Source of the DNA: Candidatus Campbellbacteria bacterium
GTDB lineage: Bacteria > Patescibacteriota > Minisyncoccia > Phycocordibacterales > EsbW-18
NCBI GenBank assembly: GCA_016699465.1
Contig: CP064977.1
Coordinates: 10,096-74,095 of the forward strand
Direction of reading: 5' to 3'
DNA length: 64,000 bases
Positions 1 through 64,000 of this stretch are shown here, piece after piece; position 1 is the stretch's first letter, and every line of letters starts with the position of its first letter. Position numbers and translations under genes: made by a program. The notes under the pieces are model-generated. The model was not told the DNA's origin, did no database searches, and saw only the letters and a list, made by a program, of their open reading frames with translations.

Positions 1-2391
1 ACTGAAATGAAGGAGTCCTTTTTGGACTACGCGATGTCGGTTATTACTGCTCGCGCACTTCCTGATGTGCGTGATGGTTTGAAGCCTGTGCACCGTCGTA
101 TTTTGTATGCGATGTACAGTATGAATTTGACGGCAACGTCAAAGGCTCGTAAATCGGCACTCGTTGTCGGTGAAGTATTGGGTAAATACCATCCACATGG
201 TGATGCGTCTGTGTACGATGCAATGGTTGGTATGGCACAAACATTTTCATATCGATATCCGCTAGTTATCGGTCAAGGAAACTTCGGTTCAATAGATGGC
301 GATCCTCCAGCTGCAATGCGTTATACCGAGGCACGTATGTCTCGCGTGGCTGCTGAGCTCATGCAGGATCTTGAAAAAGATACAGTTGATTGGCGTCCAA
401 ACTATGATGGTACGCGTAAAGAGCCAACTGTGTTTCCGGCATCTGTCCCAGGTATTTTACTCAACGGAACATTGGGTATTGCGGTTGGTATGGCAACAAA
501 TATTCCTCCACACAATCTTCGTGAAGTGGTACATGCGACGGTGCATCTTGCTGATAATCCCGAAGCAACAAACGACGATCTCCTTTCGTTTGTGAAGGGC
601 CCCGACTTTCCAACAGGTGGTGTTATTTTTGGTGAAAAAGATATAAAACACGCATATACCAGTGGTAAGGGTGGTATTGTCACGCGCGGCGAGGCAGAAA
701 TTGTTGAAGGAAAGAAGGGACAATTTTACATTGTTATTACCTCAATCCCATTCCGTGTGAACAAGGCAGATCTCATTATGAAGGTGGCAGATCTTGTTCG
801 TGAAAAAAAGATTGATGGCATCAGGGACATTCGTGATGAATCAACAAAAGATATTCGGGTTGTTGTTGAGCTCAAAACGGGAGCACACCCGCAAAAGATT
901 CTCAACTTCCTCTACAAACACACACAATTGGAGGAAACGTTCCACATCAACACGGTGTGTCTCGTTGACGGTGTTCCACAAACACTCTCGTTAAAGAGTA
1001 TTTTGCAGGAGTTTATTAAACACCGCCTTATTGTGGTTCGCCGACGAACGCAATTTGATCTTTCTGTTGCTCAAGCCCGTGAACACATTCTTTTGGGTCT
1101 TTCAAAAGCACTTGATCATATTGATGAGGTGATTGCGGTGATTAAAAAATCAAAGGATGCCGCAGATGCAAAAGAGTCTCTCAAGAAAAAATTTGGATTT
1201 TCAGAGTTGCAAGCGATTGCGATATTAGACATGAAGTTGCAGAAGCTTGCAGGTCTTGAACGCAAGAAAATTGAGGACGAACTTGCTGAAATTCAGAAAC
1301 TTATTACGGAACTCACGGCGCTCCTCAAGAGTGAGAAGAAGATGCGCGAGGTTATTAAAGAAGAGCTTACTGCCATTGAACAGAAGTATGGTGATGATCG
1401 AAAGACAAAAGTGGTTCGAGGTGGTGTTGAAAATCTTTCAGTCGAAGATCTTATTCCAAATGAAGAAAATGTCGTGGTGTTTACTGCTGGTGGATACATT
1501 AAGCGTACAAATCCAACTGAGTACAAAGCCCAGAAGCGTGGAGGTGTGGGTGTGATTGATTTGAATACAAAAGAAGAGGACTTTGTTACGATGCTCGTTG
1601 GTGCAAGTACTCATGACGACCTCCTGTTCTTTACGGATAAAGGTAAGGTATACCAACTTAAAATGTATGAACTTCCTGAAGGAAAACGTGCAACAAAAGG
1701 GAAGTCGGTTATGAACTTTCTACAACTTTCAGATGGAGAGCGTGTGACATCTATTTTGCCACTTTCAAAAGTTTCAAAGGAATCAAAGGGTGCCGTTATG
1801 ATGGTGACACGTCGTGGTGTCGCGAAGAAAGTCGCAGTTGCTAATTTCCACGATGTTCGCCGAAGTGGTATTATCGCAATTTCACTTGATGCAAGTGATG
1901 AACTTATTGCAGCAGTGCTTGTTTCTCCCGGTGACGAGACGCTTCTTGTGTCACAAAGCGGTCAATCAATTCGCTTTAAAGAATCAGATATACGAGCAAT
2001 GGGACGAACTGCGGGTGGCGTTCGGGCGATGCGTTTATCTGCAAAAGATAGCATTGTTGGGACGAGTGTATTGAGTAAAGTAGATGAACAGTCGGCGCTT
2101 CTCATTCTTCTTTCAAATGGATACGGAAAACGAACTGCGGTTGATGAATATAAGGTACAAAAAAGAGGTGGTGGTGGTGTGAAAACGGCAAATGTCACAG
2201 CAAAAACAGGACGAGTTATGGCGTCACAAATTGTTTCGTCAGAAGAAGGTGAGCTAGTGGTTATTTCTCAAAAAGGACAAGTCATCCGCGTTGCGCTCTC
2301 TGAAATATCTCTCCTTGGTCGTGTGACACAAGGTGTTCGTATTATGAAACTTCGCGAAGGTGATTCCATTGCATCATTTGTGTGCCTCTAA
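1..2391 (+). CDS. gyrA: DNA gyrase subunit A, 5'-partial. The reading frame is open from base 1, so the N-terminus lies upstream of the window.
   Basis: Translation contains [24 protein letters not shown] and GKYHPHGD, both GyrA N-terminal signatures. The C-terminal beta-pinwheel repeats are present. Confidence 0.95.
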
Positions 2392-2396
2392 GGTGG

Positions 2397-2507
2397 AGAT
2401 TAGATATTAGATATTAGAGATTAGATTTTTGAAAAAGGTATACTATACTTCTAGTATCTAGTATCTAGTATCTAGTATCTAGTATCTAGTATCTAGTATC
2501 TAGTATC
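2397..2507. repeat. Two adjacent intergenic microsatellites: about four copies of a tagatat-like 7-mer, then seven copies of the 8-mer tctagtat.
   Basis: Read directly at 2397-2426 (gattagatattagatattagagattagatt) and 2449-2507 (tctagtat x7), between the gyrA stop and the next ATG. Confidence 0.85.
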
Positions 2508-2515
2508 AACTTTTC

Positions 2516-3055
2516 ATGTTTGCACGTCCTGAAAAAATTATTGAACAGTTTCAACTAGGAGAAGGGATGCATGTTGCAGATCTCGGTGTTGGTTCGGGTG
2601 TGTACACTTTTGCTGCGGCTCGCGATGTTGGAAAAGATGGTGTTGTGTATGCATGTGATCTTCAGAAAGAGCTTGTACAGAAGGTGCATGCGGAAGCTCG
2701 TCACGCTGGTTTTTCAAATGTGCACACAATGTGGGTGGATCTTGAAGAAGAACGTGGTACGACGCTTGCTGATGCATCGGTGCACGCAGTGATAGTAAGT
2801 ACTATACTTTTTCAAATTGAACACAAAGAGCGTTTTTTGAAGGAGGTATTTCGTATCACGCGCCCTGGAGGAAAAATACTTATTGTTGATTGGAATGATT
2901 CGTATGGGGGTATTGGTCCACATGCGGCACACATATTGAAGCGTCATACAGCACAGACACTAGCTGAGAGTGCTGGCTTTGTTTTTGAAAAGGATATTGA
3001 TGCAGGTTCACACCATTACGGGATGATTTTGAGAAAACCGAAGGATGCAGCATGA
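2516..3055 (+). CDS. Class I SAM-dependent methyltransferase
   Basis: Motif I-like VADLGVGSGVYT, followed by an acidic residue after beta2 (YACDLQ). Size is typical at 179 aa. Confidence 0.7.
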   Translation: MFARPEKIIEQFQLGEGMHVADLGVGSGVYTFAAARDVGKDGVVYACDLQKELVQKVHAEARHAGFSNVHTMWVDLEEERGTTLADASVHAVIVSTILFQIEHKERFLKEVFRITRPGGKILIVDWNDSYGGIGPHAAHILKRHTAQTLAESAGFVFEKDIDAGSHHYGMILRKPKDAA

Positions 3056-3171
3056 AGCGTGTAACACGAAACATGTAACATGTGGCAAGATACCAAATCG
3101 AACAAGCTAAACCAAACCAAAACTAAAACTAATCACTAACTCCCAACTTCTAACCCCTAACTCCCATTACC

Positions 3172-4467
3172 ATGAAATCCTTTCCAACAATTATTCTCGG
3201 TATTTTCGGTTTCTTTATTGTTGCTGGTGTTATCGCAATTGCATCATTTGGTAAATTTGGTTCCTCGGGTTCAGGGGGTGTTGCGGCAAAGGCGGTGCTC
3301 TGGGGTACGCTTGATTCGGCCATGGTTGAAAAATCTATACAGCTTTTTAATGAAAAAAATGACAACATTCTTGAAGTTACGTACGTACAATTTTCTGAAA
3401 CAGAGTTTGATTCAAAACTTACAGAAGCACTGGCAGAAAATCGTGGTCCTGATGCCATTATCCTTACCCAAGAACGATTGTTGAGACACGAGAAAAAACT
3501 CTACCCAATTCCTTTTCAGAATGTTCCCGAACGTACGTTCCGTGATACCTTTGTTGAAGGGTCTGAATTATATATTGGCTCGACGGGGATCTACGCTCTT
3601 CCGCTGGTAATTGATCCAATGGTACTTTATTGGAACAGGACACTCTTTAATGCTGCTGGCATTGCGACTCCACCAACGCAGTGGGAGGATGTGATGGCGC
3701 TCGTGCCAAAATTAACAAAGGTGGATGCGTCACGTAATGTGCTTCAAAGTACGATTGCTCTTGGTGAGTATCAAAATATTTCCCACGCAAAAGAAATTCT
3801 TGCGCTTTTGATGATGCAGGCAGGCAATCCTATTACCATTCGTACACAAAATGGTTTTATGAGTAGTATTAGTGATCGGCTCGGTCTTCCTGAGGTTCCT
3901 GCAGATTCAGCTGTTCGTTTTTATACAGAATTTGCAAATCCGGTAAAACCATCCTATTCATGGAATCGTTCATTGGCATCATCACATGATGCGTTTGTGA
4001 GAGGAACTCTTGCCATGTACCTTGGTTTTTCAAGTGAACTTTTTGGTATACGAGAACAAAATCCAAATCTTAATTTTGATGTGACCCACATGCCACAGGT
4101 TCGTGATGCAATTCAAAAAAATACATTCGGTACTATCTATGCAATCGGTATTCTCAATCAATCGACAACAAAGGCAAATGCGTTTCAGGCGGTCTCTCTC
4201 TTGACGGGTGCAACTATGGCTCCGTTTTGGGTTGATGAGCTTGGGCTTCCGCCAGCACGACGTGATGCTTTATCACAGGTGCCTACGGATCCATATAAAG
4301 CTGTGTTTTATAGAGACGCACTCATTGCTCGAGGTTTTTTTGATCCAAATCCAATCCAGACAAATGCTCTCTTCGGGGCACTCATTGAAGATGTTACGTC
4401 GGGAAAGAGGTCGATAAGTGAGAGTGTGAATTTGGCAAATGGAAGAATGGAGCTGTTGTTGAAATAA
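3172..4467 (+). CDS. Membrane-anchored extracellular solute-binding-like protein (MalE-like fold) with no adjacent permease
   Basis: N-terminal TM helix, then a periplasmic domain with SBP-like segments (ILEVTYVQF, LAMYLGFSSE). Assignment is by overall resemblance only. Confidence 0.4.
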   Translation: MKSFPTIILGIFGFFIVAGVIAIASFGKFGSSGSGGVAAKAVLWGTLDSAMVEKSIQLFNEKNDNILEVTYVQFSETEFDSKLTEALAENRGPDAIILTQERLLRHEKKLYPIPFQNVPERTFRDTFVEGSELYIGSTGIYALPLVIDPMVLYWNRTLFNAAGIATPPTQWEDVMALVPKLTKVDASRNVLQSTIALGEYQNISHAKEILALLMMQAGNPITIRTQNGFMSSISDRLGLPEVPADSAVRFYTEFANPVKPSYSWNRSLASSHDAFVRGTLAMYLGFSSELFGIREQNPNLNFDVTHMPQVRDAIQKNTFGTIYAIGILNQSTTKANAFQAVSLLTGATMAPFWVDELGLPPARRDALSQVPTDPYKAVFYRDALIARGFFDPNPIQTNALFGALIEDVTSGKRSISESVNLANGRMELLLK

Positions 4468-4548
4468 GGGTGAAATAGCAAATGGCAAAAAGAAACAGGG
4501 AATATTGGGTGGGGATAACTTTTTTTAAAAAAACCGTACAATAGAAGT

Positions 4549-4974
4549 ATGACACAGGAACAGAAACGAAATATGGTTGCACTCATGCTCTCTCTTGTGG
4601 TTGTACTCGTGCCTATATGTGTGTTTGCTGTTGATCCAGGCGGGCTTGTTCCATGTGAGGGTGCAACGTGTACGTTTAATGACCTTGTTCTTCTCGTAAA
4701 CAGAATTATTAATTTTCTTTTATATATCGTTGCATTTCCCGTTTCAGCAGGACTTTTCGCATGGGCGGGTATTTTGTACCTAACGGCTGCAGGTGATCAG
4801 GGTAAAATAAAGAAGGCGCACGATATATTTCAAAATGTCTTTTGGGGGCTTATACTGGCATTAGCAGGATTTTTAATTGTTAATTTCGTTACAATGACAC
4901 TTACGGGTACAGGATGGGCAGCAAATCCTTTTGCAGATCCAGTTCCAGCCGGAGTAAGTGGTGGAGCGCATTAA
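4549..4974 (+). CDS. VirB2/TrbC-like pilin family small membrane protein (CPR-type T4SS pilin-like), paralog 1 of 6
   Basis: Signal/TM segment, a second hydrophobic helix, and the shared motif FxWxGIxYxxAAGDxxKxKKxxxxxxxxxxGLILALxxF. Confidence 0.45.
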   Translation: MTQEQKRNMVALMLSLVVVLVPICVFAVDPGGLVPCEGATCTFNDLVLLVNRIINFLLYIVAFPVSAGLFAWAGILYLTAAGDQGKIKKAHDIFQNVFWGLILALAGFLIVNFVTMTLTGTGWAANPFADPVPAGVSGGAH

Positions 4975-4985
4975 ATCAATACCAC

Positions 4986-5405
4986 ATGAAAATATTTTTG
5001 AAAAAAAATAAAAAGATACTCGGGGCATTTTGTGCGTTATTTGTTTTAGTGCTTCCAGTTCTTCTTTTTGCAAATAGCGCTGGGACAGGGGCTACTATCA
5101 TAAACCCTCTTGCTCAACAGAATATAAACGACATTCCAACACTCATAACCGTTATTGTTGATGCAATGAAAAATATTGGGTACTTTGTTATCGTGTTCTT
5201 CATTATTTACTCTGGATTTTCTTTTGTGAAAGCACGCGGTGATGAAAAAGCTGTTACTGACGCAAAGAATATGCTCTTGTGGACAGTTGTTGGTGCGGCA
5301 GTTCTTCTTGGGGCACAAATTCTTTCAGATGTTATTAAAAATACTGTTACCCAAGTTGGTCAGACACGCAATGACGTGCCTATAACCCAACATGACACTG
5401 TATAA
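4986..5405 (+). CDS. VirB2/TrbC-like pilin family small membrane protein, paralog 2
   Basis: Internal ATG at 4986 (MKIFLKKNKK) gives signal peptide plus two hydrophobic helices and the motif GFSFVKARGDEKAVTDAKNML. The longer ORF start would overlap paralog 1. Confidence 0.45.
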   Translation: MKIFLKKNKKILGAFCALFVLVLPVLLFANSAGTGATIINPLAQQNINDIPTLITVIVDAMKNIGYFVIVFFIIYSGFSFVKARGDEKAVTDAKNMLLWTVVGAAVLLGAQILSDVIKNTVTQVGQTRNDVPITQHDTV

Positions 5406-5409
5406 ACCT

Positions 5410-5709
5410 ATGAAAAAAACACTACTATTTGTGTCGTTTTTGTCTGTACCTCTCGTTTCTTTTGCGCAGGCAACTGATTTGGCAAGTTTAATTGGTATCT
5501 TTATCGGACTTTTGAATCCGATCATCAGCTTGCTCACAGGACTCGCGGTGTTATTCTTTGTATGGGGTATTGTGAAGTATATTTATTATGCGGGAGACGA
5601 AAAGGCAAAGAAAAGCGGAAAGGACATTATGGGATATGGGATTCTTGCGCTGTTTGTTCTCTTTTCGTTTTGGGGACTTGTCCAGTTGCTTCATAATTCA
5701 ATATTTTAG
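5410..5709 (+). CDS. VirB2/TrbC-like pilin family small membrane protein, paralog 3
   Basis: Start at MKKTLLF. Motif FFVWGIVKYIYYAGDEKAKKSGKDIMGYGILALFVLF. Confidence 0.5.
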   Translation: MKKTLLFVSFLSVPLVSFAQATDLASLIGIFIGLLNPIISLLTGLAVLFFVWGIVKYIYYAGDEKAKKSGKDIMGYGILALFVLFSFWGLVQLLHNSIF

Positions 5710-5725
5710 TAATTTAATTTTACGT

Positions 5726-6148
5726 ATGCAAAAATATATTCCAATTAGTATTATTTTCTTATTTGCGCCTTTATTTGTGTTTGCCGCATCAATTACCTCC
5801 GTTATAGAGTTGTTTAGAGGGTGGATTAGTATACTTATTCCAATACTTGCGTCACTAGCGCTTCTTGTGTTTATGTGGGGTATTGTGAAGTACATTATGA
5901 GCGCTGGGGATGAAGATAAGGCAAAGGAGGGAAAGAGTATTATGATTTATGGGGTTATTGCGCTTTTTGTGATGTTTTCGGTTGCTGGTCTCATTGCGTT
6001 TATTGGAGAATCTTTTCAGATTGATCGAGGGGGTCCTATGACACCACCTGTGGTTGGAGGTTTGAGTGGCGGAAGTACTGGAGGTGGAAATACGGGCGGA
6101 AGTACAATCCCACCGAGAGGTGCTGGTGATATAGAGTATTTACCGTAG
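5726..6148 (+). CDS. VirB2/TrbC-like pilin family small membrane protein, paralog 4, with a Gly-rich C-terminal tail
   Basis: In-frame ATG at 5726 (MQKYIPIS). Motif VFMWGIVKYIMSAGDEDKAKEGKSIMIYGVIALFVMF. Tail GGLSGGSTGGGNTGGS. Confidence 0.5.
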   Translation: MQKYIPISIIFLFAPLFVFAASITSVIELFRGWISILIPILASLALLVFMWGIVKYIMSAGDEDKAKEGKSIMIYGVIALFVMFSVAGLIAFIGESFQIDRGGPMTPPVVGGLSGGSTGGGNTGGSTIPPRGAGDIEYLP

Positions 6149-6219
6149 TTTATTTTGAGTCATTGATGATATTATTAATACGTTAGTAGAGTTATTTAAA
6201 AAGTAAAATAAAACATAGT

Positions 6220-6567
6220 ATGAAAAAACTAGTACAAGGTATCGTTGTTGCATCGGCATTCGCACCATTGTTTGCGTTTGCACAATTTGGAGGCATCTCA
6301 AATATGCTTTCAGCTATCGGACGATTAATTTCAACAGCAACACCTATCGTTATTGGTCTTGCGCTCCTCGTGTTCTTCTGGGGATTGGTTAAGTTCATTA
6401 TATCTTCTGATGACGAAGACGCTCGAAAGAATGCAAAGGGTCTCATGATTGGTGGTATCATTGCACTCTTTGTGATGGTTGCAATCGTGGGTATTATCAA
6501 CTTCATTGCAGCACAGGTTGGTGTGACAACGGGCGGTAGCTTGCCGGTTCCTGGAGTACAAGGTTAA
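6220..6567 (+). CDS. VirB2/TrbC-like pilin family small membrane protein, paralog 5
   Basis: Motif VFFWGLVKFIISSDDEDARKNAKGLMIGGIIALFVMV. Signal peptide ends in AFAQ. Confidence 0.5.
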   Translation: MKKLVQGIVVASAFAPLFAFAQFGGISNMLSAIGRLISTATPIVIGLALLVFFWGLVKFIISSDDEDARKNAKGLMIGGIIALFVMVAIVGIINFIAAQVGVTTGGSLPVPGVQG

Positions 6568-6573
6568 TTCCGT

Positions 6574-6870
6574 ATGTCTCTTCAGGTTCTTCTTGCAAAT
6601 GGGTATCGTGTGATCCTTCAGCCGATTATTTTTCTGTTGTTTGCGGTCGCATTTGTTATATTCTTCTGGGGTATTGTTACGTCAATACGAGATTCAGAAG
6701 ATGAGAAGGAAAGAGCCAAGGGAAAACAAAGTATTCTCTGGGGAATTCTTGGAATGGTCATTATGATTTCAGTATTTGGAATTATACGGATTATTACGGG
6801 TACTATTGGTGTCGAAAATCCACCACAACCAAACGTGAATGTTGCGCCAAATGTGACAAATTCTCTATAG
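6574..6870 (+). CDS. VirB2/TrbC-like pilin family small membrane protein, paralog 6 (more divergent)
   Basis: Motif IFFWGIVTSIRDSEDEKERAKGKQSILWGILGMVIMI. Confidence 0.45.
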   Translation: MSLQVLLANGYRVILQPIIFLLFAVAFVIFFWGIVTSIRDSEDEKERAKGKQSILWGILGMVIMISVFGIIRIITGTIGVENPPQPNVNVAPNVTNSL

Positions 6871-6885
6871 AGAAATAATGTATAA

Positions 6886-6950
6886 AAAAAGGGCGCCCTT
6901 CGGGGCGCCCTTTGACGTTGGTTGTTTGTGCAACCACCAACGTCAACATC
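6886..6950. terminator. Two consecutive GC-rich hairpins forming a probable bidirectional terminator between the convergent pilin array and the SPFH cassette
   Basis: gggcgcc-cttc-ggggcgccc, then gacgttggt...accaacgtc, flanked by A and T runs. Confidence 0.55.
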
Positions 6951-6960
6951 ATGAATGGAA

Positions 6961-7563
6961 TCAGGAAGACTTTTCGAGGATCATGAAGCTGATCCATTGA
7001 TTGTCCTCCGTCTCGTCTCGGTACCGCCCGATAAGCTTCACAGACGTACCTACGGGCGTGGGCATTTCCTCCCACGTCCCACGTCCCGGAAGCTTACCAT
7101 TGTTCTTCCACGTGCCGACTTTCTCAGCGCGATTCAGCGTGTACACTTGTTCCTCACGTGCCCCTCCGTAGAAGTGAAACACGGAGAAGTTTATGAGACC
7201 GCTGTTGAAGGCGTTGAACTGGGCGGGGCAACACGTGCCTCGAATTCCAGACATGCCTCCAGTGACGTCCTCCGGCTTGCTCCAGCAGAACTGGAGCTCG
7301 ACGGGGGCGGGTGCGGTGGTCTCACGCGTCCTCTCCCTCTTTTGGATGTAGTAGTTGAACACCATCCAGAGCACAGTCAACAGCGCAGCAGAAGCAAGTA
7401 AAGAAAAAAGAAAATTCCTTACCCACTTAGAGATTGGACGTGCACTCCTTTCGGAGGATGGCGTCTCTCTCTTGGTGACCACTACTCTCCGTCTTCCGAT
7501 GAGCGCGGAGATTCCGTACAGCAAGAGGCAGACAAGGAAAAAGACAACGGCGACGTACTTCAT
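6961..7563 (-). CDS. Hypothetical membrane protein, 4-nt overlap partner of the SPFH gene (not recognisably NfeD)
   Basis: Two N-terminal TM helices. High GC content and GC-rich codon usage, unlike the rest of the window. ATGA overlap with the upstream gene. Confidence 0.5.
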   Translation of the reverse strand: MKYVAVVFFLVCLLLYGISALIGRRRVVVTKRETPSSERSARPISKWVRNFLFSLLASAALLTVLWMVFNYYIQKRERTRETTAPAPVELQFCWSKPEDVTGGMSGIRGTCCPAQFNAFNSGLINFSVFHFYGGAREEQVYTLNRAEKVGTWKNNGKLPGRGTWEEMPTPVGTSVKLIGRYRDETEDNQWISFMILEKSS

Positions 7564-8678
7564 GACGCCACCTTCTTCTCGGGAGAGATTTGAAGGGCAA
7601 CCTGCCCTCGCTGGACAAGTGTTGTTACCTTCGACTTTTCACTCGCGAGTGCTTGAGCTTCGGCGACCTGCGCTCGTACGGCGACGAGAACGTTTGGGTC
7701 ACCACCGATGTTGCGGTGCGCTTCGGACGCGAAGTTCCAGAAGGCCGCTTCACCTTCTGCCTCGAGCTTGCGAGCTTCTAGTGCGCCCTTCGCGGCTTCC
7801 ACTGCTGCCTCTGCTTGCTTCTTGGCGGCAGTAATCTTCGCGTCACCTTGGAGCTTCGCGAGTTCGTTGGCTCGGTTTGCTTCTTCGATGTCACGAAAAT
7901 CCTTAGAGAGGTCGTAGTCATGGAGATATGCCACGACCATGCTCAGGCCGTACTCTGCAAGCTGTCTGTCAGCCTGTGTCTTCATCCGGTCGATGAGGTT
8001 TTCACCTCCACCGCCGGCTGAAGACCCCTTCTTCATGCCGGTGAGCTTCTTGTAGGTCAGTTTCTCGCCATGGGCATCTTCGCTTGACGCGAAGTCCATC
8101 ACGGCGTTGGCGACGATACCGTCAACGGCACGGAGGAAGTTACCACCGTACTCAAAGACGGGCTTGTAGACGTTCGTCACCTGCAAGATGACCATCACGA
8201 CAAAGTTGACTTGTGTCTGGTCACCACCAAGCTCAACGTCGGGGACAAACGAAGGGCGCGCGATCTTCCAACGAAGCTCGCGTACACTCTTTGAGTCCTC
8301 GTAGGTAACCCAGGACTCCACGTTTTCTCCGTCACCCAACTGGTCCTTGAGCCGTGCGATTGACTTCACTTGAAACTCGTAGACCTTACGGATGGGGTAG
8401 ATTCCCACCCAGAAGAGCCCAAACGTTCGTGCGAGAAACCTTGGCTTGTACGTTAGGTCCTCGCCAATCGCCCCAGTCTCCTCGTCGACTCGACGACCTT
8501 GGATGTTGCCAAGGTACCGGACGACCTTACTACCCGCGACGACAAAACGAATCGTCCCTTCCGGAACGCTCGTAAAGAATATGTCGTTGTCGCGGAACTT
8601 CAACATGGCAAGGAGGAACAGGAGTGTTCCTCCGCCGATGCACATCAGTCCGAACCACCACGAACTCACCCACTCCAT
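7560..8678 (-). CDS. SPFH/band-7 (flotillin-like) membrane protein
   Basis: N-terminal TM, then an SPFH core, then a C-terminal Ala/Glu-rich coiled coil (AEAAVEAAKGALEARKLEAEGEAA). Confidence 0.8.
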   Translation of the reverse strand: MEWVSSWWFGLMCIGGGTLLFLLAMLKFRDNDIFFTSVPEGTIRFVVAGSKVVRYLGNIQGRRVDEETGAIGEDLTYKPRFLARTFGLFWVGIYPIRKVYEFQVKSIARLKDQLGDGENVESWVTYEDSKSVRELRWKIARPSFVPDVELGGDQTQVNFVVMVILQVTNVYKPVFEYGGNFLRAVDGIVANAVMDFASSEDAHGEKLTYKKLTGMKKGSSAGGGGENLIDRMKTQADRQLAEYGLSMVVAYLHDYDLSKDFRDIEEANRANELAKLQGDAKITAAKKQAEAAVEAAKGALEARKLEAEGEAAFWNFASEAHRNIGGDPNVLVAVRAQVAEAQALASEKSKVTTLVQRGQVALQISPEKKVAS

Positions 8679-9074
8679 ACCGTTCTCCTTTCGAGAGGGA
8701 AGTTGTTTGGTTTCCTGATATATTCAATCCCTTGCGGGACGAATTTCCAAATTCATAATGTTAAAGTACTTCTGAGATATAGTATATCATAAAGAGTCAA
8801 AAAGTCAAGTGGTGCGTATTCAAAAATACGGCTTTGTAAGGCCATATTATGATGATTTGATCACGATGATTTTATGAGATAACTCGGTCATAAAGATTTC
8901 ATGGGAGGACTCGGCTAAGCGCTCACTCGCCGCCGCCGTTCCTTGTTCCGCTTAGCCATGCTCGCGCGACACCGCCTACTGACGGCGTATCCGCGCTCGC
9001 TTTCGAGTCCTCTCTCATCAACAATCAGCATATACAAAACAACACCATTTAAACGGTGTTGTTTTGTATATGTG

Positions 9075-9156
9075 TGGGCGAGAGAGGACTCGAACCTCCA
9101 AGTCTTGCGACACTAGCTCCTAAGGCTAGCGCGTCTACCAATTTCGCCACTCGCCC
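9075..9156 (-). tRNA. tRNA-Leu(TAG), type II with long variable arm
   Basis: Reverse complement folds manually into a cloverleaf with anticodon loop CTTAGGA and a 3-bp D-stem. Confidence 0.8.
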
Positions 9157-9272
9157 GTTAAGAATAACAATACTACAAGTCATCACGAGTTACTAAGGAT
9201 TTTTACGCATTCGCGAAAAAATCCAAAGTACTCGCGATCCCGGCTCGCGGTCGCTGTGCAACAACGCTGCGC

Positions 9273-9321
9273 CTTGGACCACATATGCAAACAGCCCGCA
9301 GGGGCTGTTTGCATATGTGGT
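9273..9321. terminator. Perfect 22-bp stem hairpin (loop gcag) abutting and overlapping the CCA end of tRNA-Lys
   Basis: ggaccacatatgcaaacagccc-gcag-gggctgtttgcatatgtggtcc, read directly. Confidence 0.6.
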
Positions 9322-9393
9322 CCACCCAGTAGGAATCGGACCTACGACCGTCTCCTTAAGAGGGAGCTGCTCTACCAGCTGAGCTATGGGTGG
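9318..9393 (-). tRNA. tRNA-Lys(CTT), CCA encoded
   Basis: Acceptor CCACCCA/TGGGTGG, D-arm GCTCAGCTGGTAGAGC, anticodon loop CTCTTAA, T-loop TCCGATT. Confidence 0.8.
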
Positions 9394-9751
9394 TGAAGTG
9401 AGGCTAAAGCAGAAGCCCCGTTTCTGCTTTACGCCGATCGAGCCATCCATATCGAGAGGGGCGAAGATATGGGTGGTGAAGTGAGGCTAACATAGAAGCC
9501 TCATTGCGTCATTGTACCAATAAAAAAGAATTTTTCTAGTGTGGGCCAGGTGGGACTCGGTCACGAATTACAAAGTATTTTTGTAAGAGACTCGACCAAG
9601 AACATTTTTACTCGCCGTCGCTCGTAAAAATTTCTCGGTCCTGCTCGCGCGACACCGCCTACTGACGGCGTATCCGCGCTCGCTTTCTCGTCCCATCTTG
9701 TACCTACAAAACAAAATCACCGAATGCTTTGCATCCGGTTCTTTGTTTTTG

Positions 9752-9832
9752 TGGGCCAGGTGGGACTCGAACCCACATCTCATACGAGACACGATCTTAA
9801 GTCGTGCGTGTATACCATTCCACCACTGGCCC
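9752..9832 (-). tRNA. tRNA-Leu(TAA), type II
   Basis: Anticodon stem-loop CACGA-CTTAAGA-TCGTG, 13-nt variable arm, T-arm GTGGG-TTCGAGT-CCCAC. Confidence 0.8.
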
Positions 9833-9869
9833 CTGGTCCGGCTTTCAATTCCTTTACTATAAATTTTCC

Positions 9870-9945
9870 TGGAGGCACGGGCGGGAATTGAACCCGCGCA
9901 ATAACGGTTTTGCAGACCGTCGCGTTACCACTTCGCCACCGTGCC
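9870..9945 (-). tRNA. tRNA-Cys(GCA), CCA encoded
   Basis: Anticodon stem-loop ACGGT-CTGCAAA-ACCGT, T-arm GCGGG-TTCAATT-CCCGC. Confidence 0.8.
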
Positions 9946-9953
9946 ACTTCACC

Positions 9954-10286
9954 CTATTCTAAAGGTTTATTATCATCTGACAATGCCTCAAGTTCAATAC
10001 GGTTTTTTTCGCCGTAGTCGATTTCAAAATCGAAGAATGGGAGAATGCGTGTTCGTGCACGTTTCTGTGCAAATGCACGAAACTCTTTTCGTTTTCGTTT
10101 CAAAAAATCAAGAGCTGTGTCTTCGTACGAATCGGGAAGGACACTGATAAAAATAGTAAGACGTTTTTCATCGGACGACAAAACCGATCGTGTCACAGTA
10201 ACGAGTGATTGTCGGTTTGATTCGAGATTTATGAAGTCTGCAGCAATATGTGCGAACAATTCTTCTTTTTGTTCTCGGTGTGACAT
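9954..10286 (-). CDS. rbfA: Ribosome-binding factor A
   Basis: 110 aa, immediately downstream of infB on the same strand (the conserved infB-rbfA arrangement). RbfA-like length and charge pattern. The sequence motif call itself is weak. Confidence 0.65.
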   Translation of the reverse strand: MSHREQKEELFAHIAADFINLESNRQSLVTVTRSVLSSDEKRLTIFISVLPDSYEDTALDFLKRKRKEFRAFAQKRARTRILPFFDFEIDYGEKNRIELEALSDDNKPLE

Positions 10287-10289
10287 AAA

Positions 10290-11849
10290 TTAACGTGTTA
10301 CAGATGTGTACGAAATAAGTGTGTCTCCGGATGCGATAGTAACAGATGCGTCAATACGTCCTCCAAATTCGGTGCCAACAGGAACTTGTTTTACTTGGTC
10401 GCGATCTTTCTGGAGTCCCACAATACGTCCTGTTCCAATTTCTTCATCGCGACGTACAATCGTAACAGTATCACCAACATGGAATGCGCCTTCATCAACT
10501 CGTGCTCCAATAACCTGTTTTGTTTTGACTGCACTGAAAAACTTGAGTACACGTGCTTGTCCTCGAATTTCTTGAACGGTTTCCTTTGGTCGGCGTTCTG
10601 CCACAAGTTCGGTGAGCCACTCGGTTAATTTATAGATAATGGTTTCTGTGTGTACTGCCATACCAATACGCTCAGCGCTGAGACGTGCCTCCGTTTCGAC
10701 GCTTGTATTGAAACCAATAATGACTGTTCGCGCATCTCCGCCGGCACGTTTAATATCGTTTTCTGAAATAGGTCCAACGTCTGCAAGAATAATTTTAAGA
10801 TCAACTTTTTCTTCCTGGATTTTTGCAATTTCGTGAGCAATGGCATCGAGTGATCCTGACACATCTGCTTTGATGATGACAGGAACGAGTGCGTGTTCGG
10901 CGGTGTCGTCTGGTGAAAGTGTGGCACGTGTAGGTATGTCTGCGTGCACAGTGACACTGTTGGCACAGAAATTCTCGGCGTTTTTCTTTGTGTCAAATGT
11001 ATGCACGTTAATTCCAACTTCAGGCAAAGTGTTCCATCCAATGATGGTGACAGGAGCACACGCTTCTGCGGTTTCTATTTGTTCACCCTTGAAATCGTAA
11101 ATAGCTCGTACTGGTGAGCAACTTTTTCCAGCGGCTACCGCGGAACCCTTCGAAAGGTGTCCATTTGTGATGATGAATGTTGCGGAGATACCTTTTTGCG
11201 CATCTCGGTGTGCTTCAATGACAACGCCTTCTGCAGGACCATCTGGTTGTGTGGTTAATTCCTCAAGTGACGCGACAAGCAAAATCATCTCAAGGAGTTC
11301 ATTGATACCCGTTCCTTTTTTTGCGCTGATAGGAATGTATGGAGTTGAGCCCCCGTGTCCTTCAAGAAAAATACTGTTTTCGATAAGGTTAGCGACAGTG
11401 CGCTCAACATTTGCGTTTGGAGCATCTATTTTATTTATTGCGACAATGTAAGGGATACCGGCGCTTTCAATGGCATGTACGGCTTCTTTTGTTTGTGCTT
11501 TGACACCGTCTTCTGCAGAAACAACAAGAATGGCGATGTCGGCAACTGATGCTCCGCGTTGTCGTTGAGCTCTAAATGCCTCATGCCCCGGAGTGTCGAT
11601 GAATGTAATTTTTTTATGTGTTCCTGTTGCGTCTTTGTGCACTACCTCATACGCGGCGGTGTGTTGTGTAATACCACCGGCCTCTGAAGCGACGATGTTT
11701 GTTTTCCTGATGTAGTCAAGCAAGCTTGATTTGCCGTGATCGACGTGACCAAGAACCACAACAATGGGAGGACGCTCTATGCTGTTGTGTTGGTTGGTGG
11801 TCATAGGGAAAGAAAAAGCGTCTGGTGACGCAGGTAGAGCATTATACAA
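10290..11849 (-). CDS. infB: Translation initiation factor IF-2 (short form lacking the long N-terminal domains)
   Basis: GTPase G1 (GHVDHGKSSLLD), G3 (DTPGHEAF), G4 (NKID), then the beta-barrel and C2 domains. Confidence 0.9.
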   Translation of the reverse strand: MYNALPASPDAFSFPMTTNQHNSIERPPIVVVLGHVDHGKSSLLDYIRKTNIVASEAGGITQHTAAYEVVHKDATGTHKKITFIDTPGHEAFRAQRQRGASVADIAILVVSAEDGVKAQTKEAVHAIESAGIPYIVAINKIDAPNANVERTVANLIENSIFLEGHGGSTPYIPISAKKGTGINELLEMILLVASLEELTTQPDGPAEGVVIEAHRDAQKGISATFIITNGHLSKGSAVAAGKSCSPVRAIYDFKGEQIETAEACAPVTIIGWNTLPEVGINVHTFDTKKNAENFCANSVTVHADIPTRATLSPDDTAEHALVPVIIKADVSGSLDAIAHEIAKIQEEKVDLKIILADVGPISENDIKRAGGDARTVIIGFNTSVETEARLSAERIGMAVHTETIIYKLTEWLTELVAERRPKETVQEIRGQARVLKFFSAVKTKQVIGARVDEGAFHVGDTVTIVRRDEEIGTGRIVGLQKDRDQVKQVPVGTEFGGRIDASVTIASGDTLISYTSVTR

Positions 11850-11900
11850 TGTTTTTATGATATATGAAAGGATGATGGACGTGGTGTATCGGCGTATTAT

Positions 11901-13094
11901 GTGTCTATTCGTATGTCTGAATTACGCACACAAAAATCTCACCACAACGTGTATCTCGATTATGCTGCGGCGACACCGTTGGATGTTCGTGCGCGAGAAG
12001 CGATGTCTCCGTATGAAACTGATATATTTGCGAATCCACGCTCGTTACATGCATCTGGTGTGGAAGTGCGACGTGTTGTTGAGTCTGCTCGTTCTCAGGT
12101 GGCGGCGTACATTGGGGTGACTGCTGATGAAGTGTATTTTACGCACAGTGGTACTGACGGAAATACTCGTGCAATTGTTGGTGTGACAAATGCATTACAG
12201 GATAATGGTATGCAACTCTCGAACATGCATTGTATTGTGGGAAGTATTGAACACTCATCGGTTCGTTCGTGTGCAGAAACACTTTCGCGCCGTGGTATGT
12301 CTGTGTCGTATGCGCCGGTAACTCAGGAAGGCATTTTGGATATTGAAAAAACGCTTGCGTTGATACATGACAACACCGTTTTTATTTCACACATGTTGGT
12401 GAACAATGAGATCGGAACACTTCAACCAATCACCGAACTTGCTTCACGTGTTCGCGAATTAAATACAACAAGAAAAAATCAGATTATTGTGCACACTGAT
12501 GCGAGCCAGGCTCCGTTGTGGCTTCCCGTGGTGGTGCCGCAACTTGGTGTTGATTTAATGACACTTGATGCGCATAAAATGTATGGTCCAAAAGGTGTCG
12601 GGGCACTCGTTATACGAAATGGTACTCCGTATGCTGGTATCTGTGGCATACTTCACAAAAAAGATACAGACGAAGGCGGTACACCAAATGTTCCCGCAAT
12701 TGTTGGCTTTGCAGAGGCGTTTCGGGCGTGTGAAGAAAATCGCGTTGAAGCAACGAAACGTGTCACTAAGATTAGAGATTACTGTATTGAACAACTTCGT
12801 GCGCGTTTTCCTGAGGCGCGTATCCATGGGAGTGTGACGCAACGTATTGCAAACAATATAAACGTATCTTTTCCAGATAGTGAAGCCGAGTTTCTCGTGA
12901 CCCAACTTTCACTGTACGGTATTTCTGTTTCTGCAAAGAGCGCGTGTTTATCTGGTGGTGGGGAAGGTTCGTATGTTATTGCGGCACTTGATCCAGAGCG
13001 AAAGAATAATGCATTACGCATTACGCTTGGCAAAGAAACGACGCATGAGGATATTGAATACATGATTAGTGTGTTGGTTGATATTCTCTCGTAG
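11901..13094 (+). CDS. Cysteine desulfurase (class V aminotransferase, IscS/NifS-like)
   Basis: YLDYAAATP N-terminal motif and PLP-lysine context HKMYGPKGVGAL. The true start may be an internal Met. Confidence 0.85.
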   Translation: MSIRMSELRTQKSHHNVYLDYAAATPLDVRAREAMSPYETDIFANPRSLHASGVEVRRVVESARSQVAAYIGVTADEVYFTHSGTDGNTRAIVGVTNALQDNGMQLSNMHCIVGSIEHSSVRSCAETLSRRGMSVSYAPVTQEGILDIEKTLALIHDNTVFISHMLVNNEIGTLQPITELASRVRELNTTRKNQIIVHTDASQAPLWLPVVVPQLGVDLMTLDAHKMYGPKGVGALVIRNGTPYAGICGILHKKDTDEGGTPNVPAIVGFAEAFRACEENRVEATKRVTKIRDYCIEQLRARFPEARIHGSVTQRIANNINVSFPDSEAEFLVTQLSLYGISVSAKSACLSGGGEGSYVIAALDPERKNNALRITLGKETTHEDIEYMISVLVDILS

Positions 13095-13195
13095 GATTCT
13101 TGTTGCTGTGTGGATTTTCATTTATACTAAGAGTATCGTTTTCTCTTATTCCAATCCCCAAACCAATCTCTAACTTCCAACTCCTATTATTTTTT

Positions 13196-13954
13196 ATGGA
13201 TATCGAGCGACTCAACAAAACACAAATCATCCTCTTAGCCCTACTTATGTCGTTTGTGACATCAATTGCCACAGGTATTGCAACAGTGTCGCTTATGGAA
13301 AGAGCGCCAACTGATGTGATGCGTGTTATTGATAGAATTGTGGAGAAGCCAATCGAGACTATTGTACCAGGAGCAAAAGAGGTGGTGACGAATACTGTCG
13401 TTGTTCAGGAAAGTGAACTTATTGCAAAATCTGTTGAAATGATTCGTCCAAGTGTTGTGCGTGTGTATGAAATAAAGCGTCCAAAGAATGTATTTATAGC
13501 GTTTGGTTTTGTTACGGATGAGTCAGGAACCATTGTGTCCAGCACTGCATCATTTGCGCAGAAAAAAACATACGTTGCAGTACGTGATGATGGGGTGTCA
13601 TTCAAAATGATTGCTCAATCCGTTACTGGAGGAATGACGACTTTTACTCCCGATACCACACAAGAGGGAGGGGTACCGACTGGATTTAAACCAATTTCTC
13701 GTATAGCAAGTATCAATGTAAAACTCGGTCAAACTGTCATTGCTTTGAGTGGAAGTGAATCATACACCGTGTCTCCCGGTGTTGTTACTAACATATCTTT
13801 ACCCGAGGCAGACAATCCGACAGGGATTAGTATGATTAGGACAACTATAGACACCGTCGGAATGGCTGTTGGAACGCCTCTGGTGACGAATAAAGGAGAA
13901 TTTGTCGGGGTTATATATCCAACTGAATCAGGGCTCTTTAGATCGCTTTTTTAG
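13196..13954 (+). CDS. HtrA/DegP-like trypsin-fold protein lacking the catalytic triad (pseudoprotease) and lacking a PDZ domain. N-terminal TM anchor.
   Basis: Segment-by-segment resemblance to the HtrA protease domain. RPSVVRV matches [34 protein letters not shown] matches [49 protein letters not shown] matches GNSGGALVNLNGELIGINT. The protein contains no histidine at all, and the catalytic serine motif is GMAVG. Confidence 0.55.
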   Translation: [252 protein letters not shown]

Positions 13955-14039
13955 GTTTTTCGTGGGTTTCAATACTATCGTCTAATGTATGCCCAATGGG
14001 TTGACTATAATCAAAATATAGGTTATTATACAAACATAT

Positions 14040-16757
14040 ATGCCACCATTTGGTAAATTTACAACAAAAGCAAAAGAGGCAATCAAGCGGGCACACGAGC
14101 TCGCCATTGAGCGTGGTCAAAGTAACGTGGGCGTTTTGCATTTATTGACGTCGCTCATTCTCCAAGAGGAAAGTATGGTTGCGTCTATTTTGGATAAACT
14201 TGAAGTTGATACTATTGCTCTCACGGATTCACTTCTTGATGCTCTTGAACCATCTGATACAAATCAGACGGTTTCTCCAGCGTACCAAATGTACCTTACT
14301 CCGGAGCTTGCAAAAACTCTTGAGCACTCACTCAAGGTTGCAGCATCTCTTTCAGATAAATTTGTTTCTACGGAACACCTCTTTATCAGCGCTATTGATA
14401 GTCCGGGTGACGCGCAAGAAATTTTGAATCAATTTAAAGTGCGTCGCGATGCCGTCATGCACGTACTTAAAGAACTTCGTGAAAATCCTGAAACTGCGGA
14501 AGGTGGTCCAAAAAAACCACGCGCGATTGCTCGATACACACGAAGTCTTACCGTTCAGGCAAAAGAAAACAAACTTGACCCGGTTATTGGACGTGATAAA
14601 GAAATTCAGCGCATTATTCAGATACTCTCTCGTCGCACAAAAAATAATCCGATTCTTATTGGAGAAGCGGGTGTGGGAAAAACTGCTGTGGTTGAAGGAC
14701 TTGCACAACGTATTGCATCTGGAGATATTCCTGAATCACTTAAAGGTAAAGACCTTGTCTCGCTTGATCTCGGTTCACTGATTGCAGGAACAAAATACCG
14801 TGGTGAGTTTGAAGAACGTCTCAAAGCAATTGTAAAAGATATTGAGAATTCAAACGGAAATATCATTTTGTTTATTGATGAGATTCACACTATTGTGGGT
14901 GCTGGGGCTGCGGAAGGTGCGATGGATGCATCCAACATGTTGAAACCAGCTCTTGCTCGAGGAGAACTACGTGCCATTGGTGCAACAACATTGAAGGAAT
15001 ACCAAAAACACATTGAAAAAGATCCTGCACTCACACGACGATTTCAACCAGTATTCATTAATGAGCCAAATGAGGAAGATGCGGTTGCTATTTTGCGTGG
15101 ATTAAAAGAGAAGTATGAACTATTCCACGGAGTAAAGATTACTGACGATGCCATTATTGCGGCAGTCGGTCTCTCAAGTCGATATATTTCTGATCGATTT
15201 TTACCTGATAAGGCAGTTGACCTTATTGATGAAGCGTCATCGTCATTGCGTATTTCACTTGAAAACAAGCCGCCAATTCTTGAAGAAACACATAGAAAAA
15301 TAATGATGCTCGAGATTGAGAAGGAGGCGCTTAAAAGTGAGGCGTCTGGAAAGGGTGAAAAATCGTTGAAAGTAAAAGGACGAATGAAAATTATTGATAA
15401 AGAAATTGCCGATCTCAAGGAAACAATTGAAGAGATAGAATTGAAATGGAAAAACGAAAAAGAAACAATTACTGAAATAAAAGAAATCAAAAAACAATTA
15501 GAGCGTGCGCGTCTTGATGCTGAAGCTGCTGAAGCAACAGCTGATTTGGCACGTGCCGCAGAAATTCGCTACGGACACATTCCTACACTTGAAAAAGAGT
15601 TCGAAACTCGAAGTGCTCGTCTGAAACGACTTCAAAAATCGCGACGTATTCTCAAAGAAGACGTGACTGAACCAGACATTGCTGAAATTGTTTCGCGCTG
15701 GACAGGCATTCCTGTATCACGCATGTTGGAAGGAGAGGCACAGAAATTGTTTCGTATGGAAGATGAACTTCGTAAGCGAGTTGTTGGACAAGATACTGCA
15801 ATTGAAAAAGTATCAAATGCAGTGAAACGTTCACGTGCGGGTATTGCGGATCCAAATCGACCGATTGGTTCGTTTATGTTTCTTGGTCCGACAGGCGTAG
15901 GTAAAACCGAATTAGCGAAAGCTCTCGCTGAATTTATGTTTGATGATGAGAAGGCACTTATTCGTGTTGATATGTCAGAGTTTATGGAAAAGCACTCAGT
16001 ATCGAAAGTTATCGGTGCACCTCCGGGATATGTTGGTCATGAAGAGGGAGGTGCGCTCACTGAGCGTATTCGCCACCGACCATACTCCGTGATTCTCTTT
16101 GATGAGATTGAAAAAGCACATCCAGAAGTGTTCAATATTCTATTGCAGGTGTTAGATGATGGACATTTAACCGATGCAAAAGGACGTACGGTAAATTTCA
16201 AAAATTCAATTTTGATTATGACGTCTAATATTGGTGCTCAGTATCTCGATCGTATGCATGGTATTGGTTTTGGTTCTAGTGATGAAGATGAACAGTCAAG
16301 TAAAAACATTCATGACAAGGTGATGGAAGCGCTTCGTGATCAATTCCGTCCTGAATTTTTGAACCGCCTCGATGAAATGGTTGTTTTCAATGTGCTTTCA
16401 AAAGAAGCAATTGGTAACATTGTGTCTATTCAATTGGATATCGTGAAGAAACGTCTTGCTGAAAAAGAGATTACACTCGAGGTTTCTCCTGCAGCTGTTG
16501 CGTTTTTGGCAGAGAAGGGATACAACCCGACGTATGGTGCCCGACCGTTGAAGCGTTTGATTCAAGATAAAATCTTGACCCGTGTTGCACAACTCATGGT
16601 CTCTCGGGGTATTTTCCAGGGTGGTGTTGTTGCTGTTGATGCGCAAAAACAGGAAAATGGTGAGATAGATATTGTTTTTTCACTCACAAAAAAAGGAACA
16701 AGTAAGGTTATCAAATCTCGCACTTCAAAAAAACAACACGAAACGGTTCGAGTGTAG
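14040..16757 (+). CDS. clpB: ATP-dependent chaperone ClpB (Hsp100, two AAA+ modules plus M-domain coiled coil)
   Basis: Clp N-domain, Walker [10 protein letters not shown] and [12 protein letters not shown], and a long coiled-coil insert. Confidence 0.95.
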
Positions 16758-16798
16758 TTTTGCATCCAGTGTTTTTTTGTTGTACTGTATATCTCGTT

Positions 16799-16881
16799 GC
16801 GTCGGTGGCGGAGCGGTCAATCGCACTAGACTGTAAATCTAGCGCCTTCGGGCTACGGAGGTTCGAATCCTCCCCGGCGCA
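16799..16881 (+). tRNA. tRNA-Tyr(GTA), type II, no encoded CCA
   Basis: Anticodon stem-loop CTAGA-CTGTAAA-TCTAG, long variable arm, T-arm GGAGG-TTCGAAT-CCTCC. Confidence 0.8.
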
Positions 16882-16885
16882 CAGA

Positions 16886-16922
16886 ATGAAAAATACACCA
16901 GCAATGCCTGGTGTATTTTTCA
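16886..16922. terminator. Rho-independent terminator hairpin after tRNA-Tyr
   Basis: aaaaatacaccag-caatgc-ctggtgtattttt. Confidence 0.6.
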
Positions 16923-16996
16923 TTCTGATGCTATTGGGAGAGGAGGATTCGAAGGCCGTATCCAGTGAGTAAAATATTCCTGATGCTGTTGAACTA

Positions 16997-17374
16997 TTAT
17001 TTTTGCCAATACTCAGGAAGCAAGTCTTTTAATTTCATAACTTTATTTTCACTTAAAATAACCTCTGTCTCAGCGTTTCCTTTGTCTACTTGATACATCA
17101 ATTCACGGCATCTACCACATGGACTAAGAATCCCTTCGGTAGCAACGGCAACAATCTTTTTTATTCTTGTTTCTCCTCCTGTAAGCATATTTCCTATCGC
17201 GGTATGTTCTCCACAAACACCTATTCCACAAGGAGCATCTATACTAACACCCCCATAAATATTTCCACTTTCTGTAACTAAAACACTACCAACTTCTCCA
17301 GAAACAGCACCGCCATTTAACTTTTTTATACTCACCAATTCTGATGCCTTTTTAATTATTTCTTGATTGGTCAT
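16997..17374 (-). CDS. cdd: Cytidine deaminase family zinc enzyme
   Basis: Zinc-ligand motifs CGEHTAI (C/H-x-E) and SPCGRCRE (PCxxC) at the correct spacing for the roughly 125-aa homotetrameric Cdd type. Confidence 0.7.
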   Translation of the reverse strand: MTNQEIIKKASELVSIKKLNGGAVSGEVGSVLVTESGNIYGGVSIDAPCGIGVCGEHTAIGNMLTGGETRIKKIVAVATEGILSPCGRCRELMYQVDKGNAETEVILSENKVMKLKDLLPEYWQK

Positions 17375-17452
17375 ATTTTTATTATAAATAACAAAATCAC
17401 GTAAAAAGTTTAGTCGAGGGTAAAAAGCGCACCCATGGTCCTCTCCGACTTT

Positions 17453-18226
17453 TTATTTCCCCAACTCGCTATATTTCACAACAGTATTTTTTCCTCGATT
17501 CGTTTTTGCTTCGTACATGGCATGGTCAGCAAATGTAATAAGTTGTTCCAAACTGTCTGCTTGTGAGGAATGTAGGGACGCAACTCCAATACTTGCTGTG
17601 AGACAGTGTGAGCCGTGGACACAAGGCGTCTGCTCGATTTTTTTTCTGATTTCTTCTGCTTTAGTAAAAGCAGATTGCTCAGTTGCACCAAGCATGGCAA
17701 CAACAAACTCTTCGCCGCCAAAGCGCCCAACTGCATCAATGTCGCGCATTTCTTTTTTTAGCAAGGAACTAACCTTTTGTAGAGCCTCATCTCCTGCATC
17801 GTGTCCGAGAGTGTCGTTAATTTTTTTAAAATTATCCAAATCAATAAAGATGATTGAGAAGTCGTCAATAGTAACACCTGCACGCTTTTCTTTTCTCGTG
17901 TTACTAAATCGAGCTTCATCAAAGAACGCTGAAAATTCTTCATAGATACCACGTCGGTTAAGAATACCGGTCAACTCGTCCTTGTAGACCATGGTTCGTA
18001 GTTGGTGGAGCTGAGATCGAAGTTTTTCAACGAGGACATCATCCTCGGACTCGTCAAATGTGATGGAGGCCTCTGTTAGGATTTTTTTCAAATGCCCCAT
18101 GTCATCAAAAATACGATCTTCATCAAGAATGAGTGTTTTTATGTGCACAAGTGCTTTGTGAAAATCTTGTGCAGAGAGCTTTTTTAGGTCTTCTTTTTCT
18201 TCAAACATACCACTAGTATATCGCAC
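17453..18226 (-). CDS. GGDEF-domain diguanylate cyclase (motif variant GGEEF), with no obvious sensor or TM domain
   Basis: ELTGILNRRG, FIDLDNFKKINDTLGHDAGDEAL and RFGGEEF. Confidence 0.85.
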   Translation of the reverse strand: MRYTSGMFEEKEDLKKLSAQDFHKALVHIKTLILDEDRIFDDMGHLKKILTEASITFDESEDDVLVEKLRSQLHQLRTMVYKDELTGILNRRGIYEEFSAFFDEARFSNTRKEKRAGVTIDDFSIIFIDLDNFKKINDTLGHDAGDEALQKVSSLLKKEMRDIDAVGRFGGEEFVVAMLGATEQSAFTKAEEIRKKIEQTPCVHGSHCLTASIGVASLHSSQADSLEQLITFADHAMYEAKTNRGKNTVVKYSELGK

Positions 18227-18285
18227 TGAACATCAAAAAGTCGACTGTTGCATGGGGACATATCTCGTGCTATTATGCTTCCACT

Positions 18286-18453
18286 ATGTCACAAGATGCA
18301 TTGGTAAAAATGAAATCGACCAAGTCTGATCACATGTATTGGACTCGTCGCAACAAAAAGAGTAAGGGTGCTCAAAATAAAGAGCGTCTTGAATTTAAGA
18401 AATTTGATCCCACACTGAGGGAGCACGTTGCCTATAAACAAGTAAAAAAATAG
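18286..18453 (+). CDS. rpmG: 50S ribosomal protein L33 (55 aa, below the ORF-track cutoff)
   Basis: Translation MSQDALVKMKSTKSDHMYWTRRNKKSKGAQNKERLEFKKFDPTLREHVAYKQVKK matches the L33 pattern ...KNK...KLELKKFDP..R.HV.YKE.K. It is followed by the hairpin tagcc-ttctg-ggcta plus a T-run, and it precedes tRNA-Trp as in the rpmG-secE region of many bacteria. Confidence 0.8.
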   Translation: MSQDALVKMKSTKSDHMYWTRRNKKSKGAQNKERLEFKKFDPTLREHVAYKQVKK

Positions 18454-18503
18454 CCTTCTGGGCTATTTTTTGATTAGGGTGCCTTGTGGTATTGTAATCT
18501 CAC

Positions 18504-18574
18504 GGGCGATTAGTTAAATGGTATAACAGTGGTCTCCAAAACCACTATTGGGGGTTCGATTCCCTCATCGCCCG
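18504..18574 (+). tRNA. tRNA-Trp(CCA)
   Basis: Anticodon stem-loop GTGGT-CTCCAAA-ACCAC, acceptor GGGCGAT/ATCGCCC. Confidence 0.8.
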
Positions 18575-18678
18575 CTGGCTCAAGAAGGAATCGAATGCCG
18601 GAGCGCGACAGTGTGAGGTGGGGTCGCAGAAATTTTTGACAAAAAATTATCCGTGACCGATTCCCACATTGCCCACAT

Positions 18679-19128
18679 ATGAAGCCTACTCTATGGATTA
18701 TTATTGGCATCGTGATAGGTGCACTTGCACTGGCTTTTTTTGTGCGTATACCATCTAGTAATCAAAAAAAGGCGGCGATATCAATTGGTAAGACAAACAT
18801 TAATCTCGAAGTAGCTGACACGGACGTATTAAGAACACAAGGATTGAGTGGTCGCGAATCGCTCGCATCTACCACGGGAATGTTGTTTGTATTTGATGAA
18901 TCAGATACGTATGGTTTTTGGATGAAAGATATGCGTTTTCCTTTGGATATTATTTGGCTTGATGAACAAGGTGTTGTTGTACATATTGAATATAATGTCG
19001 CTCCAGAAACATACCCAAGTGTTCTTACACCAAATGAAAAAGCGCTCTATGTATTAGAAGTGAATGCTGGCGTTGCAAGCGAATTACTTATTGAGAAGGG
19101 GACACGGCTCGATATTGTGTTCAAGTAA
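18679..19128 (+). CDS. DUF192 (COG1430) secreted/membrane-anchored protein
   Basis: Signal/TM segment, then VEVADTD..RTQGLSGRESL..GMLFVF....FWMKDMRFPLDIIWLD..G.VV.I, the characteristic DUF192 layout. Confidence 0.7.
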   Translation: MKPTLWIIIGIVIGALALAFFVRIPSSNQKKAAISIGKTNINLEVADTDVLRTQGLSGRESLASTTGMLFVFDESDTYGFWMKDMRFPLDIIWLDEQGVVVHIEYNVAPETYPSVLTPNEKALYVLEVNAGVASELLIEKGTRLDIVFK

Positions 19129-19164
19129 GCATGTGCACAAAAACCCGCGTGAAGCAGGTTTTTG

Positions 19165-19712
19165 TGATAACGCTTGTACGTGTAAGCCGAATTCTGTAGT
19201 CGTTTTTCGCGACCGACAATCATTTATCTTGCCCCAGTCATTACTGAAGGGGTCTTTGCGGTTCTTCCAGCACACAATTTACCATTATCTCTTTTGTTGT
19301 TGCGTAGAGTTTTTTGAAAACCCCTTCGATAGGACAACAATGGTAAATTGTGTGCTGGACACGACCTTGCATGTAGGTAAGGATTTTGCCGTTTCACTTC
19401 GATGTTGCCATCGAAATAATCCACAAGGGATTGTTTGTGCGTTGCCACACAAACCGTCACTGCTCGCACCTCTATACTTGCGTATGATGGGCGTTACCCA
19501 CTACCGTCCTGCTAATCTCACCCACCGAAGATGTTTGCACATTTAAGCGCCCCGTTGTAACTTTAAGAAATTACAGGGCCCCGCCTTCACACTAAAGTGT
19601 TTCGGCGGGATGCTCAATTGTTGCAACTACCTTCGGTAGGCAAAATTGGCACATGTTCGGACTTTCCTCACTCTGTGAAAGAACACAGGCGCGATTGCCC
19701 TGTACAAGCAGG
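19165..19712 (-). ncRNA. rnpB: RNase P RNA (bacterial type A-like), unusually long at about 550 nt with insertions
   Basis: Minus-strand reading contains the P4 5' strand GAGGAAAGTCCGAAC (forward 19655-19668) and the P4 3' strand ACAGAATTCGGCTTAC (forward 19181-19196). A P1 pairing GCTTGTAC/GTACAAGC lies at the ends. Other matches are GGTAACGCC (the P9 region) and GATAAATGATTGTC...GACTACAGAA (the region before the 3' P4). Ends are approximate. Confidence 0.6.
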
Positions 19713-19717
19713 AGAAG

Positions 19718-19813
19718 TATACCCAGCACTAAATGTTTTGCAAGCCCAACACTAAATTTTAGTGTTGGGCAAGTCCACAATTACCCCGTATTTTATGTTT
19801 AGTGCTGGGTATA
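19718..19813. repeat. Nested palindromic element upstream (on the minus strand) of rnpB. The motif CC(A/G)GCACTAAA occurs four times in alternating orientation, including a near-perfect 27-bp palindrome.
   Basis: Outer arms acccagcactaaa (19721-19733) and tttagtgctgggt (19798-19810). Inner arms gcccaacactaaa (19744-19756) and tttagtgttgggc (19758-19770). Confidence 0.6.
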
Positions 19814-19909
19814 CGTGTAATTTTAAACAAAAGCAAGCCTAGAGCACAACCTTGTTTTAGTGACTCTTTCATACGAACCTGCTATCATTTGTAGTGCATA
19901 TAGATTGTT

Positions 19910-21589
19910 ATGATACAAAGGTTTTTTGCACTTTTCTCAACAAAGATAGAAAGTCTCCATAATGCGGCGTACGTCATCGCTTTTTTTGCTCTTACATCAC
20001 AACTATTAGGTCTCATACGAGATCGGCTATTGGCACACACGTTTGGCGCGAGTGCATCCCTCGATGTGTACTATGCATCTTTTAGGATTCCCGATGTTAT
20101 ATTTGCGTCAATTGCCTCATTTGTGTCTTTGTTTGTCCTCATTCCGTTTCTTACTAAAAGATTGGAAACAGATCGGAGGGATGCGCGTCAGTTTCTTTCT
20201 GAAGTGACGACAGTATTTACGCTTTTCATGGTTGGTAGTAGTGCCATACTATGGTTTCTCGTTCCTTCACTCTCACATTTTTTGTATCCAGGATTTTCTA
20301 TCAATGAATTGCACGTTCTTGTTTCACTCACGCGGATACTCTTGTTGTCACCAATTCTTCTTGGGTTGTCCAATATTGTTGCAAGCGTGACGCAGGTAAC
20401 AAAAAAGTTTTTTGTATATGCTCTTTCACCCATTTTGTATAACGCCGGCATTATCGTTGGTGTTGTTGTTTTTTATCCACTCTTTGGTATGTCAGGGTTA
20501 ACATACGGAGTTGTCTTGGGTGCTCTCTTACATCTCGGTATTCAAATTCCAACACTCATCACTGAACGACTTGTTCCGCAAATAACAACATCCATTGTGT
20601 GGTCAGATATTGCATCGTTGGTATATGTTTCTATACCGAGAACGATGGCGCTCGCATTTGATCAAATTATTTTAATGATACTTATTGGTATAGCGTCACG
20701 GTTTCCTGCGGGTTCTATTACGGTATTCACGTTTGCCCTTAATGTGAATTTAGCTCCGCTTACCATTATTGGTGTTTCGTATTCTGTGGCGGCGTTTCCT
20801 ACGTTGGTACATCTTTTTTCAAGTGGAAAGAAGGATGTGTTTGTTGAACACCTATTAACCGCAGTTCGACATATTCTTTTTTGGTCGTTACCAGCAACAA
20901 TGTTATTTATTGTGCTTCGAGCACACATTGTTCGACTCCTTTTTGGATCGGGAGCTTTTGATTGGTCGGCAACGCGTTTGACCGCAGCTGCAATGGCAAT
21001 GCTCGTGGTGTCACTTACAGCACACTGCATCGTGCTTCTCTTTGTGCGTGGATATTATGCTGCGGGAAAGACGGCGCGACCGTTTTGGGTGAATGTATCG
21101 ACATCAGCTCTGACCCTCTGTGCTTCCTATGGAAGTGTTGTCTTGTATCAACACGTTGATTGGGTGCGTTATTTTATTGAGTCACTCTTTCGTGTTGATG
21201 ATGTGCCGGGCACTATTGTTATTATGCTTTCGCTTGGATATAGCGTTGGGATGATAGCAAATGCCATTGGGTACGTGCTTCTTTTTAGAAAAGATTTTGG
21301 CGGACATTTACCTGAGTCTGTATATAGAACGTTTTGGCAAAGTTTTGCCGCCTCGGTTATTGCTGGTGCCAGTGCGTACATTACGCTTAGGGTATTGGAG
21401 CCGTTCGTGCACCTCGATTCGTTTATGGGTGTTTTGTCGCAGGGTATGAGTGCAGCCTTCGTTGGATTTGGTATTTATATTGTCATACTTGTTGGGCTAC
21501 ATAACCAAGAAGTTGCCGAGATGTGGCACACGCTTCACGCGAAGTTCTGGCGCGAGAAAACAATTATTCCAAACCCTGAGGAACTGTAG
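19910..21589 (+). CDS. murJ: Lipid II flippase MurJ (MviN family)
   Basis: About 14 TM helices and the N-terminal region LGLIRDRLLAHTFGAS...YYASFRIPD, characteristic of MurJ. Confidence 0.85.
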   Translation: MIQRFFALFSTKIESLHNAAYVIAFFALTSQLLGLIRDRLLAHTFGASASLDVYYASFRIPDVIFASIASFVSLFVLIPFLTKRLETDRRDARQFLSEVTTVFTLFMVGSSAILWFLVPSLSHFLYPGFSINELHVLVSLTRILLLSPILLGLSNIVASVTQVTKKFFVYALSPILYNAGIIVGVVVFYPLFGMSGLTYGVVLGALLHLGIQIPTLITERLVPQITTSIVWSDIASLVYVSIPRTMALAFDQIILMILIGIASRFPAGSITVFTFALNVNLAPLTIIGVSYSVAAFPTLVHLFSSGKKDVFVEHLLTAVRHILFWSLPATMLFIVLRAHIVRLLFGSGAFDWSATRLTAAAMAMLVVSLTAHCIVLLFVRGYYAAGKTARPFWVNVSTSALTLCASYGSVVLYQHVDWVRYFIESLFRVDDVPGTIVIMLSLGYSVGMIANAIGYVLLFRKDFGGHLPESVYRTFWQSFAASVIAGASAYITLRVLEPFVHLDSFMGVLSQGMSAAFVGFGIYIVILVGLHNQEVAEMWHTLHAKFWREKTIIPNPEEL

Positions 21590-21630
21590 CTCCTTTCACA
21601 AGTTTGTTTTTCTGGTAGTATTGACACACC

Positions 21631-23418
21631 ATGCACTCACGTCTCATACGAAATTTCAGTATTATTGCGCATATTGATCACGGGAAGTCCACGCTGGCTG
21701 ATCGGATGCTTGAGGTAACGCACACCATAGAAAAACGCAAAATGCGTGAGCAGGTGCTTGATTCTATGGATCTTGAGCGTGAAAGAGGCATTACTATCAA
21801 AATGGCTCCTGTGCGTATGGATTTTGCCACAGGGGGTGAGAAGTACGTTCTCAACCTCATTGATACTCCAGGGCACATTGATTTCTCATACGAAGTGTCG
21901 CGGGCACTGAAGGCTGTTGAGGGAACACTTCTGCTTGTTGATGCAACGCAGGGTGTTCAAGCACAAACACTTACCACACTTGCGATGGCACGTGAGCAGG
22001 GTCTCGCTATTATTCCAGTGCTTTCAAAAATTGATTCACCACTTGCTCGCGTTGATGATATTGCATTAGAAATTATTGAAATACTCGACTGTGATCCAGA
22101 ATCTATTATGAAAGTGTCTGGTAGAACAGGTGAAGGTGTTGAGGCGCTGTTACAAGAAATAGTGAAGCGTGTTCCGCCACCAACACAAGAAACAGGTGAA
22201 TCGCTGCAAGCACTTGTGTTTGATTTTACGTATTCAAATCATCGCGGCATTATTGTGCACACGCGAATTATGAACGGTCGGGTGTCTGCAAAAGATCGCT
22301 TGTTATTTAGTGCTGCTCGAGAAGAATGTTTTGCGGGTGAGGTCGGTGTGTTTACTCCACAAGAGCATGCGATGGAGTCACTTGGTCCTGGAGAAATTGG
22401 GTATATTGTGACAGGAATTAAAAAACCAGGTATTGCATCTGTCGGAGACACATTAACAAAACCAAAAGATCCTGCCGAACCGCTCCACGGGTACCAACAA
22501 CCGCGACCTGTTGTGTGGGCAAGTATTTTTCCTGAAGGACAAGATGATTTTGCGTTATTGCGTCAAGCTCTTGAACGATTACGTCTTTCTGATTCGTCTT
22601 TATCATATGAAGAAGAGGCGTCTGGTACGCTCGGGCGAGGGTTTCGATGTGGTTTTTTGGGAATGTTGCATCTTGAAATTGTGACAGAGCGATTGCGTCG
22701 TGAGTCAAATCTTTCTCTTGTCGTAACGACACCGTCTATTACGTATGAGGTAACATATAAAAATGGTGAAACAGAAATGATTTATTCACCAGCGTTTTTT
22801 CCTGATTATGGCACTGCTGTGCGCATACGTGAACCGTGGGTTGCGGTGCATCTTATTACGCCGTCAGAATACATGAATGCAATTATGCAGTTGCTCTATG
22901 ATCACGAAGCATCGTTACAAGATTCAAGGACGTTTCGTGATGGGCGTATATCACTTTCAATCACTATGCCGTTGCGTGAACTCATGCGTGGATTTTTTGA
23001 TGCGATAAAAAGTGTGACAGCCGGATACGCGTCATTGTCATATGAGCTTACTGATATGAAAGATGCGGACGTACTACGTCTTGATATTCTTGTTGCTGAT
23101 GATGTGGTGACTGCATTTTCACGTGTAGTATCTCATCGAACACTTGAAGAAGAAGCGCGAAAGGCGGTTGAAAAACTCGCCGCAGCTCTTCCTCGTCAGT
23201 TGTTCGTAACAAAAATTCAGGCACGAGCCAAGGGACGTATTATTGCCTCAGAAACGCTTAAGGCGATGCGTAAAGATGTGACGGGGTATTTGTATGGAGG
23301 TGATATTACACGAAAAATGAAACTCCTTGAAAAACAAAAGAGGGGAAAGAAGAAAATGCTCAAGAATGCAAAAGTAAACATTCCCCATGAGGTTTTTCTC
23401 AAAATGGTCAAAGAGTAA
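21631..23418 (+). CDS. lepA: Elongation factor 4 (LepA)
   Basis: NFSIIAHIDHGKSTLADR, DTPGHIDF, the LepA-specific C-terminal domain, and a KKK-rich tail. Confidence 0.95.
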   Translation: MHSRLIRNFSIIAHIDHGKSTLADRMLEVTHTIEKRKMREQVLDSMDLERERGITIKMAPVRMDFATGGEKYVLNLIDTPGHIDFSYEVSRALKAVEGTLLLVDATQGVQAQTLTTLAMAREQGLAIIPVLSKIDSPLARVDDIALEIIEILDCDPESIMKVSGRTGEGVEALLQEIVKRVPPPTQETGESLQALVFDFTYSNHRGIIVHTRIMNGRVSAKDRLLFSAAREECFAGEVGVFTPQEHAMESLGPGEIGYIVTGIKKPGIASVGDTLTKPKDPAEPLHGYQQPRPVVWASIFPEGQDDFALLRQALERLRLSDSSLSYEEEASGTLGRGFRCGFLGMLHLEIVTERLRRESNLSLVVTTPSITYEVTYKNGETEMIYSPAFFPDYGTAVRIREPWVAVHLITPSEYMNAIMQLLYDHEASLQDSRTFRDGRISLSITMPLRELMRGFFDAIKSVTAGYASLSYELTDMKDADVLRLDILVADDVVTAFSRVVSHRTLEEEARKAVEKLAAALPRQLFVTKIQARAKGRIIASETLKAMRKDVTGYLYGGDITRKMKLLEKQKRGKKKMLKNAKVNIPHEVFLKMVKE

Positions 23419-23695
23419 AAGACTGGGTCTTTGGTATGTCGTTCGGGGCTTGTGAGCACTGGTACCACTATCTAAAAAGGGCAGGGGTGTACAAGGCAAT
23501 CATGCTGATGATAACCAAGACGACGATCACTATCCAAACGACTTTTACAACTTTTTGTGTTTTCTTGTGGAATAACATATGACATGTGGGATTGTAGCAC
23601 AGCTTTGTGGGGTATATCCAGCACGTGATGTGTCTTAGCGATTGTGTCACAGCACTTTCAAATGAAGCGGGCTCTGGATATACTAAGGTGACGTT

Positions 23696-24067
23696 ATGGC
23701 AGATTTTAAACAAAAACAAAAGGCTCGACGACTTCTCTATTCCAACGTAACGCTTGTTGTGTTGAGTATGTTGCTGCTGATCACCGGAAAAGAGCTGTGG
23801 GATATTTTTAAAAAGAGACAGCAGGCGGAAGATGGGCTTGCGCGTGTACAAGCACACTATCAAGATTTACTTCAACGAAAAGAATTTCTCTCATCAGAAA
23901 TACAGTCACTGGAAACACCTGAGGGTATTGAATCAAAATTACGCGGACGATATAGTATTGCCAAGTCGGGAGAAAAAGTGATTGTTCTTGTTGCTGATGA
24001 AAAGGCAACAAGTACGGAGGCCGTTAAAGTGGGGTGGTGGAGTAGGTTGTGGGGGTGGCTGTGGTAA
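23696..24067 (+). CDS. FtsB/DivIC-like septum formation initiator
   Basis: Single TM, a coiled coil, and the C-terminal motif TPEGIESKLRGRYSIAKSGEKVIVL. Confidence 0.6.
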   Translation: MADFKQKQKARRLLYSNVTLVVLSMLLLITGKELWDIFKKRQQAEDGLARVQAHYQDLLQRKEFLSSEIQSLETPEGIESKLRGRYSIAKSGEKVIVLVADEKATSTEAVKVGWWSRLWGWLW

Positions 24068-24075
24068 CACAAAGA

Positions 24076-24146
24076 GCGGGCATAGTTTAGTGGTAGAATA
24101 CGACCTTCCCAAGGTTGAGACCCGAGTTCGATTCTCGGTGCCCGCA
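24076..24146 (+). tRNA. tRNA-Gly(CCC)
   Basis: Anticodon stem-loop CGACC-TTCCCAA-GGTTG, T-arm CCGAG-TTCGATT-CTCGG, acceptor GCGGGCA/TGCCCGC. Confidence 0.75.
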
Positions 24147-24288
24147 CAAAACAAGGGAACCGGATGTGTCAATATTCGGTGACGATTGTTTTGTAGCATG
24201 GAAACGAGAATCGAAAGACGCAGTCCCGCAGAGCGGGACGAGTTGGGGTCGCGAGTACTTATGAGCAAAGCGAATTAGTAACTCGTGA

Positions 24289-24326
24289 CCGATTCTCGGT
24301 GCCCGCACAAAACAGGGGAACCGGAT
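24289..24326. repeat. Direct repeat of the tRNA-Gly 3' end plus 20 nt downstream (38 nt, one mismatch), 140 bp after the intact tRNA-Gly
   Basis: cgattctcggtgcccgcacaaaaca[a/g]gggaaccggatg at 24129-24166 and again at 24289-24326. Confidence 0.8.
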
Positions 24327-24368
24327 GCGCACAAAACTGTTTGTGCGCATGGGGTCACATTTTCAATG

Positions 24369-24440
24369 TGCCCCCACCAGGAATTGAACCCAGATCGTTT
24401 CCTTAGGACGGAACTGCTCTATCCGTTGAGCTATGGGGGC
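24369..24440 (-). tRNA. tRNA-Arg(CCT)
   Basis: Reverse complement gives GCCCCCA-TA-GCTC-AACGGATA-GAGC with anticodon loop GTCCTAA and T-loop TTCAATT. The T-stem has two G-U pairs. Confidence 0.65.
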
Positions 24441-24492
24441 TATACACGTATTCATACTATATACTATATTCAACATACGATATACTACTTAT

Positions 24493-24747
24493 ATGAACCC
24501 CGAAGAAAAAAAACTTCTTGAAGAAACTGCAGCTCTTGTAAAAGAAACACATGGGCTTGTAAAAAAAATACACACACATATTATGTGGGGAAGTGTTATA
24601 CGTGTGGGGTATTGGGTGGTTATTATTGGTGCTTCTGTCGGTGCATTCTATCTTATACAACCGTATATTGACGTACTTAAGGATTCGTTCGGTGGTGAAA
24701 ATGGAACTACACAAAATAGTCTGATTGAAAACTATTTGAATTTTTAG
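24493..24747 (+). CDS. Small hypothetical membrane protein (84 aa)
   Basis: Start at MNPEEKKLL, one TM helix (VGYWVVIIGASVGAFYLI). No homolog recognised. Confidence 0.35.
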   Translation: MNPEEKKLLEETAALVKETHGLVKKIHTHIMWGSVIRVGYWVVIIGASVGAFYLIQPYIDVLKDSFGGENGTTQNSLIENYLNF

Positions 24748-25004
24748 TGGGTGGATGAGGACAAAAGAATGTGGTATTCTGTTTTCACCTGTCGAGGTAA
24801 TCGGGTCAAAGCCTTTTTGTCTCGGTGGATATGGATGTTTATTTGCCGGAGTAAGAAAACGTTGTTTTCTTGCCTCGGTGGCACTCGGAGAACGTGGATG
24901 CTCACGCTCCCCATTTTCTCAGAGTCAAGAGAAAACAAAAGCGAGCTTTTCTTTTCTCTTTTTCTTCGAAAATACGCGCTCGCATTCGCGTACAATCCTC
25001 ACTT

Positions 25005-25077
25005 GCCGAGGTAGCTCAGTTGGTAGAGCATCGCCCTGAAGAGGCGGGGGTCACCAGTTCGAACCTGGTCCTCGGCA
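25005..25077 (+). tRNA. tRNA-Phe(GAA)
   Basis: GCCGAGG-TA-GCTCAGTTGGTAGAGC, anticodon loop CTGAAGA, T-arm ACCAG-TTCGAAC-CTGGT. Confidence 0.85.
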
Positions 25078-25284
25078 CATGAAAATCGGTCTCATAATCG
25101 TTGGAGTGTTGGTTGTCCTTGGCGTGGTACTTTTGATGCCTTTGGGTACGAATCACTCATCAGTGTTGCGTGTGTGTAAGTTTGATGAAATGGCTGGAAC
25201 GTATTCGAGATGTTTTTGGCGCTGGGATGATTCTCTGAGCAATCCGTCAATTTATTTTTAAAACTAGCGTAACCTGTATGACGT

Positions 25285-25518
25285 ATGGGAAATAAAATAG
25301 CTTTTTTCTTTCTAGCACTAGTGGGAACGTGTCTCCTGGGTCTTATTGGATGGGTTGTTTTAGCAACGTATGGAGGTAACTACGCAGAAGATTTCATTGC
25401 TTTCGGTTTGCGTGGGTATGAAGCTACTGGTTTCATAGGACAGTGTGTTGGACTTGTTCTCGGAGTTGTTATGACGATATATATTTACCAAAAAAACTTT
25501 AAAAAGAATGTGTTGTAA
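25285..25518 (+). CDS. Small hypothetical membrane protein (77 aa, two TM helices)
   Basis: ORF with two hydrophobic helices, followed by the hairpin aaaaaccgcc-cgaa-ggcggttttttg. Confidence 0.3.
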   Translation: MGNKIAFFFLALVGTCLLGLIGWVVLATYGGNYAEDFIAFGLRGYEATGFIGQCVGLVLGVVMTIYIYQKNFKKNVL

Positions 25519-25558
25519 GTAGCGCGAATAAAAAACCGCCCGAAGGCGGTTTTTTGTA

Positions 25559-26023
25559 TTAGATTGTTCGAATACGGAGTTTTGTTTGTCGTTGTTTATC
25601 AATCTTTGGAAGTCGAATGGTGAGAAGTCCGTTTTTAAGTTCTGCCACTGCATCTTCTGCTTTGACCTCTGCTGGGAGCAGTATTGTTCGAGCAAATGTA
25701 CCCCAGTACAATTCACGATGGAAGTAGTCGCTGTCGTCGGCCTCGTACATTTCTCTACGTGAACCCTTAATGGTCACCATCTCTTGACTAATGGACACAT
25801 CGAGATCGTCGAGACCTACCCCTGCCACCATCGTTTTTATGATGATTTCAGTTGGTGTTTGGCTTACGTCAACAGCGAGTTCCGCTTCTTGCTCTCGATC
25901 TTCGGCGAGTGTACTAATACTATCTTTGCGCATGAGATCTTTTGGACTCTCGTCGTCATCAAGAAAATCGTCATCAGTATTGATTGCGCCTGTTAGTCGT
26001 TGAAAGAATGATTGTTTTTTCAT
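25559..26023 (-). CDS. Hsp20/alpha-crystallin family small heat-shock protein
   Basis: Alpha-crystallin domain with GLLTIRLPK and an IRI-like C-terminal motif. The start is taken at the internal MKKQSFF. Confidence 0.85.
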   Translation of the reverse strand: MKKQSFFQRLTGAINTDDDFLDDDESPKDLMRKDSISTLAEDREQEAELAVDVSQTPTEIIIKTMVAGVGLDDLDVSISQEMVTIKGSRREMYEADDSDYFHRELYWGTFARTILLPAEVKAEDAVAELKNGLLTIRLPKIDKQRQTKLRIRTI

Positions 26024-26101
26024 GATAAGTAGTAGGGGGCAATTATTTTTATAACATCGTATCTTGTATTGTATCATCCGTGGCACAACTCGCCAGAGTA
26101 G

Positions 26102-26788
26102 TTACTGTGGACGAACATGTTTAACATCTTCAAAGAGCAACATGAGTCCAATAACGAGTATCCACAACATGGCAAAAACATAGAAAATACCGTCTGTGCC
26201 TCCTTGTACAATAAAATAATTGAACCCGGCATGAAGAAGCACCGCGCCAATGAGGCCAAGCCAAAAATATTCATGTTGCACTTTTTTCTTTTTATAAAAT
26301 GAAAGCGCAATCATGCCCCCAATGACCGATGAGGCCACAACATGGAGGAGCGATGTGCCAATGAAGCGAATATTTCCTGTGAGAATTCCCGTAAATGCGT
26401 CACCTTCAATAAGGGGATTGAGAAGAAAAAGCATGTTTTCCGCAGCTGCAAATCCGAGTGCTGCGGTAAGCAGGTACACCATTGCGTCAATCGGTTCATC
26501 CTCTGCCTGTGTGTGCATGCCACCGATGTACGCAGCGCCATACTTGAGTGTTTCTTCGATAAGTGCCCACGCAATGAAAATAAACAATGGAGCTGTTGAA
26601 ATAAACTCCACGGCCCGTTCAAGCGGAACAGCGAGCGCTACTCCCGCCATACCGAGTACAAAACATGCGACAAGGAGATGACGAGGTTCGGGATGACGAC
26701 GATCTTCGCGTAGCCAAAACCACAACCAGAAAAAGGCCGGAATAGAACCTCCCAAGAATGCAAAGATAACTGTTTGAAAGAGCGACAT
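26102..26788 (-). CDS. PrsW-family intramembrane metalloprotease
   Basis: Multi-TM protein with ALIEETLKY (EExxK), GFAAAENMLFL (FxxxE) and a conserved His in HVVASS. Confidence 0.65.
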   Translation of the reverse strand: MSLFQTVIFAFLGGSIPAFFWLWFWLREDRRHPEPRHLLVACFVLGMAGVALAVPLERAVEFISTAPLFIFIAWALIEETLKYGAAYIGGMHTQAEDEPIDAMVYLLTAALGFAAAENMLFLLNPLIEGDAFTGILTGNIRFIGTSLLHVVASSVIGGMIALSFYKKKKVQHEYFWLGLIGAVLLHAGFNYFIVQGGTDGIFYVFAMLWILVIGLMLLFEDVKHVRPQ

Positions 26789-26843
26789 TATTTTGTATTT
26801 ACATCAATTTCCAAACTAATCACTAACTTCTCACCCCCAACTC

Positions 26844-29042
26844 CTAACACCTACTACTTTTTGGCCACAACGCTACCATAATCATATCAGTTTCTGTGTG
26901 GGGAAGTGAGCTCCAAATTTCTTCGGTGATAAATGGCATGAATGGGTGGAGTAGTTTGAGTGATGTTTTGAGAATGTGTGTTAGTGTCCACTGTGCGCTC
27001 TGTTTTATGTGTCCACCTTCCCCCATAAGTGCTGGTTTCGCTTCTTCAAGAATGATATCGGCAAACGTGTGCCAAATGTAGTGATACAGTTTTTCAGATG
27101 CGAGGTACAGACGATACGTTTCCATATCATCAGTCACCTCTTGTACGAGTGCGTCCAACTCCTTGATGCGAGAGTTATCCGCGTCGGTGAGGGTTGGTTG
27201 TTCGGTTGGTGCATCTTCAGTATTTGAAAGAATAAAACGTGTCATGTTCCACATTTTGTTTCCAAACTTTTTGTACGCCTTCACTTTTTCTTCCGAAAGG
27301 TTGCTATCGTTTCCAGGGCCAACGGCGACTATCATTGCCATGCGAAGTGAATCGGCACCATATTTTTCAATGAGGCTCAATGGATCGACAATGTTACCGA
27401 GAGATTTTGACATCTTTCGTCCTTTCTCGTCACGAACAAGGCCGTGAAGGTACACAGTACGGAAGGGAACATCGCCAAGTAAGTATCCAGACATGAGAAT
27501 CATGCGTGCAACCCAGAAAAAGAGAATGTCATACCCAGTTTCAAGAAGCGCAGTCGGGTGATACGTTTTGAAGTCGGCAGTTTCTTCGGGCCAGCCAAGT
27601 GTTGAGAATGTCCACAAACCAGATGAAAACCACGTATCAAGTGTATCTTCGTCTTGGGCCCACCCATCGCCCGTTGGTGCCTCTAGGCCAACGTATGTTT
27701 CTGAGCCCTTGTACCAAACCGGAATGCGGTGTCCGTACCAAATCTGTCGGCTGATACACCAATCACGGAGGTTATCAATCCAATGGAAATACGTTTTCTC
27801 AAATCGTTCTGGGAGAACTGTCACAGCCTTACTTTCAACAGATGCCCGCATGATGTTCTTGAGTGTGGTTTCACTTCCAGATGCGATACTAGGAATGTTT
27901 GAGTGCTTGAGAGTAAATGGTTTGGTAACGCTGATGAACCACTGCATCTTTGGAATCGGTTCAATGATGCCTCCTGAGCGTTCTGCCTTTGACACATTCT
28001 GTGTGACCGTTTCTTCTTTCTCGATGAGACCTTCTGTACGTAACCACGCGACAACATTTTCGCGTGCCTCGGTTGTTTTCTTCCCTTTGATTGTTTCATT
28101 ACCAATAACCATTTTTGCAAACTCATCAATGACTTGTATTGAAGAAAGGTTGTGACGCAGTGCGATGTCTGCATCTATTTGTGAGTGTGCGGGAGTCACA
28201 CCAAGTGCGCCAGTACCAAACTCAGGGTCAACACTTTCGTCAGCAATAATTTTGATTGAGAGTGGGGCACCTGCAAAGGTGAGGTTGTATGTTTTTCCAA
28301 TATATTCTTTGTATCGTGCGTCGTCGGGATGTACTGCCACAGCGGTATCGCCTAATTTCGTTTCTGGTCGTGTAGTTGAAATTGCAAAAGGGAAGTCTTT
28401 TGAGTATCGGAATGTGTACATCGTTGCTTGTCGTTCCTCATACACAACTTCGTCATCGGAAATCACCGTTTGACCTTTTGGATCCCAGTTCACCACCTTG
28501 TGTCCGCGATAAATGAGTCCATCGTTGTACATACGCACAAATGCTGTTTGCACGGCTTTTGTGCGAACAGTGTCGAGCGTAAAGGCTTCACGTGACCAAT
28601 CAATAGACGAACCCATTGAACGGACTTGACCCACAATGGTGTCGTGTGATTCTTGAGCAAAAGCGTTCACACGTTCAAGAAATGCTTCACGTCCTAGTTC
28701 GTGTTTCTTCACCCCTTCTTTTTCTAGTATTTTTTCAACCTTGCTTTGTGTCGCGATTGCAGCGTGGTCTGTCCCTGGAACCCAAAGAGCTTTTTTGCCA
28801 CGCATGCGTTCAAAGCGAATAATTGTGTCTTGAATTGCAAGCATGAGGGCGTGGCCTGTGTGTAGTGTTCCAGTAACATTAGGTGGAGGAAGGACTACGG
28901 AAAATGGAGTTGCGTTAGGAGATGTAATACTTTTTTCCACACATACATCAGGATTAAAATAACCACTCTTTTCCCATTTTGTATAGGTTTCTTTTTCTGT
29001 GTGTGTTGGGTCGTACGGTTTGAGGAATTTCTCGTGAGGCAT
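26844..29042 (-). CDS. valS: Valyl-tRNA synthetase (short form, lacking the C-terminal coiled coil)
   Basis: PPPNVTGTLHTGHAL (HIGH motif) and KMSKSLGN. The editing domain is present. Start is at MPHEKF. Confidence 0.9.
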   Translation of the reverse strand: MPHEKFLKPYDPTHTEKETYTKWEKSGYFNPDVCVEKSITSPNATPFSVVLPPPNVTGTLHTGHALMLAIQDTIIRFERMRGKKALWVPGTDHAAIATQSKVEKILEKEGVKKHELGREAFLERVNAFAQESHDTIVGQVRSMGSSIDWSREAFTLDTVRTKAVQTAFVRMYNDGLIYRGHKVVNWDPKGQTVISDDEVVYEERQATMYTFRYSKDFPFAISTTRPETKLGDTAVAVHPDDARYKEYIGKTYNLTFAGAPLSIKIIADESVDPEFGTGALGVTPAHSQIDADIALRHNLSSIQVIDEFAKMVIGNETIKGKKTTEARENVVAWLRTEGLIEKEETVTQNVSKAERSGGIIEPIPKMQWFISVTKPFTLKHSNIPSIASGSETTLKNIMRASVESKAVTVLPERFEKTYFHWIDNLRDWCISRQIWYGHRIPVWYKGSETYVGLEAPTGDGWAQDEDTLDTWFSSGLWTFSTLGWPEETADFKTYHPTALLETGYDILFFWVARMILMSGYLLGDVPFRTVYLHGLVRDEKGRKMSKSLGNIVDPLSLIEKYGADSLRMAMIVAVGPGNDSNLSEEKVKAYKKFGNKMWNMTRFILSNTEDAPTEQPTLTDADNSRIKELDALVQEVTDDMETYRLYLASEKLYHYIWHTFADIILEEAKPALMGEGGHIKQSAQWTLTHILKTSLKLLHPFMPFITEEIWSSLPHTETDMIMVALWPKSSRC

Positions 29043-29118
29043 ACTTGCTATTCTAGCAACAGAAGTGAAAACAGAGAAATCGAATATATACATTTACGGG
29101 AATGTAACTACACGTGTG

Positions 29119-29254
29119 GATAAAGGACACTCAGTCCTGTGAGTTCAATAAAAATAAGACGAGCATGTATAAAGGACATTTTTTGTACATAAAGGACATG
29201 CGCGACGATTGCGGCGTCCACTGGTATAAGTATGATGTCTTTTATAAAGGACAT
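29119..29254. promoter_or_regulatory. Four direct copies of TATAAAGGACAT in the divergent valS / surface-protein intergenic region
   Basis: Copies at 29119, 29168, 29188 and 29243. The first copy sits in the palindrome aggacactcagtcct. Confidence 0.5.
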
Positions 29255-29612
29255 TTACGATATGGGTTGGGTGGTTTGGTGTATTCGTTTTGCTGGTATT
29301 GCAGAATATGTGGTGTGTATTGGACAGAGATATTCGTGGGGTGTGTGATAAAAAAGTAAAAGTATTGTGATGGTAAGTATTGACTATGTTTAAAGATAGT
29401 TTTATAGCGTGATATGCGATATCTACAAATTTCAAAATAATGTCTTTAAAAAGCAATATTGACCAAAGGGTAAGTGTAAAGTAGTGTTTATATAAATTTG
29501 ATCTCTGTGGTGGAGACATTTTTAAATTGTGGAAAAAGTAGGATGAAAAGTCTTTATTAATTTTATTTGTAATTTTTAAACTTGCGTATACAGCAAGTTA
29601 TTAATCGTATAT

Positions 29613-32600
29613 ATGAATTTCATTACTAACGCATCGTATAAAACATATCGAGGTATCGGTCTTACGTTCATGGCAGCGCTCCTTATTGTTGGAGTGTTTT
29701 CTTTTAATGCACTGAATGCAAATGCACTGGTCGCACCCCTGTGTGAACCAAATAACCCAGACATTATTTACAGTGATTCAGATACACAAGTAGAAGGTGG
29801 TGGTTCTGCAGTAGCTGTTACTCCTCACTCTGTGTGGCTATCAACAGTGTCAATTCCAGGAGCGACATGGGTTTGGGATGCGGACAAGACACCCGCGAAT
29901 GATACGGGTTCAAATCCAGCAGGAACACTTACTTTCACGAGAACGTTTACTATCACAGATACTCCAACAGGAGCAACTCTTGATATAACTACAGACAATA
30001 GTTACGTTGCAACAATAAATGGTCATGCGATTGGTTCTGATGGCACCTGGCAGTCGGTTGAATCATACGTCATTCCTGCGGGCGATCTTCTATCAGGTAC
30101 AAACACACTGACGATTGTAGCAACCAACGACGGACCAGATGGGCCGGGAAATCCCGCGGGCTTGCTCTACAAGCTCACCGTGAATAGCGAAGTGTGCCCA
30201 CCAGATCTTGATTTTGGTGATGCACCAGACCCAGGACACAGCTACCCAACACGGCTTGTTTCTGACGGGGCACGACACGTGATTGTTCCTGGCGTATACC
30301 TCGGAACTCTTATTGATGCAGAGACAGATGTAGTTCCCGGGTCAGACGCACTTGAAGATGATAACTTTGGTATTGATGACGAAGATGGGGTTCTCATTAC
30401 ATCCTCTCCTGTGGCATGCCCAACCAATCACGGGTGTATCCTTGTAACGGGCACGACAGCAACTATGGAAGTAACCGCATCAGTTGCAGGATACATTGAT
30501 GCATGGGTTGATTGGAGTACGAGCGGTGTCTTCGAACCAACCGATAGGATTTTCAACAACCAGCCTGTTGTTGCAGGTCTCAACACGCTTACATTCGCCG
30601 TTCCAATTGATGGAAATGCCTCCAACTATGTTGAAAGTTTCTTGCGAGTTCGATTCCACACAACAGATGGCGCACTTCTTCCAAGCGGGCTTGCTTCTGA
30701 TGGAGAAGTGGAAGATTACCAAATTGCGATTCGCAATTGGTGTGAACCTGGACAAGAACCGGGCACTGACCCAGGATATCCATACAGTTGTATTCCAGTT
30801 CAAGCTTGCCGCGTAGATGTTGTGAGTGCAGTCGGTGACCAAGGTGTTGGCAATGGAAACGCTGTTGCAGCATGGATTCACTCTGGCTGGACCACAGCAC
30901 TCAACAGTGTTGCCACATGGATTTGGGATTCATACCAGATACAAAATCTTGCAGTAGATGAATCAAAAACATTCACGAAAGACTTCTACGTTGACGGTCC
31001 TGTCAATGACGCAACACTAAACCTTGCAGCAGACAATCGCTACTGGGTTACTATCAACGGCAATCCAATCATCTCAAACACAGGTGAATTCAACTATGGA
31101 GCAGTCACTGGTCCTACTGATGTGACAACAAACGTTGTCTCAGGATGGAATACCATTGAATTTAAGATTGAAAACATTGCAAATGGTGAATTGAACCCAG
31201 AAATAAATCCAGCTGCTGGAATCTACCAGCTTGTGGTGAATGGACGTGAAGAAGGTGTGTGTGAGCAACCACCAGCTGACGACACAACACTCACCGTCAT
31301 CAAAATGACGAACCCTGACGGATCTACACAGCCTTTTGACTTCACACTCGATAGCGAGGCATTCGCGACTCTTCAGGACAACGACGACGGCTCAGGTGCA
31401 ATACCTGTTGCAACAGGAACACACCTTCTTGCAGAAATCGGTCTTCCGGATTGGGGTCTCACTGGTTGGGAGTGTCGCAACGACGCGGAACAACTTGTGG
31501 GAACGGATATGGGTGAAAGTGGCATTGAGCTCGACTTCTCACACGGCGACGACATCACGTGTACATTCACAAACACAAAAGATGAAGCACCTTTCTGTGA
31601 AGGAAATCTCATCAAAAACGGAAGTTTTGAGGCACCGATTGTTACTGACAACGGAGGCGACTGGCAACTTTTTGCAAACCTTACTCCGGGACTTGAGTGG
31701 ATTGCAAAGCTGGTAGACACAGAAACAGATGCTCCTCTAGAGATTCAGGCAGGTTACTCAGGGTGGGTTGCGCAGAATGGTGACCAATATGCAGAACTCG
31801 ACTCAACAGCACCAACAACGATTTCTCAAAATGTTGTGACAACTCCAGGACAAGCATACAAATTAACCTACTGGCGTGCGACACGTCCCGGAACGCTTCC
31901 AGAAAACAACGCAGTATGGGTCACACAAAATGGCGAACAAATTGATAGTAACGTTTTTGGGGTAACATCAAGTAATCCTGACTGGTATATGTCTCCAGAA
32001 GTTACTTTTATTGCAACATCATCATTGACAAACCTTGCATTTAAAGATATTGGTTCGTCGGCAGATTCTCTTGGAACATTTATTGACTCAGTTTGTTTGG
32101 TTCCAACGAAGAACCCAGAACCAAAGACATGTAGCCTTGACGTCGTAAGTGATACAACAAACGTTGTTGTTGAAACAGGACTTAATGCAGTTGCAACATG
32201 GGTACACCCAGGATGGACAACATCAATTCCTGGTGCAACATGGATTTGGAAATCACTCAACGTTGAGAATCCTACAAGTGACGAAATATACACGTTCACA
32301 AAGTATTTCAACTGGACAGATACAACAAAGCTCGTAAGTGCAAATCTTGATCTTGCAACAGATAACTCATACCGCGTATGGGTCAATGATCAAGGAGTAA
32401 GTACAAGTACAGATGAAAATAACTTTAGCGCAGCAGATTCATACGATGTGAAATCACTTCTCGTGAATGGTACAAACAAGATTACTGTTGAAGTAAAGAA
32501 CTGGGCATTGGGTGGTTCTACTGCAGAAACAAATCCTGCCGGAGCACTCTACAAGCTTACACTTACTGGTGAAGATGGATCGTGTACGCCAGATCCACTT

Positions 32601-33221
32601 CCACAGTGTTCAGACGGTATCGACAACGACGAAGATGGATTCACTGACTGGCCATCAGACACAACATGCGGCGGGCCATCAGACAATGATGAGCAGGGTG
32701 GTGGTGGTGACGAACAACGCGGAACAATCATCATTAAAAAAGAGGTAACTGATGGTAGTGACAGTGATGTAAACTTCTTCTTCAACGCAACATGGTTGGG
32801 AGAAGAGGGAACATTCAGTCTCACTGGTGGCGATGAAAAGTCCTACGTTCTTGCCCCTGGTGAATACGGTGTTGATGAGGCTCAAAAGCTTGGTTGGACT
32901 CTCACGAATGAATCATGTGTGTCTGACAACCCAACTCCAACAAAGGTATTCTCTGAGATACAAACACAAATCACATCAGACATTACTCTCCACGATGGTG
33001 AAGTGGTGACATGCACCTTCATAAACGATCAAGATAAGAAAAATAATGGAGATGATGATGGTGGAGGACAAAGCAGTGGTGGTGGAGGACGCAGTCACCG
33101 AAACAGGTCTTCAAGCACAGGAGAAGTGCTTGGTGAACAAGTGCTCGGCGATCAGGTTGCCCTTGCCCCTGTTGGAGCACCAAACACAGGTTTTGGAGGA
33201 CTCAAGATGTGTTTCTACTAA
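29613..33221 (+). CDS. Large secreted cell-surface protein (1202 aa) with signal peptide, three copies of a roughly 130-aa repeat, a GEVED domain, and prealbumin/Cna-B-like beta domains
   Basis: Three repeats share W...GW....A.WIW....E..TFT..F....A.L.LA.DN.Y...ING....NPAG..Y.L.V. DFGDAPDPGHSYPT...SDGEVEDYQIAI is the GEVED signature. The C-terminus carries APNTG, 10 residues from the end. Confidence 0.8.
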   Translation: MNFITNASYKTYRGIGLTFMAALLIVGVFSFNALNANALVAPLCEPNNPDIIYSDSDTQVEGGGSAVAVTPHSVWLSTVSIPGATWVWDADKTPANDTGSNPAGTLTFTRTFTITDTPTGATLDITTDNSYVATINGHAIGSDGTWQSVESYVIPAGDLLSGTNTLTIVATNDGPDGPGNPAGLLYKLTVNSEVCPPDLDFGDAPDPGHSYPTRLVSDGARHVIVPGVYLGTLIDAETDVVPGSDALEDDNFGIDDEDGVLITSSPVACPTNHGCILVTGTTATMEVTASVAGYIDAWVDWSTSGVFEPTDRIFNNQPVVAGLNTLTFAVPIDGNASNYVESFLRVRFHTTDGALLPSGLASDGEVEDYQIAIRNWCEPGQEPGTDPGYPYSCIPVQACRVDVVSAVGDQGVGNGNAVAAWIHSGWTTALNSVATWIWDSYQIQNLAVDESKTFTKDFYVDGPVNDATLNLAADNRYWVTINGNPIISNTGEFNYGAVTGPTDVTTNVVSGWNTIEFKIENIANGELNPEINPAAGIYQLVVNGREEGVCEQPPADDTTLTVIKMTNPDGSTQPFDFTLDSEAFATLQDNDDGSGAIPVATGTHLLAEIGLPDWGLTGWECRNDAEQLVGTDMGESGIELDFSHGDDITCTFTNTKDEAPFCEGNLIKNGSFEAPIVTDNGGDWQLFANLTPGLEWIAKLVDTETDAPLEIQAGYSGWVAQNGDQYAELDSTAPTTISQNVVTTPGQAYKLTYWRATRPGTLPENNAVWVTQNGEQIDSNVFGVTSSNPDWYMSPEVTFIATSSLTNLAFKDIGSSADSLGTFIDSVCLVPTKNPEPKTCSLDVVSDTTNVVVETGLNAVATWVHPGWTTSIPGATWIWKSLNVENPTSDEIYTFTKYFNWTDTTKLVSANLDLATDNSYRVWVNDQGVSTSTDENNFSAADSYDVKSLLVNGTNKITVEVKNWALGGSTAETNPAGALYKLTLTGEDGSCTPDPLPQCSDGIDNDEDGFTDWPSDTTCGGPSDNDEQGGGGDEQRGTIIIKKEVTDGSDSDVNFFFNATWLGEEGTFSLTGGDEKSYVLAPGEYGVDEAQKLGWTLTNESCVSDNPTPTKVFSEIQTQITSDITLHDGEVVTCTFINDQDKKNNGDDDGGGQSSGGGGRSHRNRSSSTGEVLGEQVLGDQVALAPVGAPNTGFGGLKMCFY

Positions 33222-33372
33222 AAATGTAAGATACGAAGCACGGCCTCCGAAAGGGAAGCCTCGCTTCTAGAAATCAAACAAAACCCGCCATCTAGGCGGG
33301 TTTTGTGCTGTAGATACAGTATTTGGACGGGATTGACATAAACTCTAAAAAGAGTTATCATATATAACGTAT

Positions 33373-34023
33373 ATGATTTCTTTTACTCTAGAAACACACA
33401 CAAAACAACTACTCGTATCTGTAGGAATTCTAGTTCTCGTTGTTGGGTGTGGAATTCTCCTTGTCTCAAAACAAGGTGTGCAGGAGGGCCGTTTCTCAAA
33501 AAGTCTTACGAGCGATCGTGCTACATCTTCACGACCAATGTTTGATCCAGCACAACCACTTACTGAATCAGTGCCAGTACGTATCCGTATACCAAAAATA
33601 TATGTAGATACAAATTTTGTTCCGCTTGGATTACAAGACACTGGAGAAATTGAAATTCCAAAAGGATATACAGAAGTGGGATGGTATACGTATGGTCCAA
33701 CTCCCGGTGAATTAGGACCAGCAGTTGTTCTTGGGCACGTTGATTCATATGAAGGACCTGGTGTGTTTATGTCACTCGGACAACTCACACAGGGTGAGTA
33801 TGTGTACATTGATCGCGCTGATGGAACGACAGCACTATTTCGTGTAACAGCACTTGAACGATACAATAGGAATGAGTTTCCAACGAAGGATGTCTATGGT
33901 GATATAGATTTTTCTGGGTTGCGTCTTATCACGTGTTCAGGGACCTACAATCATGAGACACACGAATATGACCGAGTACTCGTGGTGTATGCGACACTTG
34001 TTGATAACGATGGTACGAAGTAG
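33373..34023 (+). CDS. Class F-like sortase (transpeptidase)
   Basis: N-terminal TM, catalytic His in VVLGHVDS, and the sortase TLxTC motif as LRLITCSG. Confidence 0.8.
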   Translation: MISFTLETHTKQLLVSVGILVLVVGCGILLVSKQGVQEGRFSKSLTSDRATSSRPMFDPAQPLTESVPVRIRIPKIYVDTNFVPLGLQDTGEIEIPKGYTEVGWYTYGPTPGELGPAVVLGHVDSYEGPGVFMSLGQLTQGEYVYIDRADGTTALFRVTALERYNRNEFPTKDVYGDIDFSGLRLITCSGTYNHETHEYDRVLVVYATLVDNDGTK

Positions 34024-34032
34024 GATATACTA

Positions 34033-35082
34033 ATGCTACATACTATGCGAAAACATCTCAAAGATTATTTTATTCCACATCAGGGCAATGATCACAAGCC
34101 ACACATGGTTCGTGATGTAAGTATTGTTGCGTTGACAACCGTGTTGGTTCTTACGTTTGGATTTTCTGTTTTTCAGGCACTGCTTATTCGTACAAGTACA
34201 GAGTTTACTGCAGCTGTTGTTCCTGCAGTACTTGTTGATTTAGCAAATAAAGATCGAGAAGGAGATGGGCTCTCTGACTTAACTGTAAGTCCTATTTTGG
34301 AAGAAGCAGCACGCATGAAAGCAGAGCACATGGCGGCGAATGAGTATTTTGCCCACACAAGTCCTGATGGTTTGAATCCCTGGTACTGGTTTTATCGAGC
34401 AGGATACAATTTTGTGAATGCTGGAGAAAATTTGGCAGTTAACTTTGTTGATTCAGGTGATGTTGAAAAAGCGTGGATGAATTCTCCAGGGCACCGTGCA
34501 AACATCATGAATGGATTGTTTACTGAAATTGGTATTGCTGCTGTTCCGGGACACTACAAAGGTAAAAAAACTATTTTTGTCGTACAACTTTTTGGAACAC
34601 CTGCACGTGTTGCTACGCCGTTAAGTGCGCAAGAACCACTGCCACAGTCAACGTTGGGAAATACTCAAGAAGTTCAAGGGGCAACAGTTGTGCAAGTTGA
34701 ATCGAACACATCGAGTGCGTCAGTACAACCAACGGAATCTGCTCCTGTGGCAACACAAGACATTTCGTTGGCTCAAGAGCGTATACCTGCACAGGGAACA
34801 AACACAGCGGGCGCATCGGCGCAAAATGAAGTAATGCCTGTGGAGCGTATAGTACATGCAAATGCGTGGGATACCTTTTTATCACAGCCACGAGCCATTG
34901 TTCGATGGGGATACATTATCATTGGACTCGCTCTCGCATTCGTTACGATGCTTATGGTGTGGTATCAGGTACATCGTAGGCACTCGCGTGAATTTTCACA
35001 CGGTATTGCACTCATTATTTTGATTGTCTTTTTGTCGTACTTCAACTACCTACTTCTTGCAAAAGAGTTACTCATTATGTAA
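34033..35082 (+). CDS. CAP/SCP (YkwD-like) domain protein with N- and C-terminal TM segments
   Basis: EEAARMKAEHMAANEYFAHTSPDG...AGENLAVNF...EKAWMNSPGHRANIMN is the CAP domain signature. Confidence 0.75.
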   Translation: MLHTMRKHLKDYFIPHQGNDHKPHMVRDVSIVALTTVLVLTFGFSVFQALLIRTSTEFTAAVVPAVLVDLANKDREGDGLSDLTVSPILEEAARMKAEHMAANEYFAHTSPDGLNPWYWFYRAGYNFVNAGENLAVNFVDSGDVEKAWMNSPGHRANIMNGLFTEIGIAAVPGHYKGKKTIFVVQLFGTPARVATPLSAQEPLPQSTLGNTQEVQGATVVQVESNTSSASVQPTESAPVATQDISLAQERIPAQGTNTAGASAQNEVMPVERIVHANAWDTFLSQPRAIVRWGYIIIGLALAFVTMLMVWYQVHRRHSREFSHGIALIILIVFLSYFNYLLLAKELLIM

Positions 35083-36342
35083 ACGTAGTGTGCCGTGTGC
35101 ACGAAGTGTGTCGTGTGCGGGTAGAAAAACTCCATACCCATTGGAGTTTTTTGTATAGGCAATATAGCCAGCAATACCTATCATAACTGCGTTGTCAGTC
35201 GAGAGTTCGTGCGTAGGGAGAAGTAGGGTAACATCAGGAAATTCTTGTGCGAGCATTTTTTTCATCTCGTCACGCAGGTAGGTGTTTGCGACAACACCGC
35301 CACCAATAATGAGTGTTGGTGCATTGTAGAGCTCGAGAGCTTTTTTTGTTTTTGCAACGAGCACTTCAATAGCGGCGTCTTCAAATTCTCTCGCAATTTC
35401 TTTTTTTTGATCATCGGAGAGTTCGCCGATTTTTTTGACAGTGTAGAGTACTGCGGTTTTGAGTCCTGCAAAAGAAAAGTCAAAATCTTCAGAATTGATC
35501 ATGGGACGAGGGAGATGAATCGCAGATGTACGCGAATCAGACGCAGATACACGCGAATTTGTATTGGTGTTTATTTGTGTTTTTTGTGCGTTCGTTCGCG
35601 AGATTTCGGCAAGAGCCGAAATCTGAGGTCCGCCAGGATAGGGAAGTCCGAGGAGACGTGCGACTTTATCAAACGCCTCTCCCACGGCGTCATCGCGTGT
35701 TTGTCCTATGAGTTCGTAGGTGCCCCAGTCGCGCACACAAACAAGTTCCGTGTGTCCACCCGACACAAGAAGCGCAACCGTAGGAAATTCTATTTTCGGA
35801 TTTCGGATTTCGGATTTCGGATTTTTTTCTCCGTTCATCAACACGGAGAGGATGTGTCCTTCCATGTGGTTAACAGGAACAAGTGGAATATTCCAAAAGA
35901 AAGAAAGTGCTTTTGCAAAACTAATACCAACCCAAAGTGCGGGTTCAAGACCGGGACCTTGTGTAACCGCTATCGCATCAAACCCAGGATTTTCAGGATG
36001 CTCTGTGAAGTATTGTTTGAGTTGAATGAGGAGCTCTGGTTCACGATCGAGGATGGAAGATAAAATGTCGAATGTGGAAGCGTCGTGTTTTTCATTTGTT
36101 ATTTGATATTTGATATTGCCCCCTGCGTTTTGAAGGGCAAGTGTAAGCATTGGTACCAAGTTGAGCTGGTGCTCCCGTTTTGCAAGGTTAGGGAAGACAC
36201 CACCAAATTCGGCGTGTTTTGAGGCCTGCGAGTAGAGTCCTGTGCCTAAAACGCTACAGGAGGGCATATGCGCCTCTCCAGAGCATTCTAGGATGCTCAC
36301 CGCTGTCTCGTCACAACTTGTTTCTATTGCTAGTATTTTCAT
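35068..36342 (-). CDS. tsaD: tRNA N6-adenosine threonylcarbamoyltransferase TsaD with low-complexity insertions
   Basis: MKILAIETSCDETAVSI, LNLVPMLTLA and GGVAAN-like motifs. The 424-aa length is explained by inserts encoding NSRVSASDSRTSA and KNPKSEIRNPKIE. Confidence 0.9.
   Translation of the reverse strand: MKILAIETSCDETAVSILECSGEAHMPSCSVLGTGLYSQASKHAEFGGVFPNLAKREHQLNLVPMLTLALQNAGGNIKYQITNEKHDASTFDILSSILDREPELLIQLKQYFTEHPENPGFDAIAVTQGPGLEPALWVGISFAKALSFFWNIPLVPVNHMEGHILSVLMNGEKNPKSEIRNPKIEFPTVALLVSGGHTELVCVRDWGTYELIGQTRDDAVGEAFDKVARLLGLPYPGGPQISALAEISRTNAQKTQINTNTNSRVSASDSRTSAIHLPRPMINSEDFDFSFAGLKTAVLYTVKKIGELSDDQKKEIAREFEDAAIEVLVAKTKKALELYNAPTLIIGGGVVANTYLRDEMKKMLAQEFPDVTLLLPTHELSTDNAVMIGIAGYIAYTKNSNGYGVFLPAHDTLRAHGTLRLHNE
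35800..35830. repeat. Heptanucleotide microsatellite (atttcgg x4) inside the tsaD coding insert
   Basis: ggatttcggatttcggatttcggattttt, read directly. Confidence 0.8.
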
Positions 36343-36483
36343 GCGGGCGGTCTCGTGTTAGAACCAAAGTCGGACAAGACCAGTAAGGTTATTTTAGCAC
36401 TTTTTCAGAAACTAAATCGACGCGTCTCGTGCGGACTAAAAAGTGACAAAAGTTACACTACTTGGGGTATATAAAGTTACACC

Positions 36484-37095
36484 CTACTGTAACTTTATAA
36501 CTTTAAATGAACCTGTGTTATTTCTATCTCTGCCAGAATAGTATTCTGTTTCAAGGCTATTTTCATCAGTAAGTTTGGCTGTCGCAGATCCATAGTGAAT
36601 ATGCATAGTCTCAGGCGCACTATCCTTTGGGACATTCATATACTGATAATGAATTCTGGCTGTATCAAATTGATCCACATTCATTGATGTCTCAAAACTA
36701 TGAGATTCCGATGTCTCTGTTTCTAGGTAAATACTGACATGTGTCCATGTTTGTTTAATACAAAACTTTTTTGTTGGTATCGGTCCTTTTGAGTAAACAG
36801 AAGCCGAGTTTATTTCACCCGACCATGAGCCATCAACTATAGGCGTTCTAATTCCAAGTAGCTTACGAATATGTTTGTTTCTCCAAAGCTTAGTATCAAA
36901 CCATTTATACAGAATTCCGTAGAACCCTATTACTGATGGCGCTTCTATCCACCAAGGCAGGGATATTACGTTCTTGGAGAATAAATACAGCCCCCAAGCA
37001 AGCAATATTGCAAATACTGCCAAGTAGAAAGATGCCTTTTTATGTTCTTCTGAATTTATTGAATATGGGTGCATATAGATTATCTTTCGTACCAA
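36484..37095 (-). CDS. 2TM beta-strand-rich effector-like membrane protein (S-2TMbeta-like), overlapping the SMODS gene by 16 nt
   Basis: Two N-terminal TM helices (FYLAVFAILLAWGLYLF, WWIEAPSVIGFYGILYKWF), then a beta-rich soluble domain. Translational coupling with the upstream cyclase. Confidence 0.5.
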   Translation of the reverse strand: MVRKIIYMHPYSINSEEHKKASFYLAVFAILLAWGLYLFSKNVISLPWWIEAPSVIGFYGILYKWFDTKLWRNKHIRKLLGIRTPIVDGSWSGEINSASVYSKGPIPTKKFCIKQTWTHVSIYLETETSESHSFETSMNVDQFDTARIHYQYMNVPKDSAPETMHIHYGSATAKLTDENSLETEYYSGRDRNNTGSFKVIKLQ

Positions 37096-37997
37096 TTATC
37101 CCAAAGATCAACAAGTGCAACTATTGTCGCTACAGCATCGTCAGTATTCCATTGCTCTCCTGACGTGCCAAAAAGTGGTATAAGACCATTTTGACACATG
37201 AAATCGTCAATTGGGTTAGTGTATAAATAATTTAAAACAGATCTTGTTGACGCAGATAAATCGTTAGAGAAACAAGAGTTTGGTACATTGTAAATTAAGC
37301 TTTGTAAAAAATACGATGGTGCCTTTTCTTTATCTAGAAGACCTTTGTCAACAAGATAATTTCGAGCGTTTTTTATAATTCTTACAACCTGCTTAAATTG
37401 ATTTTGAGTATTTTGATGTTTTTGTGCACCATTTTTGAAATGATGTTCAGGGTAATTTACAATGGCTCTATTGGTTGTTCGGTGATAAAATTTTACACCT
37501 TCCTCTGAACTATGTGTGTCAGATCCGAAAAAATAGTCATACTTACGATAATTAATTACTGGTACCACATCCGCTTTTAAGCGACCCGATGTTGGTAGAA
37601 TTTTAATAGATTTATTTCCGCTTGTATCAACATTAGCTACAGCATAGTAGCTTTCGAGTGCCGAAATAACATCTCGTCGCAAATCTTGCCAATCGTAAAT
37701 AGCGCTACTGTATGCTTGATCATGAGCAGTTTTTTGTTCATAAGGAAGTTCATGTGCATTATGACCAAACGTAGTTGTAAGCTCAACGACAACATCAACA
37801 TCGCTATCCGCCCTAATATTTGTGTCGTTTTTATAAGAACCTTGTAAATAAATTTTTACAGAACCACTACTAATACGATCTTTCAGTGGCGAAAGATCGT
37901 GAGTAAGTGCACAACGTATAGATTCGTGAGTTGTTTTAGATGACACAGTAGCACCTTGGTTCGACCATGTTTCTAATTGAGAAAGAGGTATAGACAT
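37080..37997 (-). CDS. SMODS-domain nucleotidyltransferase (CD-NTase-like cyclic oligonucleotide synthase)
   Basis: Pol-beta NTase core YLQGSYKNDTNIRADSDVDVVVEL (GS...DxD), a third acidic residue in KADVVPV, and SMODS-like KSIKILPTS and QVVRIIKNAR. Confidence 0.65.
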   Translation of the reverse strand: MSIPLSQLETWSNQGATVSSKTTHESIRCALTHDLSPLKDRISSGSVKIYLQGSYKNDTNIRADSDVDVVVELTTTFGHNAHELPYEQKTAHDQAYSSAIYDWQDLRRDVISALESYYAVANVDTSGNKSIKILPTSGRLKADVVPVINYRKYDYFFGSDTHSSEEGVKFYHRTTNRAIVNYPEHHFKNGAQKHQNTQNQFKQVVRIIKNARNYLVDKGLLDKEKAPSYFLQSLIYNVPNSCFSNDLSASTRSVLNYLYTNPIDDFMCQNGLIPLFGTSGEQWNTDDAVATIVALVDLWDNWYER

Positions 37998-37999
37998 AT

Positions 38000-38227
38000 T
38001 TAGCCCCTAGGTGGGAATGGATCGTTGCCGTAACTATTACGTTCCTGAATCTTTCCATCTTTACCGTGAATAAAATGTTCAACCTTTGCTTTTTCAGCAA
38101 TATTTTCTGCTCTATTGAGAGCATTCTCTTTTGTGTGATGTGAAGAAAGTGGAGTAGAAGATTTTTCTGCTTTATTTTCCCACATGTGACGATCTGAATT
38201 GAAAACTGTATGTATATTTTTTGCCAT
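38000..38227 (-). CDS. DUF2188-family small protein
   Basis: MAKNIHTVFNSDRHMWENKAEKS...TKENALNRAENIAEKAKVEHFIHGKDGKIQERNSYGNDPFPPRG matches the DUF2188 pattern ...HV.P...GW.VK.EG......T...A...AR..A.....EL.IHG.DG.I....SYGNDP.PP.G. Confidence 0.6.
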   Translation of the reverse strand: MAKNIHTVFNSDRHMWENKAEKSSTPLSSHHTKENALNRAENIAEKAKVEHFIHGKDGKIQERNSYGNDPFPPRG

Positions 38228-38240
38228 ATGTTTTTTAAGA

Positions 38241-38879
38241 TTAACTTTTAATAATACCCACAACCTTTCCGCTTATCTGGAAGTCATCACCCTCGTGAAT
38301 AAATATTGGTAGATATTTTTCAGTTGAGTCGGCTTCTAGAATAATCATTCTATTCACCTTGTCTTCTCTGTATCGCTTGATCGTAGCAAGACCGTCTATA
38401 ACAGCGACAACTATGTCAGTATTTTTATAAATCTTGTATTCACTATCAACCAAAACAAAATCTCCACTTTCAATCGTCTTTCCATCAATTTCTGCTTTGT
38501 TCATACTATCGCCGTCAGCGATAAGTGCATACAAATTACTTTTGTTGCGTGGAAGAAGTGAAGAAGAAATTTTCAAATACTGGTCTATATTTTGCTCTGC
38601 GAATATTGTGGCAGGACCACAGTTGGCAGACCCAACAACAGGGAGGGAGTAGATCGGACTTGCTGATGCTTTTGCATAACCTCTTTTGACGAGCTTTATA
38701 ACCCCAGCTTCAAGATTCATTTGGATCAATCCTCCCTCAGCAAGCTTCTGAAGGTGGTACTTGGCAGTCTGGGGTTTTCCCTCTGCACCAACCATTTCAG
38801 CTATCTTTCTAAGGCTGTATGACCCAAAATCCTCGTGTGTCGCAATAAGATCTAAAAGTTGCTTTTGTATGATATGCAT
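38241..38879 (-). CDS. lexA: LexA-like repressor (winged-HTH plus S24 peptidase), possibly a phage CI-type repressor
   Basis: N-terminal LexA DNA-binding-domain-like segment (LTQKQLLDLI...YHLQKLAEGGLI). A C-terminal Ser-Lys dyad (GDSMNKA, ATIKRY). Confidence 0.8.
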   Translation of the reverse strand: MHIIQKQLLDLIATHEDFGSYSLRKIAEMVGAEGKPQTAKYHLQKLAEGGLIQMNLEAGVIKLVKRGYAKASASPIYSLPVVGSANCGPATIFAEQNIDQYLKISSSLLPRNKSNLYALIADGDSMNKAEIDGKTIESGDFVLVDSEYKIYKNTDIVVAVIDGLATIKRYREDKVNRMIILEADSTEKYLPIFIHEGDDFQISGKVVGIIKS

Positions 38880-38957
38880 AGGGGTAGTATAGCATGTTCA
38901 AAGTAAAGTGTAAATAAAGATTTGACATTTTACACCCCCTCTTGATAGAATAGAGAC

Positions 38958-39371
38958 ATGGAGCAGAAATTAGTATTGCACGAAGCGATTCACGAACCCA
39001 AATTGGGTGATATTATCATCGAAATAACCGATGTTCAATTTCACACCAATGCTCGTGTGACCACTTCCCAAGCAAATACTATTGATCGCTCCGTGCAGTC
39101 AAATAAGCCTGGTCGAGTATTTTCTCCAATGAGCCAAGGCTCGTTGAAAATAATAGAAAACAATACATTGTTGTTTTCTGGTCCATTTTTTGATTACGAA
39201 CAACTCAAAATTCTTGTTACAAAATATAATCAACAAGGAAAAAGAGTTTTTATTAAAAAACCAACAGCTAAAATACCATTACTTCCTGGTAAAGATACTG
39301 TTGAATTCGTAAACAGTATAAAGGGACAAAGAATTTTAAGGAGATTAGAAAAACAGGAAAAGATTGCTTAA
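38958..39371 (+). CDS. Hypothetical protein, divergent from the lexA-like gene
   Basis: ORF only. No recognisable motif. Confidence 0.35.
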   Translation: MEQKLVLHEAIHEPKLGDIIIEITDVQFHTNARVTTSQANTIDRSVQSNKPGRVFSPMSQGSLKIIENNTLLFSGPFFDYEQLKILVTKYNQQGKRVFIKKPTAKIPLLPGKDTVEFVNSIKGQRILRRLEKQEKIA

Positions 39372-39533
39372 AACAATAATGCGTAGTAACAAGCGAATAG
39401 TGTAGCTCCCTAGGACATGCCTATTCCGCGCAAAAAATAGCAGAAGCTTCGAACTTCTTTTATTTTGTGTGTGGAATAGGCTTTTTCTATACCTGTGTCC
39501 ATACATTTTATTAAAAATTATTAATAAAATGCT

Positions 39534-40808
39534 ATGCAAAAAATACAATGGCGTGCAGAAATTCGAGAGGTTAAAGATCTTGTTCCTTGGAAAGAAAATC
39601 CGAGAAAAATAACAAAGGTCGCTCTTGAGAAATTAAAAGACAAAATCATTCAAAGTGGTTTTCATAGTGTGATCGTTGTTGATACCGACAATACTATTTT
39701 GTCAGGTAACCAAAGAAAAGTAGCTCTCACTCAATTAGGAATCAAGGAAGTCCCTGTTCTCGTTCCTGATCGTACACTCACTAATGATGAGCGTACCAAG
39801 ATTGCACTTGAAAGCAATGTGAACGATGGCGAGTGGGATTTTGAAAAGCTTAAGTCGTTTGATTTAGATCTCATAAAATTTGCAGGATTTTCTGACATGG
39901 AAATCGCAAAGTTTTGGGATGAAGACAAAGATACAAAAGACGATAAGTTTGACGTCGACAAGGAAATCAAAAAGATAAAGACACCTGTGGTGCAAAAAGG
40001 TGATCTCATTATCATGGGTGATCACAAGTTACTCTGTGCCAGTTCAACAGACATACACGCCGTACAAAAACTATTCGGAGAGCATAAGGCGACGGCTATC
40101 TATAGCGATCCACCTTTTAATATCGGGCTATCGTATGACAAAGGCGTTGGTAACACCAGAAACTATGGTGGATCTTTCGACGACAACCAGTCTCCAAAAG
40201 AGTACGTTGAATTCATTCGACAAGTATTGAAGTCTGCACTTTCTGTATCTGTTGAAGACTTGCATGTCGCATTCTGGGCGGATGAAGCCTGGGTGTGGGT
40301 TTTTCAAACGCTCTACATGGAACTGGGTATTAAGAACAGACGCTTGAATGTCTGGGTGAAGAACAATTCATCACCGACCCCTACGGTTGCTTTCAACAAA
40401 TGTACAGAGTTTTGTGTCTATGGAAGTAAAGGATCTCCATACTTGTCTGACTTGGTAAAAAATCTCAATGAGATACAAAACAAAGATCTAAGCACAGGAA
40501 ACCAATTGCTTGAAGAAATATCAAACCTCTGGGCAACGAAGCGACTTCCATCGAATCAAATGGAGCACCCAACAAGCAAGAATCCAGAATTACATCATAA
40601 GTTCATTATGCGTTGCACTAAGCCTGGCGACATTATTTTTGATGCCTTCTCGGGATCTGCTAGCACCATGATCTGTGCGGAACAATTGGGTCGCAAGGTG
40701 TACTCCTTAGAAATCGAGCCAGTATTTTGTGATTTGGCAATTCGCCGTTATGAAAAACTGACTGGTCGGAAAGCAGAGATAATCAAAAACTTCTATGAAG
40801 AAAAATAA
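39534..40808 (+). CDS. ParB-like nuclease domain fused to a beta-class N6-adenine/N4-cytosine DNA methyltransferase
   Basis: ParB N-terminal motif SGNQRKVALTQLG. Catalytic motif IV SDPPFNIG precedes SAM motif I FDAFSGSAST (beta order). Such fusions are typical of phages and plasmids. Confidence 0.8.
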   Translation: MQKIQWRAEIREVKDLVPWKENPRKITKVALEKLKDKIIQSGFHSVIVVDTDNTILSGNQRKVALTQLGIKEVPVLVPDRTLTNDERTKIALESNVNDGEWDFEKLKSFDLDLIKFAGFSDMEIAKFWDEDKDTKDDKFDVDKEIKKIKTPVVQKGDLIIMGDHKLLCASSTDIHAVQKLFGEHKATAIYSDPPFNIGLSYDKGVGNTRNYGGSFDDNQSPKEYVEFIRQVLKSALSVSVEDLHVAFWADEAWVWVFQTLYMELGIKNRRLNVWVKNNSSPTPTVAFNKCTEFCVYGSKGSPYLSDLVKNLNEIQNKDLSTGNQLLEEISNLWATKRLPSNQMEHPTSKNPELHHKFIMRCTKPGDIIFDAFSGSASTMICAEQLGRKVYSLEIEPVFCDLAIRRYEKLTGRKAEIIKNFYEEK

Positions 40809-41202
40809 ACTCCAAGATCATTTTTTTGAAGAACTGACAAAAGTACCGATTGTACAAGTTGCTTGTGAAAAAACAGGTGTCTCTCGCAATAGTGTATACC
40901 GTTGGCGGAAAGACGATGCTTCATTCTGCAAGAAAATGGATCAAGCACTTAAAGACGGTGTGGCGTTGGTGAACGATATGAGTGAGACACAGCTCCTCAC
41001 CTTGATTAAGGAAAAGAATTATCCCGCCATCAGTTTCTGGCTCCGTCACCGCAATGACAACTACAAAAATAAACTCGAAATCACGACAAAAGAAGAAAGC
41101 GAAGCACTCACACCGTCACAGGCAAAGATCGTCCGCAACGCTCTTAAACTCGCTTCTATTACCAAGAGCAAATCCATTAAAAGAATTAACAAAGAAAAAT
41201 AA
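40795..41202 (+). CDS. Putative terminase small subunit (HTH protein immediately upstream of TerL)
   Basis: HTH-like VACEKTGVSRNSVYRWRK. The call rests on size and position. Confidence 0.45.
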   Translation: MKKNKLQDHFFEELTKVPIVQVACEKTGVSRNSVYRWRKDDASFCKKMDQALKDGVALVNDMSETQLLTLIKEKNYPAISFWLRHRNDNYKNKLEITTKEESEALTPSQAKIVRNALKLASITKSKSIKRINKEK

Positions 41203-41204
41203 TT

Positions 41205-42734
41205 ATGACTAAAATAATTGAAACCAGTTTAGTGAATAAAATGATGAAAGATAAGTTAGTGCGAACCTCTATCACTAAAGATAGCTTCTTGTACTTCTTC
41301 CACTTCTATTATGCCCATTATGTAAAGTATGAGACTGCGGACTTCCAGAAAGAGATCATCCACCATTTAGAAAAGTCAGCCATAGAGAATTTGTATGTGG
41401 TGGCATTTCGTGGATCAGGAAAATCAACCATGGTGACAACTGCATACCCGATCTGGGCGATCCTTGGAAAACAACAAAAGAAGTTTTGTATGATCTTCTG
41501 TCAGACCAGAATACAAGCCAAGCAACACATGATGAACATTAAAAACGAACTTGAGGGAAATGATCTGCTCAAGAAAGACCTCGGACCATTCCAAGAAGAG
41601 AGCGATGAATGGGGTTCATATTCTCTTGTGTTCAACAAAAGCGGTGCCAGAATTACAGTTGCTTCAACTGAACAAAGTATCCGTGGGTCACGACACAATG
41701 AACACCGCCCCGATCTCATCATCTGTGACGACGTTGAAGACGTACAGTCCACCAAAACACGCGAGGGGCGGGATAAGACATACCAATGGCTCTATGGCGA
41801 GGTTATTCCTGCGGGAGATAGAAAGACCCGATTGATCATTGTTGGAAACCTCTTACACGAAGATTCGCTTCTCATGCGTATCAAGGATGATATTGAGAAC
41901 AAACGCTCAAGAGGTGTCTTTAAACAATACCCACTTTTAGATGAACAAGATGTTTGTTTATGGCCTGGAAAATATCCAGAACTCAAAGATGTTGAAGAAC
42001 AGAAAATGAGTGTGGCGAGTGAGATATCGTGGCAGAGAGAATACTTGCTCCGTATTATTCCAAGTGACGATCAAGTAATTTATCCAGAGTGGATTCAATT
42101 CTATGACGAACTTCCTGGAACAAAACATAAGGGCTATCGTGGTACCTATGCAGGAGTGGATCTTGCAATCTCAACCAAAGATTCAGCGGACTATACTGCT
42201 ATCGTGTCTGCTCATGTGTATTCTCGTCGGGAGAAAATGAGAATCTATATTCTTCCAAATCCAATAAAACAGAAATTAAATTTTCCTGCACAAGTTGATC
42301 TCATGAAGAACTTCAAGAATACACAAATGCCAAGAAGACAAGATACGCTGTTTGTTGAAAGTGTGTCGTATCAAGAAGCCTTACCACAAATGCTTGAACT
42401 TAACGGTGTTGAAGCAGAGTCAGTAAAGCCAAAAGGAGACAAAAGAACAAGACTATCTCTCACTTCGACTTCTATCAAATCAGGAATCATTAAGTTTCCG
42501 CGGCACGGATGTGAAGATCTGATCCAAGAGCTTGTTGGATTCGGTGTTGAAAAGCATGATGACTTAGCCGATGCTTTTTCGCTCCTTATTAACTCGACAT
42601 TAGACAAACACGCACATGACGGTACGGTACTTATGGCATGGGTTAGTACAGATCGTAACTATGGCTGTGACGACGATGACATCTTATATTACAGCGATTA
42701 TGTTGATGTAGAAAAACCTATTCGTTTATCTTAA
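41205..42734 (+). CDS. Phage terminase large subunit
   Basis: Walker A AFRGSGKST and Walker B LIICDDVED. RNase-H-like nuclease domain with acidic residues (GVDLAISTKDSADYTAIV, HDDLADAF). Confidence 0.85.
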   Translation: MTKIIETSLVNKMMKDKLVRTSITKDSFLYFFHFYYAHYVKYETADFQKEIIHHLEKSAIENLYVVAFRGSGKSTMVTTAYPIWAILGKQQKKFCMIFCQTRIQAKQHMMNIKNELEGNDLLKKDLGPFQEESDEWGSYSLVFNKSGARITVASTEQSIRGSRHNEHRPDLIICDDVEDVQSTKTREGRDKTYQWLYGEVIPAGDRKTRLIIVGNLLHEDSLLMRIKDDIENKRSRGVFKQYPLLDEQDVCLWPGKYPELKDVEEQKMSVASEISWQREYLLRIIPSDDQVIYPEWIQFYDELPGTKHKGYRGTYAGVDLAISTKDSADYTAIVSAHVYSRREKMRIYILPNPIKQKLNFPAQVDLMKNFKNTQMPRRQDTLFVESVSYQEALPQMLELNGVEAESVKPKGDKRTRLSLTSTSIKSGIIKFPRHGCEDLIQELVGFGVEKHDDLADAFSLLINSTLDKHAHDGTVLMAWVSTDRNYGCDDDDILYYSDYVDVEKPIRLS

Positions 42735-43635
42735 AAGAGACAATCGCAAGTGGTAGTTCAAAGTCATCCATTGAGATAATGAATGGACCTTCCTTACCTT
42801 TCTTGTATAGGTACAAAAATCCATCTCTAATATCTAGAGAGGATATTTTGTCGTACGGAATACTGAAGTGTTTATTAAGACCAATATATCCAAGATTTTC
42901 TGTTGTTAGATAAAAAGTACCAGCATCGTCTGTCATCATGACATTCACTTTTTGTGGATTAATTTTGACATTACCAACTCGGTATCTCAACCCCTTGGCA
43001 ATTTTTATAGATGCAGAAAAACCACTGTAGTTATAACTCTTGGTTATCGATTTGTTTTTGATAATAAATGCCTTACTAACATAGTGCAGTTTTTCACCAT
43101 TACTTAAATTAACATTCAAATTAGGAACATCAATAGTTGGAAGTTTACCCTCGTCGATTAGATAAAGTGTATGGTATTTATTAAAATCACTCTGATTGTA
43201 AGCGAGATTATCAGTTGAAAGATTTAGATCTGAATAAATTTTAACTAGTTCCTTTCGCTCTGCTTCTGTAATTCGTGAGTCATCAGTGATCTTGTCAAAG
43301 AAAATTTTGAATCCTGCTAAGTTGTATTTCTCAACATCCTTGTCAGTTAAATTATGCTCCTTTTTAATTTCTTCTAAAATTATTTTCTCTTCATCTGAGA
43401 GGTTGCCGTCAATTAATAGCTCTTTAATTTTCTGAGAATATAAATCTAAGCCTTTTCTTTTTGGTGATCTGAATACTTTGGTAAATAAAAGATAGATTAC
43501 ACCGACAATAAGACCTATATAAACGAGGTTTTTAAATAAATCAAAATTAACTATAACAATAGTAAGAACAACGAGAACAATAATTATCTGTTTAAAAAGA
43601 GATAATTGTTTAAACTTTTCTAAAAGATTTTTCAT
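42718..43635 (-). CDS. Hypothetical membrane protein: two TM helices, TerB-like helical repeats, and a bacterial-PH-like C-terminal domain
   Basis: TM helices at the N-terminus. DGNLSDEEKIILEEI and SRITEAERKELVKIY resemble TerB. TDDAGTFYLTTENLGYIG...SIPYDKISSLDIRDGFLYLYKKG resembles a bPH domain. Confidence 0.4.
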   Translation of the reverse strand: MKNLLEKFKQLSLFKQIIIVLVVLTIVIVNFDLFKNLVYIGLIVGVIYLLFTKVFRSPKRKGLDLYSQKIKELLIDGNLSDEEKIILEEIKKEHNLTDKDVEKYNLAGFKIFFDKITDDSRITEAERKELVKIYSDLNLSTDNLAYNQSDFNKYHTLYLIDEGKLPTIDVPNLNVNLSNGEKLHYVSKAFIIKNKSITKSYNYSGFSASIKIAKGLRYRVGNVKINPQKVNVMMTDDAGTFYLTTENLGYIGLNKHFSIPYDKISSLDIRDGFLYLYKKGKEGPFIISMDDFELPLAIVSFKINE

Positions 43636-43989
43636 AAACTTTGGACGGTTTTGTTATGAAGGATCGTATAGGTAGCAAAAAGCTCCTAGCCAGATCCGAT
43701 ATACCCCGTGAGGTATACCCATACCCGTTTCCAGATATGACCGTCCAAAGTAGACTCTGACTAGGAGTTCTTTACTTTGGACGGATTTTGCGACCATATC
43801 CTGTAATTGCTTACAGGGGTTAGGTCTCTGTATTAACTTGTAAATGAATAATAACATTTTTGACCCTATTATTCAATTTAAATTCTATCGCAAACCCCTA
43901 GTTTTGCTAAGGCTAGTACGCGAGTACGCTACGTTTTTTTAGTTCTGCATAGACTTAGCAAGACTAGTGTTCTCTGTCATTAATATAGT

Positions 43990-45309
43990 ATGGAAACATA
44001 TACCACAGCCAGAATTGGTAAGGAGGTTATAGCACCAGTACAAAAAATTAGGTACGTTCTATATGCTCGTAAATCAACCGAATCAGAAGAACGCCAAGTT
44101 CTTTCGATTGATTCGCAAGTAAAGGAAATGCTTGAGCTTGCCGAACGTGATGGACTGGAAGTCGTAGAAATACGAAGAGAATCGCATAGTGCAAAAGAAT
44201 CAGGACAACGACCTGTGTACAAGGAAATTTTAGAAGATGTACGACGAGGACGATTTAATGGAATCCTCACTTGGGCACCCGATCGTCTTTCTCGTAACGC
44301 TGGTGACTTGGGAAGTATTGTCGATCTCATGGATCAGCAACTACTAATGGAGATTCGGACATACGGTCAACAGTTTAAAAACTCACCGAACGAAAAGTTC
44401 CTTTTAATGATTTTGTGTTCTCAAGCAAAACTTGAAAACGACAACAAGAGTATTAACGTAAAACGAGGATTGCGAACAAGAGTAGAAATGGGATTATGGC
44501 CTGGTCCTGCTCCAACAGGCTATATGAAAGAGAAACGAATGGATCGAAAGTGTGAGACACTCCTTGATCTAGAACGAGCACCAATTATTAAAAAGATGTT
44601 TGAGAAAGTGGCGTATGAACATTGGAGTGGTAGAAAAATCTATAATTGGCTCAAATTTGATTTAAACCTCAGAACCGCTGTAGGAAAGAAACATCTCAGT
44701 TTAGGAAATATTTATAAAGTTTTAGATAACACCTTTTATTACGGAGTTTTTGAGTATCCAAGACGATCAGGTAATTGGTATACAGGAAAGCATGAACCAA
44801 TAGTGACTAAGGAATTGTTTGATCTAGTACAAGCACAGATAAAAAGTAATGTGTTAAGAGTAGAAAACAAGGAGTTTGCTTTTACTAAAATGATGCTCTG
44901 TGGATTATGCGGATCTGGCATATCAGCAGATGAGAAATTCAAGAAAATCAAGAATGGTGGTGTTGCTCGATACGTCTATTACGGCTGTACTAAAGCGCGC
45001 GGGGTGGATTGTAAATGTGGGTATACAGAAGAAAGAGAATTGCTCAAGCAGTTCAACGAACTAATCGAAAAGATAAATTTAAATGAAATAGAAGTCAAAG
45101 AAAAGATAAAATATGATGTTGAGCGATTTTCTAAACTACAAAAATTCTTACTAGGGACTAAAGAAAAAATTGATATCCCAAATATAGACGTACGAGGATA
45201 TGCGAAGTATGTCTTAAAAGAAGGAACCGATATTGAAAAGCGAGAACTACTTGGATGTTTGAAGAGTAAGATCTGTTTGGCGAATAAAAAGATTACTTTG
45301 AAAGAATAA
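43990..45309 (+). CDS. Large serine recombinase (phage-type serine integrase)
   Basis: Resolvase catalytic domain (YARKSTESEERQ...SIDSQ), a recombinase domain, and a zinc ribbon CGLCGSG...YYGCTKARGVDCKC. Confidence 0.9.
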   Translation: METYTTARIGKEVIAPVQKIRYVLYARKSTESEERQVLSIDSQVKEMLELAERDGLEVVEIRRESHSAKESGQRPVYKEILEDVRRGRFNGILTWAPDRLSRNAGDLGSIVDLMDQQLLMEIRTYGQQFKNSPNEKFLLMILCSQAKLENDNKSINVKRGLRTRVEMGLWPGPAPTGYMKEKRMDRKCETLLDLERAPIIKKMFEKVAYEHWSGRKIYNWLKFDLNLRTAVGKKHLSLGNIYKVLDNTFYYGVFEYPRRSGNWYTGKHEPIVTKELFDLVQAQIKSNVLRVENKEFAFTKMMLCGLCGSGISADEKFKKIKNGGVARYVYYGCTKARGVDCKCGYTEERELLKQFNELIEKINLNEIEVKEKIKYDVERFSKLQKFLLGTKEKIDIPNIDVRGYAKYVLKEGTDIEKRELLGCLKSKICLANKKITLKE

Positions 45310-45341
45310 GTACAAAACTAATAGGACCCATCATTTTGACA

Positions 45342-45365
45342 AGTATACCCCCTAAGGGGTATACT
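45342..45365. promoter_or_regulatory. Candidate CsoR operator, a perfect palindrome agtatacccc-cta-aggggtatact
   Basis: Perfect inverted repeat read directly. Located 2 to 25 bp upstream of the csoR start. Confidence 0.55.
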
Positions 45366-45366
45366 T

Positions 45367-45648
45367 TTGCCTATGGAATACTTAGACAAAAAGAGTAAGG
45401 AAAAAATTGTTCGCAGGCTCAAACTTATTGAAGGTCAAATCAGAGGCCTTCAAAAAATGGTCGACAATGACACTTATTGCATTGATGTTATTACGCAGAC
45501 TTCGGCAGTCAAACAAGGTCTTTCCAACATTGAAGACTTGTTGCTTGAAAACCATCTGAATCATTGCGTAGAACATGATATGTCTTCGGGTAAGCTTGTT
45601 AAAGCAAAAAGCGAGGTCATGAAAGTCTACAAGCTTAAGAGGAAATAA
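45367..45648 (+). CDS. csoR: CsoR/RcnR-family metal-sensing repressor
   Basis: 93 aa with the W-X-Y-Z ligand pattern (C in DTYCIDV, H and C in HLNHC). A four-helix DUF156-like length. Confidence 0.75.
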   Translation: MPMEYLDKKSKEKIVRRLKLIEGQIRGLQKMVDNDTYCIDVITQTSAVKQGLSNIEDLLLENHLNHCVEHDMSSGKLVKAKSEVMKVYKLKRK

Positions 45649-45662
45649 AGCTACAATCATAT

Positions 45663-47597
45663 ATGTTTAAACAACTTTTACAAAACAAAAAATTTAAATA
45701 CTTACTCATCGCTCTTGTGGCGGTTATTCCTTTTGAAGCCCTGTCTCTTTCGGGAAAACACTTACCGTATCCTATTGAACTGGGAGCATTGGGGCTGATT
45801 GTCATTATATTCGGTCGAGATGTCTTCAAGAAAGGAATCATAAGCCTTTTGAGACTCCGTTTTTCAAGCATCAATCTTTTGATGACTATTGCTGTTATCG
45901 GCGCAGTTGCAATTGGCGAGCTTGAAGAAGCAGCGATTGTCATAATTCTCTTCTCTCTCGGTAATGTGCTTGAAGATTTTGGGATTTCCCGTAGCAAATC
46001 TTCACTTCAAGAGTTGGTAAACAAGACACCGAAGCAAGCAACTCTCAAGGACGGAACGGTTTTGCCACTAACTGAACTCGCAGTAGATATGATCATTGTC
46101 GTAAAGCACGGAGATATTATTCCCGTTGACGGTACGATTGTTTCAGGTAATTCGCTTGTAGATGAATCATCAATCACTGGAGAACCGCTTCCAAAAACAA
46201 AAGTGGCTGGCGATGCTGTGTTCGCAGGAAGCGTGGCAAGTGATGGATATCTTGAAGTAAGGGTCACAAAGCTTTCAGGTGAAAGCACGTTGCAGAAGAT
46301 AATAAATCTTACCTATGAAGCAGCCGAACGAAAATCAAACGCTCAAGCCTTCATTGAAAAATTCGCTAAATACTATACGCCACTCATCTTGCTTTCCTCT
46401 GTGCTCTTAGTGGTCATTCCTGTCCTCATTTTTGGCGAGCCATTTCAAAAGTGGTTTATTCAAGCTCTAACCCTCCTTATTATTTCTTGCCCGTGTGCTT
46501 TAGTCATCTCTACTCCTGTTAGCGTATTCTCAGCAGTAGGCAATGCCTCACGCAGAGGAGTTGTGATTAAAGGTGGTCGCTTCTTGGAGGAAATGGGTAA
46601 GATTAAAGCGATAGCATTCGACAAGACTCGCACCATTACCAAAGGTACGCCGATCGTAACTGATGTTATTCCTTTTGGCGAGAATACTGAGCAGGATGTC
46701 ATCTCATGCCTTTCAGGGCTTGAAACATTTTCTGAACATCCAATCTCAAAAAGTATCATTGCCTATGCGACAGAGAAGAAAATGGATTTGCATACGTTCG
46801 ATTCTTACAAAGCAACTTCAGGCAAAGGCATAGAAGGAGTTTGTCTTGTGTGTACCGATAGTCATCGCTGTGCAGGTACGCTTGCATATATGAGAGATGA
46901 GCATGGAGCAATTGACGACAGTATCACTAAAAAGGCGGAGGGACTTGAGAAACAAGGAAAGACTGTTATTTTTGTTTCCAATGGAGCAGAAATCAAAGGA
47001 ATTGTCGGAGTGAGTGATGAAATAAAAGAAGACAGCGCGCGAGCAGTTAGCGAACTCAAGAAAATAGGTATCACTTCAATCATGCTTACTGGCGATACGC
47101 TTGCTCCGGCACAGGCTGTGGCGAACACCGTTGGTATTGATGAAGTGTATGTGTCACTTCTACCAGAAGAAAAAGTTGCACGAATACAAGAGCTGAAAAA
47201 GAAATACGGATCAGTTGCCATGGTTGGAGATGGGGTCAACGATGCTCCAGCATTGGCTACGTCATCTGTTGGTATTGCTATGGCTTCAACTGGATCAGAT
47301 GTTGCAATTGAGAATGCTGATATTGCGATCATGAACGACAAACTATCCCTTCTGCCAGAGCTTATCTCGATTGCACAAAAATCAAATGGCATTATTCGCT
47401 TCAATATTGCGCTTGCCTTGATTACTAAAGTTGGATTCCTTGGACTTGCTGTTTCAGGTAATGCTAACCTTGTTATGGCGATTGTTGCGGATGTTGGAGT
47501 AACGATCTTTGTGGTAATCAATTCGTTGCGTCTTTATAACTACGACAGCACAACCGTAGCAGATAACCATTCTGATGGGACGTGCAGTAGTTGTTAG
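45663..47597 (+). CDS. Heavy-metal P1B-type ATPase without an N-terminal metal-binding domain. The phosphorylation motif reads DKTRT.
   Basis: CPC in SCPCALV, the phosphorylation site AFDKTRTIT, GDGVNDAPAL, eight TM helices, and a Cys-rich C-terminus (GTCSSC). Confidence 0.85.
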   Translation: MFKQLLQNKKFKYLLIALVAVIPFEALSLSGKHLPYPIELGALGLIVIIFGRDVFKKGIISLLRLRFSSINLLMTIAVIGAVAIGELEEAAIVIILFSLGNVLEDFGISRSKSSLQELVNKTPKQATLKDGTVLPLTELAVDMIIVVKHGDIIPVDGTIVSGNSLVDESSITGEPLPKTKVAGDAVFAGSVASDGYLEVRVTKLSGESTLQKIINLTYEAAERKSNAQAFIEKFAKYYTPLILLSSVLLVVIPVLIFGEPFQKWFIQALTLLIISCPCALVISTPVSVFSAVGNASRRGVVIKGGRFLEEMGKIKAIAFDKTRTITKGTPIVTDVIPFGENTEQDVISCLSGLETFSEHPISKSIIAYATEKKMDLHTFDSYKATSGKGIEGVCLVCTDSHRCAGTLAYMRDEHGAIDDSITKKAEGLEKQGKTVIFVSNGAEIKGIVGVSDEIKEDSARAVSELKKIGITSIMLTGDTLAPAQAVANTVGIDEVYVSLLPEEKVARIQELKKKYGSVAMVGDGVNDAPALATSSVGIAMASTGSDVAIENADIAIMNDKLSLLPELISIAQKSNGIIRFNIALALITKVGFLGLAVSGNANLVMAIVADVGVTIFVVINSLRLYNYDSTTVADNHSDGTCSSC

Positions 47598-47606
47598 GAA
47601 AATATA

Positions 47607-47640
47607 GTTAGAAAAAAGAACGACAATTGTCGTTCTTTTT
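47607..47640. terminator. Rho-independent terminator after the P-type ATPase
   Basis: aaaaaagaacgacaattgtcgttcttttttctg. Confidence 0.6.
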
Positions 47641-47737
47641 TCTGCAACATGTAGGTTTGTGGGTCGCACTTAGTACATAACTAAATGGGTCATCAAAACT
47701 AACAGTCATAGACAAAGTAAGGATTAATTAACTAGGT

Positions 47738-47960
47738 ATGCGAACAAAACTTGAAGAAGAGATCAAGCGATTTAACTGACAGCAAAGACTTGCAACCAAA
47801 AGAACGCCAAAGTATTCAATCAACGAAGATGCCGTGAATATTAGAGAATATGCCAAGTATGTACTTAGAGGAGGGTACTCCACTGGAGAAGCATGAACTG
47901 ATTGGACATTTGAGGAGCAGGTTAATACTGAAAGAGAAGAAAATCACCTTGGTAGTGTAA
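47738..47960 (+). pseudogene. Degraded C-terminal fragment of a second serine recombinase gene, with stops and frameshifts
   Basis: Nucleotide and translated similarity to the last roughly 75 codons of the 43990-45309 recombinase (atatgccaagtatgtacttagaggagg versus atatgcgaagtatgtcttaaaagaagg; ...aaagagaagaaaatcacc versus aataaaaagattactttg). In-frame stops are present. Confidence 0.6.
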
Positions 47961-47979
47961 TGGAGAAATTAAGTAGTTG

Positions 47980-48008
47980 ACTTCCAAAACCATATACCCT
48001 ATACTATA
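47980..48008. promoter_or_regulatory. Candidate CsoR operator, a perfect palindrome ccatataccctata-c-tatagggtatatgg
   Basis: 14-bp perfect arms, immediately upstream of the second csoR. Confidence 0.55.
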
Positions 48009-48014
48009 GGGTAT

Positions 48015-48302
48015 ATGGTCAAACAAACACACAATCATGTTCACAAGCACGGTGAGCCGAATACAAAAGCTCGCAAAGTTATTAATATGGCAATAGGAAG
48101 TGTAGCTAAGATTCCTGAGATGGTCGACGATGGACGATACTGCCCTGAAATTATTCAGCAGATCGATAGTGTCGTAGGTCTTTTACATAGCGCACGAAAA
48201 GAATTACTAAAGGGTCACTTAGAGTCTTGTCTTGCTGAAAGGTTAAAGACCGACAAGGAAGGTTCAATCAAAGAATTGTTAAAAATCTACAACATGCAGT
48301 AG
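48015..48302 (+). CDS. csoR: CsoR/RcnR-family metal-sensing repressor (second copy)
   Basis: RYCPEII (Cys), HLESC (His and Cys), 95 aa. Confidence 0.75.
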   Translation: MVKQTHNHVHKHGEPNTKARKVINMAIGSVAKIPEMVDDGRYCPEIIQQIDSVVGLLHSARKELLKGHLESCLAERLKTDKEGSIKELLKIYNMQ

Positions 48303-48340
48303 ATTTTTAGTGTTTTATTATTAAATTTATATAAAAAATT

Positions 48341-48904
48341 ATGTCTAAAATTTCAACAACATTAGCAATTTCTCTTATGGTAGTAACAAGTGTTTTGGGG
48401 TGGGTTGCTGGGTATGCCAGTACTGCTGACTATAAAGTGAATATGTACGACAAAACAACTATGGATTTTGGTCGTCCAGATCGAACACTTGATCTTCGTT
48501 ATATTGATGCGATGATTGCTCATCATAGAGGAGCAATGCTTTTGGCTACACAAGCAAGTACACAGACACAGCGACAAGAAATGAAGGATCTCTCTGCGAT
48601 GATTTTGCGGGATGAGCCAAAATCAATTGCTGAGCTATACACATGGAAAAAAGATTGGTATGGAGATACAAAACAAGTAAAAGACCCAATTGTTTCTAAC
48701 ATTGGAACGTATGATGAGAAATTTGATCTTCGCTTTCTTAATGCACTTATCGCACACCATGAAGCAGGATTGCTCATGACAAAAGAAATAAAGACAAAAT
48801 CAAGTAGAACTGAAATTTTAAATAATGCGGATGCGGTTGATACATTCCTTACAACAACACTTAAGATCTTCAAAGACTGGAGAACACAGTGGTATAACAT
48901 CTAA
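48341..48904 (+). CDS. DUF305-domain protein (a copper-homeostasis-associated four-helix protein), secreted
   Basis: Two DUF305 repeats: YIDAMIAHHRGAMLLA and FLNALIAHHEAGLLMT. Confidence 0.75.
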   Translation: MSKISTTLAISLMVVTSVLGWVAGYASTADYKVNMYDKTTMDFGRPDRTLDLRYIDAMIAHHRGAMLLATQASTQTQRQEMKDLSAMILRDEPKSIAELYTWKKDWYGDTKQVKDPIVSNIGTYDEKFDLRFLNALIAHHEAGLLMTKEIKTKSSRTEILNNADAVDTFLTTTLKIFKDWRTQWYNI

Positions 48905-48918
48905 TATAAAATCCCTAT

Positions 48919-51189
48919 ATGACAAATAAAACACTAAAAATTAAAGGGATGCATTGTGCAAGTTGTGCAACTATTATCACCAACAAGGTTTCTAAACTTG
49001 GAGGTGTAGATGCTGTTAATGTTAATTTTGCGACTGAAAAAGCAAATGTTTCATTTGATGACACAATTGTTTCTGTACATCAAATGAATAATGAGATTGA
49101 AAAATTAGGATACACATTTGTTGATGAAACTAGTTCTCATACTATGGAAGATCACAGTATGCATACAGGTATCAATGAATCAAAAGATGAAAAGTTGAAA
49201 GAGCTTCTTACTATGAAGACAAAAACACAGTTTGTGTTACCGATTGCTCTTCTTGTTTTTATCTTAATGATGTGGGATATCGGTGCGAAATTATTTACAT
49301 CAATTCCAAATCTTCCATTACCGATGTCTATCTTCAACACCATCTCTATGGTGCTTGCGAGTGTTGTATTGTTTTGGATTGGGCAACCCTTTCTACAAGG
49401 AGTAGTAAAATTTGCTAAATATCGTGTCGCTAATATGGATACTCTTATTGGTATTGGAACGCTTGTTGCATACCTTTACAGTATCAGTATTACACTCTTC
49501 CCTTTGATGAGGGTGGCCTTGAAACTTCCTGAAACCACTTATTTTGATGTGACTATAGTAGTAATTGGTTTCGTGATGTTAGGTAAATATCTCGAAGCAC
49601 GCTCAAAACTTCGTACTGGTGAAGCAATAGAAAAACTTCTAGGCCTTCAAGCAAAAACCGCCTTACTATGGCGTAATGGTGTTGAGGTGGAAGTACCTGT
49701 GCACGAAGTACAAATCGGTGACATCATTATCGTGAAGCCAGGATCAAAAATCCCTGTAGATGGAGTTATTGTCGAAGGATATTCATCTATCGATGAATCA
49801 ATGATTACAGGTGAGCCAATTCCTGTTGATAAAAAGACTGGAGACTTTGTTGTTGGTGCAACAATTAATAAACAAGGTAATTTCAAATTCAAAGCGACAA
49901 AAATTGGATCTGATACTGTACTCGCTCAAATCATAAAAATGGTTGAAGATGCACAAGGATCAAAAGCCCCGATACAAGCAATGGCTGATAAAATTTCTAG
50001 CGTGTTTGTGCCAATCGTACTTGGCATAGCGGTACTCACTCTACTCCTTTGGCTTACTGTGGGTACATCAGCGCTCGGTTTCTCAACAGCTCTTTCTTAT
50101 GGGATTCTTTCGTTTGTAGGAGTTCTTGTTATTGCATGTCCGTGTGCATTAGGACTTGCAACACCTACAGCCATTATTGTTGGTGTTGGAAAAGGTGCAG
50201 AACACGGGATCCTTATTCGAAACGCAGAAGCACTAGAGAAGCTCAGTCATGTAGATACTGTTGTTCTCGATAAGACAGGAACAATAACTAAAGGAAAACC
50301 TGAAGTAACTGATATTATCTCTCTTGATACAACATGGGCAGAAGCAGATATCCTTCGTGTAAGTGCGAGCGTAGAAAAACTTTCTGAGCACCCTCTCGCA
50401 GATGCTGTTGTTATTAAGGCAAACGAACAAAAAATATCTCTTGAAACCGTTACAAATTTCCAAGCACTCGAAGGTGTTGGAGTCGAAGGTATGATTGGCA
50501 ATAAACACATAGCAATTCATAAACCATCAAAAGATGTCTCTATTACAGGTAATATCAAAGAACTACAAGAGCAAGGTAAAACAGTTGTTATTATAGAAGT
50601 TGATAAAAAACAGATTGGACTTATTGCACTTTCAGATACTTTAAAAAAAGAATCAAAAGAAGCGGTTGCAAAACTCCATGCAAGAAATATTAAAGTAATA
50701 ATGCTCACAGGAGATAACTATTTAGCAGCAAGCTATATAGCGAAACTCGCAGGTATTGACGCAGTTATTGCTGAAGTTATACCTCAAGAAAAGGCAGGAA
50801 AAATAAAAGAACTACAAGATGGCGGTGCAATTGTCGCTATGGTTGGAGATGGTATAAATGATGCCCCTGCTCTTGTACAGGCTGATGTCGGTATCGCTAT
50901 GGGGACAGGGACAGACGTCGCCATTGAATCAGCAGGTATCACACTTTTAGGTGGTGATGTTTCCAAAATTGCACAAGCAATAAAGCTGTCGAAGATGACA
51001 ATGCGAGGTATCAAACAGAATCTTTTTTGGGCATTTATCTTTAATGTTGTAGGTATTCCTCTTGCTGCAGGACTCTTCTATCCAGTATTTGGTTGGTTAT
51101 TAAATCCAGCGTTTGCAGGACTTGCTATGGCATTCTCAAGTGTTTCTGTAGTATCGAACTCATTACGAATTAAGGCTAAGAAACTATAA
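48919..51189 (+). CDS. copA: Copper-translocating P1B-type ATPase
   Basis: N-terminal HMA domain (GMHCASCA), [20 protein letters not shown]. Confidence 0.9.
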
Positions 51190-51193
51190 TTAT

Positions 51194-52777
51194 ATGAAAA
51201 ATAAAACACCTTATATAATCTTGGCACTAGTAATCGTTGTAGTTATAGCTCTATTTAGTTTTAGTAAAAATACATCATTAATTAAAAATAATGTTACACA
51301 AAACGACTCAGGGAAAACAGCAATAGAAAGTTCATTTGTTGATTTAAAAAATGGAGATACATTTGATTTGACTGCTTCGTATATAACAAGAAGTATTAAT
51401 GGCACAAATCAAAAAATGCTTGCATATAATGAGTCAATCCCTGGGCCAACTATTCGAGTAGCACAAGGATCAGAGGTAACAATAAATTTCAAAAACAACA
51501 CAGATATTCCACAATTACTTCATTCTCATGGTGTGCGAATGGATAACGCATATGATGGATCGCAAATGGTGCAAAAAGAAATGAAACCCGGTGAATCATT
51601 TTCCTATAAATTAAAATTCCCTGATGCTGGTATATATTGGTACCATCCCCATGTTCAAGAAGTATATGGGCAAGGTTTGGGACTTTACGGAGCTTTTATT
51701 GTAACACCGACCGATCCCGCATATTTCCCTGCGGTAAACAGAGAGATTCCATTATTTCTTTCAGATATTCCATTTGAAAATGGAAGTATTACTTTAAACA
51801 AAAATAAAACAAGTCACACACTCATGGGACATTATGGCAATATTATGCTCGTAAATGGAGATGATAATTACATACTCAAAGCAATCTCTGGTGAGGTTGT
51901 AAGAATGTATGTTGTTAACTCAGCAAACGCTCGACCCTATAATTTTGCAATAAATGGTTTAAAACTAAAATTAGTAGGCAGTGATAGTGGTGCTTATGAA
52001 AAGGCGTCATTTGTAAACAGTGTAGTTCTCGGTCCATCTGAACGAGCAATTGTAGATGTACTTATACCGAAAGCAGGTACTTACGAAATACAGAATCAGA
52101 CCCCTAGTAAAACCTACTCACTCGGAACTATTTCAGCTAGTGAGGAGAAAATAAATGTCTCATATGAAAAAGAATTTAATATTCTTCAATCAAATATAGC
52201 AACAATAAAAAGCATTGATCCATTTAGAAGTTATTTCAATAATACTCCAGATAAAAATATTACCCTTACTCTTGATATGGCAGGAAATATGATGGGAATG
52301 CAAGGTATGGGTCACGGAAATCATATGATGTCCGATGGATCTTCAATGGGCGGGTCAATGATGGGGTCTAGCCCTGACGGTATTGAATGGGACGATTCGA
52401 ATCAAATGATGAGTGCCGTGACTAATACTGATTCCATCAAATGGAAGATTAAAGAGCAAAATACTGGAAAAGAGAACAAAGATATTAATTGGACATTTAA
52501 GAAGGATCAACCTGTTAAAATTAGGATTTTTAATGATCCAAATTCCATGCACCCAATGCAACACCCTATTCATTTTCATGGACAGCGATTTCTTGTAGTT
52601 AGCCGTAATGGTATACAACAAACAAATCTTGCATGGAAAGATACTGTTCTTGTTAAATCAGGAGAAACGGTTGATATTATTCTTGATCCTTCGAATGTTG
52701 GTACATGGATGGCACATTGTCACATTTCAGAACATCTTGAATCAGGAATGATGCTTCAGTTTACAGTTGAAAAATAA
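51194..52777 (+). CDS. Multicopper oxidase (CueO/laccase-like) with a Met-rich insert
   Basis: Copper ligands HSHG, WYHPH, HPIHFHG and HCHISEHLESGMM. A Met-rich segment MMGMQGMGHGNHMMSDGSSMGGSMMG. Confidence 0.85.
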   Translation: MKNKTPYIILALVIVVVIALFSFSKNTSLIKNNVTQNDSGKTAIESSFVDLKNGDTFDLTASYITRSINGTNQKMLAYNESIPGPTIRVAQGSEVTINFKNNTDIPQLLHSHGVRMDNAYDGSQMVQKEMKPGESFSYKLKFPDAGIYWYHPHVQEVYGQGLGLYGAFIVTPTDPAYFPAVNREIPLFLSDIPFENGSITLNKNKTSHTLMGHYGNIMLVNGDDNYILKAISGEVVRMYVVNSANARPYNFAINGLKLKLVGSDSGAYEKASFVNSVVLGPSERAIVDVLIPKAGTYEIQNQTPSKTYSLGTISASEEKINVSYEKEFNILQSNIATIKSIDPFRSYFNNTPDKNITLTLDMAGNMMGMQGMGHGNHMMSDGSSMGGSMMGSSPDGIEWDDSNQMMSAVTNTDSIKWKIKEQNTGKENKDINWTFKKDQPVKIRIFNDPNSMHPMQHPIHFHGQRFLVVSRNGIQQTNLAWKDTVLVKSGETVDIILDPSNVGTWMAHCHISEHLESGMMLQFTVEK

Positions 52778-52780
52778 TTT

Positions 52781-53416
52781 ATGAAAAAACAGCCTAAAAA
52801 TAAAATTTCAAATAAAGTGTGGATTACAGGGATACTGATTGTGATACTCGGATTATCTCTATGGAGCTACCATCACGCAAAAAGAACAGTCACAGTATTG
52901 GATAATCCTGAATTACTCCCTGGCATACAAACAGGAACTGCCCCGTGGGAAGCTGAAACTGTAAACCTCCGTGCTCGCTTAAATGCAGTTCATTTACCAG
53001 CACTTTCTTCAGAAGGGTCTGCTCTACATTTACATCAACATCTTGATATTTTTGTAAATGGTAAATTAATACCTGTGCCATCAAGTATTGGAGTTAATCA
53101 GTCGGTCGGTTTTATCTCTGACATTCATACTCATGACAAAACAGGAGTTATTCATGTTGAGTCACCGAGAATTCAAACATTTACATTGGGTCAGTTCTTT
53201 GATATTTGGGGAGTACAGTTTACTCAAAAATCAATTGGGGGATATGTGGTTACAGAAGATAACTTATTAAAAGTTTTTGTTAATGGTAAACAATACATAG
53301 GTGACCCAAGACAGCTTCCGCTTGAGACACATCAAGAAATTGTCATTACTTACGGAACAGAGAAAGAATCTCCAAGTACTATTCCAAGTTCATATCAATT
53401 TACTGCAGGATTATAA
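52781..53416 (+). CDS. Hypothetical secreted protein in the copper cluster (His-rich segment HLHQHLD)
   Basis: Signal/TM segment. No recognisable domain. Confidence 0.4.
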   Translation: MKKQPKNKISNKVWITGILIVILGLSLWSYHHAKRTVTVLDNPELLPGIQTGTAPWEAETVNLRARLNAVHLPALSSEGSALHLHQHLDIFVNGKLIPVPSSIGVNQSVGFISDIHTHDKTGVIHVESPRIQTFTLGQFFDIWGVQFTQKSIGGYVVTEDNLLKVFVNGKQYIGDPRQLPLETHQEIVITYGTEKESPSTIPSSYQFTAGL

Positions 53417-53439
53417 ATTATAAACATAACCAAAATATT

Positions 53440-54450
53440 ATGAAAAATTACACATTACATGTTTCTGGAACTCATTGTGCGTCATGCAAAATATTAATTG
53501 AGGATATTCTTGGTAATCAAGATATGGTCAAAGGTGTTCATGTAAATCTAAAAAAAGAAATTGTTCATATTGATACTGATAGCAATAGTAGCCCAGAAGA
53601 GTTAGCCTCACTGCTTACTGAAAAGATTAAATCACACGGCTACACTCTTTCTGTTGATAAGATTATTAAAGAAAAACAGTCTGATGACATTATTTGGAAA
53701 GCAATACCAATTGGCTTAGTGTTCTTGGTATTATTCTTTATTCTTCAAAAATCAGGTATTTTAAATCTTGGTATCGGTGGCAAAACTACACCCGCAACAA
53801 GTTTTATTATTGGACTCATAGCTTCAGTCTCAAGTTGCCTTGCAATCGTAGGAGGACTTGTTCTGTCACTTTCAGCTAAGGTTATGCAAGATGATGGTAA
53901 GTCTGCAAAAAAACCATTTATCCTATTTCACCTAGGTAGAGTGCTTGGATTTGCTTTACTTGGAGGATTGCTTGGTCTTATTGGTAAAGCAATTGGAATA
54001 AACTTTATGTTCTCCGCAATACTTGGACTAATTGCTTCAACAGTAATGATTCTCCTCGGTTTAAATCTTGTTGGAGTTTTCAAAAAGAGCAAATTAACAC
54101 TACCAAGTAATTTATTTGCGTATTTTAGAAAAGTAGAACACGCGACTATTGCGCCGATCCTTATTGGTATAGGTACATTCTTCCTTCCATGTGGATTTAC
54201 TCAATCAATGCAAGTCGCCGCACTTTCAAGTGGGTCATTTATTTCTGGCATGGGATTAATGCTTGCATTCGCCCTCGGTACACTTCCAATGCTCGCACTA
54301 TTGTCTTTTAGTTCAGTATCATTTGCTCATTCAAAACACGCTCCATTGTTCTTTAAATCAGCAGGTGTCGTAGTGATCGGCCTTGGAATCTTTGCTTTAC
54401 TTGCTGGTCTTGCAGGTATCGGTATTATTAGCCCTTTGTTTAATATATAA
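53440..54450 (+). CDS. HMA-domain protein fused to a multi-TM (CcdA/DsbD-like or TauE-like) membrane domain
   Basis: N-terminal GTHCASCK HMA motif, then about six TM helices. Confidence 0.55.
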   Translation: MKNYTLHVSGTHCASCKILIEDILGNQDMVKGVHVNLKKEIVHIDTDSNSSPEELASLLTEKIKSHGYTLSVDKIIKEKQSDDIIWKAIPIGLVFLVLFFILQKSGILNLGIGGKTTPATSFIIGLIASVSSCLAIVGGLVLSLSAKVMQDDGKSAKKPFILFHLGRVLGFALLGGLLGLIGKAIGINFMFSAILGLIASTVMILLGLNLVGVFKKSKLTLPSNLFAYFRKVEHATIAPILIGIGTFFLPCGFTQSMQVAALSSGSFISGMGLMLAFALGTLPMLALLSFSSVSFAHSKHAPLFFKSAGVVVIGLGIFALLAGLAGIGIISPLFNI

Positions 54451-54457
54451 TTATCAT

Positions 54458-54853
54458 ATGAATAAAACTGTCTCAATCATTATTATTAGCGCACTTCTTA
54501 TAGGTATAGGAATCGTTGTTTTGGGTGGATCTTCAAAGGGGGGCTCAGAAACTGCTACAGGAGTCCAAAACAGCGAAATAAGAGATGGTATACAATACAT
54601 AACCATAGATGCTAAAGCAGGATACTCTCCAAAGGTTTCTACCGCAAAAGCAGGTATCCCTACAAAACTAATAGTGAAAACTAATGGTACTTACGACTGC
54701 TCTGCTTCTTTGGTTATTAAATCATTAAACTATCAAAAAATTCTTTCTCAGACAGGAGAAGAAACTATAGATATTGGTACACCTGTAGCAGGAACTCCAT
54801 TGAGAGGGGTTTGTGGTATGGGGATGTATAATTTCCTCATTAACTTCAGTTAA
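54458..54853 (+). CDS. Putative cupredoxin-like domain protein (secreted)
   Basis: Start at MNKTVSIIIIS. A beta-rich domain with a C-terminal Cys/Met (RGVCGMGMYNF). Weak assignment. Confidence 0.35.
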   Translation: MNKTVSIIIISALLIGIGIVVLGGSSKGGSETATGVQNSEIRDGIQYITIDAKAGYSPKVSTAKAGIPTKLIVKTNGTYDCSASLVIKSLNYQKILSQTGEETIDIGTPVAGTPLRGVCGMGMYNFLINFS

Positions 54854-54859
54854 ACGCAA

Positions 54860-54900
54860 CAACAAAAAGAGCAACAAATTATGTTGCTCTTTTTGTTGTT
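54860..54900. terminator. Rho-independent terminator closing the copper cluster
   Basis: caacaaaaagagcaacaaattatgttgctctttttgttg. Confidence 0.6.
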
Positions 54901-54991
54901 ATCTTGCGCGCAAAGTTCTAGCGTCTCAAATGGGTTGATTTTAAACCTATTAAAAATACTTAAAAACTAAGCATCTCGTGCTATCACGATT

Positions 54992-55081
54992 TGGCGGAGA
55001 CGGGAGGATTCGAACCTCCGATCCGGTTTCCCAGATGCCGGTTTTCGAAACCGGTGCCTTCAACCACTCAGCCACGTCTCC
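54992..55081 (-). tRNA. tRNA-Ser(CGA), type II, CCA encoded
   Basis: Reverse complement gives GGAGACG-TG-GCTGAGTGGTTGAAGGC, anticodon stem-loop CCGGT-TTCGAAA-ACCGG, a long variable arm, and T-arm GGAGG-TTCGAAT-CCTCC. Confidence 0.8.
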
Positions 55082-55277
55082 ATTTCATTCCAACAAGGCT
55101 GAGTGCTTGTCCACCTCACTTCGCTCGGATGAAAACCTCCACAGGAGCTTTTCATCCACTCAGCCACGTCTCCATTTCATTCCGACAAGGCTGAGTGCTT
55201 GTCCACCTCACTTCGCTCGGATGAAAACCTCCACAGGAGCTTTTCAACCACTCAGCCACGTCTCCATCTCGGTCTTC
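55061..55277. repeat. 92-bp tandem repeat (about 2.4 copies). Each unit is the first 21 nt of tRNA-Ser plus 71 nt of upstream sequence.
   Basis: Unit starts at 55061, 55153 and 55245 (caaccactcagccacgtctccatttcattcc...). The first unit overlaps the real tRNA 5' end. Confidence 0.85.
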
Positions 55278-55334
55278 TATGGAAGTAGGTGTATTTTGCC
55301 ATTTTTTCAAAAAAATGCTATATTTCTGCTCGTC

Positions 55335-55408
55335 GGCCTTATCGTCTAGCCTGGTTAGGACGTCACCCTTTCACGGTGAAAACTCGGGTTCGAATCCCGA
55401 TAAGGTCA
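55335..55408 (+). tRNA. tRNA-Glu(TTC)
   Basis: Anticodon stem-loop TCACC-CTTTCAC-GGTGA, T-arm TCGGG-TTCGAAT-CCCGA. Confidence 0.75.
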
Positions 55409-55584
55409 CAACACAAAACAAAAATGCCCCAACCGGGCGTTTTTGTTTTATGTCTGAGTGACCGAAATAGCAGACAAACTGTTTTGTCTGCGTCGGGATT
55501 CGAATGACGGAGCATGTTTGTGAAAGCTTTCAAAAACAGCGAGTCAGGGCCTAACCCGAGGCGAGCGACGGCGAGCCGAGAGGT

Positions 55585-55603
55585 GAATCCCGATAAGGTC
55601 ACA
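55585..55603. repeat. Direct repeat of the tRNA-Glu 3' end (19 nt), 175 bp downstream of the intact tRNA
   Basis: gaatcccgataaggtcaca at 55392-55410 and again at 55585-55603. Confidence 0.8.
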
Positions 55604-55657
55604 TAATATGAGTGAGGTTTTAAAAACACGCACTAGAGGGCATGTTTTTGCTTTAGC

Positions 55658-56947
55658 GTGGTCCATGTATACTATGTTTATATGGGTTTTGAACAAAAAA
55701 AAGATCTTAGTTCACAGGAAGATGGTCCAAACACAGAGGGGTTTGAAGGAGTCGTTTTTGAGCACCTTATAGAGGGTTCAAAAATTATTGGCTCAGGAAA
55801 AGATGGAGTTGTGTTTCGTCTTTTTCCGGAAGAAATGGATCCTCCTGAAGTTGAAACACTTGTACATTCGGGAATGTTATCTGAAAACGATATAGATTCC
55901 CATGCTGTGAAAATATTAAAAATATACCAGCGTGGTAAGGCTCGAGAGGAATATGATTTACATGCTCGCGCGTTTGCCGTTCTTCAAGAGGCGGGAGGAT
56001 ATGATGCGGGGCTATGTTGTGTACCTACTATTTCGTCCACTACACATCAAAACCTCACAGAACGCGCTCAACAACTTTTAAATAGTTATGATGCAAAGTT
56101 GGGGCGGGAAGCGGAACTTTTGTTAATGGAATATGTTGATGGTAAAGACCTTGGAACGGTTATGTATGAGCACGTACTCAAGCATGATGGATTGGATGAG
56201 GTCGATTACGGAGATATGACATTTGATGAAAAAGAGGCAGAGGTGGGGCGCATTCTTGGGTTTGAGCGCCCGAATCTTGAGGGAAAGACTCCGGAAGAAG
56301 AACAATCTGCTCGTTCAATTACGTTTGCTCGGAATGAACAAAAACTTATAAAACATCTTCGACAATCTGGTTTTGTGTTATCTCCAGAAGTCCTTACTCG
56401 TATTGAAAATACATTGGCTGTGTTACATAAAAAAGGTTTTTACCACAATGATTTACATAAGCGAAACGTTATGATTGGAACAGATGGGAGAGTATTTCTT
56501 ATTGACTTTGGTCGTTCAGGGGGTCATCCCGAAGAGGGTGGTTTAGATGATACCGCTGGTATTCGTATGTGGAAGCCACTTACCATGAACGAACACGCTG
56601 AAGTGGAACAGAAACGCCTACAAGACAAAAGACAGTGGAATGGTGTATATGGTCAAATGGTGAAAAGTCAGAAGTACGTAGAGGAAATGAAAAAATTACA
56701 AAATGATGTTGCACAACACGGAGTATCGGAACTCGAAAAAAGAGTAGCTCTTACGATGGGTGGTGGAAATAAGTTTGAATACTTTCTTGTTATGTTAAAA
56801 GCGCTTTTTGGGAATACAACTACAGAGGAGTATGTGCAATATTTCATTACCTCACTGATGTCATCTGAAACAATACTACATACTCCAGAAAGAAAATTGG
56901 TACAACGTTTTTTTGAGAGTGGTTTTTGGAACGAAACTACAACATAG
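55658..56947 (+). CDS. Divergent eukaryotic-like (Hanks-type) protein kinase fold protein
   Basis: Gly-rich loop IGSGKDGVV, a Lys in AVKILK, catalytic loop YHNDLHKRNVMI, DFG as LIDFGRS, and a long C-terminal extension. Confidence 0.55.
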   Translation: MVHVYYVYMGFEQKKDLSSQEDGPNTEGFEGVVFEHLIEGSKIIGSGKDGVVFRLFPEEMDPPEVETLVHSGMLSENDIDSHAVKILKIYQRGKAREEYDLHARAFAVLQEAGGYDAGLCCVPTISSTTHQNLTERAQQLLNSYDAKLGREAELLLMEYVDGKDLGTVMYEHVLKHDGLDEVDYGDMTFDEKEAEVGRILGFERPNLEGKTPEEEQSARSITFARNEQKLIKHLRQSGFVLSPEVLTRIENTLAVLHKKGFYHNDLHKRNVMIGTDGRVFLIDFGRSGGHPEEGGLDDTAGIRMWKPLTMNEHAEVEQKRLQDKRQWNGVYGQMVKSQKYVEEMKKLQNDVAQHGVSELEKRVALTMGGGNKFEYFLVMLKALFGNTTTEEYVQYFITSLMSSETILHTPERKLVQRFFESGFWNETTT

Positions 56948-56964
56948 TGCTAATCGAGTGTGTA

Positions 56965-57951
56965 TTAAAACGCTCCACAGGTGCTTGTTGCGGTGGAGCC
57001 GTCTTTTTCAAGCCATGTAAATGACTCATCAGTGGTATATGACATGTTTGGTGGAGTTATGGTGAGTGTGACGAGGGCTCCACACCGAACAGTGCTTTTC
57101 CAATATTGATCAAAAATAAAATTACCGAGCGAATAGTAAATTGTTTTACCTTTATATAGTTCCTTATTTTGAATAACATGTGGGTGTGAACCAATAACCG
57201 TGTCAGCTCCGGCATCAATAAAGCGATGGGCGAGTTGCTGTTGGAATGCGTTAGCTGTTGTTTCATATTCGGACCCCCAATGAGTGTACACAACAACAAA
57301 ATCAACAGTACGTGATAGGTTTTCTATACTTTGAACCAACTCCTCTTCGTTAAAAGGGAAGAACTCATTAAAAGCAACAAATCCCACAGATATTCCGTTG
57401 ATATCCTGTGTGAGTATGCTATTGGTGTATGGTTCTCCAAAATATTTTAAATCTGCTTCCTGTAGATATTTTTTTGTTTGCTCCAAACCGTCGGTACCAA
57501 AATTAAGAATGTGATTATTCCCAAGAGAAACCGCATCAACACCAGCGTTGCTGAGTGTTTGAACAGCACTGGGTGAGAACGTGAAGACGAAATTATTTGG
57601 TTCTGCCGGCAATGTACCACTACTGTACGAAGGATATGCAGTCACAGGACCCTCAAGGTTTGCTACAACAAAATCACTCTGGTCTAAAAGGGGTGAGATA
57701 TTTTTGAGTATGTTTTGGTATCCGCTGTCCGCATTCATTTCTCTAATGTAGCGGTCCAACATGATATCTCCAGCAAAGGTGAGTGTGATTGGCTCCTTAT
57801 TTCTAAATAGAGAGGCAACTCCAGAGGCAATGGCGGTGGTGACAGTGCTGTGCGACGCAAAAGAAACCGCTACCACGGCCAAACCAACAAATGCGCCAAT
57901 TGCAATAAACACTTTTAAAGCTTTCATATCCGCATTGTACCGTTTTTCCAA
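56965..57951 (-). CDS. CapA/PgsA-family metallophosphatase-like protein (poly-gamma-glutamate synthesis family), membrane anchored
   Basis: TLTFAGDIMLDR, VANLEGPVT, GNNHILNFG. Confidence 0.75.
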   Translation of the reverse strand: MEKRYNADMKALKVFIAIGAFVGLAVVAVSFASHSTVTTAIASGVASLFRNKEPITLTFAGDIMLDRYIREMNADSGYQNILKNISPLLDQSDFVVANLEGPVTAYPSYSSGTLPAEPNNFVFTFSPSAVQTLSNAGVDAVSLGNNHILNFGTDGLEQTKKYLQEADLKYFGEPYTNSILTQDINGISVGFVAFNEFFPFNEEELVQSIENLSRTVDFVVVYTHWGSEYETTANAFQQQLAHRFIDAGADTVIGSHPHVIQNKELYKGKTIYYSLGNFIFDQYWKSTVRCGALVTLTITPPNMSYTTDESFTWLEKDGSTATSTCGAF

Positions 57952-57993
57952 GCGTTGAAAAGGGGTTTTACTTGACGTACAATGCCTGTATTC

Positions 57994-58068
57994 GCGCCCT
58001 TAGCTCAGGGGTAGAGCGTTACATTGACATTGTAAAGGCCGTAGGTCCGATTCCTACAGGGCGCACCA
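57994..58068 (+). tRNA. tRNA-Val(GAC), CCA encoded
   Basis: GCGCCCT-TA-GCTCAGGGGTAGAGC, anticodon loop TTGACAT, T-arm GTAGG-TCCGATT-CCTAC. Confidence 0.85.
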
Positions 58069-58133
58069 CGTTTCGTTTACTCTTTTGTAGGGCTAGTGTA
58101 GTATTGCTACAGATATACCCTAAGGAGGTAGTA

Positions 58134-58307
58134 ATGAATACAGTGGCACTTACTGTAGAAGAGCTTCAGAGACGAGGGGAAGAATTGTACAATAGTCGTC
58201 CCCAGTTTCCATTCTGGCTTCTGTGCAAGCTAATTTATCATACTATTCGTGGTCGAAACTCAAGGTTTGTTCTTCTGTGTCCTCCGTATACCATCAACCC
58301 CCAGTAA
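58134..58307 (+). CDS. Small hypothetical protein (57 aa) with a strong Shine-Dalgarno sequence
   Basis: AAGGAGGT lies 6 nt before the ATG. The terminator hairpin aaccccc-agtaatgc-tgggggttg follows. Confidence 0.35.
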   Translation: MNTVALTVEELQRRGEELYNSRPQFPFWLLCKLIYHTIRGRNSRFVLLCPPYTINPQ

Positions 58308-58332
58308 TGCTGGGGGTTGTTCTTTTATGCAC

Positions 58333-59256
58333 TTATTTTCCCGTCTTCAGATAGAGATATAAATCTTCTATTGCGCGAACCGCATCGCCCGCAGCGATGT
58401 TGTTTTGGTGGTATTTGATGTTTGAACAATCTCCTGCGGCCCAGATACCAAGTGCCGATGTTCGTTGTGTCCAAGGATCAATTTTTATACGTTTGTAGTC
58501 GTCCACATCAACAAGAGAACCAACAAAGGAGGTGCTTGGCATGAGGCCTATTTCAACAAAAATACCTGTGACAGGAAGCTCATGCTTTTCGTGTGTTGTT
58601 GTGTCCTCGTATACTATTCCTGTAACGAATTTCTCTCCCTTCACCTCAACAACTTCAGTGTTCAGAATTCCTATGACGTTTGGATGTGCGAGTACTTTTG
58701 CAACAGTTACTTCGTCCGCTTTGTAGCGGTCTCCGTGTTGTAAGATGGTGACACTTTTACAGTAGGTGAGCAGTTGTGCGGCACTTTCAAATCCTGCATT
58801 TCCTCCGCCAACTACGGCGACATCTTGTCCAGAAAAGAGTGGGCCATCACATGATGCGCAGTAGGTGAGTCCTTTGTTTTCAAATGTGTCAGCACCAGGC
58901 ACAGTAAGTTTGCGTCGTGTGGAACCGCTTGTAATCAACACGGAGCGTCCTGTGAATGTCTCTTTGTCTGTGATGACGGTAAATACACCTTCTTTGTGTT
59001 CAACACTTTGTACCCACACACCTTCGCGTACGGTTACAAAGTCAGAGTGTTGCGCGACATGATTCTTAAAAGATGCTGCAAGATCAGCTCCTGAAATGGA
59101 AGGTGTACCTATCCAGTTTTGGATATCTTCTGAGACAATACTTTGTCCACCGAATTCTTTACAGAGTAGAAGTGTTTTAAGTTGTTTGCGGGCTGCATAG
59201 ACAGCGGCAGCTGCTCCGCCAGGTCCTGCTCCGATGATGATTACGTCGTACGCCAT
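58333..59256 (-). CDS. trxB: Thioredoxin reductase
   Basis: FAD motif GAGPGGAAAA, the redox-active CASCDG, and NADPH motif GGGNAG. Confidence 0.9.
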   Translation of the reverse strand: MAYDVIIIGAGPGGAAAAVYAARKQLKTLLLCKEFGGQSIVSEDIQNWIGTPSISGADLAASFKNHVAQHSDFVTVREGVWVQSVEHKEGVFTVITDKETFTGRSVLITSGSTRRKLTVPGADTFENKGLTYCASCDGPLFSGQDVAVVGGGNAGFESAAQLLTYCKSVTILQHGDRYKADEVTVAKVLAHPNVIGILNTEVVEVKGEKFVTGIVYEDTTTHEKHELPVTGIFVEIGLMPSTSFVGSLVDVDDYKRIKIDPWTQRTSALGIWAAGDCSNIKYHQNNIAAGDAVRAIEDLYLYLKTGK

Positions 59257-59290
59257 AGTTTATTAGGTTATAGGTTGCTAGCTTATAGCT

Positions 59291-59665
59291 TCACTGGGAA
59301 GCGGGTTTGTTTAACCGCCGTATTATAACATTGAGCATGCACATTGCCTCATTCAACAACGAATTCACCTCAGTATATTTTTCATTTGGTATAGTTGTGA
59401 CCTTTTGAGCAATAGAGAGTTGGGTTTCAAGTTCTGCTCCAGACGCATACGCTATTCGTAAAAACTGAAGAAAATCTTTTCGTGTTCCGCGATAACGACC
59501 CTCGGCAATGTTTGAGGCAATAGAAACAGCCGAACGCCGTATTTGAGACGTTAGACTGTATAGTTCGTTTCGTGGAAAAGTATTGGTCAGTGCGTATGTT
59601 GCAACGGCAAGTGAGATTGCTTTTTGCCACACGACTAAATCCTTATACGAATGGAGTGGTTCCAT
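59291..59665 (-). CDS. Four-helix-bundle protein of the 23S rRNA intervening-sequence (IVS) family
   Basis: SIASNIAEG...FLQFLRIAYASGAELETQLSIA, the typical four-helix-bundle IVS-protein signature. Confidence 0.75.
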   Translation of the reverse strand: MEPLHSYKDLVVWQKAISLAVATYALTNTFPRNELYSLTSQIRRSAVSIASNIAEGRYRGTRKDFLQFLRIAYASGAELETQLSIAQKVTTIPNEKYTEVNSLLNEAMCMLNVIIRRLNKPASQ

Positions 59666-59759
59666 GTATATAAGATACTCCGTCTGTGTTCAAATAAATC
59701 TAAATTACAGGCTAACAAGCTACTGAAGCTAGTAAGCTAACAAAGCTATAAGCTAGTTT

Positions 59760-60983
59760 CTATTTTTTGCGTCGCAAGAATGCGGGAATAGCACCCCAAT
59801 CATCTTCTTCGTCTATTTCTGCTTTTGGTTTGAGGTCGTTTTTTTCAATAACTGCTTTTGGTTCCTCAACAAAAACTTCCTCCTTGAGTTCTTCAATCTC
59901 GTTTTTCTTTTCTTTACTCTTCAATTCTACAGGGGTTGTTTTTGTGAATGAGTTAAAAATACTACCCGATTCCTCCTTTTCTTTTCGTACAGCTCCTGTG
60001 AACAGAGATGGCGATACGCCGTTACCTTCAGGGAAACCAGATGCAATGACAGTGACTTTGATCTCGTTTTTCTTGAGACGCTCATCTTTAACGGCACCAA
60101 AGATAATTTTTGCTTCCTTATCAACATTTTCGGTAATAACCTTTGCTGCATCATGTACTTCCATCATAGTGAGGTCATCACTACCGGCAATCGTAAAGAG
60201 CACGCCCTTTGCCCCAGTAACTGATACATCGAGAAGAGGAGAATTGATAGCTTGTTGAGCGGCTTCAACTGCACGACGTTCACCTGTGCCGAGCCCAATT
60301 CCCATGAGGGCTGAACCAGTGTTTTGTAAGACGGCGCGAATATCGGCGAAGTCCAAGTTCACAATACCTGGCATCGTGATAAGGTCGGCAATACCTTCAA
60401 CCGCCTGACGCAACACCTCGTCACACATAGAGAATGCATTTTTGAGTGTCGTGTCTTTTTGAATAACATTAAAGAGACGATCGTTTGGAATCACGATAAT
60501 TGAGTCAACTTCTTTCTTGAGCTCTTCAATTGCTTGCTGAGCGATACGTTGACGTTGCAATCCTTCAAAACTGAATGGTTTGGTCACAACACCAATAACA
60601 AGCGCTCCGAGTTCGCGGGCTACTTGTGCAACAACAGGAGATGCTCCTGAACCAGTTCCACCTCCAAGTCCTCCGGCAACAAACACCATGTCTGCGCCTT
60701 TGAGTGCCTCTTGTATTTCTTCTTTTGTTTCTTCTGCGGCACGTCGTCCAACACTTGGATCCATTCCTGCACCGAGTCCTTTTGTGAGATTTTTTCCAAT
60801 GTGGATTTTTTTCTTTGCGTTGCTGTGGTGAAGGTCTTGCGCGTCTGTGTTGATAGAGATGAATTCAACACCACGAACTTTTTCGTTAATCATGTGGTTA
60901 ACAGCATTGAGACCCGATCCGCCGACACCGACGACTTTGATTCGAGCGAATGCTTCCACGACTGGTTCAATTTTGGTAGCCAT
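59760..60983 (-). CDS. ftsZ: Cell division GTPase FtsZ
   Basis: [11 protein letters not shown] tubulin signature and NTDAQ. Confidence 0.95.
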
Positions 60984-61149
60984 AAATATTAAGAAAGAAA
61001 CTGGCCTGAGATTGTCTCTGCGGGCCTATTACTACCCCTGTAATATAGCCATCGTATCAGATAGAATCGTCCTTGGCTATATGCACTTCGAGGTGAAAAA
61101 TAGTTGACGAATGTTGTATATATTCTCTAATTGCAACACCTCGAGTTGA

Positions 61150-62349
61150 TTAGGGAAGAAATTTTTTGATGAGCTCACCAATTCGAGATCCGCTATTTTT
61201 TAGGAGCTTAAAGTTCTGTCCTGCGAGTGAGGAGTGAGAACGTTTTGTTATATCTGGAGAAAGTCCAAAGATGGAAAGGCCATATGCAACCGTCCACGAG
61301 GGGTCATATACTTGCCCGTGTGCGGTGCTGTTTGTTTCAATGGTTCCGAGTCGCGAGGGAAGTCCGAGAACATTTTTTGCGATGTCGGCAATTGATGGAA
61401 TTTGAGCACCACCTCCCGCGAGTACAATACCTGCAGGGAGTAAACCGTCTTTTCCCATTTTTTTCAAATGTGTTTGTACTAAATCAAAAATATCTTTAAG
61501 ACGCGCGTTTACAATTTCATCAATTTTTTTCTTTGGGTATTGTACAGACATGCCCGTTCCCATCTTCACGCGCTCAGCCTCTTCAATGGAGATGCGTAAT
61601 CCGAGTGCAATGTCGTTCGTAATGTCGTTACCACCTCGAGGAAATACTTTGAGTGAAAGAGGGGTGTCGTTTTCATACACAACGAGAGATACTGTTTCTG
61701 AGCCAATATCAACGAGTACCACTCCAGCAATTCGTTGTGCTTTGGTGAGTGTGGCGATAGCTGATGCAACCGGTGACGCGACGAACTCACGAACTTCAAC
61801 ACCTGCACTTTCAACAGCTTCGATTATATCGGACAAGTGTTGCTCTAAGATGGTTATGAAGAGCGTCTTTACTTCGAGTTTCAAACCGCGCATACCAACA
61901 ACACGACCGAGTGCTTCTTTGCCATCGATTTTGTATGACAGGGGAATAGTTTCAATTATTTTTCGATTCATTCGTGCAACCTCAGGAAGCATTTCTTGAC
62001 TTGCTGAAAGTACCCGCGAAACATCAAGATCGGTGATTTCTGAATCAGCACGGGCAATGCTTGTTGAACCGACTGTGGTGAATGATTCGAGGCCTGTTCC
62101 ACCAACTGACAAAATAACATTTTGAATTTGTACACGCGCTGCGCGCTGGGCTTGAGAGAGTGCCCGGGCAACACTTTTGGTCACCTGTTCTTGGTCGACG
62201 ACGTATCCGTGACGTAATCCTGATGATTCTGAAAACCCTATACCAATAACACGACGTAGCGGACCACGATCTGTTTTTACATATTCTGAAACAACGACGC
62301 GAACAGTCGTTGTCCCAATAGCAAGACCTGTGGAAATAGTTCTACTCAT
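61150..62349 (-). CDS. ftsA: Cell division protein FtsA (actin-like ATPase)
   Basis: Actin-fold phosphate motifs (GLAIGTTTVRVVV, VDIGSETV, LAGGGAQ). Located upstream of ftsZ. Confidence 0.9.
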   Translation of the reverse strand: MSRTISTGLAIGTTTVRVVVSEYVKTDRGPLRRVIGIGFSESSGLRHGYVVDQEQVTKSVARALSQAQRAARVQIQNVILSVGGTGLESFTTVGSTSIARADSEITDLDVSRVLSASQEMLPEVARMNRKIIETIPLSYKIDGKEALGRVVGMRGLKLEVKTLFITILEQHLSDIIEAVESAGVEVREFVASPVASAIATLTKAQRIAGVVLVDIGSETVSLVVYENDTPLSLKVFPRGGNDITNDIALGLRISIEEAERVKMGTGMSVQYPKKKIDEIVNARLKDIFDLVQTHLKKMGKDGLLPAGIVLAGGGAQIPSIADIAKNVLGLPSRLGTIETNSTAHGQVYDPSWTVAYGLSIFGLSPDITKRSHSSLAGQNFKLLKNSGSRIGELIKKFLP

Positions 62350-62479
62350 AATTCTCTGTACACATAGTATATCCCGTTGTGTACACTCAAGACAAGTTAA
62401 TAGTGGAAAATACACACATGTGGCGCGCGTGTAAAAACATAAAACCGAAACTATAGTAGTTTCGGTTGAGATGAAGACG

Positions 62480-62872
62480 TTAGAAATATTTTTTCATGTA
62501 CTGCTGTTCAAGATGCTCCATGGTAGGACTATGATCGTATCCTTTGAGGTGCAGAAGTCCGTGTATAAACAAAAAATGGACGTGCTCTAGAATGGTAGAT
62601 TCAAAACGGGCCGCTTCTCTTCGAGCACAAGGAATGTTGATATAGAGCTCTCCAGAGGTTTTTGAAAGGGGAAATGCGAGAACATTCGTGCTTTTGTGCT
62701 TATCTCGGTATGTTGTATTGAGTCGTTTTGAAAAAGTGTCCCCAATAAAAACAATTGTTAGTTCATAGGATAATCCAAGGACGTCTTCCGCAACACGGGC
62801 AAAAACACGACCCTCTTTCTGTATTGAAAGAGGGGCGGTGCTTTTAAGTGTTGTCGTACAGTGCGTTGCCAT
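62480..62872 (-). CDS. ybeY: Endoribonuclease YbeY
   Basis: HGLLHLKGYDH zinc motif. Confidence 0.85.
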   Translation of the reverse strand: MATHCTTTLKSTAPLSIQKEGRVFARVAEDVLGLSYELTIVFIGDTFSKRLNTTYRDKHKSTNVLAFPLSKTSGELYINIPCARREAARFESTILEHVHFLFIHGLLHLKGYDHSPTMEHLEQQYMKKYF

Positions 62873-62880
62873 GGTGCCTG

Positions 62881-63111
62881 TTACGCGTGGTCAACGTGAC
62901 CAAGTTTGAAAAGTCGTTCACGTTCAACCTTCTTCTCGATGGCACGAAGACGGTTCTTTTTTGTAACGTAACTTGAAAGATCCCGTTTGTGGTATCGAAT
63001 AGTGCGAAGCTTGCGGAGTCCTCCCCACTCGTTCACTTTTTGACGGAAACGACGAAGCAGGCTCATGTTGTTTTCGCGCTCTGTTTTGACGATGTTTACA
63101 TTTGCTTTCAT
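62881..63111 (-). CDS. rpsU: 30S ribosomal protein S21 (start taken at the internal MKANV)
   Basis: VKTERENNMSLLRRFRQKV...RRYHKRDLSSYVTKKNRLRAIEKK resembles the bS21 pattern V.V.ENE..D.ALRRFKR..E..G.L.E.RRR..YEKP...RKR. Confidence 0.6.
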   Translation of the reverse strand: MKANVNIVKTERENNMSLLRRFRQKVNEWGGLRKLRTIRYHKRDLSSYVTKKNRLRAIEKKVERERLFKLGHVDHA

Positions 63112-63155
63112 GAGAGAGCATTCTACCATGCTAAAAAAAGCTGCGCAAGGAGCTT

Positions 63156-64000
63156 TTACGCTCGGCGGACGCGGTCCTTGAGGTAGAGAGAGAGCTGTGC
63201 GAGAGGAACTGTTTCTTGTTGGTTGGTCATAATGTGGCGTACCAGTGCGGTTCCCTCGCATACTTCTCGTTGGCCAATAATGACCACAAAGGGAACTCCT
63301 AGTTCTCGGGCCTCGTCCATCTGTTCGCAGACGCTATTTTTGTGGAGTGTTGTCGTGACACGAATGTGTGCCCTGCGAAGATCTTCTCCAACAATCAACG
63401 TGCGGATTTTTGCCTGTAATCCAACCTGAATGAGATACACTGACGCCTCGCGCGGTGCGCGTTTGAGAAGGGTTATTTTTTCATGGGGTGATTCGGTGTT
63501 AAAAAAGAATGTTGCCTGTAGTGCGGGAATACTTTTACGCATGCCAAGTTTTTTTGCGAGGTGATCGTATCGTTCTCCGAAGACAAGAGGTGTGTCTATT
63601 GGTGAGTCATTAAATGCATCTGAAAAAGAAAAAATAGTCCGTGAAGAGTAATGTTCGGAACCAACGTGTGTTGGGTCAACGGTATATGCAATACCGAGTG
63701 ATTCTAGATATTCAAGTACTTCTTTAAAGTGTCGTCGGCTTGGTTCAGATAAATAATTGAGTGACTGTGGTGCGTCTGCGCGTACATCTATGCATTTTGG
63801 ATGAGAGCAGCGCATTGGTGCAAACGTATTTTCTTTAAATGCTTCTCGACAGGGTGTTTCAAGATCACCAAGACGTGGTCTGAAGTAGTTGGCGAGTGCT
63901 TGGGTAAAGAGTGCAACTGATTCTCGCGCGCCAATACTGTTGATTGATGCAGTAATATTTTTGTGACCGTACTCAGCAAGAATTGACTGTGCTGTTTGAA
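63156..64000 (-). CDS. hisS: Histidyl-tRNA synthetase, 5'-partial. The reading frame stays open past the first Met to the window end.
   Basis: C-terminal anticodon-binding domain (GVPFVVIIGQREV). The frame continues without a stop upstream of 63815 into ...LGDLETPCREAFKENTFAP.... Confidence 0.8.
   Translation of the reverse strand, partial: QTAQSILAEYGHKNITASINSIGARESVALFTQALANYFRPRLGDLETPCREAFKENTFAPMRCSHPKCIDVRADAPQSLNYLSEPSRRHFKEVLEYLESLGIAYTVDPTHVGSEHYSSRTIFSFSDAFNDSPIDTPLVFGERYDHLAKKLGMRKSIPALQATFFFNTESPHEKITLLKRAPREASVYLIQVGLQAKIRTLIVGEDLRRAHIRVTTTLHKNSVCEQMDEARELGVPFVVIIGQREVCEGTALVRHIMTNQQETVPLAQLSLYLKDRVRRA

What the first reader, a model, noticed from the sequence alone, without database searches (positions are those of the whole stretch)
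36484..45309. Prophage-like integrative element with terminase genes but no structural genes, ending in a large serine integrase
Gene content: CBASS-like module, LexA/CI-type repressor, ParB-nuclease and beta-class methyltransferase fusion, putative TerS, TerL (Walker A/B plus nuclease), a 2TM TerB/bPH membrane protein, and a large serine recombinase with a zinc ribbon. No portal, capsid or tail genes follow TerL. This looks like either a decayed prophage or a satellite/PICI-like element that hijacks a helper phage's particles. CPR mobile elements are poorly characterised.
Basis: partly seen in the sequence, partly recalled or inferred. Interest (0 to 1): 0.65.

Follow-up and report, generated by a model that had tools for sequence, protein, structure and literature searches.

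The report
Capsid-less terminase-carrying mobile island
This is an 18.7-kb mobile island inserted next to a tRNA-Ser gene of a Patescibacteria (CPR) genome; it belongs to a widespread, apparently undescribed family that keeps a phage DNA-packaging enzyme and an integrase but no capsid genes, carries anti-phage and copper-resistance cargo, and probably spreads by stealing the capsids of other phages.

Summary
The boundaries and the "decayed prophage" option are wrong. Near-identical copies with unrelated flanks place the element at about 36,343-54,999 (18.66 kb). It runs from the start of tsaD to the 3' end of tRNA-Ser and includes the whole copper-resistance cluster.

The core order is S24 repressor, divergent from a variable small gene, then ParB-methyltransferase, TerS, TerL, variable cargo and a large serine integrase, ending at a tRNA 3' end. 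This order recurs in about 100 loci with TerL identity from 40 to 100%. The ATPase and nuclease residues of TerL are invariant. In many loci the integrase starts within about 150 nt of the TerL stop.

Portal and capsid genes follow TerL only in a separate phage clade at 37-45% identity. Cargo elsewhere includes CBASS, Thoeris, type III restriction-modification, diversity-generating retroelements (DGRs) and copper resistance. The "67-aa ORF" is a LOOT RNA (Rfam RF03000).

Best reading (about 0.5): a new family of SOS-inducible, helper-dependent phage satellites that package themselves with their own terminase. No helper phage, excised circle or replication gene was found.

The parts
36343..36364 (.). 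Left junction (attL): GCGG | GCGGTC TCGTGTTAGAAC. Proposed P' half-site of the serine-integrase site. The first GCGG is shared with the tRNA-Ser 3' end.
   Evidence: Homology with L001, L002, L013 and L038 begins exactly here while the flanks are unrelated. The motif is conserved at the left end of more than 20 loci.
36343..36483 (+). Conserved non-coding left-terminal region, about 140 nt. It holds a second TCTCGTGCG site (36425-36433), the 17-mer AAGTGACAAAAGTTACA (36441-36457), a TATAAA box and the palindrome GTTACA-N6-TGTAAC (36468-36485). Candidate packaging, operator or promoter site.
   Evidence: Alignment of 17 left ends. The 17-mer occurs with at most 2 mismatches in 35 loci, always near the left end on the + strand. 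Function is inferred, not shown.
36484..37095 (-). CBASS effector Cap15 (2TM plus cyclic-dinucleotide receptor). Cargo.
   Evidence: Pfam Cap15_CD_rec 1.6e-25 and Cap15_TM 2e-10. PADLOC 2TM effector 3.5e-57.
37080..37997 (-). CBASS CD-NTase (oligonucleotide cyclase). Cargo.
   Evidence: PADLOC cyclase PDLC00788 6.7e-106.
38000..38263 (-). DUF2188 small protein (candidate-defence family PDC-S16).
   Evidence: Pfam DUF2188 9.4e-16. PADLOC PDC-S16 3e-25.
38241..38879 (-). Master repressor: N-terminal wHTH plus S24 autopeptidase (GDSM Ser, downstream Lys, Cys-Gly candidate cleavage site).
   Evidence: Pfam Peptidase_S24 1.6e-19. phrog_4 transcriptional repressor 1.1e-22. Sequence. Homologue present in 28 loci.
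38886..38951 (.). Divergent promoter/operator region. Rightward: TTGACA-18-TG-TAGAAT (38922-38951). Leftward: TTTACA-17-TATACT (38914-38886). Inverted repeat GTGTAAA-N14-TTTACAC overlaps the rightward -35.
   Evidence: Consensus scan, the two best-placed hits. Sequence. Function inferred.
38958..39371 (+). 137-aa protein of unknown function in a variable 'first gene' slot. Other elements have unrelated proteins here.
   Evidence: No Pfam, PHROG or PADLOC hit. AF2 model pLDDT 44. Slot variability.
39534..40808 (+). ParB_N-domain plus N6/N4 DNA methyltransferase fusion. Core gene.
   Evidence: Pfam N6_N4_Mtase 4.2e-29 and ParB_N 3.2e-4 (sub-threshold). phrog_498 3.7e-73. Present in 46 of about 50 loci directly upstream of TerS.
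40795..41202 (+). Small terminase subunit (HTH type). Core gene.
   Evidence: Seven TerS PHROGs with weak E-values (best 2.5e-8). Position immediately upstream of TerL. Conserved in 44 loci.
41205..42734 (+). Large terminase subunit with ATPase and RNaseH-like nuclease domains. Core gene.
   Evidence: phrog_38 6.6e-79 over residues 13-474. Matches the ATPase domain of solved large-terminase/DNA-maturase structures 8dgc and 4bij. Walker A, Walker B and nuclease acidic residues invariant in alignment A1.
42718..43635 (-). 305-aa membrane-anchored protein in the accessory slot downstream of LOOT RNA.
   Evidence: Two N-terminal hydrophobic segments. Weak DUF5048 and PDC-S48 hits. Other elements carry secreted SNase or HNH proteins in this slot.
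43698..43826 (-). LOOT RNA (Rfam RF03000), 62 nt upstream of the start codon of the 305-aa gene. Overlaps and explains the spurious 67-aa ORF.
   Evidence: 80 bits against a gathering score of 46.4, full-length model match. Found in 9 other elements at the same position. Spacing of 60-66 nt to the next start codon.
43990..45309 (+). Large serine recombinase (integrase). Core gene.
   Evidence: Pfam Resolvase 9e-21, Recombinase 4.5e-14, Zn_ribbon_recom 6.2e-5 (sub-threshold). phrog_95 5.4e-59. YARKS catalytic motif. Present in 38 loci downstream of TerL.
45297..47963 (+). 2.67-kb variable insert absent from L001 and L002. Contains CsoR-type repressor (45373-45648) and P-type ATPase (45663-47597), with a CsoR-type palindromic operator/promoter at 45336-45365.
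   Evidence: blastn gap. Pfam hits. Promoter scan and sequence.
47964..54853 (+). Copper-resistance cargo: CsoR 48015-48302, DUF305 48341-48904, CopA-type ATPase 48919-51189, multicopper oxidase 51194-52777, 211-aa unknown 52781-53416, HMA plus DsbD_2 53440-54450, cupredoxin 54458-54853.
   Evidence: Pfam. 97.8-99.5% identical in L001 and L002, contiguous with the integrase.
54974..54999 (.). Right junction (attR): TCTC GTGCTATCACGA TTTG GCGG | AG. Proposed P half-site abutting or overlapping the tRNA-Ser 3' end.
   Evidence: The window, L001 and L002 diverge inside the tRNA directly after TGGCGGAG. The motif TCTCGTGCTAG/T is conserved at the right ends of more than 12 loci.
54992..55081 (-). 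tRNA-Ser(CGA), the integration target. Its 3' end faces the element.
   Evidence: ARAGORN and Rfam tRNA. In 19 loci, including the window, a minus-strand tRNA (Ser, Gln, Glu or Asn) occupies the same position.

Best explanation
The element spans window ~36,343-54,999 and is a member of a large, ancient family of site-specific integrative elements of Patescibacteria.

Its conserved core is a CI/LexA-like S24 repressor, a ParB-methyltransferase, TerS, TerL and a large serine integrase. It has no capsid, portal, tail, lysis or recognisable replication genes.

Proposed life cycle (inferred):
1. The serine integrase inserts a circular form at the 3' end of a tRNA gene (here tRNA-Ser). The crossover lies in a short GCGG shared with the tRNA acceptor end.
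2. In the integrated state the S24 repressor shuts off the rightward operon (variable gene, ParB-MTase, TerS, TerL and probably the integrase). Cargo is expressed from its own promoters: CBASS, the LOOT-led membrane protein and the CsoR-controlled copper efflux/oxidase genes.
3. DNA damage (RecA-stimulated autocleavage) or a helper signal lifts repression.
4. The element is methylated, excised, or packaged in situ. Its own TerS-TerL holoenzyme recognises an element-specific site and pumps the ~15-kb DNA into procapsids made by a co-infecting or co-resident helper phage.

On this reading it is a 'terminase-only' phage satellite that also serves its host as a defence and metal-resistance island.

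Shown: the boundaries, mobility, conserved architecture, intact terminase motifs and the tRNA target. Inferred: induction, packaging into helper capsids and the packaging site.
For: Boundaries and mobility:
- L001 and L002 match window 36343-45296 and 47964-~55000 at 96-99.5% identity, with unrelated left flanks and three different tRNA-Ser sequences on the right.
- G+C is lower (0.32-0.43) across 37-55 kb than in the flanks.
- The flanks are host genes: tsaD, sortase, FtsZ, FtsA.

Family:
- 47 loci came from species-representative genomes and about 50 more from IMG/VR.
- They share the order ParB-MTase, TerS, TerL, (0-8 kb), serine integrase.
- Of the 38 genome loci scanned for tRNAs, 18 show a minus-strand tRNA-Ser, -Gln, -Glu or -Asn gene downstream of the integrase with its 3' end facing the element.
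- Conserved end motifs are present. The reconstructed attP is symmetric: 12-mers matching 10/12 flank a 14-nt centre. In L027 the proposed right-end motif lies 17 nt upstream of a left-end motif, as the reconstructed attP predicts.

Not a remnant:
- In about 15 loci the integrase starts within about 150 nt of the TerL stop.
- TerL Walker A (FRGSGKST), Walker B (RPDLIICDD) and nuclease acidic residues are invariant from 45 to 100% identity.
- Portal, protease, major capsid and tail genes follow TerL only in a distinct clade at 37-45% identity. Some members of that clade share the ParB-MTase, TerS, TerL order.

Satellite-like traits:
- Element sizes are 11.6-18.7 kb (median ~15 kb, n=15) despite different cargo. 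This is about one third to one half of the 28-58-kb contigs of the related phage clade.
- Cargo is dominated by defence systems: CBASS, Thoeris, type III R-M, DGR, caspase plus TIR. My recollection is that P4-like satellites and PICIs carry similar cargo; I did not check this in a paper.
- The TerL C-terminal tail is acidic/aromatic and hypervariable between subclades.
- One host MAG (nzgw467, source of L044) is reported to carry three ~44-kb prophages (PMC12455944).
Against: - No helper phage was identified.
- The related portal-bearing phages could not be assigned to Patescibacteria.
- The predicted attP junction was not found in JGI metagenome or IMG/VR contigs. No circular or DTR contig was found. 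No empty site was recovered.
- No replication initiator, primase or origin was recognised, whereas most known satellites replicate before packaging.
- No recombination directionality factor was recognised.
- TerS is assigned from weak profile hits plus position only.
- The size clustering rests on 15 elements with partly approximate left ends.
- A satellite that brings both terminase subunits but no capsid genes has no experimentally studied precedent that I could find.
Confidence: 0.5

Rival explanations
1. Defence or interference island with helper-independent purpose. The element is a site-specific integrative island. Its terminase mainly sabotages infecting phages, for example by cutting or mis-packaging their concatemers or occupying their procapsids, or it drives in-situ packaging and lateral transduction of adjacent DNA. 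Its own horizontal spread would be a by-product.
For: Heavy load of defence systems across the family. No replication module. TerS-TerL lie upstream of the cargo and the tRNA, which fits unidirectional in-situ packaging. Satellite-encoded small terminases are listed among phage defence and interference genes in PMC9618062.
Against: Interference alone does not explain near-identical copies at different tRNA loci, or the strict co-conservation of the integrase, att ends and terminase over deep divergence. Mechanistically this overlaps the satellite model rather than excluding it.
Confidence: 0.2
2. Capsid-independent mobile element. It excises as a circle and spreads by natural transformation or another route. 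TerS/TerL would serve a non-packaging role such as linearisation, processing or maintenance.
For: No helper found. No virion-associated evidence. A precedent exists for satellites moved by natural competence (PMC13376191, title and abstract). From my own knowledge, Patescibacteria commonly carry competence and type IV pilus genes.
Against: A complete two-subunit terminase with invariant ATPase and nuclease sites has no known function other than genome packaging into procapsids. Its nearest relatives sit in front of portal and capsid genes.
Confidence: 0.1
3. Host-domesticated packaging module (GTA-like). The terminase cooperates with structural genes encoded elsewhere in the same genome.
For: Structural genes are absent locally. 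Only 64 kb of this genome could be inspected.
Against: The module is clearly mobile. It has different chromosomal contexts, att ends, tandem arrays and two or three copies per MAG. Its distribution is patchy and element-like rather than vertical.
Confidence: 0.07
4. Decayed prophage that lost its structural genes by deletion.
For: Phage-type repressor, methyltransferase, terminase and integrase. The related phage clade shares the ParB-MTase, TerS, TerL order.
Against: The same portal-less layout occurs in about 100 loci spanning 40-100% TerL identity. No pseudogenes were seen. Catalytic residues are invariant. Ends are precisely conserved. Mobility is recent.
Confidence: 0.03

Closest known systems
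PICIs / SaPIs (phage-inducible chromosomal islands)
   Same: Integrated islands of about 15 kb with a master repressor and divergent promoters. They carry a packaging-specificity gene (TerS), lack tails, and carry accessory or defence cargo. The size is a fraction of a phage genome.
   Different: PICIs use tyrosine integrases, encode a primase/replication initiator and origin, and rely on the helper's TerL (own knowledge of the family). This element has a large serine integrase, no detectable replication module, its own TerL, and an SOS-type S24 repressor.
Capsid-forming PICIs (cf-PICIs)
   Same: They encode both TerS and TerL, so packaging is independent of the helper terminase.
   Different: cf-PICIs also encode portal, protease, major capsid and head-tail connectors and borrow only tails (own knowledge of the family). 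Here no capsid or portal gene exists, and in many relatives the integrase starts within about 150 nt of the TerL stop.
PLEs of Vibrio cholerae and serine-recombinase VEIMEs (marine virion-encapsidated integrative mobile elements)
   Same: Satellites that integrate with a large serine recombinase. VEIMEs are capsid-less integrative elements actually found in virus particles, and some carry TerS (PMC9618062; PMC6002521, abstract).
   Different: No TerL is reported in those elements. The hosts, target sites and gene sets differ. No sequence relationship was tested beyond the domain family.
Temperate HK97-type phages with ParB-MTase, TerS, TerL, portal order (IMG/VR loci L104, L115-L138)
   Same: Homologous TerL (37-45% identity) and in part the same three-gene packaging module order.
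   Different: They continue with portal, protease, major capsid and tail genes and sit on 28-50-kb contigs. The element family replaces all of that with an integrase and cargo.
tRNA-targeting genomic islands and tycheposon-like cargo elements
   Same: Insertion at tRNA 3' ends, tandem accretion, and variable cargo of defence and metal-resistance genes.
   Different: tRNA-targeting islands typically use tyrosine recombinases and have no packaging genes (own knowledge). Here a serine integrase targets tRNA ends and a terminase is core.

Membership tests
Large serine recombinase (integrase) family | N-terminal resolvase catalytic domain with active-site Ser, plus recombinase domain, plus zinc-ribbon domain. 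| tested here: met
   Pfam Resolvase 9e-21, Recombinase 4.5e-14, Zn_ribbon_recom 6.2e-5 (below its curated cut-off). YARKS motif at residues 25-29. phrog_95 5.4e-59.
Phage large terminase (TerL) | Walker A and Walker B ATPase domain followed by an RNaseH-like nuclease domain with conserved acidic residues. | tested here: met
   phrog_38 6.6e-79. Terminase_6C above the Pfam cut-off. ATPase-domain match to solved large-terminase/DNA-maturase structures 8dgc and 4bij. Invariant FRGSGKST, RPDLIICDD, D319, E385, D452/D453/D456.
Phage small terminase (TerS) | Small DNA-binding (HTH) oligomeric protein encoded directly upstream of TerL. | tested here: inconclusive
   Seven TerS PHROG families match only weakly (2.5e-8 to 6e-3). 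All Pfam hits are below their cut-offs. Position and conservation (44 loci) fit. Oligomer formation and DNA binding were not tested.
PICI / SaPI | Tyrosine integrase. | tested here: not met
   The only recombinase is a large serine recombinase.
PICI / SaPI | Own primase/replication initiator and origin. | tested here: not met
   No replication domain in any element ORF by Pfam, PHROGs or PADLOC. The unknown 137-aa protein remains unassigned.
PICI / SaPI | Induction by a helper-phage protein and packaging in helper capsids. | not testable with these tools
   Needs experiments or virome data.
cf-PICI | Encodes its own major capsid, portal, protease and head-tail adaptors in addition to TerS and TerL. 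| tested here: not met
   No structural hit in the PHROG scan of the nine ORFs from 38000 to 45309. The two CBASS ORFs and the copper-resistance ORFs were scanned against Pfam and, for CBASS, PADLOC, and gave no structural domain. In about 15 relatives the integrase starts within about 150 nt of the TerL stop.
Intact temperate prophage | Head, tail and lysis modules. | tested here: not met
   Absent from 36,343-54,999 and from the flanks that were checked.
Type I CBASS | CD-NTase plus an effector, without ancillary Cap2/Cap3 or HORMA/TRIP13 genes. | tested here: met
   PADLOC cyclase 6.7e-106 and 2TM effector 3.5e-57 are adjacent. No ancillary gene is present.
LOOT RNA (Rfam RF03000) | Score at or above the family gathering threshold over the full covariance model. 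| tested here: met
   80 bits against 46.4, model positions 1-121 of 121. Nine more matches in related elements scored 56-96 bits.
LexA/CI-type autocleavable repressor (S24) | N-terminal DNA-binding domain plus a C-terminal S24 domain with a Ser-Lys dyad and a cleavage site. | tested here: met
   Peptidase_S24 1.6e-19 over the full profile. GDSM Ser, a downstream Lys and a Cys-Gly site are visible in the sequence. Cleavage itself was not tested.

The most novel reading that the evidence does not exclude
Patescibacteria harbour a phylum-wide, ancient class of 'terminase-only' phage satellites. They are integrative elements of roughly 12-19 kb where both ends could be placed (median ~15 kb). They have kept just the packaging enzyme (ParB-MTase, TerS, TerL) and a tRNA-targeting large serine integrase. 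They package themselves into capsids of unrelated helper phages. They are the main vehicles that move defence systems (CBASS, Thoeris, R-M, DGRs), metal resistance and the LOOT RNA-led surface-protein cassette among these tiny genomes.
Probability: 0.4. Interest if true: 0.85.

Novelty: new variant of a known kind. Interest (0 to 1): 0.72.

Why it matters
- How the small, streamlined genomes of CPR bacteria exchange genes is poorly understood. One recent paper states that only one Patescibacteria phage had been described and very few defence systems identified in these genomes (PMC12366544).
- A single recognisable element family accounts for more than 3,700 TerL clusters (at 90% identity) with E <= 1e-10. 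It is present once to three times per roughly 1-Mb genome and carries CBASS, Thoeris, R-M, DGR and copper-resistance cargo. That would make it a major route of horizontal transfer and immunity in this phylum.
- The architecture (both terminase subunits, no capsid) would extend the known spectrum of phage parasitism between TerS-only PICIs and capsid-forming cf-PICIs.
- It supplies a family of large serine integrases with natural tRNA-end target sites, which is of interest for genome engineering.
- It gives a genomic home and a testable role to the orphan LOOT RNA.

Tried and rejected
1. Exact and gapped searches for the predicted excised-circle or tandem junction (attP) found nothing in JGI metagenome contigs (2 scans) or IMG/VR (2 scans). 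The pattern matched only L027 among the held loci.
2. No contig among the held loci has terminal direct repeats, so there is no sign of circular assemblies.
3. Look-ups for an empty site through exact flanking proteins (TsaD, CAP-domain protein, FtsZ) failed. TsaD is not on record. The other contigs break inside tsaD or inside the 92-nt repeats, before reaching the junctions.
4. The AlphaFold2 model of the 137-aa protein, built from 8 homologues, had mean pLDDT 44. It is unusable, so no fold search was run.
5. A portal protein of the related phage clade was searched to find its hosts. No Patescibacteria label appeared, so the hosts stay unknown.
6. GenBank phages give at best 27% TerL identity (Mu-like Mannheimia and Haemophilus phages), so there is no cultured relative.
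7. Left ends of the most divergent subclade (L041, L042, L050) could not be located by motif search.
8. The short TCTCGTG repeat alone is not significant in the window: 10 found against 7.2 expected. Only its extended, position-specific form is informative.
9. Five literature searches found no description of this architecture. A sixth found only one paper mentioning LOOT RNA. The library is incomplete, so prior description cannot be excluded.
10. 'Decayed prophage' and 'host core synteny' were considered and rejected on the comparative evidence.

Full report
**1. Observation**

| Gene | Coordinates | Key evidence |
|---|---|---|
| Cap15 2TM effector | 36484-37095 (-) | type I CBASS with the next gene |
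| CD-NTase | 37080-37997 (-) | PADLOC cyclase 6.7e-106 |
| DUF2188 protein | 38000-38263 (-) | Pfam 9.4e-16 |
| S24 LexA/CI-type repressor | 38241-38879 (-) | Peptidase_S24 1.6e-19 |
| Unknown 137-aa protein | 38958-39371 (+) | no hits |
| ParB_N plus N6/N4 methyltransferase | 39534-40808 (+) | phrog_498, 3.7e-73 |
| HTH protein, weak TerS hits | 40795-41202 (+) | best PHROG 2.5e-8 |
| TerL | 41205-42734 (+) | phrog_38, 6.6e-79, full length |
| 305-aa membrane protein | 42718-43635 (-) | weak DUF5048, PDC-S48 |
| Large serine recombinase | 43990-45309 (+) | three Pfam domains |

No structural or lysis gene was found. Two details need correcting. The 67-aa ORF at 43654-43857 is covered by a full-length match to LOOT RNA (RF03000; 80 bits against a gathering score of 46.4). 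No TerB domain was detected in the membrane protein.

**2. True extent**

The exact TerL protein occurs on eight public contigs. L003 is identical to the window. L001 and L002 match window 36343-45296 and 47964 to about 55000 at 96-99.5% identity, and nothing else in the window.

Reading the junctions gives the following:
- Left: homology starts at GCGGGCGGTCTCGTGTTAGAACC (36343), directly after the tsaD start codon. Five different left flanks precede this sequence (the window, L001, L002, L013, L038).
- Right: the shared sequence ends at ...TCTCGTGCTATCACGATT-TGGCGGAG. After that the window, L001 and L002 continue with three different tRNA-Ser sequences.

The mobile unit is therefore about 36,343-54,999 (18.66 kb). 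It includes about 9.7 kb of copper-resistance genes after the integrase:
- two CsoR repressors with palindromic operators
- two P-type ATPases
- DUF305
- multicopper oxidase
- HMA-DsbD_2
- cupredoxin

The window copy carries an extra 2.67-kb CsoR-ATPase insert (45297-47963) relative to L001 and L002. G+C is depressed over 37-55 kb. The flanks are host genes: tsaD, sortase and a surface protein on the left; tRNA-Glu, a kinase, PGA_cap, TrxB-like, FtsZ and FtsA on the right.

**3. A family, not a remnant**

A scan of one genome per species found 47 loci, nearly all in Patescibacteria MAGs. tblastn and clustering show a conserved core. In order:
- repressor on the minus strand (28 loci)
- a variable small gene on the plus strand
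- ParB-MTase (46 loci)
- TerS (44 loci)
- TerL (52 loci)
- 0-8 kb of variable genes
- serine integrase (38 loci)
- further cargo

Of the 38 genome loci scanned for tRNAs, 18 show a minus-strand tRNA gene downstream of the integrase whose 3' end faces the element (Ser, Gln, Glu or Asn). With the window that makes 19. In about 15 loci the integrase begins within about 150 nt of the TerL stop, which leaves no room for structural genes.

A profile scan of IMG/VR added about 50 more loci of the same type, with TerL identity of 40-79%. Bona fide phages appear only at 37-45% identity. In L104 and L126, TerL is followed by portal (phrog_2662, about 1e-114 to 1e-120), protease and major capsid (phrog_10), and in L126 also by a tail protein. 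Some of these phages also have a ParB-MTase upstream.

In a neighbour-joining tree the portal-linked TerLs form one clade. The integrase-linked ones form a large separate radiation. This is a rough distance tree. GenBank phages reach only 27% identity.

Across 45-100% identity the TerL Walker A (FRGSGKST), Walker B (RPDLIICDD), GNLLHEDS and the nuclease acidic residues D319, E385, D452, D453 and D456 are invariant. The database search returned 3,703 TerL clusters (at 90% identity) with E <= 1e-10, and the listed best 120 are 77-96% identical to the window protein. These facts exclude a decayed prophage.

**4. Attachment sites**

Left ends read (tRNA-like GCGG or GTGA...) followed by TCTCGTG(T/A)TAGAAC. 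Right ends read TCTCGTGCTA(G/T), then 7-8 nt, then the tRNA 3' end.

Joining the window's right and left ends gives a predicted attP: GTGCTATCACGA-TTTGGCGGGCGGTC-TCGTGTTAGAAC. Two 12-mers that are 10/12 reverse-complementary flank a 14-nt centre. That is the geometry expected for a serine-integrase site. GCGG is the only sequence shared with the tRNA end, so it is the likely crossover. This is inference.

L027 contains the sequence this model predicts between two tandem elements: TCTCGTGCTAG-CTGTTGAA-GGTGAGCC-T-TCTCGTGATAG. The contig ends about 460 nt further on, so a second element there was not confirmed. L026 shows a similar tandem junction. Several MAGs carry two loci.

tRNA targeting by a large serine integrase is unusual to my knowledge.

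**5. Other conserved non-coding features**

A left-terminal region of about 140 nt is conserved. It contains a second TCTCGTGCG site, the 17-mer AAGTGACAAAAGTGACA, a TATAAA box and a GTTACA...TGTAAC palindrome (6-nt spacer in the window). The 17-mer is found in 35 loci with at most 2 mismatches. Its role is open: packaging site, repressor operator or promoter.

Between the repressor and the rightward operon lie the two best-placed promoter-like sites. These are TTGACA-18-TG-TAGAAT rightward and TTTACA-17-TATACT leftward. The inverted repeat GTGTAAA-N14-TTTACAC overlaps the rightward -35. This is a classical immunity-region layout.

The repressor has the S24 Ser (GDSM), a downstream Lys and a Cys-Gly candidate cleavage site. 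That suggests SOS-type induction.

**6. Cargo**

Related elements carry the following cargo:
- Thoeris (ThsA-Macro plus ThsB-TIR)
- type III R-M (Mod plus Res)
- diversity-generating retroelement parts (reverse transcriptase plus bAvd)
- caspase plus TIR
- DUF2726
- secreted SNase and HNH nucleases
- large methylase/helicase pairs
- copper-resistance blocks

There are three cargo positions: left of the repressor, between TerL and the integrase, and right of the integrase.

In 7 loci including the window, the LOOT RNA ends 60-66 nt upstream of the start codon of a protein with an N-terminal membrane anchor. In the window it ends 62 nt before the 305-aa gene. This points to a cis-acting leader rather than a free sRNA (inference).

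**7. Mechanism**

A two-subunit terminase under strong constraint has no known role other than packaging DNA into procapsids. The element makes no procapsids. The simplest reading is a helper-dependent satellite that supplies its own packaging specificity and motor.

Supporting hints:
- Sizes are 11.6-18.7 kb, median about 15 kb in 15 elements with both ends placed (some left ends approximate). The related phage contigs are 28-58 kb.
- The TerL C-terminal tail is hypervariable and acidic/aromatic. In other phages this is the portal-docking region (own knowledge; alignment).
- The cargo is rich in defence systems.
- One host MAG (nzgw467, source of L044) is reported to hold three ~44-kb prophages (PMC12455944).

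Missing evidence:
- no helper identified
- no replication gene
- no directionality factor
- no excised form found
- no empty site found

I put the satellite model at about 0.5. The main rivals are:
- an interference or lateral-transduction island (0.2)
- capsid-independent spread (0.1)
- a GTA-like partnership with unlinked structural genes (0.07)
- a decayed prophage (0.03)

**8. Comparison and novelty**

The element works most like a PICI, but it fails the PICI membership tests: it has a serine rather than a tyrosine integrase, and no primase or origin. It also fails the cf-PICI test because it has no capsid or portal.

It shares the integrase class with PLEs and some marine VEIMEs. No TerL is reported for those elements (PMC9618062).

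Five literature searches found no description of a TerS-plus-TerL, capsid-less, serine-integrase, tRNA-targeting element family in Patescibacteria. The library is incomplete, so this is not proof of novelty. I rate it a new variant of a known kind, namely the phage satellite or integrative island.

Noticed in passing
window 43698-43826 (-); also L011, L013, L014, L017, L030, L036, L037, L039, L041: LOOT RNA (RF03000), classed by Rfam as an sRNA, is a recurrent part of these elements. It lies between TerL and the integrase. In 7 loci including the window it ends 60-66 nt before the start codon of a membrane-anchored or secreted protein (305-aa protein, SNase, Zn-ribbon/HNH pair). This suggests a cis-acting 5' leader. 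It is absent where the integrase abuts TerL.
   Followed up: partly
window 55059-55270: About 2.3 tandem copies of a 92-nt unit (98% identical). Each begins with the first 23 nt of tRNA-Ser (5' acceptor/D-arm) plus the upstream sequence, so there are three copies of the tRNA 5' fragment. A public contig of the same strain breaks inside this array (L141). Origin unexplained. It lies on the side of the tRNA away from the element.
   Followed up: no
window 45297-47963: A 2.67-kb CsoR plus P-type ATPase insert is present in the window and L003 but absent from the otherwise 96-99.5% identical copies L001 and L002. It begins 13 nt before the integrase stop codon and so changes the last codons of the integrase. 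Palindromic CsoR-type operators overlap promoter-like sites at about 45343-45362 and about 47990-48015.
   Followed up: partly
window 36391-36399 (-): An outward-facing extended -10-like TGCTAAAAT lies about 50 nt inside the left end. It is conserved in several relatives (L019, L051, L038). It could transcribe across attL into the flanking host gene (here tsaD, whose start codon abuts the element).
   Followed up: no
L008, L017, L024, L025, L027, L044, L046, L051, L055: Related elements carry reverse transcriptase plus bAvd (diversity-generating retroelement parts), often next to a type III R-M pair. Some have a ~300-aa protein directly after TerL that may be the DGR target.
   Followed up: no
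L073, L075, L076, L077, L079 (IMG/VR): Two TerL paralogues (~48-50% identical to the window TerL) lie in tandem before the integrase in one subclade.
   Followed up: no
L027 20213-20254; L026 ~4640-4680: At these sites the proposed right-end motif is followed within about 20 nt by a left-end motif. This is the arrangement expected at a junction between two tandem elements and amounts to a natural attP-like sequence. The L027 contig ends about 460 nt further on, so a second element there was not confirmed. Several MAGs hold two loci (L011 with L015; L027 with L037; L033 with L038).
   Followed up: partly
L010 versus window 55-59 kb: L010 carries a related element at the same tRNA-Ser(CGA)/tRNA-Glu(UUC) site. 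However, tRNA-Val and the TrxB-like gene, which lie right of the site in the window, lie left of the element in L010. This suggests an inversion or rearrangement around the insertion site.
   Followed up: no
window 7001-9000: G+C rises to 0.52-0.56 against about 0.42 elsewhere, next to a cluster of four tRNA genes at 9.0-9.9 kb. It may be an rRNA gene. Not examined.
   Followed up: no

Follow-up and report, generated by a model that had tools for sequence, protein, structure and literature searches.

A tRNA-linked serine-recombinase element of Patescibacteria carries two metal-resistance modules at one end

Introduction

Classical tRNA-linked islands and prophages insert at tRNA 3' ends, are low in GC, carry accessory cargo and grow by tandem accretion, and such islands normally use tyrosine integrases and have a 15-50-bp direct repeat of the tRNA 3' end. 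Among serine-recombinase systems, the SCC elements of staphylococci (SCCmec, ACME and COMER, which confers copper and mercury resistance) insert site-specifically, by means of the large serine recombinases CcrA/B/C, at the 3' terminus of a single conserved housekeeping gene, form tandem and composite arrays with decayed recombinases, and have genes for metal resistance and defence as cargo. A copper locus under CsoR control has been described on SCC-linked DNA (PMC5947656). Phage satellites such as PICI and PLE are small and integrated, with a repressor, an integrase, packaging genes and anti-phage cargo, and the PLE of Vibrio cholerae uses a large serine recombinase (PMC6002521). The CsoR-copZA operons of Mycobacterium tuberculosis, Bacillus subtilis and Streptomyces lividans combine a PF02583 repressor with Cys/His/Cys residues, autoregulation, a P1B-1 CopA, and a G/C-tract pseudopalindrome with a TAC...GTA dyad over the promoter.

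We analysed a 64,000-nucleotide stretch of a Candidatus Campbellbacteria contig (the window, in which all positions are counted) that holds an element sharing the traits listed above with each of these systems. It differs from SCC in its target, the CCA end of a tRNA (Ser, Trp or Gln) and not rlmH/orfX, in having one recombinase gene and not a ccrAB pair, in a core that holds TerS/TerL, a ParB-methylase, an S24 repressor and a LOOT RNA, and in its hosts, which are Patescibacteria and not staphylococci. As in phage satellites, Pfam and PHROG searches of the element and its family detected no capsid, portal, tail or other structural phage genes, but the element has both TerS and TerL and bears metal-resistance cargo unusual for satellites; neither a replication module nor a helper phage was identified for it. 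Unlike classical tRNA islands, it has a serine recombinase, only 4 bp of identity (GCGG), and a left arm that merely resembles a tRNA 3' end. Its copper genes, with predicted autoregulation, differ from CsoR-copZA operons in lacking a separate CopZ, in adding CopM-like, oxidase, HMA-DsbD_2 and cupredoxin-like genes, in spacing one dyad by 13 nt (TAC-N13-GTA) where 9 nt (N9) is canonical, and in pairing one csoR with a Zn/Cd/Pb-class pump.

Results

A sequence-only reading of this region had described two "recombinase-operator-csoR-ATPase" modules inserted stepwise next to a tRNA-Ser. The features that it listed were all present, at or within a few bases of where it had placed them, and recombinase-borne DNA does abut a tRNA-Ser. 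The proposed four-part mobile unit was not supported: the recombinase gene closes the core of a much larger conserved element, and 36343-54997 is one mobile element with both metal modules as its cargo at one end. Its ends, core genes and left cargo are as follows.

36343..54997, no strand assigned: whole integrated element with both ends, ~18.65 kb
36343-36346 and 54994-54997: GCGG core of the element
36343..36452, +: left end; 82-nt stretch resembling a tRNA 3' end (GCGGGCGGTCTCGTGTTAGAACC...), then conserved TCTCGTGC-GGACTAAAAAGTGACAAAAG
36484..37997, -: CBASS pair, left-end cargo; Cap15 effector (36484-37095) and CD-NTase (37080-37997)
38241..38879, -: S24 (LexA/CI-like) repressor; Peptidase_S24 1.6e-19, PHROG transcriptional repressor 1e-22
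38958..39371, +: conserved hypothetical protein, 137 aa, core gene, syntenic in many loci
39534..40808, +: ParB N-terminal domain fused to an N6/N4 DNA methyltransferase, core gene by synteny
40795..42734, +: small terminase-like gene (40795-41202) and large terminase (41205-42734), core genes by synteny
42718..43635, -: hypothetical membrane protein, 305 aa, weak DUF5048 match
43698..43826, -: LOOT RNA (Rfam RF03000), in divergent orientation to the recombinase
43990..45309, +: large serine recombinase, intact, final gene of the core; Resolvase 9e-21, Recombinase 4.5e-14, Zn_ribbon_recom 6e-5
54858..54993, +: terminator hairpin (54858-54900); right end, conserved motif GCATCTCGTGCTATCACGATTTG
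54992..55081, -: target tRNA-Ser(CGA); ARAGORN, Rfam 59 bits

Both ends were defined by comparison with fetched loci of the recombinase family, numbered here with an L. The left-end sequence is conserved at the same end of family loci, and in ~25 of them it begins precisely at GCGG/GCTGG after unrelated A/T-rich host DNA. Left ends in this standard register agree with tRNA 3' ends at 10-19 of 27 positions, including GCGG and a TTnGAAC box, and the left end of L061, with a 2-nt offset, at 7 of 27. The right end has a hairpin with a perfect 19-nt inverted repeat, and GCATCTCGTGCTATCACGATTTG lies immediately before the tRNA 3' end in most family loci. Where enough downstream sequence was available, most loci had a minus-strand tRNA 0.2-10 kb 3' of the recombinase gene, preceded by ..TCTCGTGCTAnC..TTG; this tRNA is Ser, Trp or Gln, and its position and orientation are constant. 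A 4-bp GCGG is common to both junctions. The putative attP is ..CACGATTTG-GCGG-GCGGTCTCG.., and the large serine recombinase would have inserted the element at the CCA end of tRNA-Ser(CGA). Because searches found neither an empty target site in sister genomes nor an excised circle, the crossover position rests on comparing occupied sites.

Evidence of mobility came from L091, which is 99.5% identical to the window across 36341-45296 and 47964-55081, has unrelated flanks on both sides and a different tRNA-Ser, and lacks a 2.67-kb block of csoR1, ATPase1 and a recombinase pseudogene. This pattern, which is not conserved backbone synteny, points to the whole unit, minus 2.67 kb, moving as one piece. 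The region is also foreign in composition, with a GC content of 37.7% in the element against 43.9% in the backbone and a GC3 of 24% in the metal genes against 30-41% in backbone genes.

The family loci show a conserved core order of S24 repressor, hypothetical gene, ParB-methylase, TerS, TerL, LOOT RNA and recombinase, in which the S24 repressor is a frequent upstream member found in part of the family. The ParB-methylase matched N6_N4_Mtase (4e-29), ParB_N (3e-4) and PHROG 498 (4e-73), and the terminase subunits had PHROG matches of 2.5e-8 (small) and 6.6e-79 (large), while Pfam and PHROG searches gave no family match for the 137-aa core protein. The LOOT RNA scored 80 bits against a gathering score of 46.4. 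Of 20 other family loci scanned, 13 have it beside the recombinase gene and two more have it ~1.8-4.5 kb upstream. The 305-aa membrane protein recurs in L077, L085 and L087. The recombinase matched PHROG integrases (5e-59) and, among NCBIfam models, was nearest to CcrB, far below the equivalog cutoff; its Zn_ribbon_recom match of 23.7 bits is slightly under the Pfam cutoff of 25.3. Cargo occupies two sites, the left end (CBASS) and the recombinase-to-tRNA interval (metal genes). The CBASS genes matched Cap15_CD_rec (1.6e-25), Cap15_TM (2e-10) and, weakly, SMODS/NTP_transf_2, with CD_NTase_C taken from the precomputed annotation of an identical gene.

The interval between recombinase and tRNA contains the following features.

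45336..45365, +: promoter-like site TTGACA-18-TATACT, overlapped by palindrome 1 (45342-45365)
45373..45648, +: csoR1; PF02583 2e-25; 91 aa from ATG, 93 aa from TTG at 45367
45663..47597, +: ATPase1, P-type ATPase of the P1B-2 class (Zn/Cd/Pb-type) without an HMA domain
47610..47704, +: terminator hairpin (47610-47643) plus 61-62 nt, putative remnant of an element right terminus
47705..47960, +: recombinase C-terminal pseudogene, ~85 codons, two stops and one frameshift
47977..48018, +: promoter-like site TTGACT-17-TATACT (47977-48005), overlapped by palindrome 2 (47990-48018)
48015..48302, +: csoR2, 95 aa, His-rich N-terminus; PF02583 5e-16
48341..54853, +: copper operon, six tightly spaced genes on one strand, namely the next six lines
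48341-48904, +: DUF305/CopM-like protein (CopM 2e-10)
48919-51189, +: CopA with HMA domain (TIGR01511 590 bits, cutoff 397)
51194-52777, +: multicopper oxidase with a Met-rich stretch (CueO-like 1e-46)
52781-53416, +: membrane-anchored protein, 211 aa
53440-54450, +: HMA-DsbD_2 fusion (Pfam/NCBIfam)
54458-54853, +: cupredoxin-like protein (Pfam/NCBIfam)

Gene identities in the sequence-only reading were largely borne out, including both csoR genes and the lack of an N-terminal HMA domain in ATPase1, for which a Pfam search found none. The 211-aa protein, called His-rich, has merely 12 His in 211 residues. Both ATPases are P1B pumps as proposed, but NCBIfam class models separate them: CopA is copper-class, whereas ATPase1 is predicted to be Zn/Cd/Pb-class and not copper-class (TIGR01512 486 bits, above its cutoff of 313.5; the copper model TIGR01511 354, below 397). 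The translation of ATPase1 contains the motifs CPC, N-x7-K and D-x-G-x7-N.

Both palindromes sit just 5' of a csoR start and share a TATACCC...GGGTATA core. Palindrome 1 is AGTATACCCC-CTAA-GGGGTATACT, with perfect 10-nt arms and a 4-nt spacer (the earlier split, which read the spacer as CTA, was off by one base), and palindrome 2 is a perfect 29 nt. TATACCC-N1-14-GGGTATA occurs exactly twice in the 64 kb against 0.00 expected from shuffles, and exactly once in each of 26 family loci, with a csoR homologue downstream in every locus checked. The palindromes overlap the two best plus-strand promoter matches (11/12 for palindrome 1, the top match within 43600-55100, and 10/12 for palindrome 2). 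Palindrome 1 agrees with the published CsoR consensus ATATACCCCTNAGGGGTATAT and its TAC...GTA dyad (PMC3902906). Both palindromes are predicted to behave as CsoR operators, as first proposed. The TAC-N13-GTA spacing of palindrome 2, where N9 is canonical, counts against this.

Gene callers place the csoR1 start at ATG 45373. Aligned to structures 4M1P and 4ADZ, CsoR1 keeps the Cys...His-x3-Cys positions, and CsoR2 keeps Cys and His-x3-Cys against 4M1P and 6AHX, so by motif each would carry the Cys/His/Cys ligand set for Cu(I). Each metal module would then be a self-contained repressible operon in which CsoR binds the palindrome over the spacer and -10 box of its own sigma-70-like promoter and is released on binding metal. 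Release would express the Zn/Cd/Pb-class efflux pump from module 1, and CopA, the CueO-like oxidase and the CopM-like, HMA-DsbD_2 membrane and cupredoxin-like proteins from module 2. A Cu-type CsoR ahead of a Zn/Cd/Pb-class pump would be an odd pairing, which counts against this operon model.

The pseudogene aligned to recombinase residues 358-437 with a combined tblastn E of 1e-9 and both stops in frame, as had been anticipated, although it begins at 47705 and not at 47738. When repaired, it gave 90 tblastn matches to recombinase C-termini across the fetched family loci, the best 25 at 37-45% identity (E = 1e-14 to 1e-16), and L109 holds a near-full-length decayed recombinase whose 3' end is 81.7% identical to it in nucleotides. 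It is a true recombinase remnant and comes from a distant lineage; the idea that it is a decayed duplicate of the intact gene is not supported, with only 37-45% identity to every family member checked.

Segment 47609-47705, just upstream of this stub, is 100% identical to L037 and 97% identical to L017, and in both it is followed by GTTGTCAAT and then GCGG and the left end of the next element; in L109 the same terminal segment lies behind a 91% identical ATPase and abuts tRNA-Ser. In the window this right-terminus sequence is cut 8-9 nt short of its end. Since the 62 nt behind the ATPase1 terminator are terminal elsewhere and here run straight into a recombinase stub, collapse of a tandem array is the most likely origin of the island. 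In a first element csoR1-ATPase1 would have occupied the right terminus; beside this element would have lain a second one, from the distant recombinase lineage and with the csoR2 operon as cargo, and a deletion from 8-9 nt inside the first right terminus to ~codon 355 of the second recombinase would have left one element with one working recombinase (predicted) and both cargos. Intact tandem arrays occur in L021, L088, L017, L037 and L061, and in L110 and L111 the 5' end of a metal gene is joined in parallel fashion to a stub of this kind. Against this history, serine integrases normally do not act on attL or attR, which makes the formation of tandem arrays hard to account for.

Discussion

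Overall, the sequence-only interpretation is partly supported: the region was built in more than one step, and we consider it probable that 36343-54997 is a single integrative element of a widespread Patescibacteria family with the collapsed-array history described above. Cargo exchange without tandem integration, in which homologous recombination within the recombinase gene and illegitimate downstream joins swapped the right-end cargo and brought the stub and 62 nt along as donor passengers, is unlikely but deserves the most weight among the alternatives. Similarity among family members is lost within 0-50 nt of the recombinase stop, and the final ~50 nt of the gene vary together with the cassette that follows (KICLANKKITL for csoR1-type, KILLSNKTITLSK for csoR2-type). 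This pattern also fits swapping. L091 is no simple deletion derivative of the window. The csoR2 cassette has a single left boundary at 47973/47974 across ten loci of different context and in both orientations, and a separate boundary, at 45662, delimits the ATPase1 block in L109. Swapping, however, does not account for the position of a terminal segment, truncated by 8-9 nt, exactly between the two cargos, and complete tandem arrays (L021, L088) would yield the product by one deletion. Two small autonomous cassettes, each inserted next to tRNA-Ser by its own recombinase, are largely refuted and improbable. The recombinase 3' end and csoR promoter do recur together, twice in the window and in L003, L004, L005, L077, L088 and L091, and minimal family members of 3.2-3.7 kb hold little beyond a left end and recombinase. 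Yet about half of the best 80 loci, window included, keep the recombinase in synteny with the terminase module upstream of it, no element end lies within 36343-54997 save the truncated remnant at 47609-47705, and in L091 the entire unit minus 2.67 kb moved together. In L003 the recombinase is 99% conserved and the adjacent csoR 77%; therefore, the two were not co-inherited.

Serine-recombinase sites are imperfect palindromes, and our palindromes lie within 30-60 nt of recombinase 3' ends, at cargo junctions, so they might be recombination sites for cassette capture instead of, or besides, CsoR operators. We regard this as very improbable: the cassette boundary is 5' of the -35 box with the palindrome always inside the cassette, the palindromes stay with csoR in cassettes that are inverted and distant from the recombinase end (L082-L090), as they do in L110/L111, for which gene calling gave no intact recombinase, they agree with an experimentally defined CsoR consensus, and the element's own ends are wholly unlike them. 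Least credible is that the metal genes are native chromosomal copper homeostasis beside tRNA-Ser with an element landed upstream. Copper efflux genes are common on chromosomes, and the recombinase is normally at the extreme end of such elements, as in the minimal form L016, but the native reading is already contradicted by the conserved right-end motif, which lies between the cupredoxin-like gene and the tRNA and not between recombinase and csoR, by a csoR2 operon 99.5% identical in L091 with different flanks, by identical CsoR2 in many unrelated backbones, also beside tRNA-Gln, and by the low GC3.

The metal genes themselves are ordinary, and the interest lies in the element family. Species-representative genomes hold recombinase relatives at 446 loci (71-99% identity for the best 80), and the collection index places the exact CsoR2 protein in 260 blocks, so the island is not atypical for CPR bacteria as had been suggested. 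This large and apparently so far undescribed family transfers genes for defence and metal resistance among CPR bacteria, which have tiny genomes, and the cargo of other members includes Thoeris, type III R-M or reverse transcriptase genes. IMG/VR classes one member, L101, as viral.

Ends and target of the element

The copper-resistance genes belong to a larger unit, delimited by a copy in another genome (locus L091) that is 99.5% identical to window positions 36341-45296 and 47964-55081, differs in its flanks on both sides and lies at another tRNA-Ser. Because L091 is near-identical there and has different flanks, we place the element at 36343-54997 (~18.65 kb). The sequence-only reading had proposed two tandem recombinase-operator-csoR-ATPase modules at 45342-54853, acquired stepwise beside tRNA-Ser. 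A mobile, stepwise and recombinase-borne origin at that tRNA holds; the unit of mobility is instead the longer interval indicated by L091. Every gene it named (the recombinase, two csoR genes, an ATPase without an HMA domain and the genes of the second module) is present by ORF map, Pfam and NCBIfam, and GC content agrees with its view of an island (37.7% in the element vs 43.9% outside), the copper genes having a GC3 of ~24%.

Features of the element and its target (window positions)
36484-37997, minus strand: CBASS pair (Cap15 membrane effector and CD-NTase), cargo at the left end
43698-43826, minus strand: LOOT RNA (Rfam RF03000, function unknown), 164 nt upstream of the recombinase gene and divergent from it
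43990-45309: large serine recombinase, 439 aa (Pfam Resolvase, Recombinase and Zn ribbon)
45342-45365: palindrome 1, AGTATACCCC-CTAA-GGGGTATACT
45373-45648: csoR1 (PF02583, E = 2.3e-25)
45663-47597: ATPase1, P1B ATPase without HMA, class by NCBIfam
47705-47960: stub, C-terminal remnant of a recombinase gene
47990-48018: palindrome 2, a perfect 29-mer
48015-48302: csoR2 (PF02583, E = 4.9e-16)
48919-51189: CopA, 756 aa (TIGR01511 590 bits vs a cutoff of 397; HMA 6e-15)
54992-55081, minus strand: tRNA-Ser(CGA), target of the element

GCGG is the sole identity between the two junctions of the element, which fits a serine recombinase. In most loci with enough fetched downstream sequence, a minus-strand tRNA gene follows the recombinase gene at a distance of 0.2-10 kb, and the right end reads ..gcaTCTCGTGCTAtCACGAcTTG|GCGG directly before the tRNA 3' end. 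The target is usually tRNA-Ser, with tRNA-Trp or tRNA-Gln in more distant family members. The left end, common to ~25 loci, starts exactly at GCGG (GCTGG in one Gln-targeting member) and continues with an 82-nt stretch like a tRNA 3' end and then TCTCGTGC...AAAAAGTGACAAAAG; the DNA to the left of it shows no relationship between these loci. A junction between tandem elements in locus L088 reads ..CTCGTGCTATCACGACTTG-GCGG-GCGGTCTCGTGTTAGAACC.., which is what attP should look like. The empty site, with tsaD joined to tRNA-Ser, is predicted to be ...GCTAGTATTTTCAT|GCGGAGACGGGAGGATTCGAACC, and the junction of an excised circle, flanked by the cupredoxin-like gene and by Cap15, would read ...CATCTCGTGCTATCACGATTTG-GCGG-GCGGTCTCGTGTTAGAACC.... 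Metagenome and viral contigs scanned for exact patterns of the circle or attP junction gave zero matches, and a metagenome scan with TsaD for a sister genome carrying the empty site gave no relative, the exact TsaD protein not being on record.

The left arm is a generic likeness of a tRNA 3' end. It matches the tRNA of its own locus at a mean of 13.4 of 27 positions vs 13.1 of 27 for the tRNAs of other loci, showing no locus-specific match beyond the start of the arm (GCGG for Ser, GCTGG for Gln), and an Rfam scan did not call the arm as a tRNA. The 8-bp TCTCGTGC, found at 36425-36432 and again at 54974-54981, was rejected as the crossover, as homology with L091 and ~25 other loci extends a further 82 nt to the left, beginning at GCGG; its copies are internal and possibly accessory binding sites.

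Several minor features were seen around the tRNA genes. Near tRNA-Trp (18504-18575), ~230 nt upstream, there is a copy of the right-end motif with two mismatches (TATCTCGTGCTATT, 18261-18274); it points the wrong way for an element end, and the window has no more matches of this kind than chance would give. A 92-bp tandem repeat at 55059-55270 (2.3 copies, 96-98% identical) lies upstream of tRNA-Ser(CGA) and outside the element, has a unit that starts with the 5' 23 nt of this tRNA, and is absent from L091. Beside many family members (L002 12450-12539, L007, L010, L011, L022, L031, L043, L047, L059 and L091 16150-16239), ARAGORN reads the anticodon ACU (loop UUACUAA, i.e. A34) in a tRNA-Ser that often stands back to back with a normal tRNA-Ser(GCU). 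A serine tRNA with A34 is unusual in bacteria.

A family of recombinase-borne elements

The recombinase matches three Pfam domains (the zinc ribbon at 23.7 bits vs a cutoff of 25.3), has a YARKST motif at residues 25-30 and hits a PHROG integrase at 5e-59; its catalytic domain with the Ser nucleophile and its Recombinase and zinc-ribbon domains classify it as a large serine recombinase of the phage-integrase type. Its relatives form thousands of protein clusters, many of them 85-99% identical, and occupy 446 loci among one-genome-per-species representatives, a number that contradicts the earlier suggestion that such an arrangement is atypical of small-genome CPR organisms. Copies up to 98-99% identical are assigned to different groups (Campbellbacteria and Nomurabacteria), and a 92% identical copy occurs in Taylorbacteria. 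We found no description of this element family in the searchable literature.

Mapping the window proteins onto the best 80 of the 446 loci gave the order ParB-methylase, TerS, TerL, 0-7 kb of variable DNA and recombinase in about half of them; some also have a gene for a 137-aa hypothetical protein ahead of the methylase gene, some are missing TerL, and an S24 repressor gene is often found upstream. In relatives, a type III R-M system or a reverse transcriptase occupies the variable DNA that separates TerL from the recombinase, and other family members carry Thoeris, in place of the CBASS pair at the left end of the window element. A complete prophage was considered and rejected, since no structural genes were found: Pfam and PHROGs detected no portal, capsid or tail gene in the element core, its unannotated ORFs or the variable DNA of relatives, and all cargo genes are non-structural by Pfam or NCBIfam annotation. 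A contig listed as viral in IMG/VR is merely another family member.

Minimal members (L029 and L050) measure 3.2-3.7 kb, with the left end ~150 nt upstream of the recombinase gene and no terminase module. Two further loci, L030 and L042, have the same left-end spacing, and the sequence fetched for them does not reach the right end. The true mobile core thus seems to consist of the recombinase and its ends.

LOOT RNA accompanies the recombinase

LOOT RNA was present in 15 of the 21 family loci scanned (the window, L002, L015, L017, L019, L020, L025, L039, L047, L049, L072, L075, L079, L080 and L087), so that this orphan RNA gains a genomic home beside a serine recombinase. Its usual place is either 150-280 nt (within ~300 nt) upstream of the recombinase gene, in divergent orientation, or 70-100 nt beyond the gene and co-directional with it; the exceptions are L047 and L075, where it is 1.8-4.5 kb upstream. 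Searching the literature for LOOT, or for comparable CPR elements, returned nothing usable. The last hairpin of the window LOOT (43698-43720) reads GATATACCCCGTGAGGTATACCC on the plus strand, loosely like a pair of CsoR half-operators; the Rfam consensus hairpin differs from it, and the likeness may well be chance.

Origin of the double arrangement

The fragment between ATPase1 and csoR2 that had been read as a recombinase pseudogene aligns to residues 358-437 of the intact recombinase (E = 1e-9), with two stops and one frameshift. To the C-terminus of every family recombinase among its best matches it is 37-45% identical (E = 1e-14 to 1e-16), which marks it as the product of a distant lineage. 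A search of 5.8 billion proteins for its intact parent gave no more than 15 sequences at 67-87% identity, all of them short stubs or fusions, and locus L109 holds a decayed full-length recombinase copy whose 3' end is 81.7% identical to the stub in nucleotides.

Just before the stub, window positions 47609-47705 comprise the ATPase1 terminator and 62 nt, a segment that is 100% identical in L037 and 97% identical in L017. In both loci the sequence runs on through GTTGTCAAT|GCGG into the left end of the next element, and in L109 the segment stands between an ATPase gene of 91% identity and tRNA-Ser, directly against the latter. Because of these three contexts we identify the segment as the right terminus of an element. 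The window remnant stops 8-9 nt short of that end and is joined to the stub at 47704/47705. Complete tandem arrays are seen in L021 and L088, and in L110 and L111 the 5' end of a metal gene is fused to such a stub in a similar way.

The simplest history suggested by these junctions is that two elements stood in tandem at tRNA-Ser, in either order of arrival, and that one deletion fused them. The copy in L091 is without window positions 45297-47963, that is, palindrome 1, csoR1, ATPase1, the terminator, the 62 nt and the stub. A simple deletion does not account for this copy, since over its final ~50 nt the L091 recombinase gene differs from each of the two window sequences. The mosaic clearly also owes something to homologous exchange inside the recombinase gene. 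The internal remnant of a right terminus and the recombinase stub, with the intact arrays of L021 and L088, fit an SCC-like composite island built by serial insertion at one chromosomal site.

Relation to known systems

The element resembles SCC elements in its serine recombinase, single housekeeping target, arrays, decayed recombinases and metal cargo, but is no member of the staphylococcal SCC family (CcrB score 116 vs a cutoff of 900). Its gene content (repressor, integrase and terminase genes, no structural genes) is compatible with that of phage satellites of the PICI/PLE-like kind. It differs from both in its target at the CCA end of a tRNA, the left arm like a tRNA 3' end, the presence of both terminase subunits without structural genes, and the recombinase-linked LOOT. 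As CsoR-CopA-type systems go, the cargo is an ordinary example with extra genes; the metal genes themselves are textbook, and the interest lies in the vehicle.

CPR bacteria (Patescibacteria) have tiny genomes, and we found few reports of mobile elements in them. We tentatively suggest, as a reading that is less likely than not, that they host an undescribed and very successful element family, in which the recombinase targets the CCA end of several tRNA species, the left arm imitates a tRNA 3' end, and LOOT travels with the recombinase gene and may act in recombination or its control. With such an arm each insertion would recreate the target, and cargo-bearing elements would accumulate at tRNA genes and fuse there. 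The cargo of the family ranges over CBASS, Thoeris, R-M systems, reverse transcriptases and copper or zinc resistance. If this reading is right, the family, rather than phages or plasmids, may be a main CPR route for swapping defence and metal resistance, in exchanges near-identical in sequence across genera. Defined ends, a tRNA target and a series of minimal, full, tandem and collapsed forms make gene flow in these uncultivated episymbionts testable, and genome engineers could take an interest in a small serine integrase whose tRNA target is simple and conserved.

Metal sensors, candidate operators and pumps

The nearest solved relatives of CsoR1 and CsoR2 are the CsoR structures 4M1P and 4ADZ. 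Alignment of CsoR1 (YCIDV...HLNHC) with 4M1P (YCIDI...HANHC) shows that the Cys of helix 2 and the His-x3-Cys of helix 3 are kept, and CsoR2 (YCPEI...HLESC) aligns likewise, with the x-Cys-His-Cys ligand set present. By fold and ligand set both are assigned to the CsoR/RcnR family as putative Cu(I)-sensing members. The metal selectivity of CsoR2 is less certain, because its N-terminus is His-rich as in InrS and 6AHX.

A palindrome lies just upstream of each csoR start. The two palindromes with a TATACCC...GGGTATA core noted in the sequence-only reading are confirmed: TATACCC-N1-14-GGGTATA occurs twice in 64 kb vs 0.00 expected. The Streptomyces CsoR consensus is ATATACCCCTNAGGGGTATAT, and binding requires a TAC-N9-GTA dyad (PMC3902906). 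Palindrome 1 is a near match to ATATACCCCTNAGGGGTATAT, with TAC-N10-GTA and C5/G4 tracts; palindrome 2 keeps the ATATACCC/GGGTATAT arms, with C3/G3 tracts and the dyad TAC-N13-GTA. Each palindrome overlaps one of the best two plus-strand promoter-like sites of the region, TTGACA-18-TATACT (45336-45365) and TTGACT-17-TATACT (47977-48005). The palindrome motif occurs once per locus in 26 of the 112 fetched loci, just upstream of a csoR homologue in every locus checked.

ATPase1 and CopA fall into different classes. ATPase1 passes the Cd/Zn-class model TIGR01512 (486 bits vs a cutoff of 313.5) and stays below the cutoff of the Cu-class model TIGR01511 (354 vs 397 bits). Its translation contains SCPC, NIALALITK (N-x7-K) and ADVGVTIFVVIN (D-x-G-x7-N); CPC, N-x7-K and D-x-G-x7-N are the P1B-2 motifs of Arguello's classification. 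It scores under the ZntA equivalog cutoffs and is without an HMA domain, and for these reasons we regard it as a divergent member of the P1B-2 Zn/Cd/Pb class (ZntA/CadA). CopA, with GMHCASC, CPC, N-x6-F-N-x4-P and M-x2-SS-x5-N in its translation, is a predicted P1B-1 Cu(I) ATPase by class model, HMA and motifs. Module 1 (palindrome 1, csoR1 and ATPase1) thus appears to set a Cu-type sensor ahead of a Zn/Cd/Pb-type pump. Module 2 (palindrome 2 and the csoR2 copper operon) encodes, with CopA and its HMA domain, a DUF305/CopM-like protein, a CueO-like multicopper oxidase with a Met-rich segment, a 211-aa membrane-anchored protein, an HMA-DsbD_2 fusion and a cupredoxin-like protein.

The 17 contigs with an exact CsoR1 are all short and end in the terminator hairpin. 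L082-L090 (e.g. L087 9762-15899) carry the csoR2 operon, with an identical CsoR2 protein, in the opposite orientation to the recombinase gene. There the stop of the cupredoxin-like gene overlaps that of the recombinase gene by 8 nt, and wherever a tRNA is called alongside (L084, L085, L087 and L089) it is tRNA-Gln. The left boundary of the csoR2 cassette (window 47973/47974) is identical in all ten contexts.
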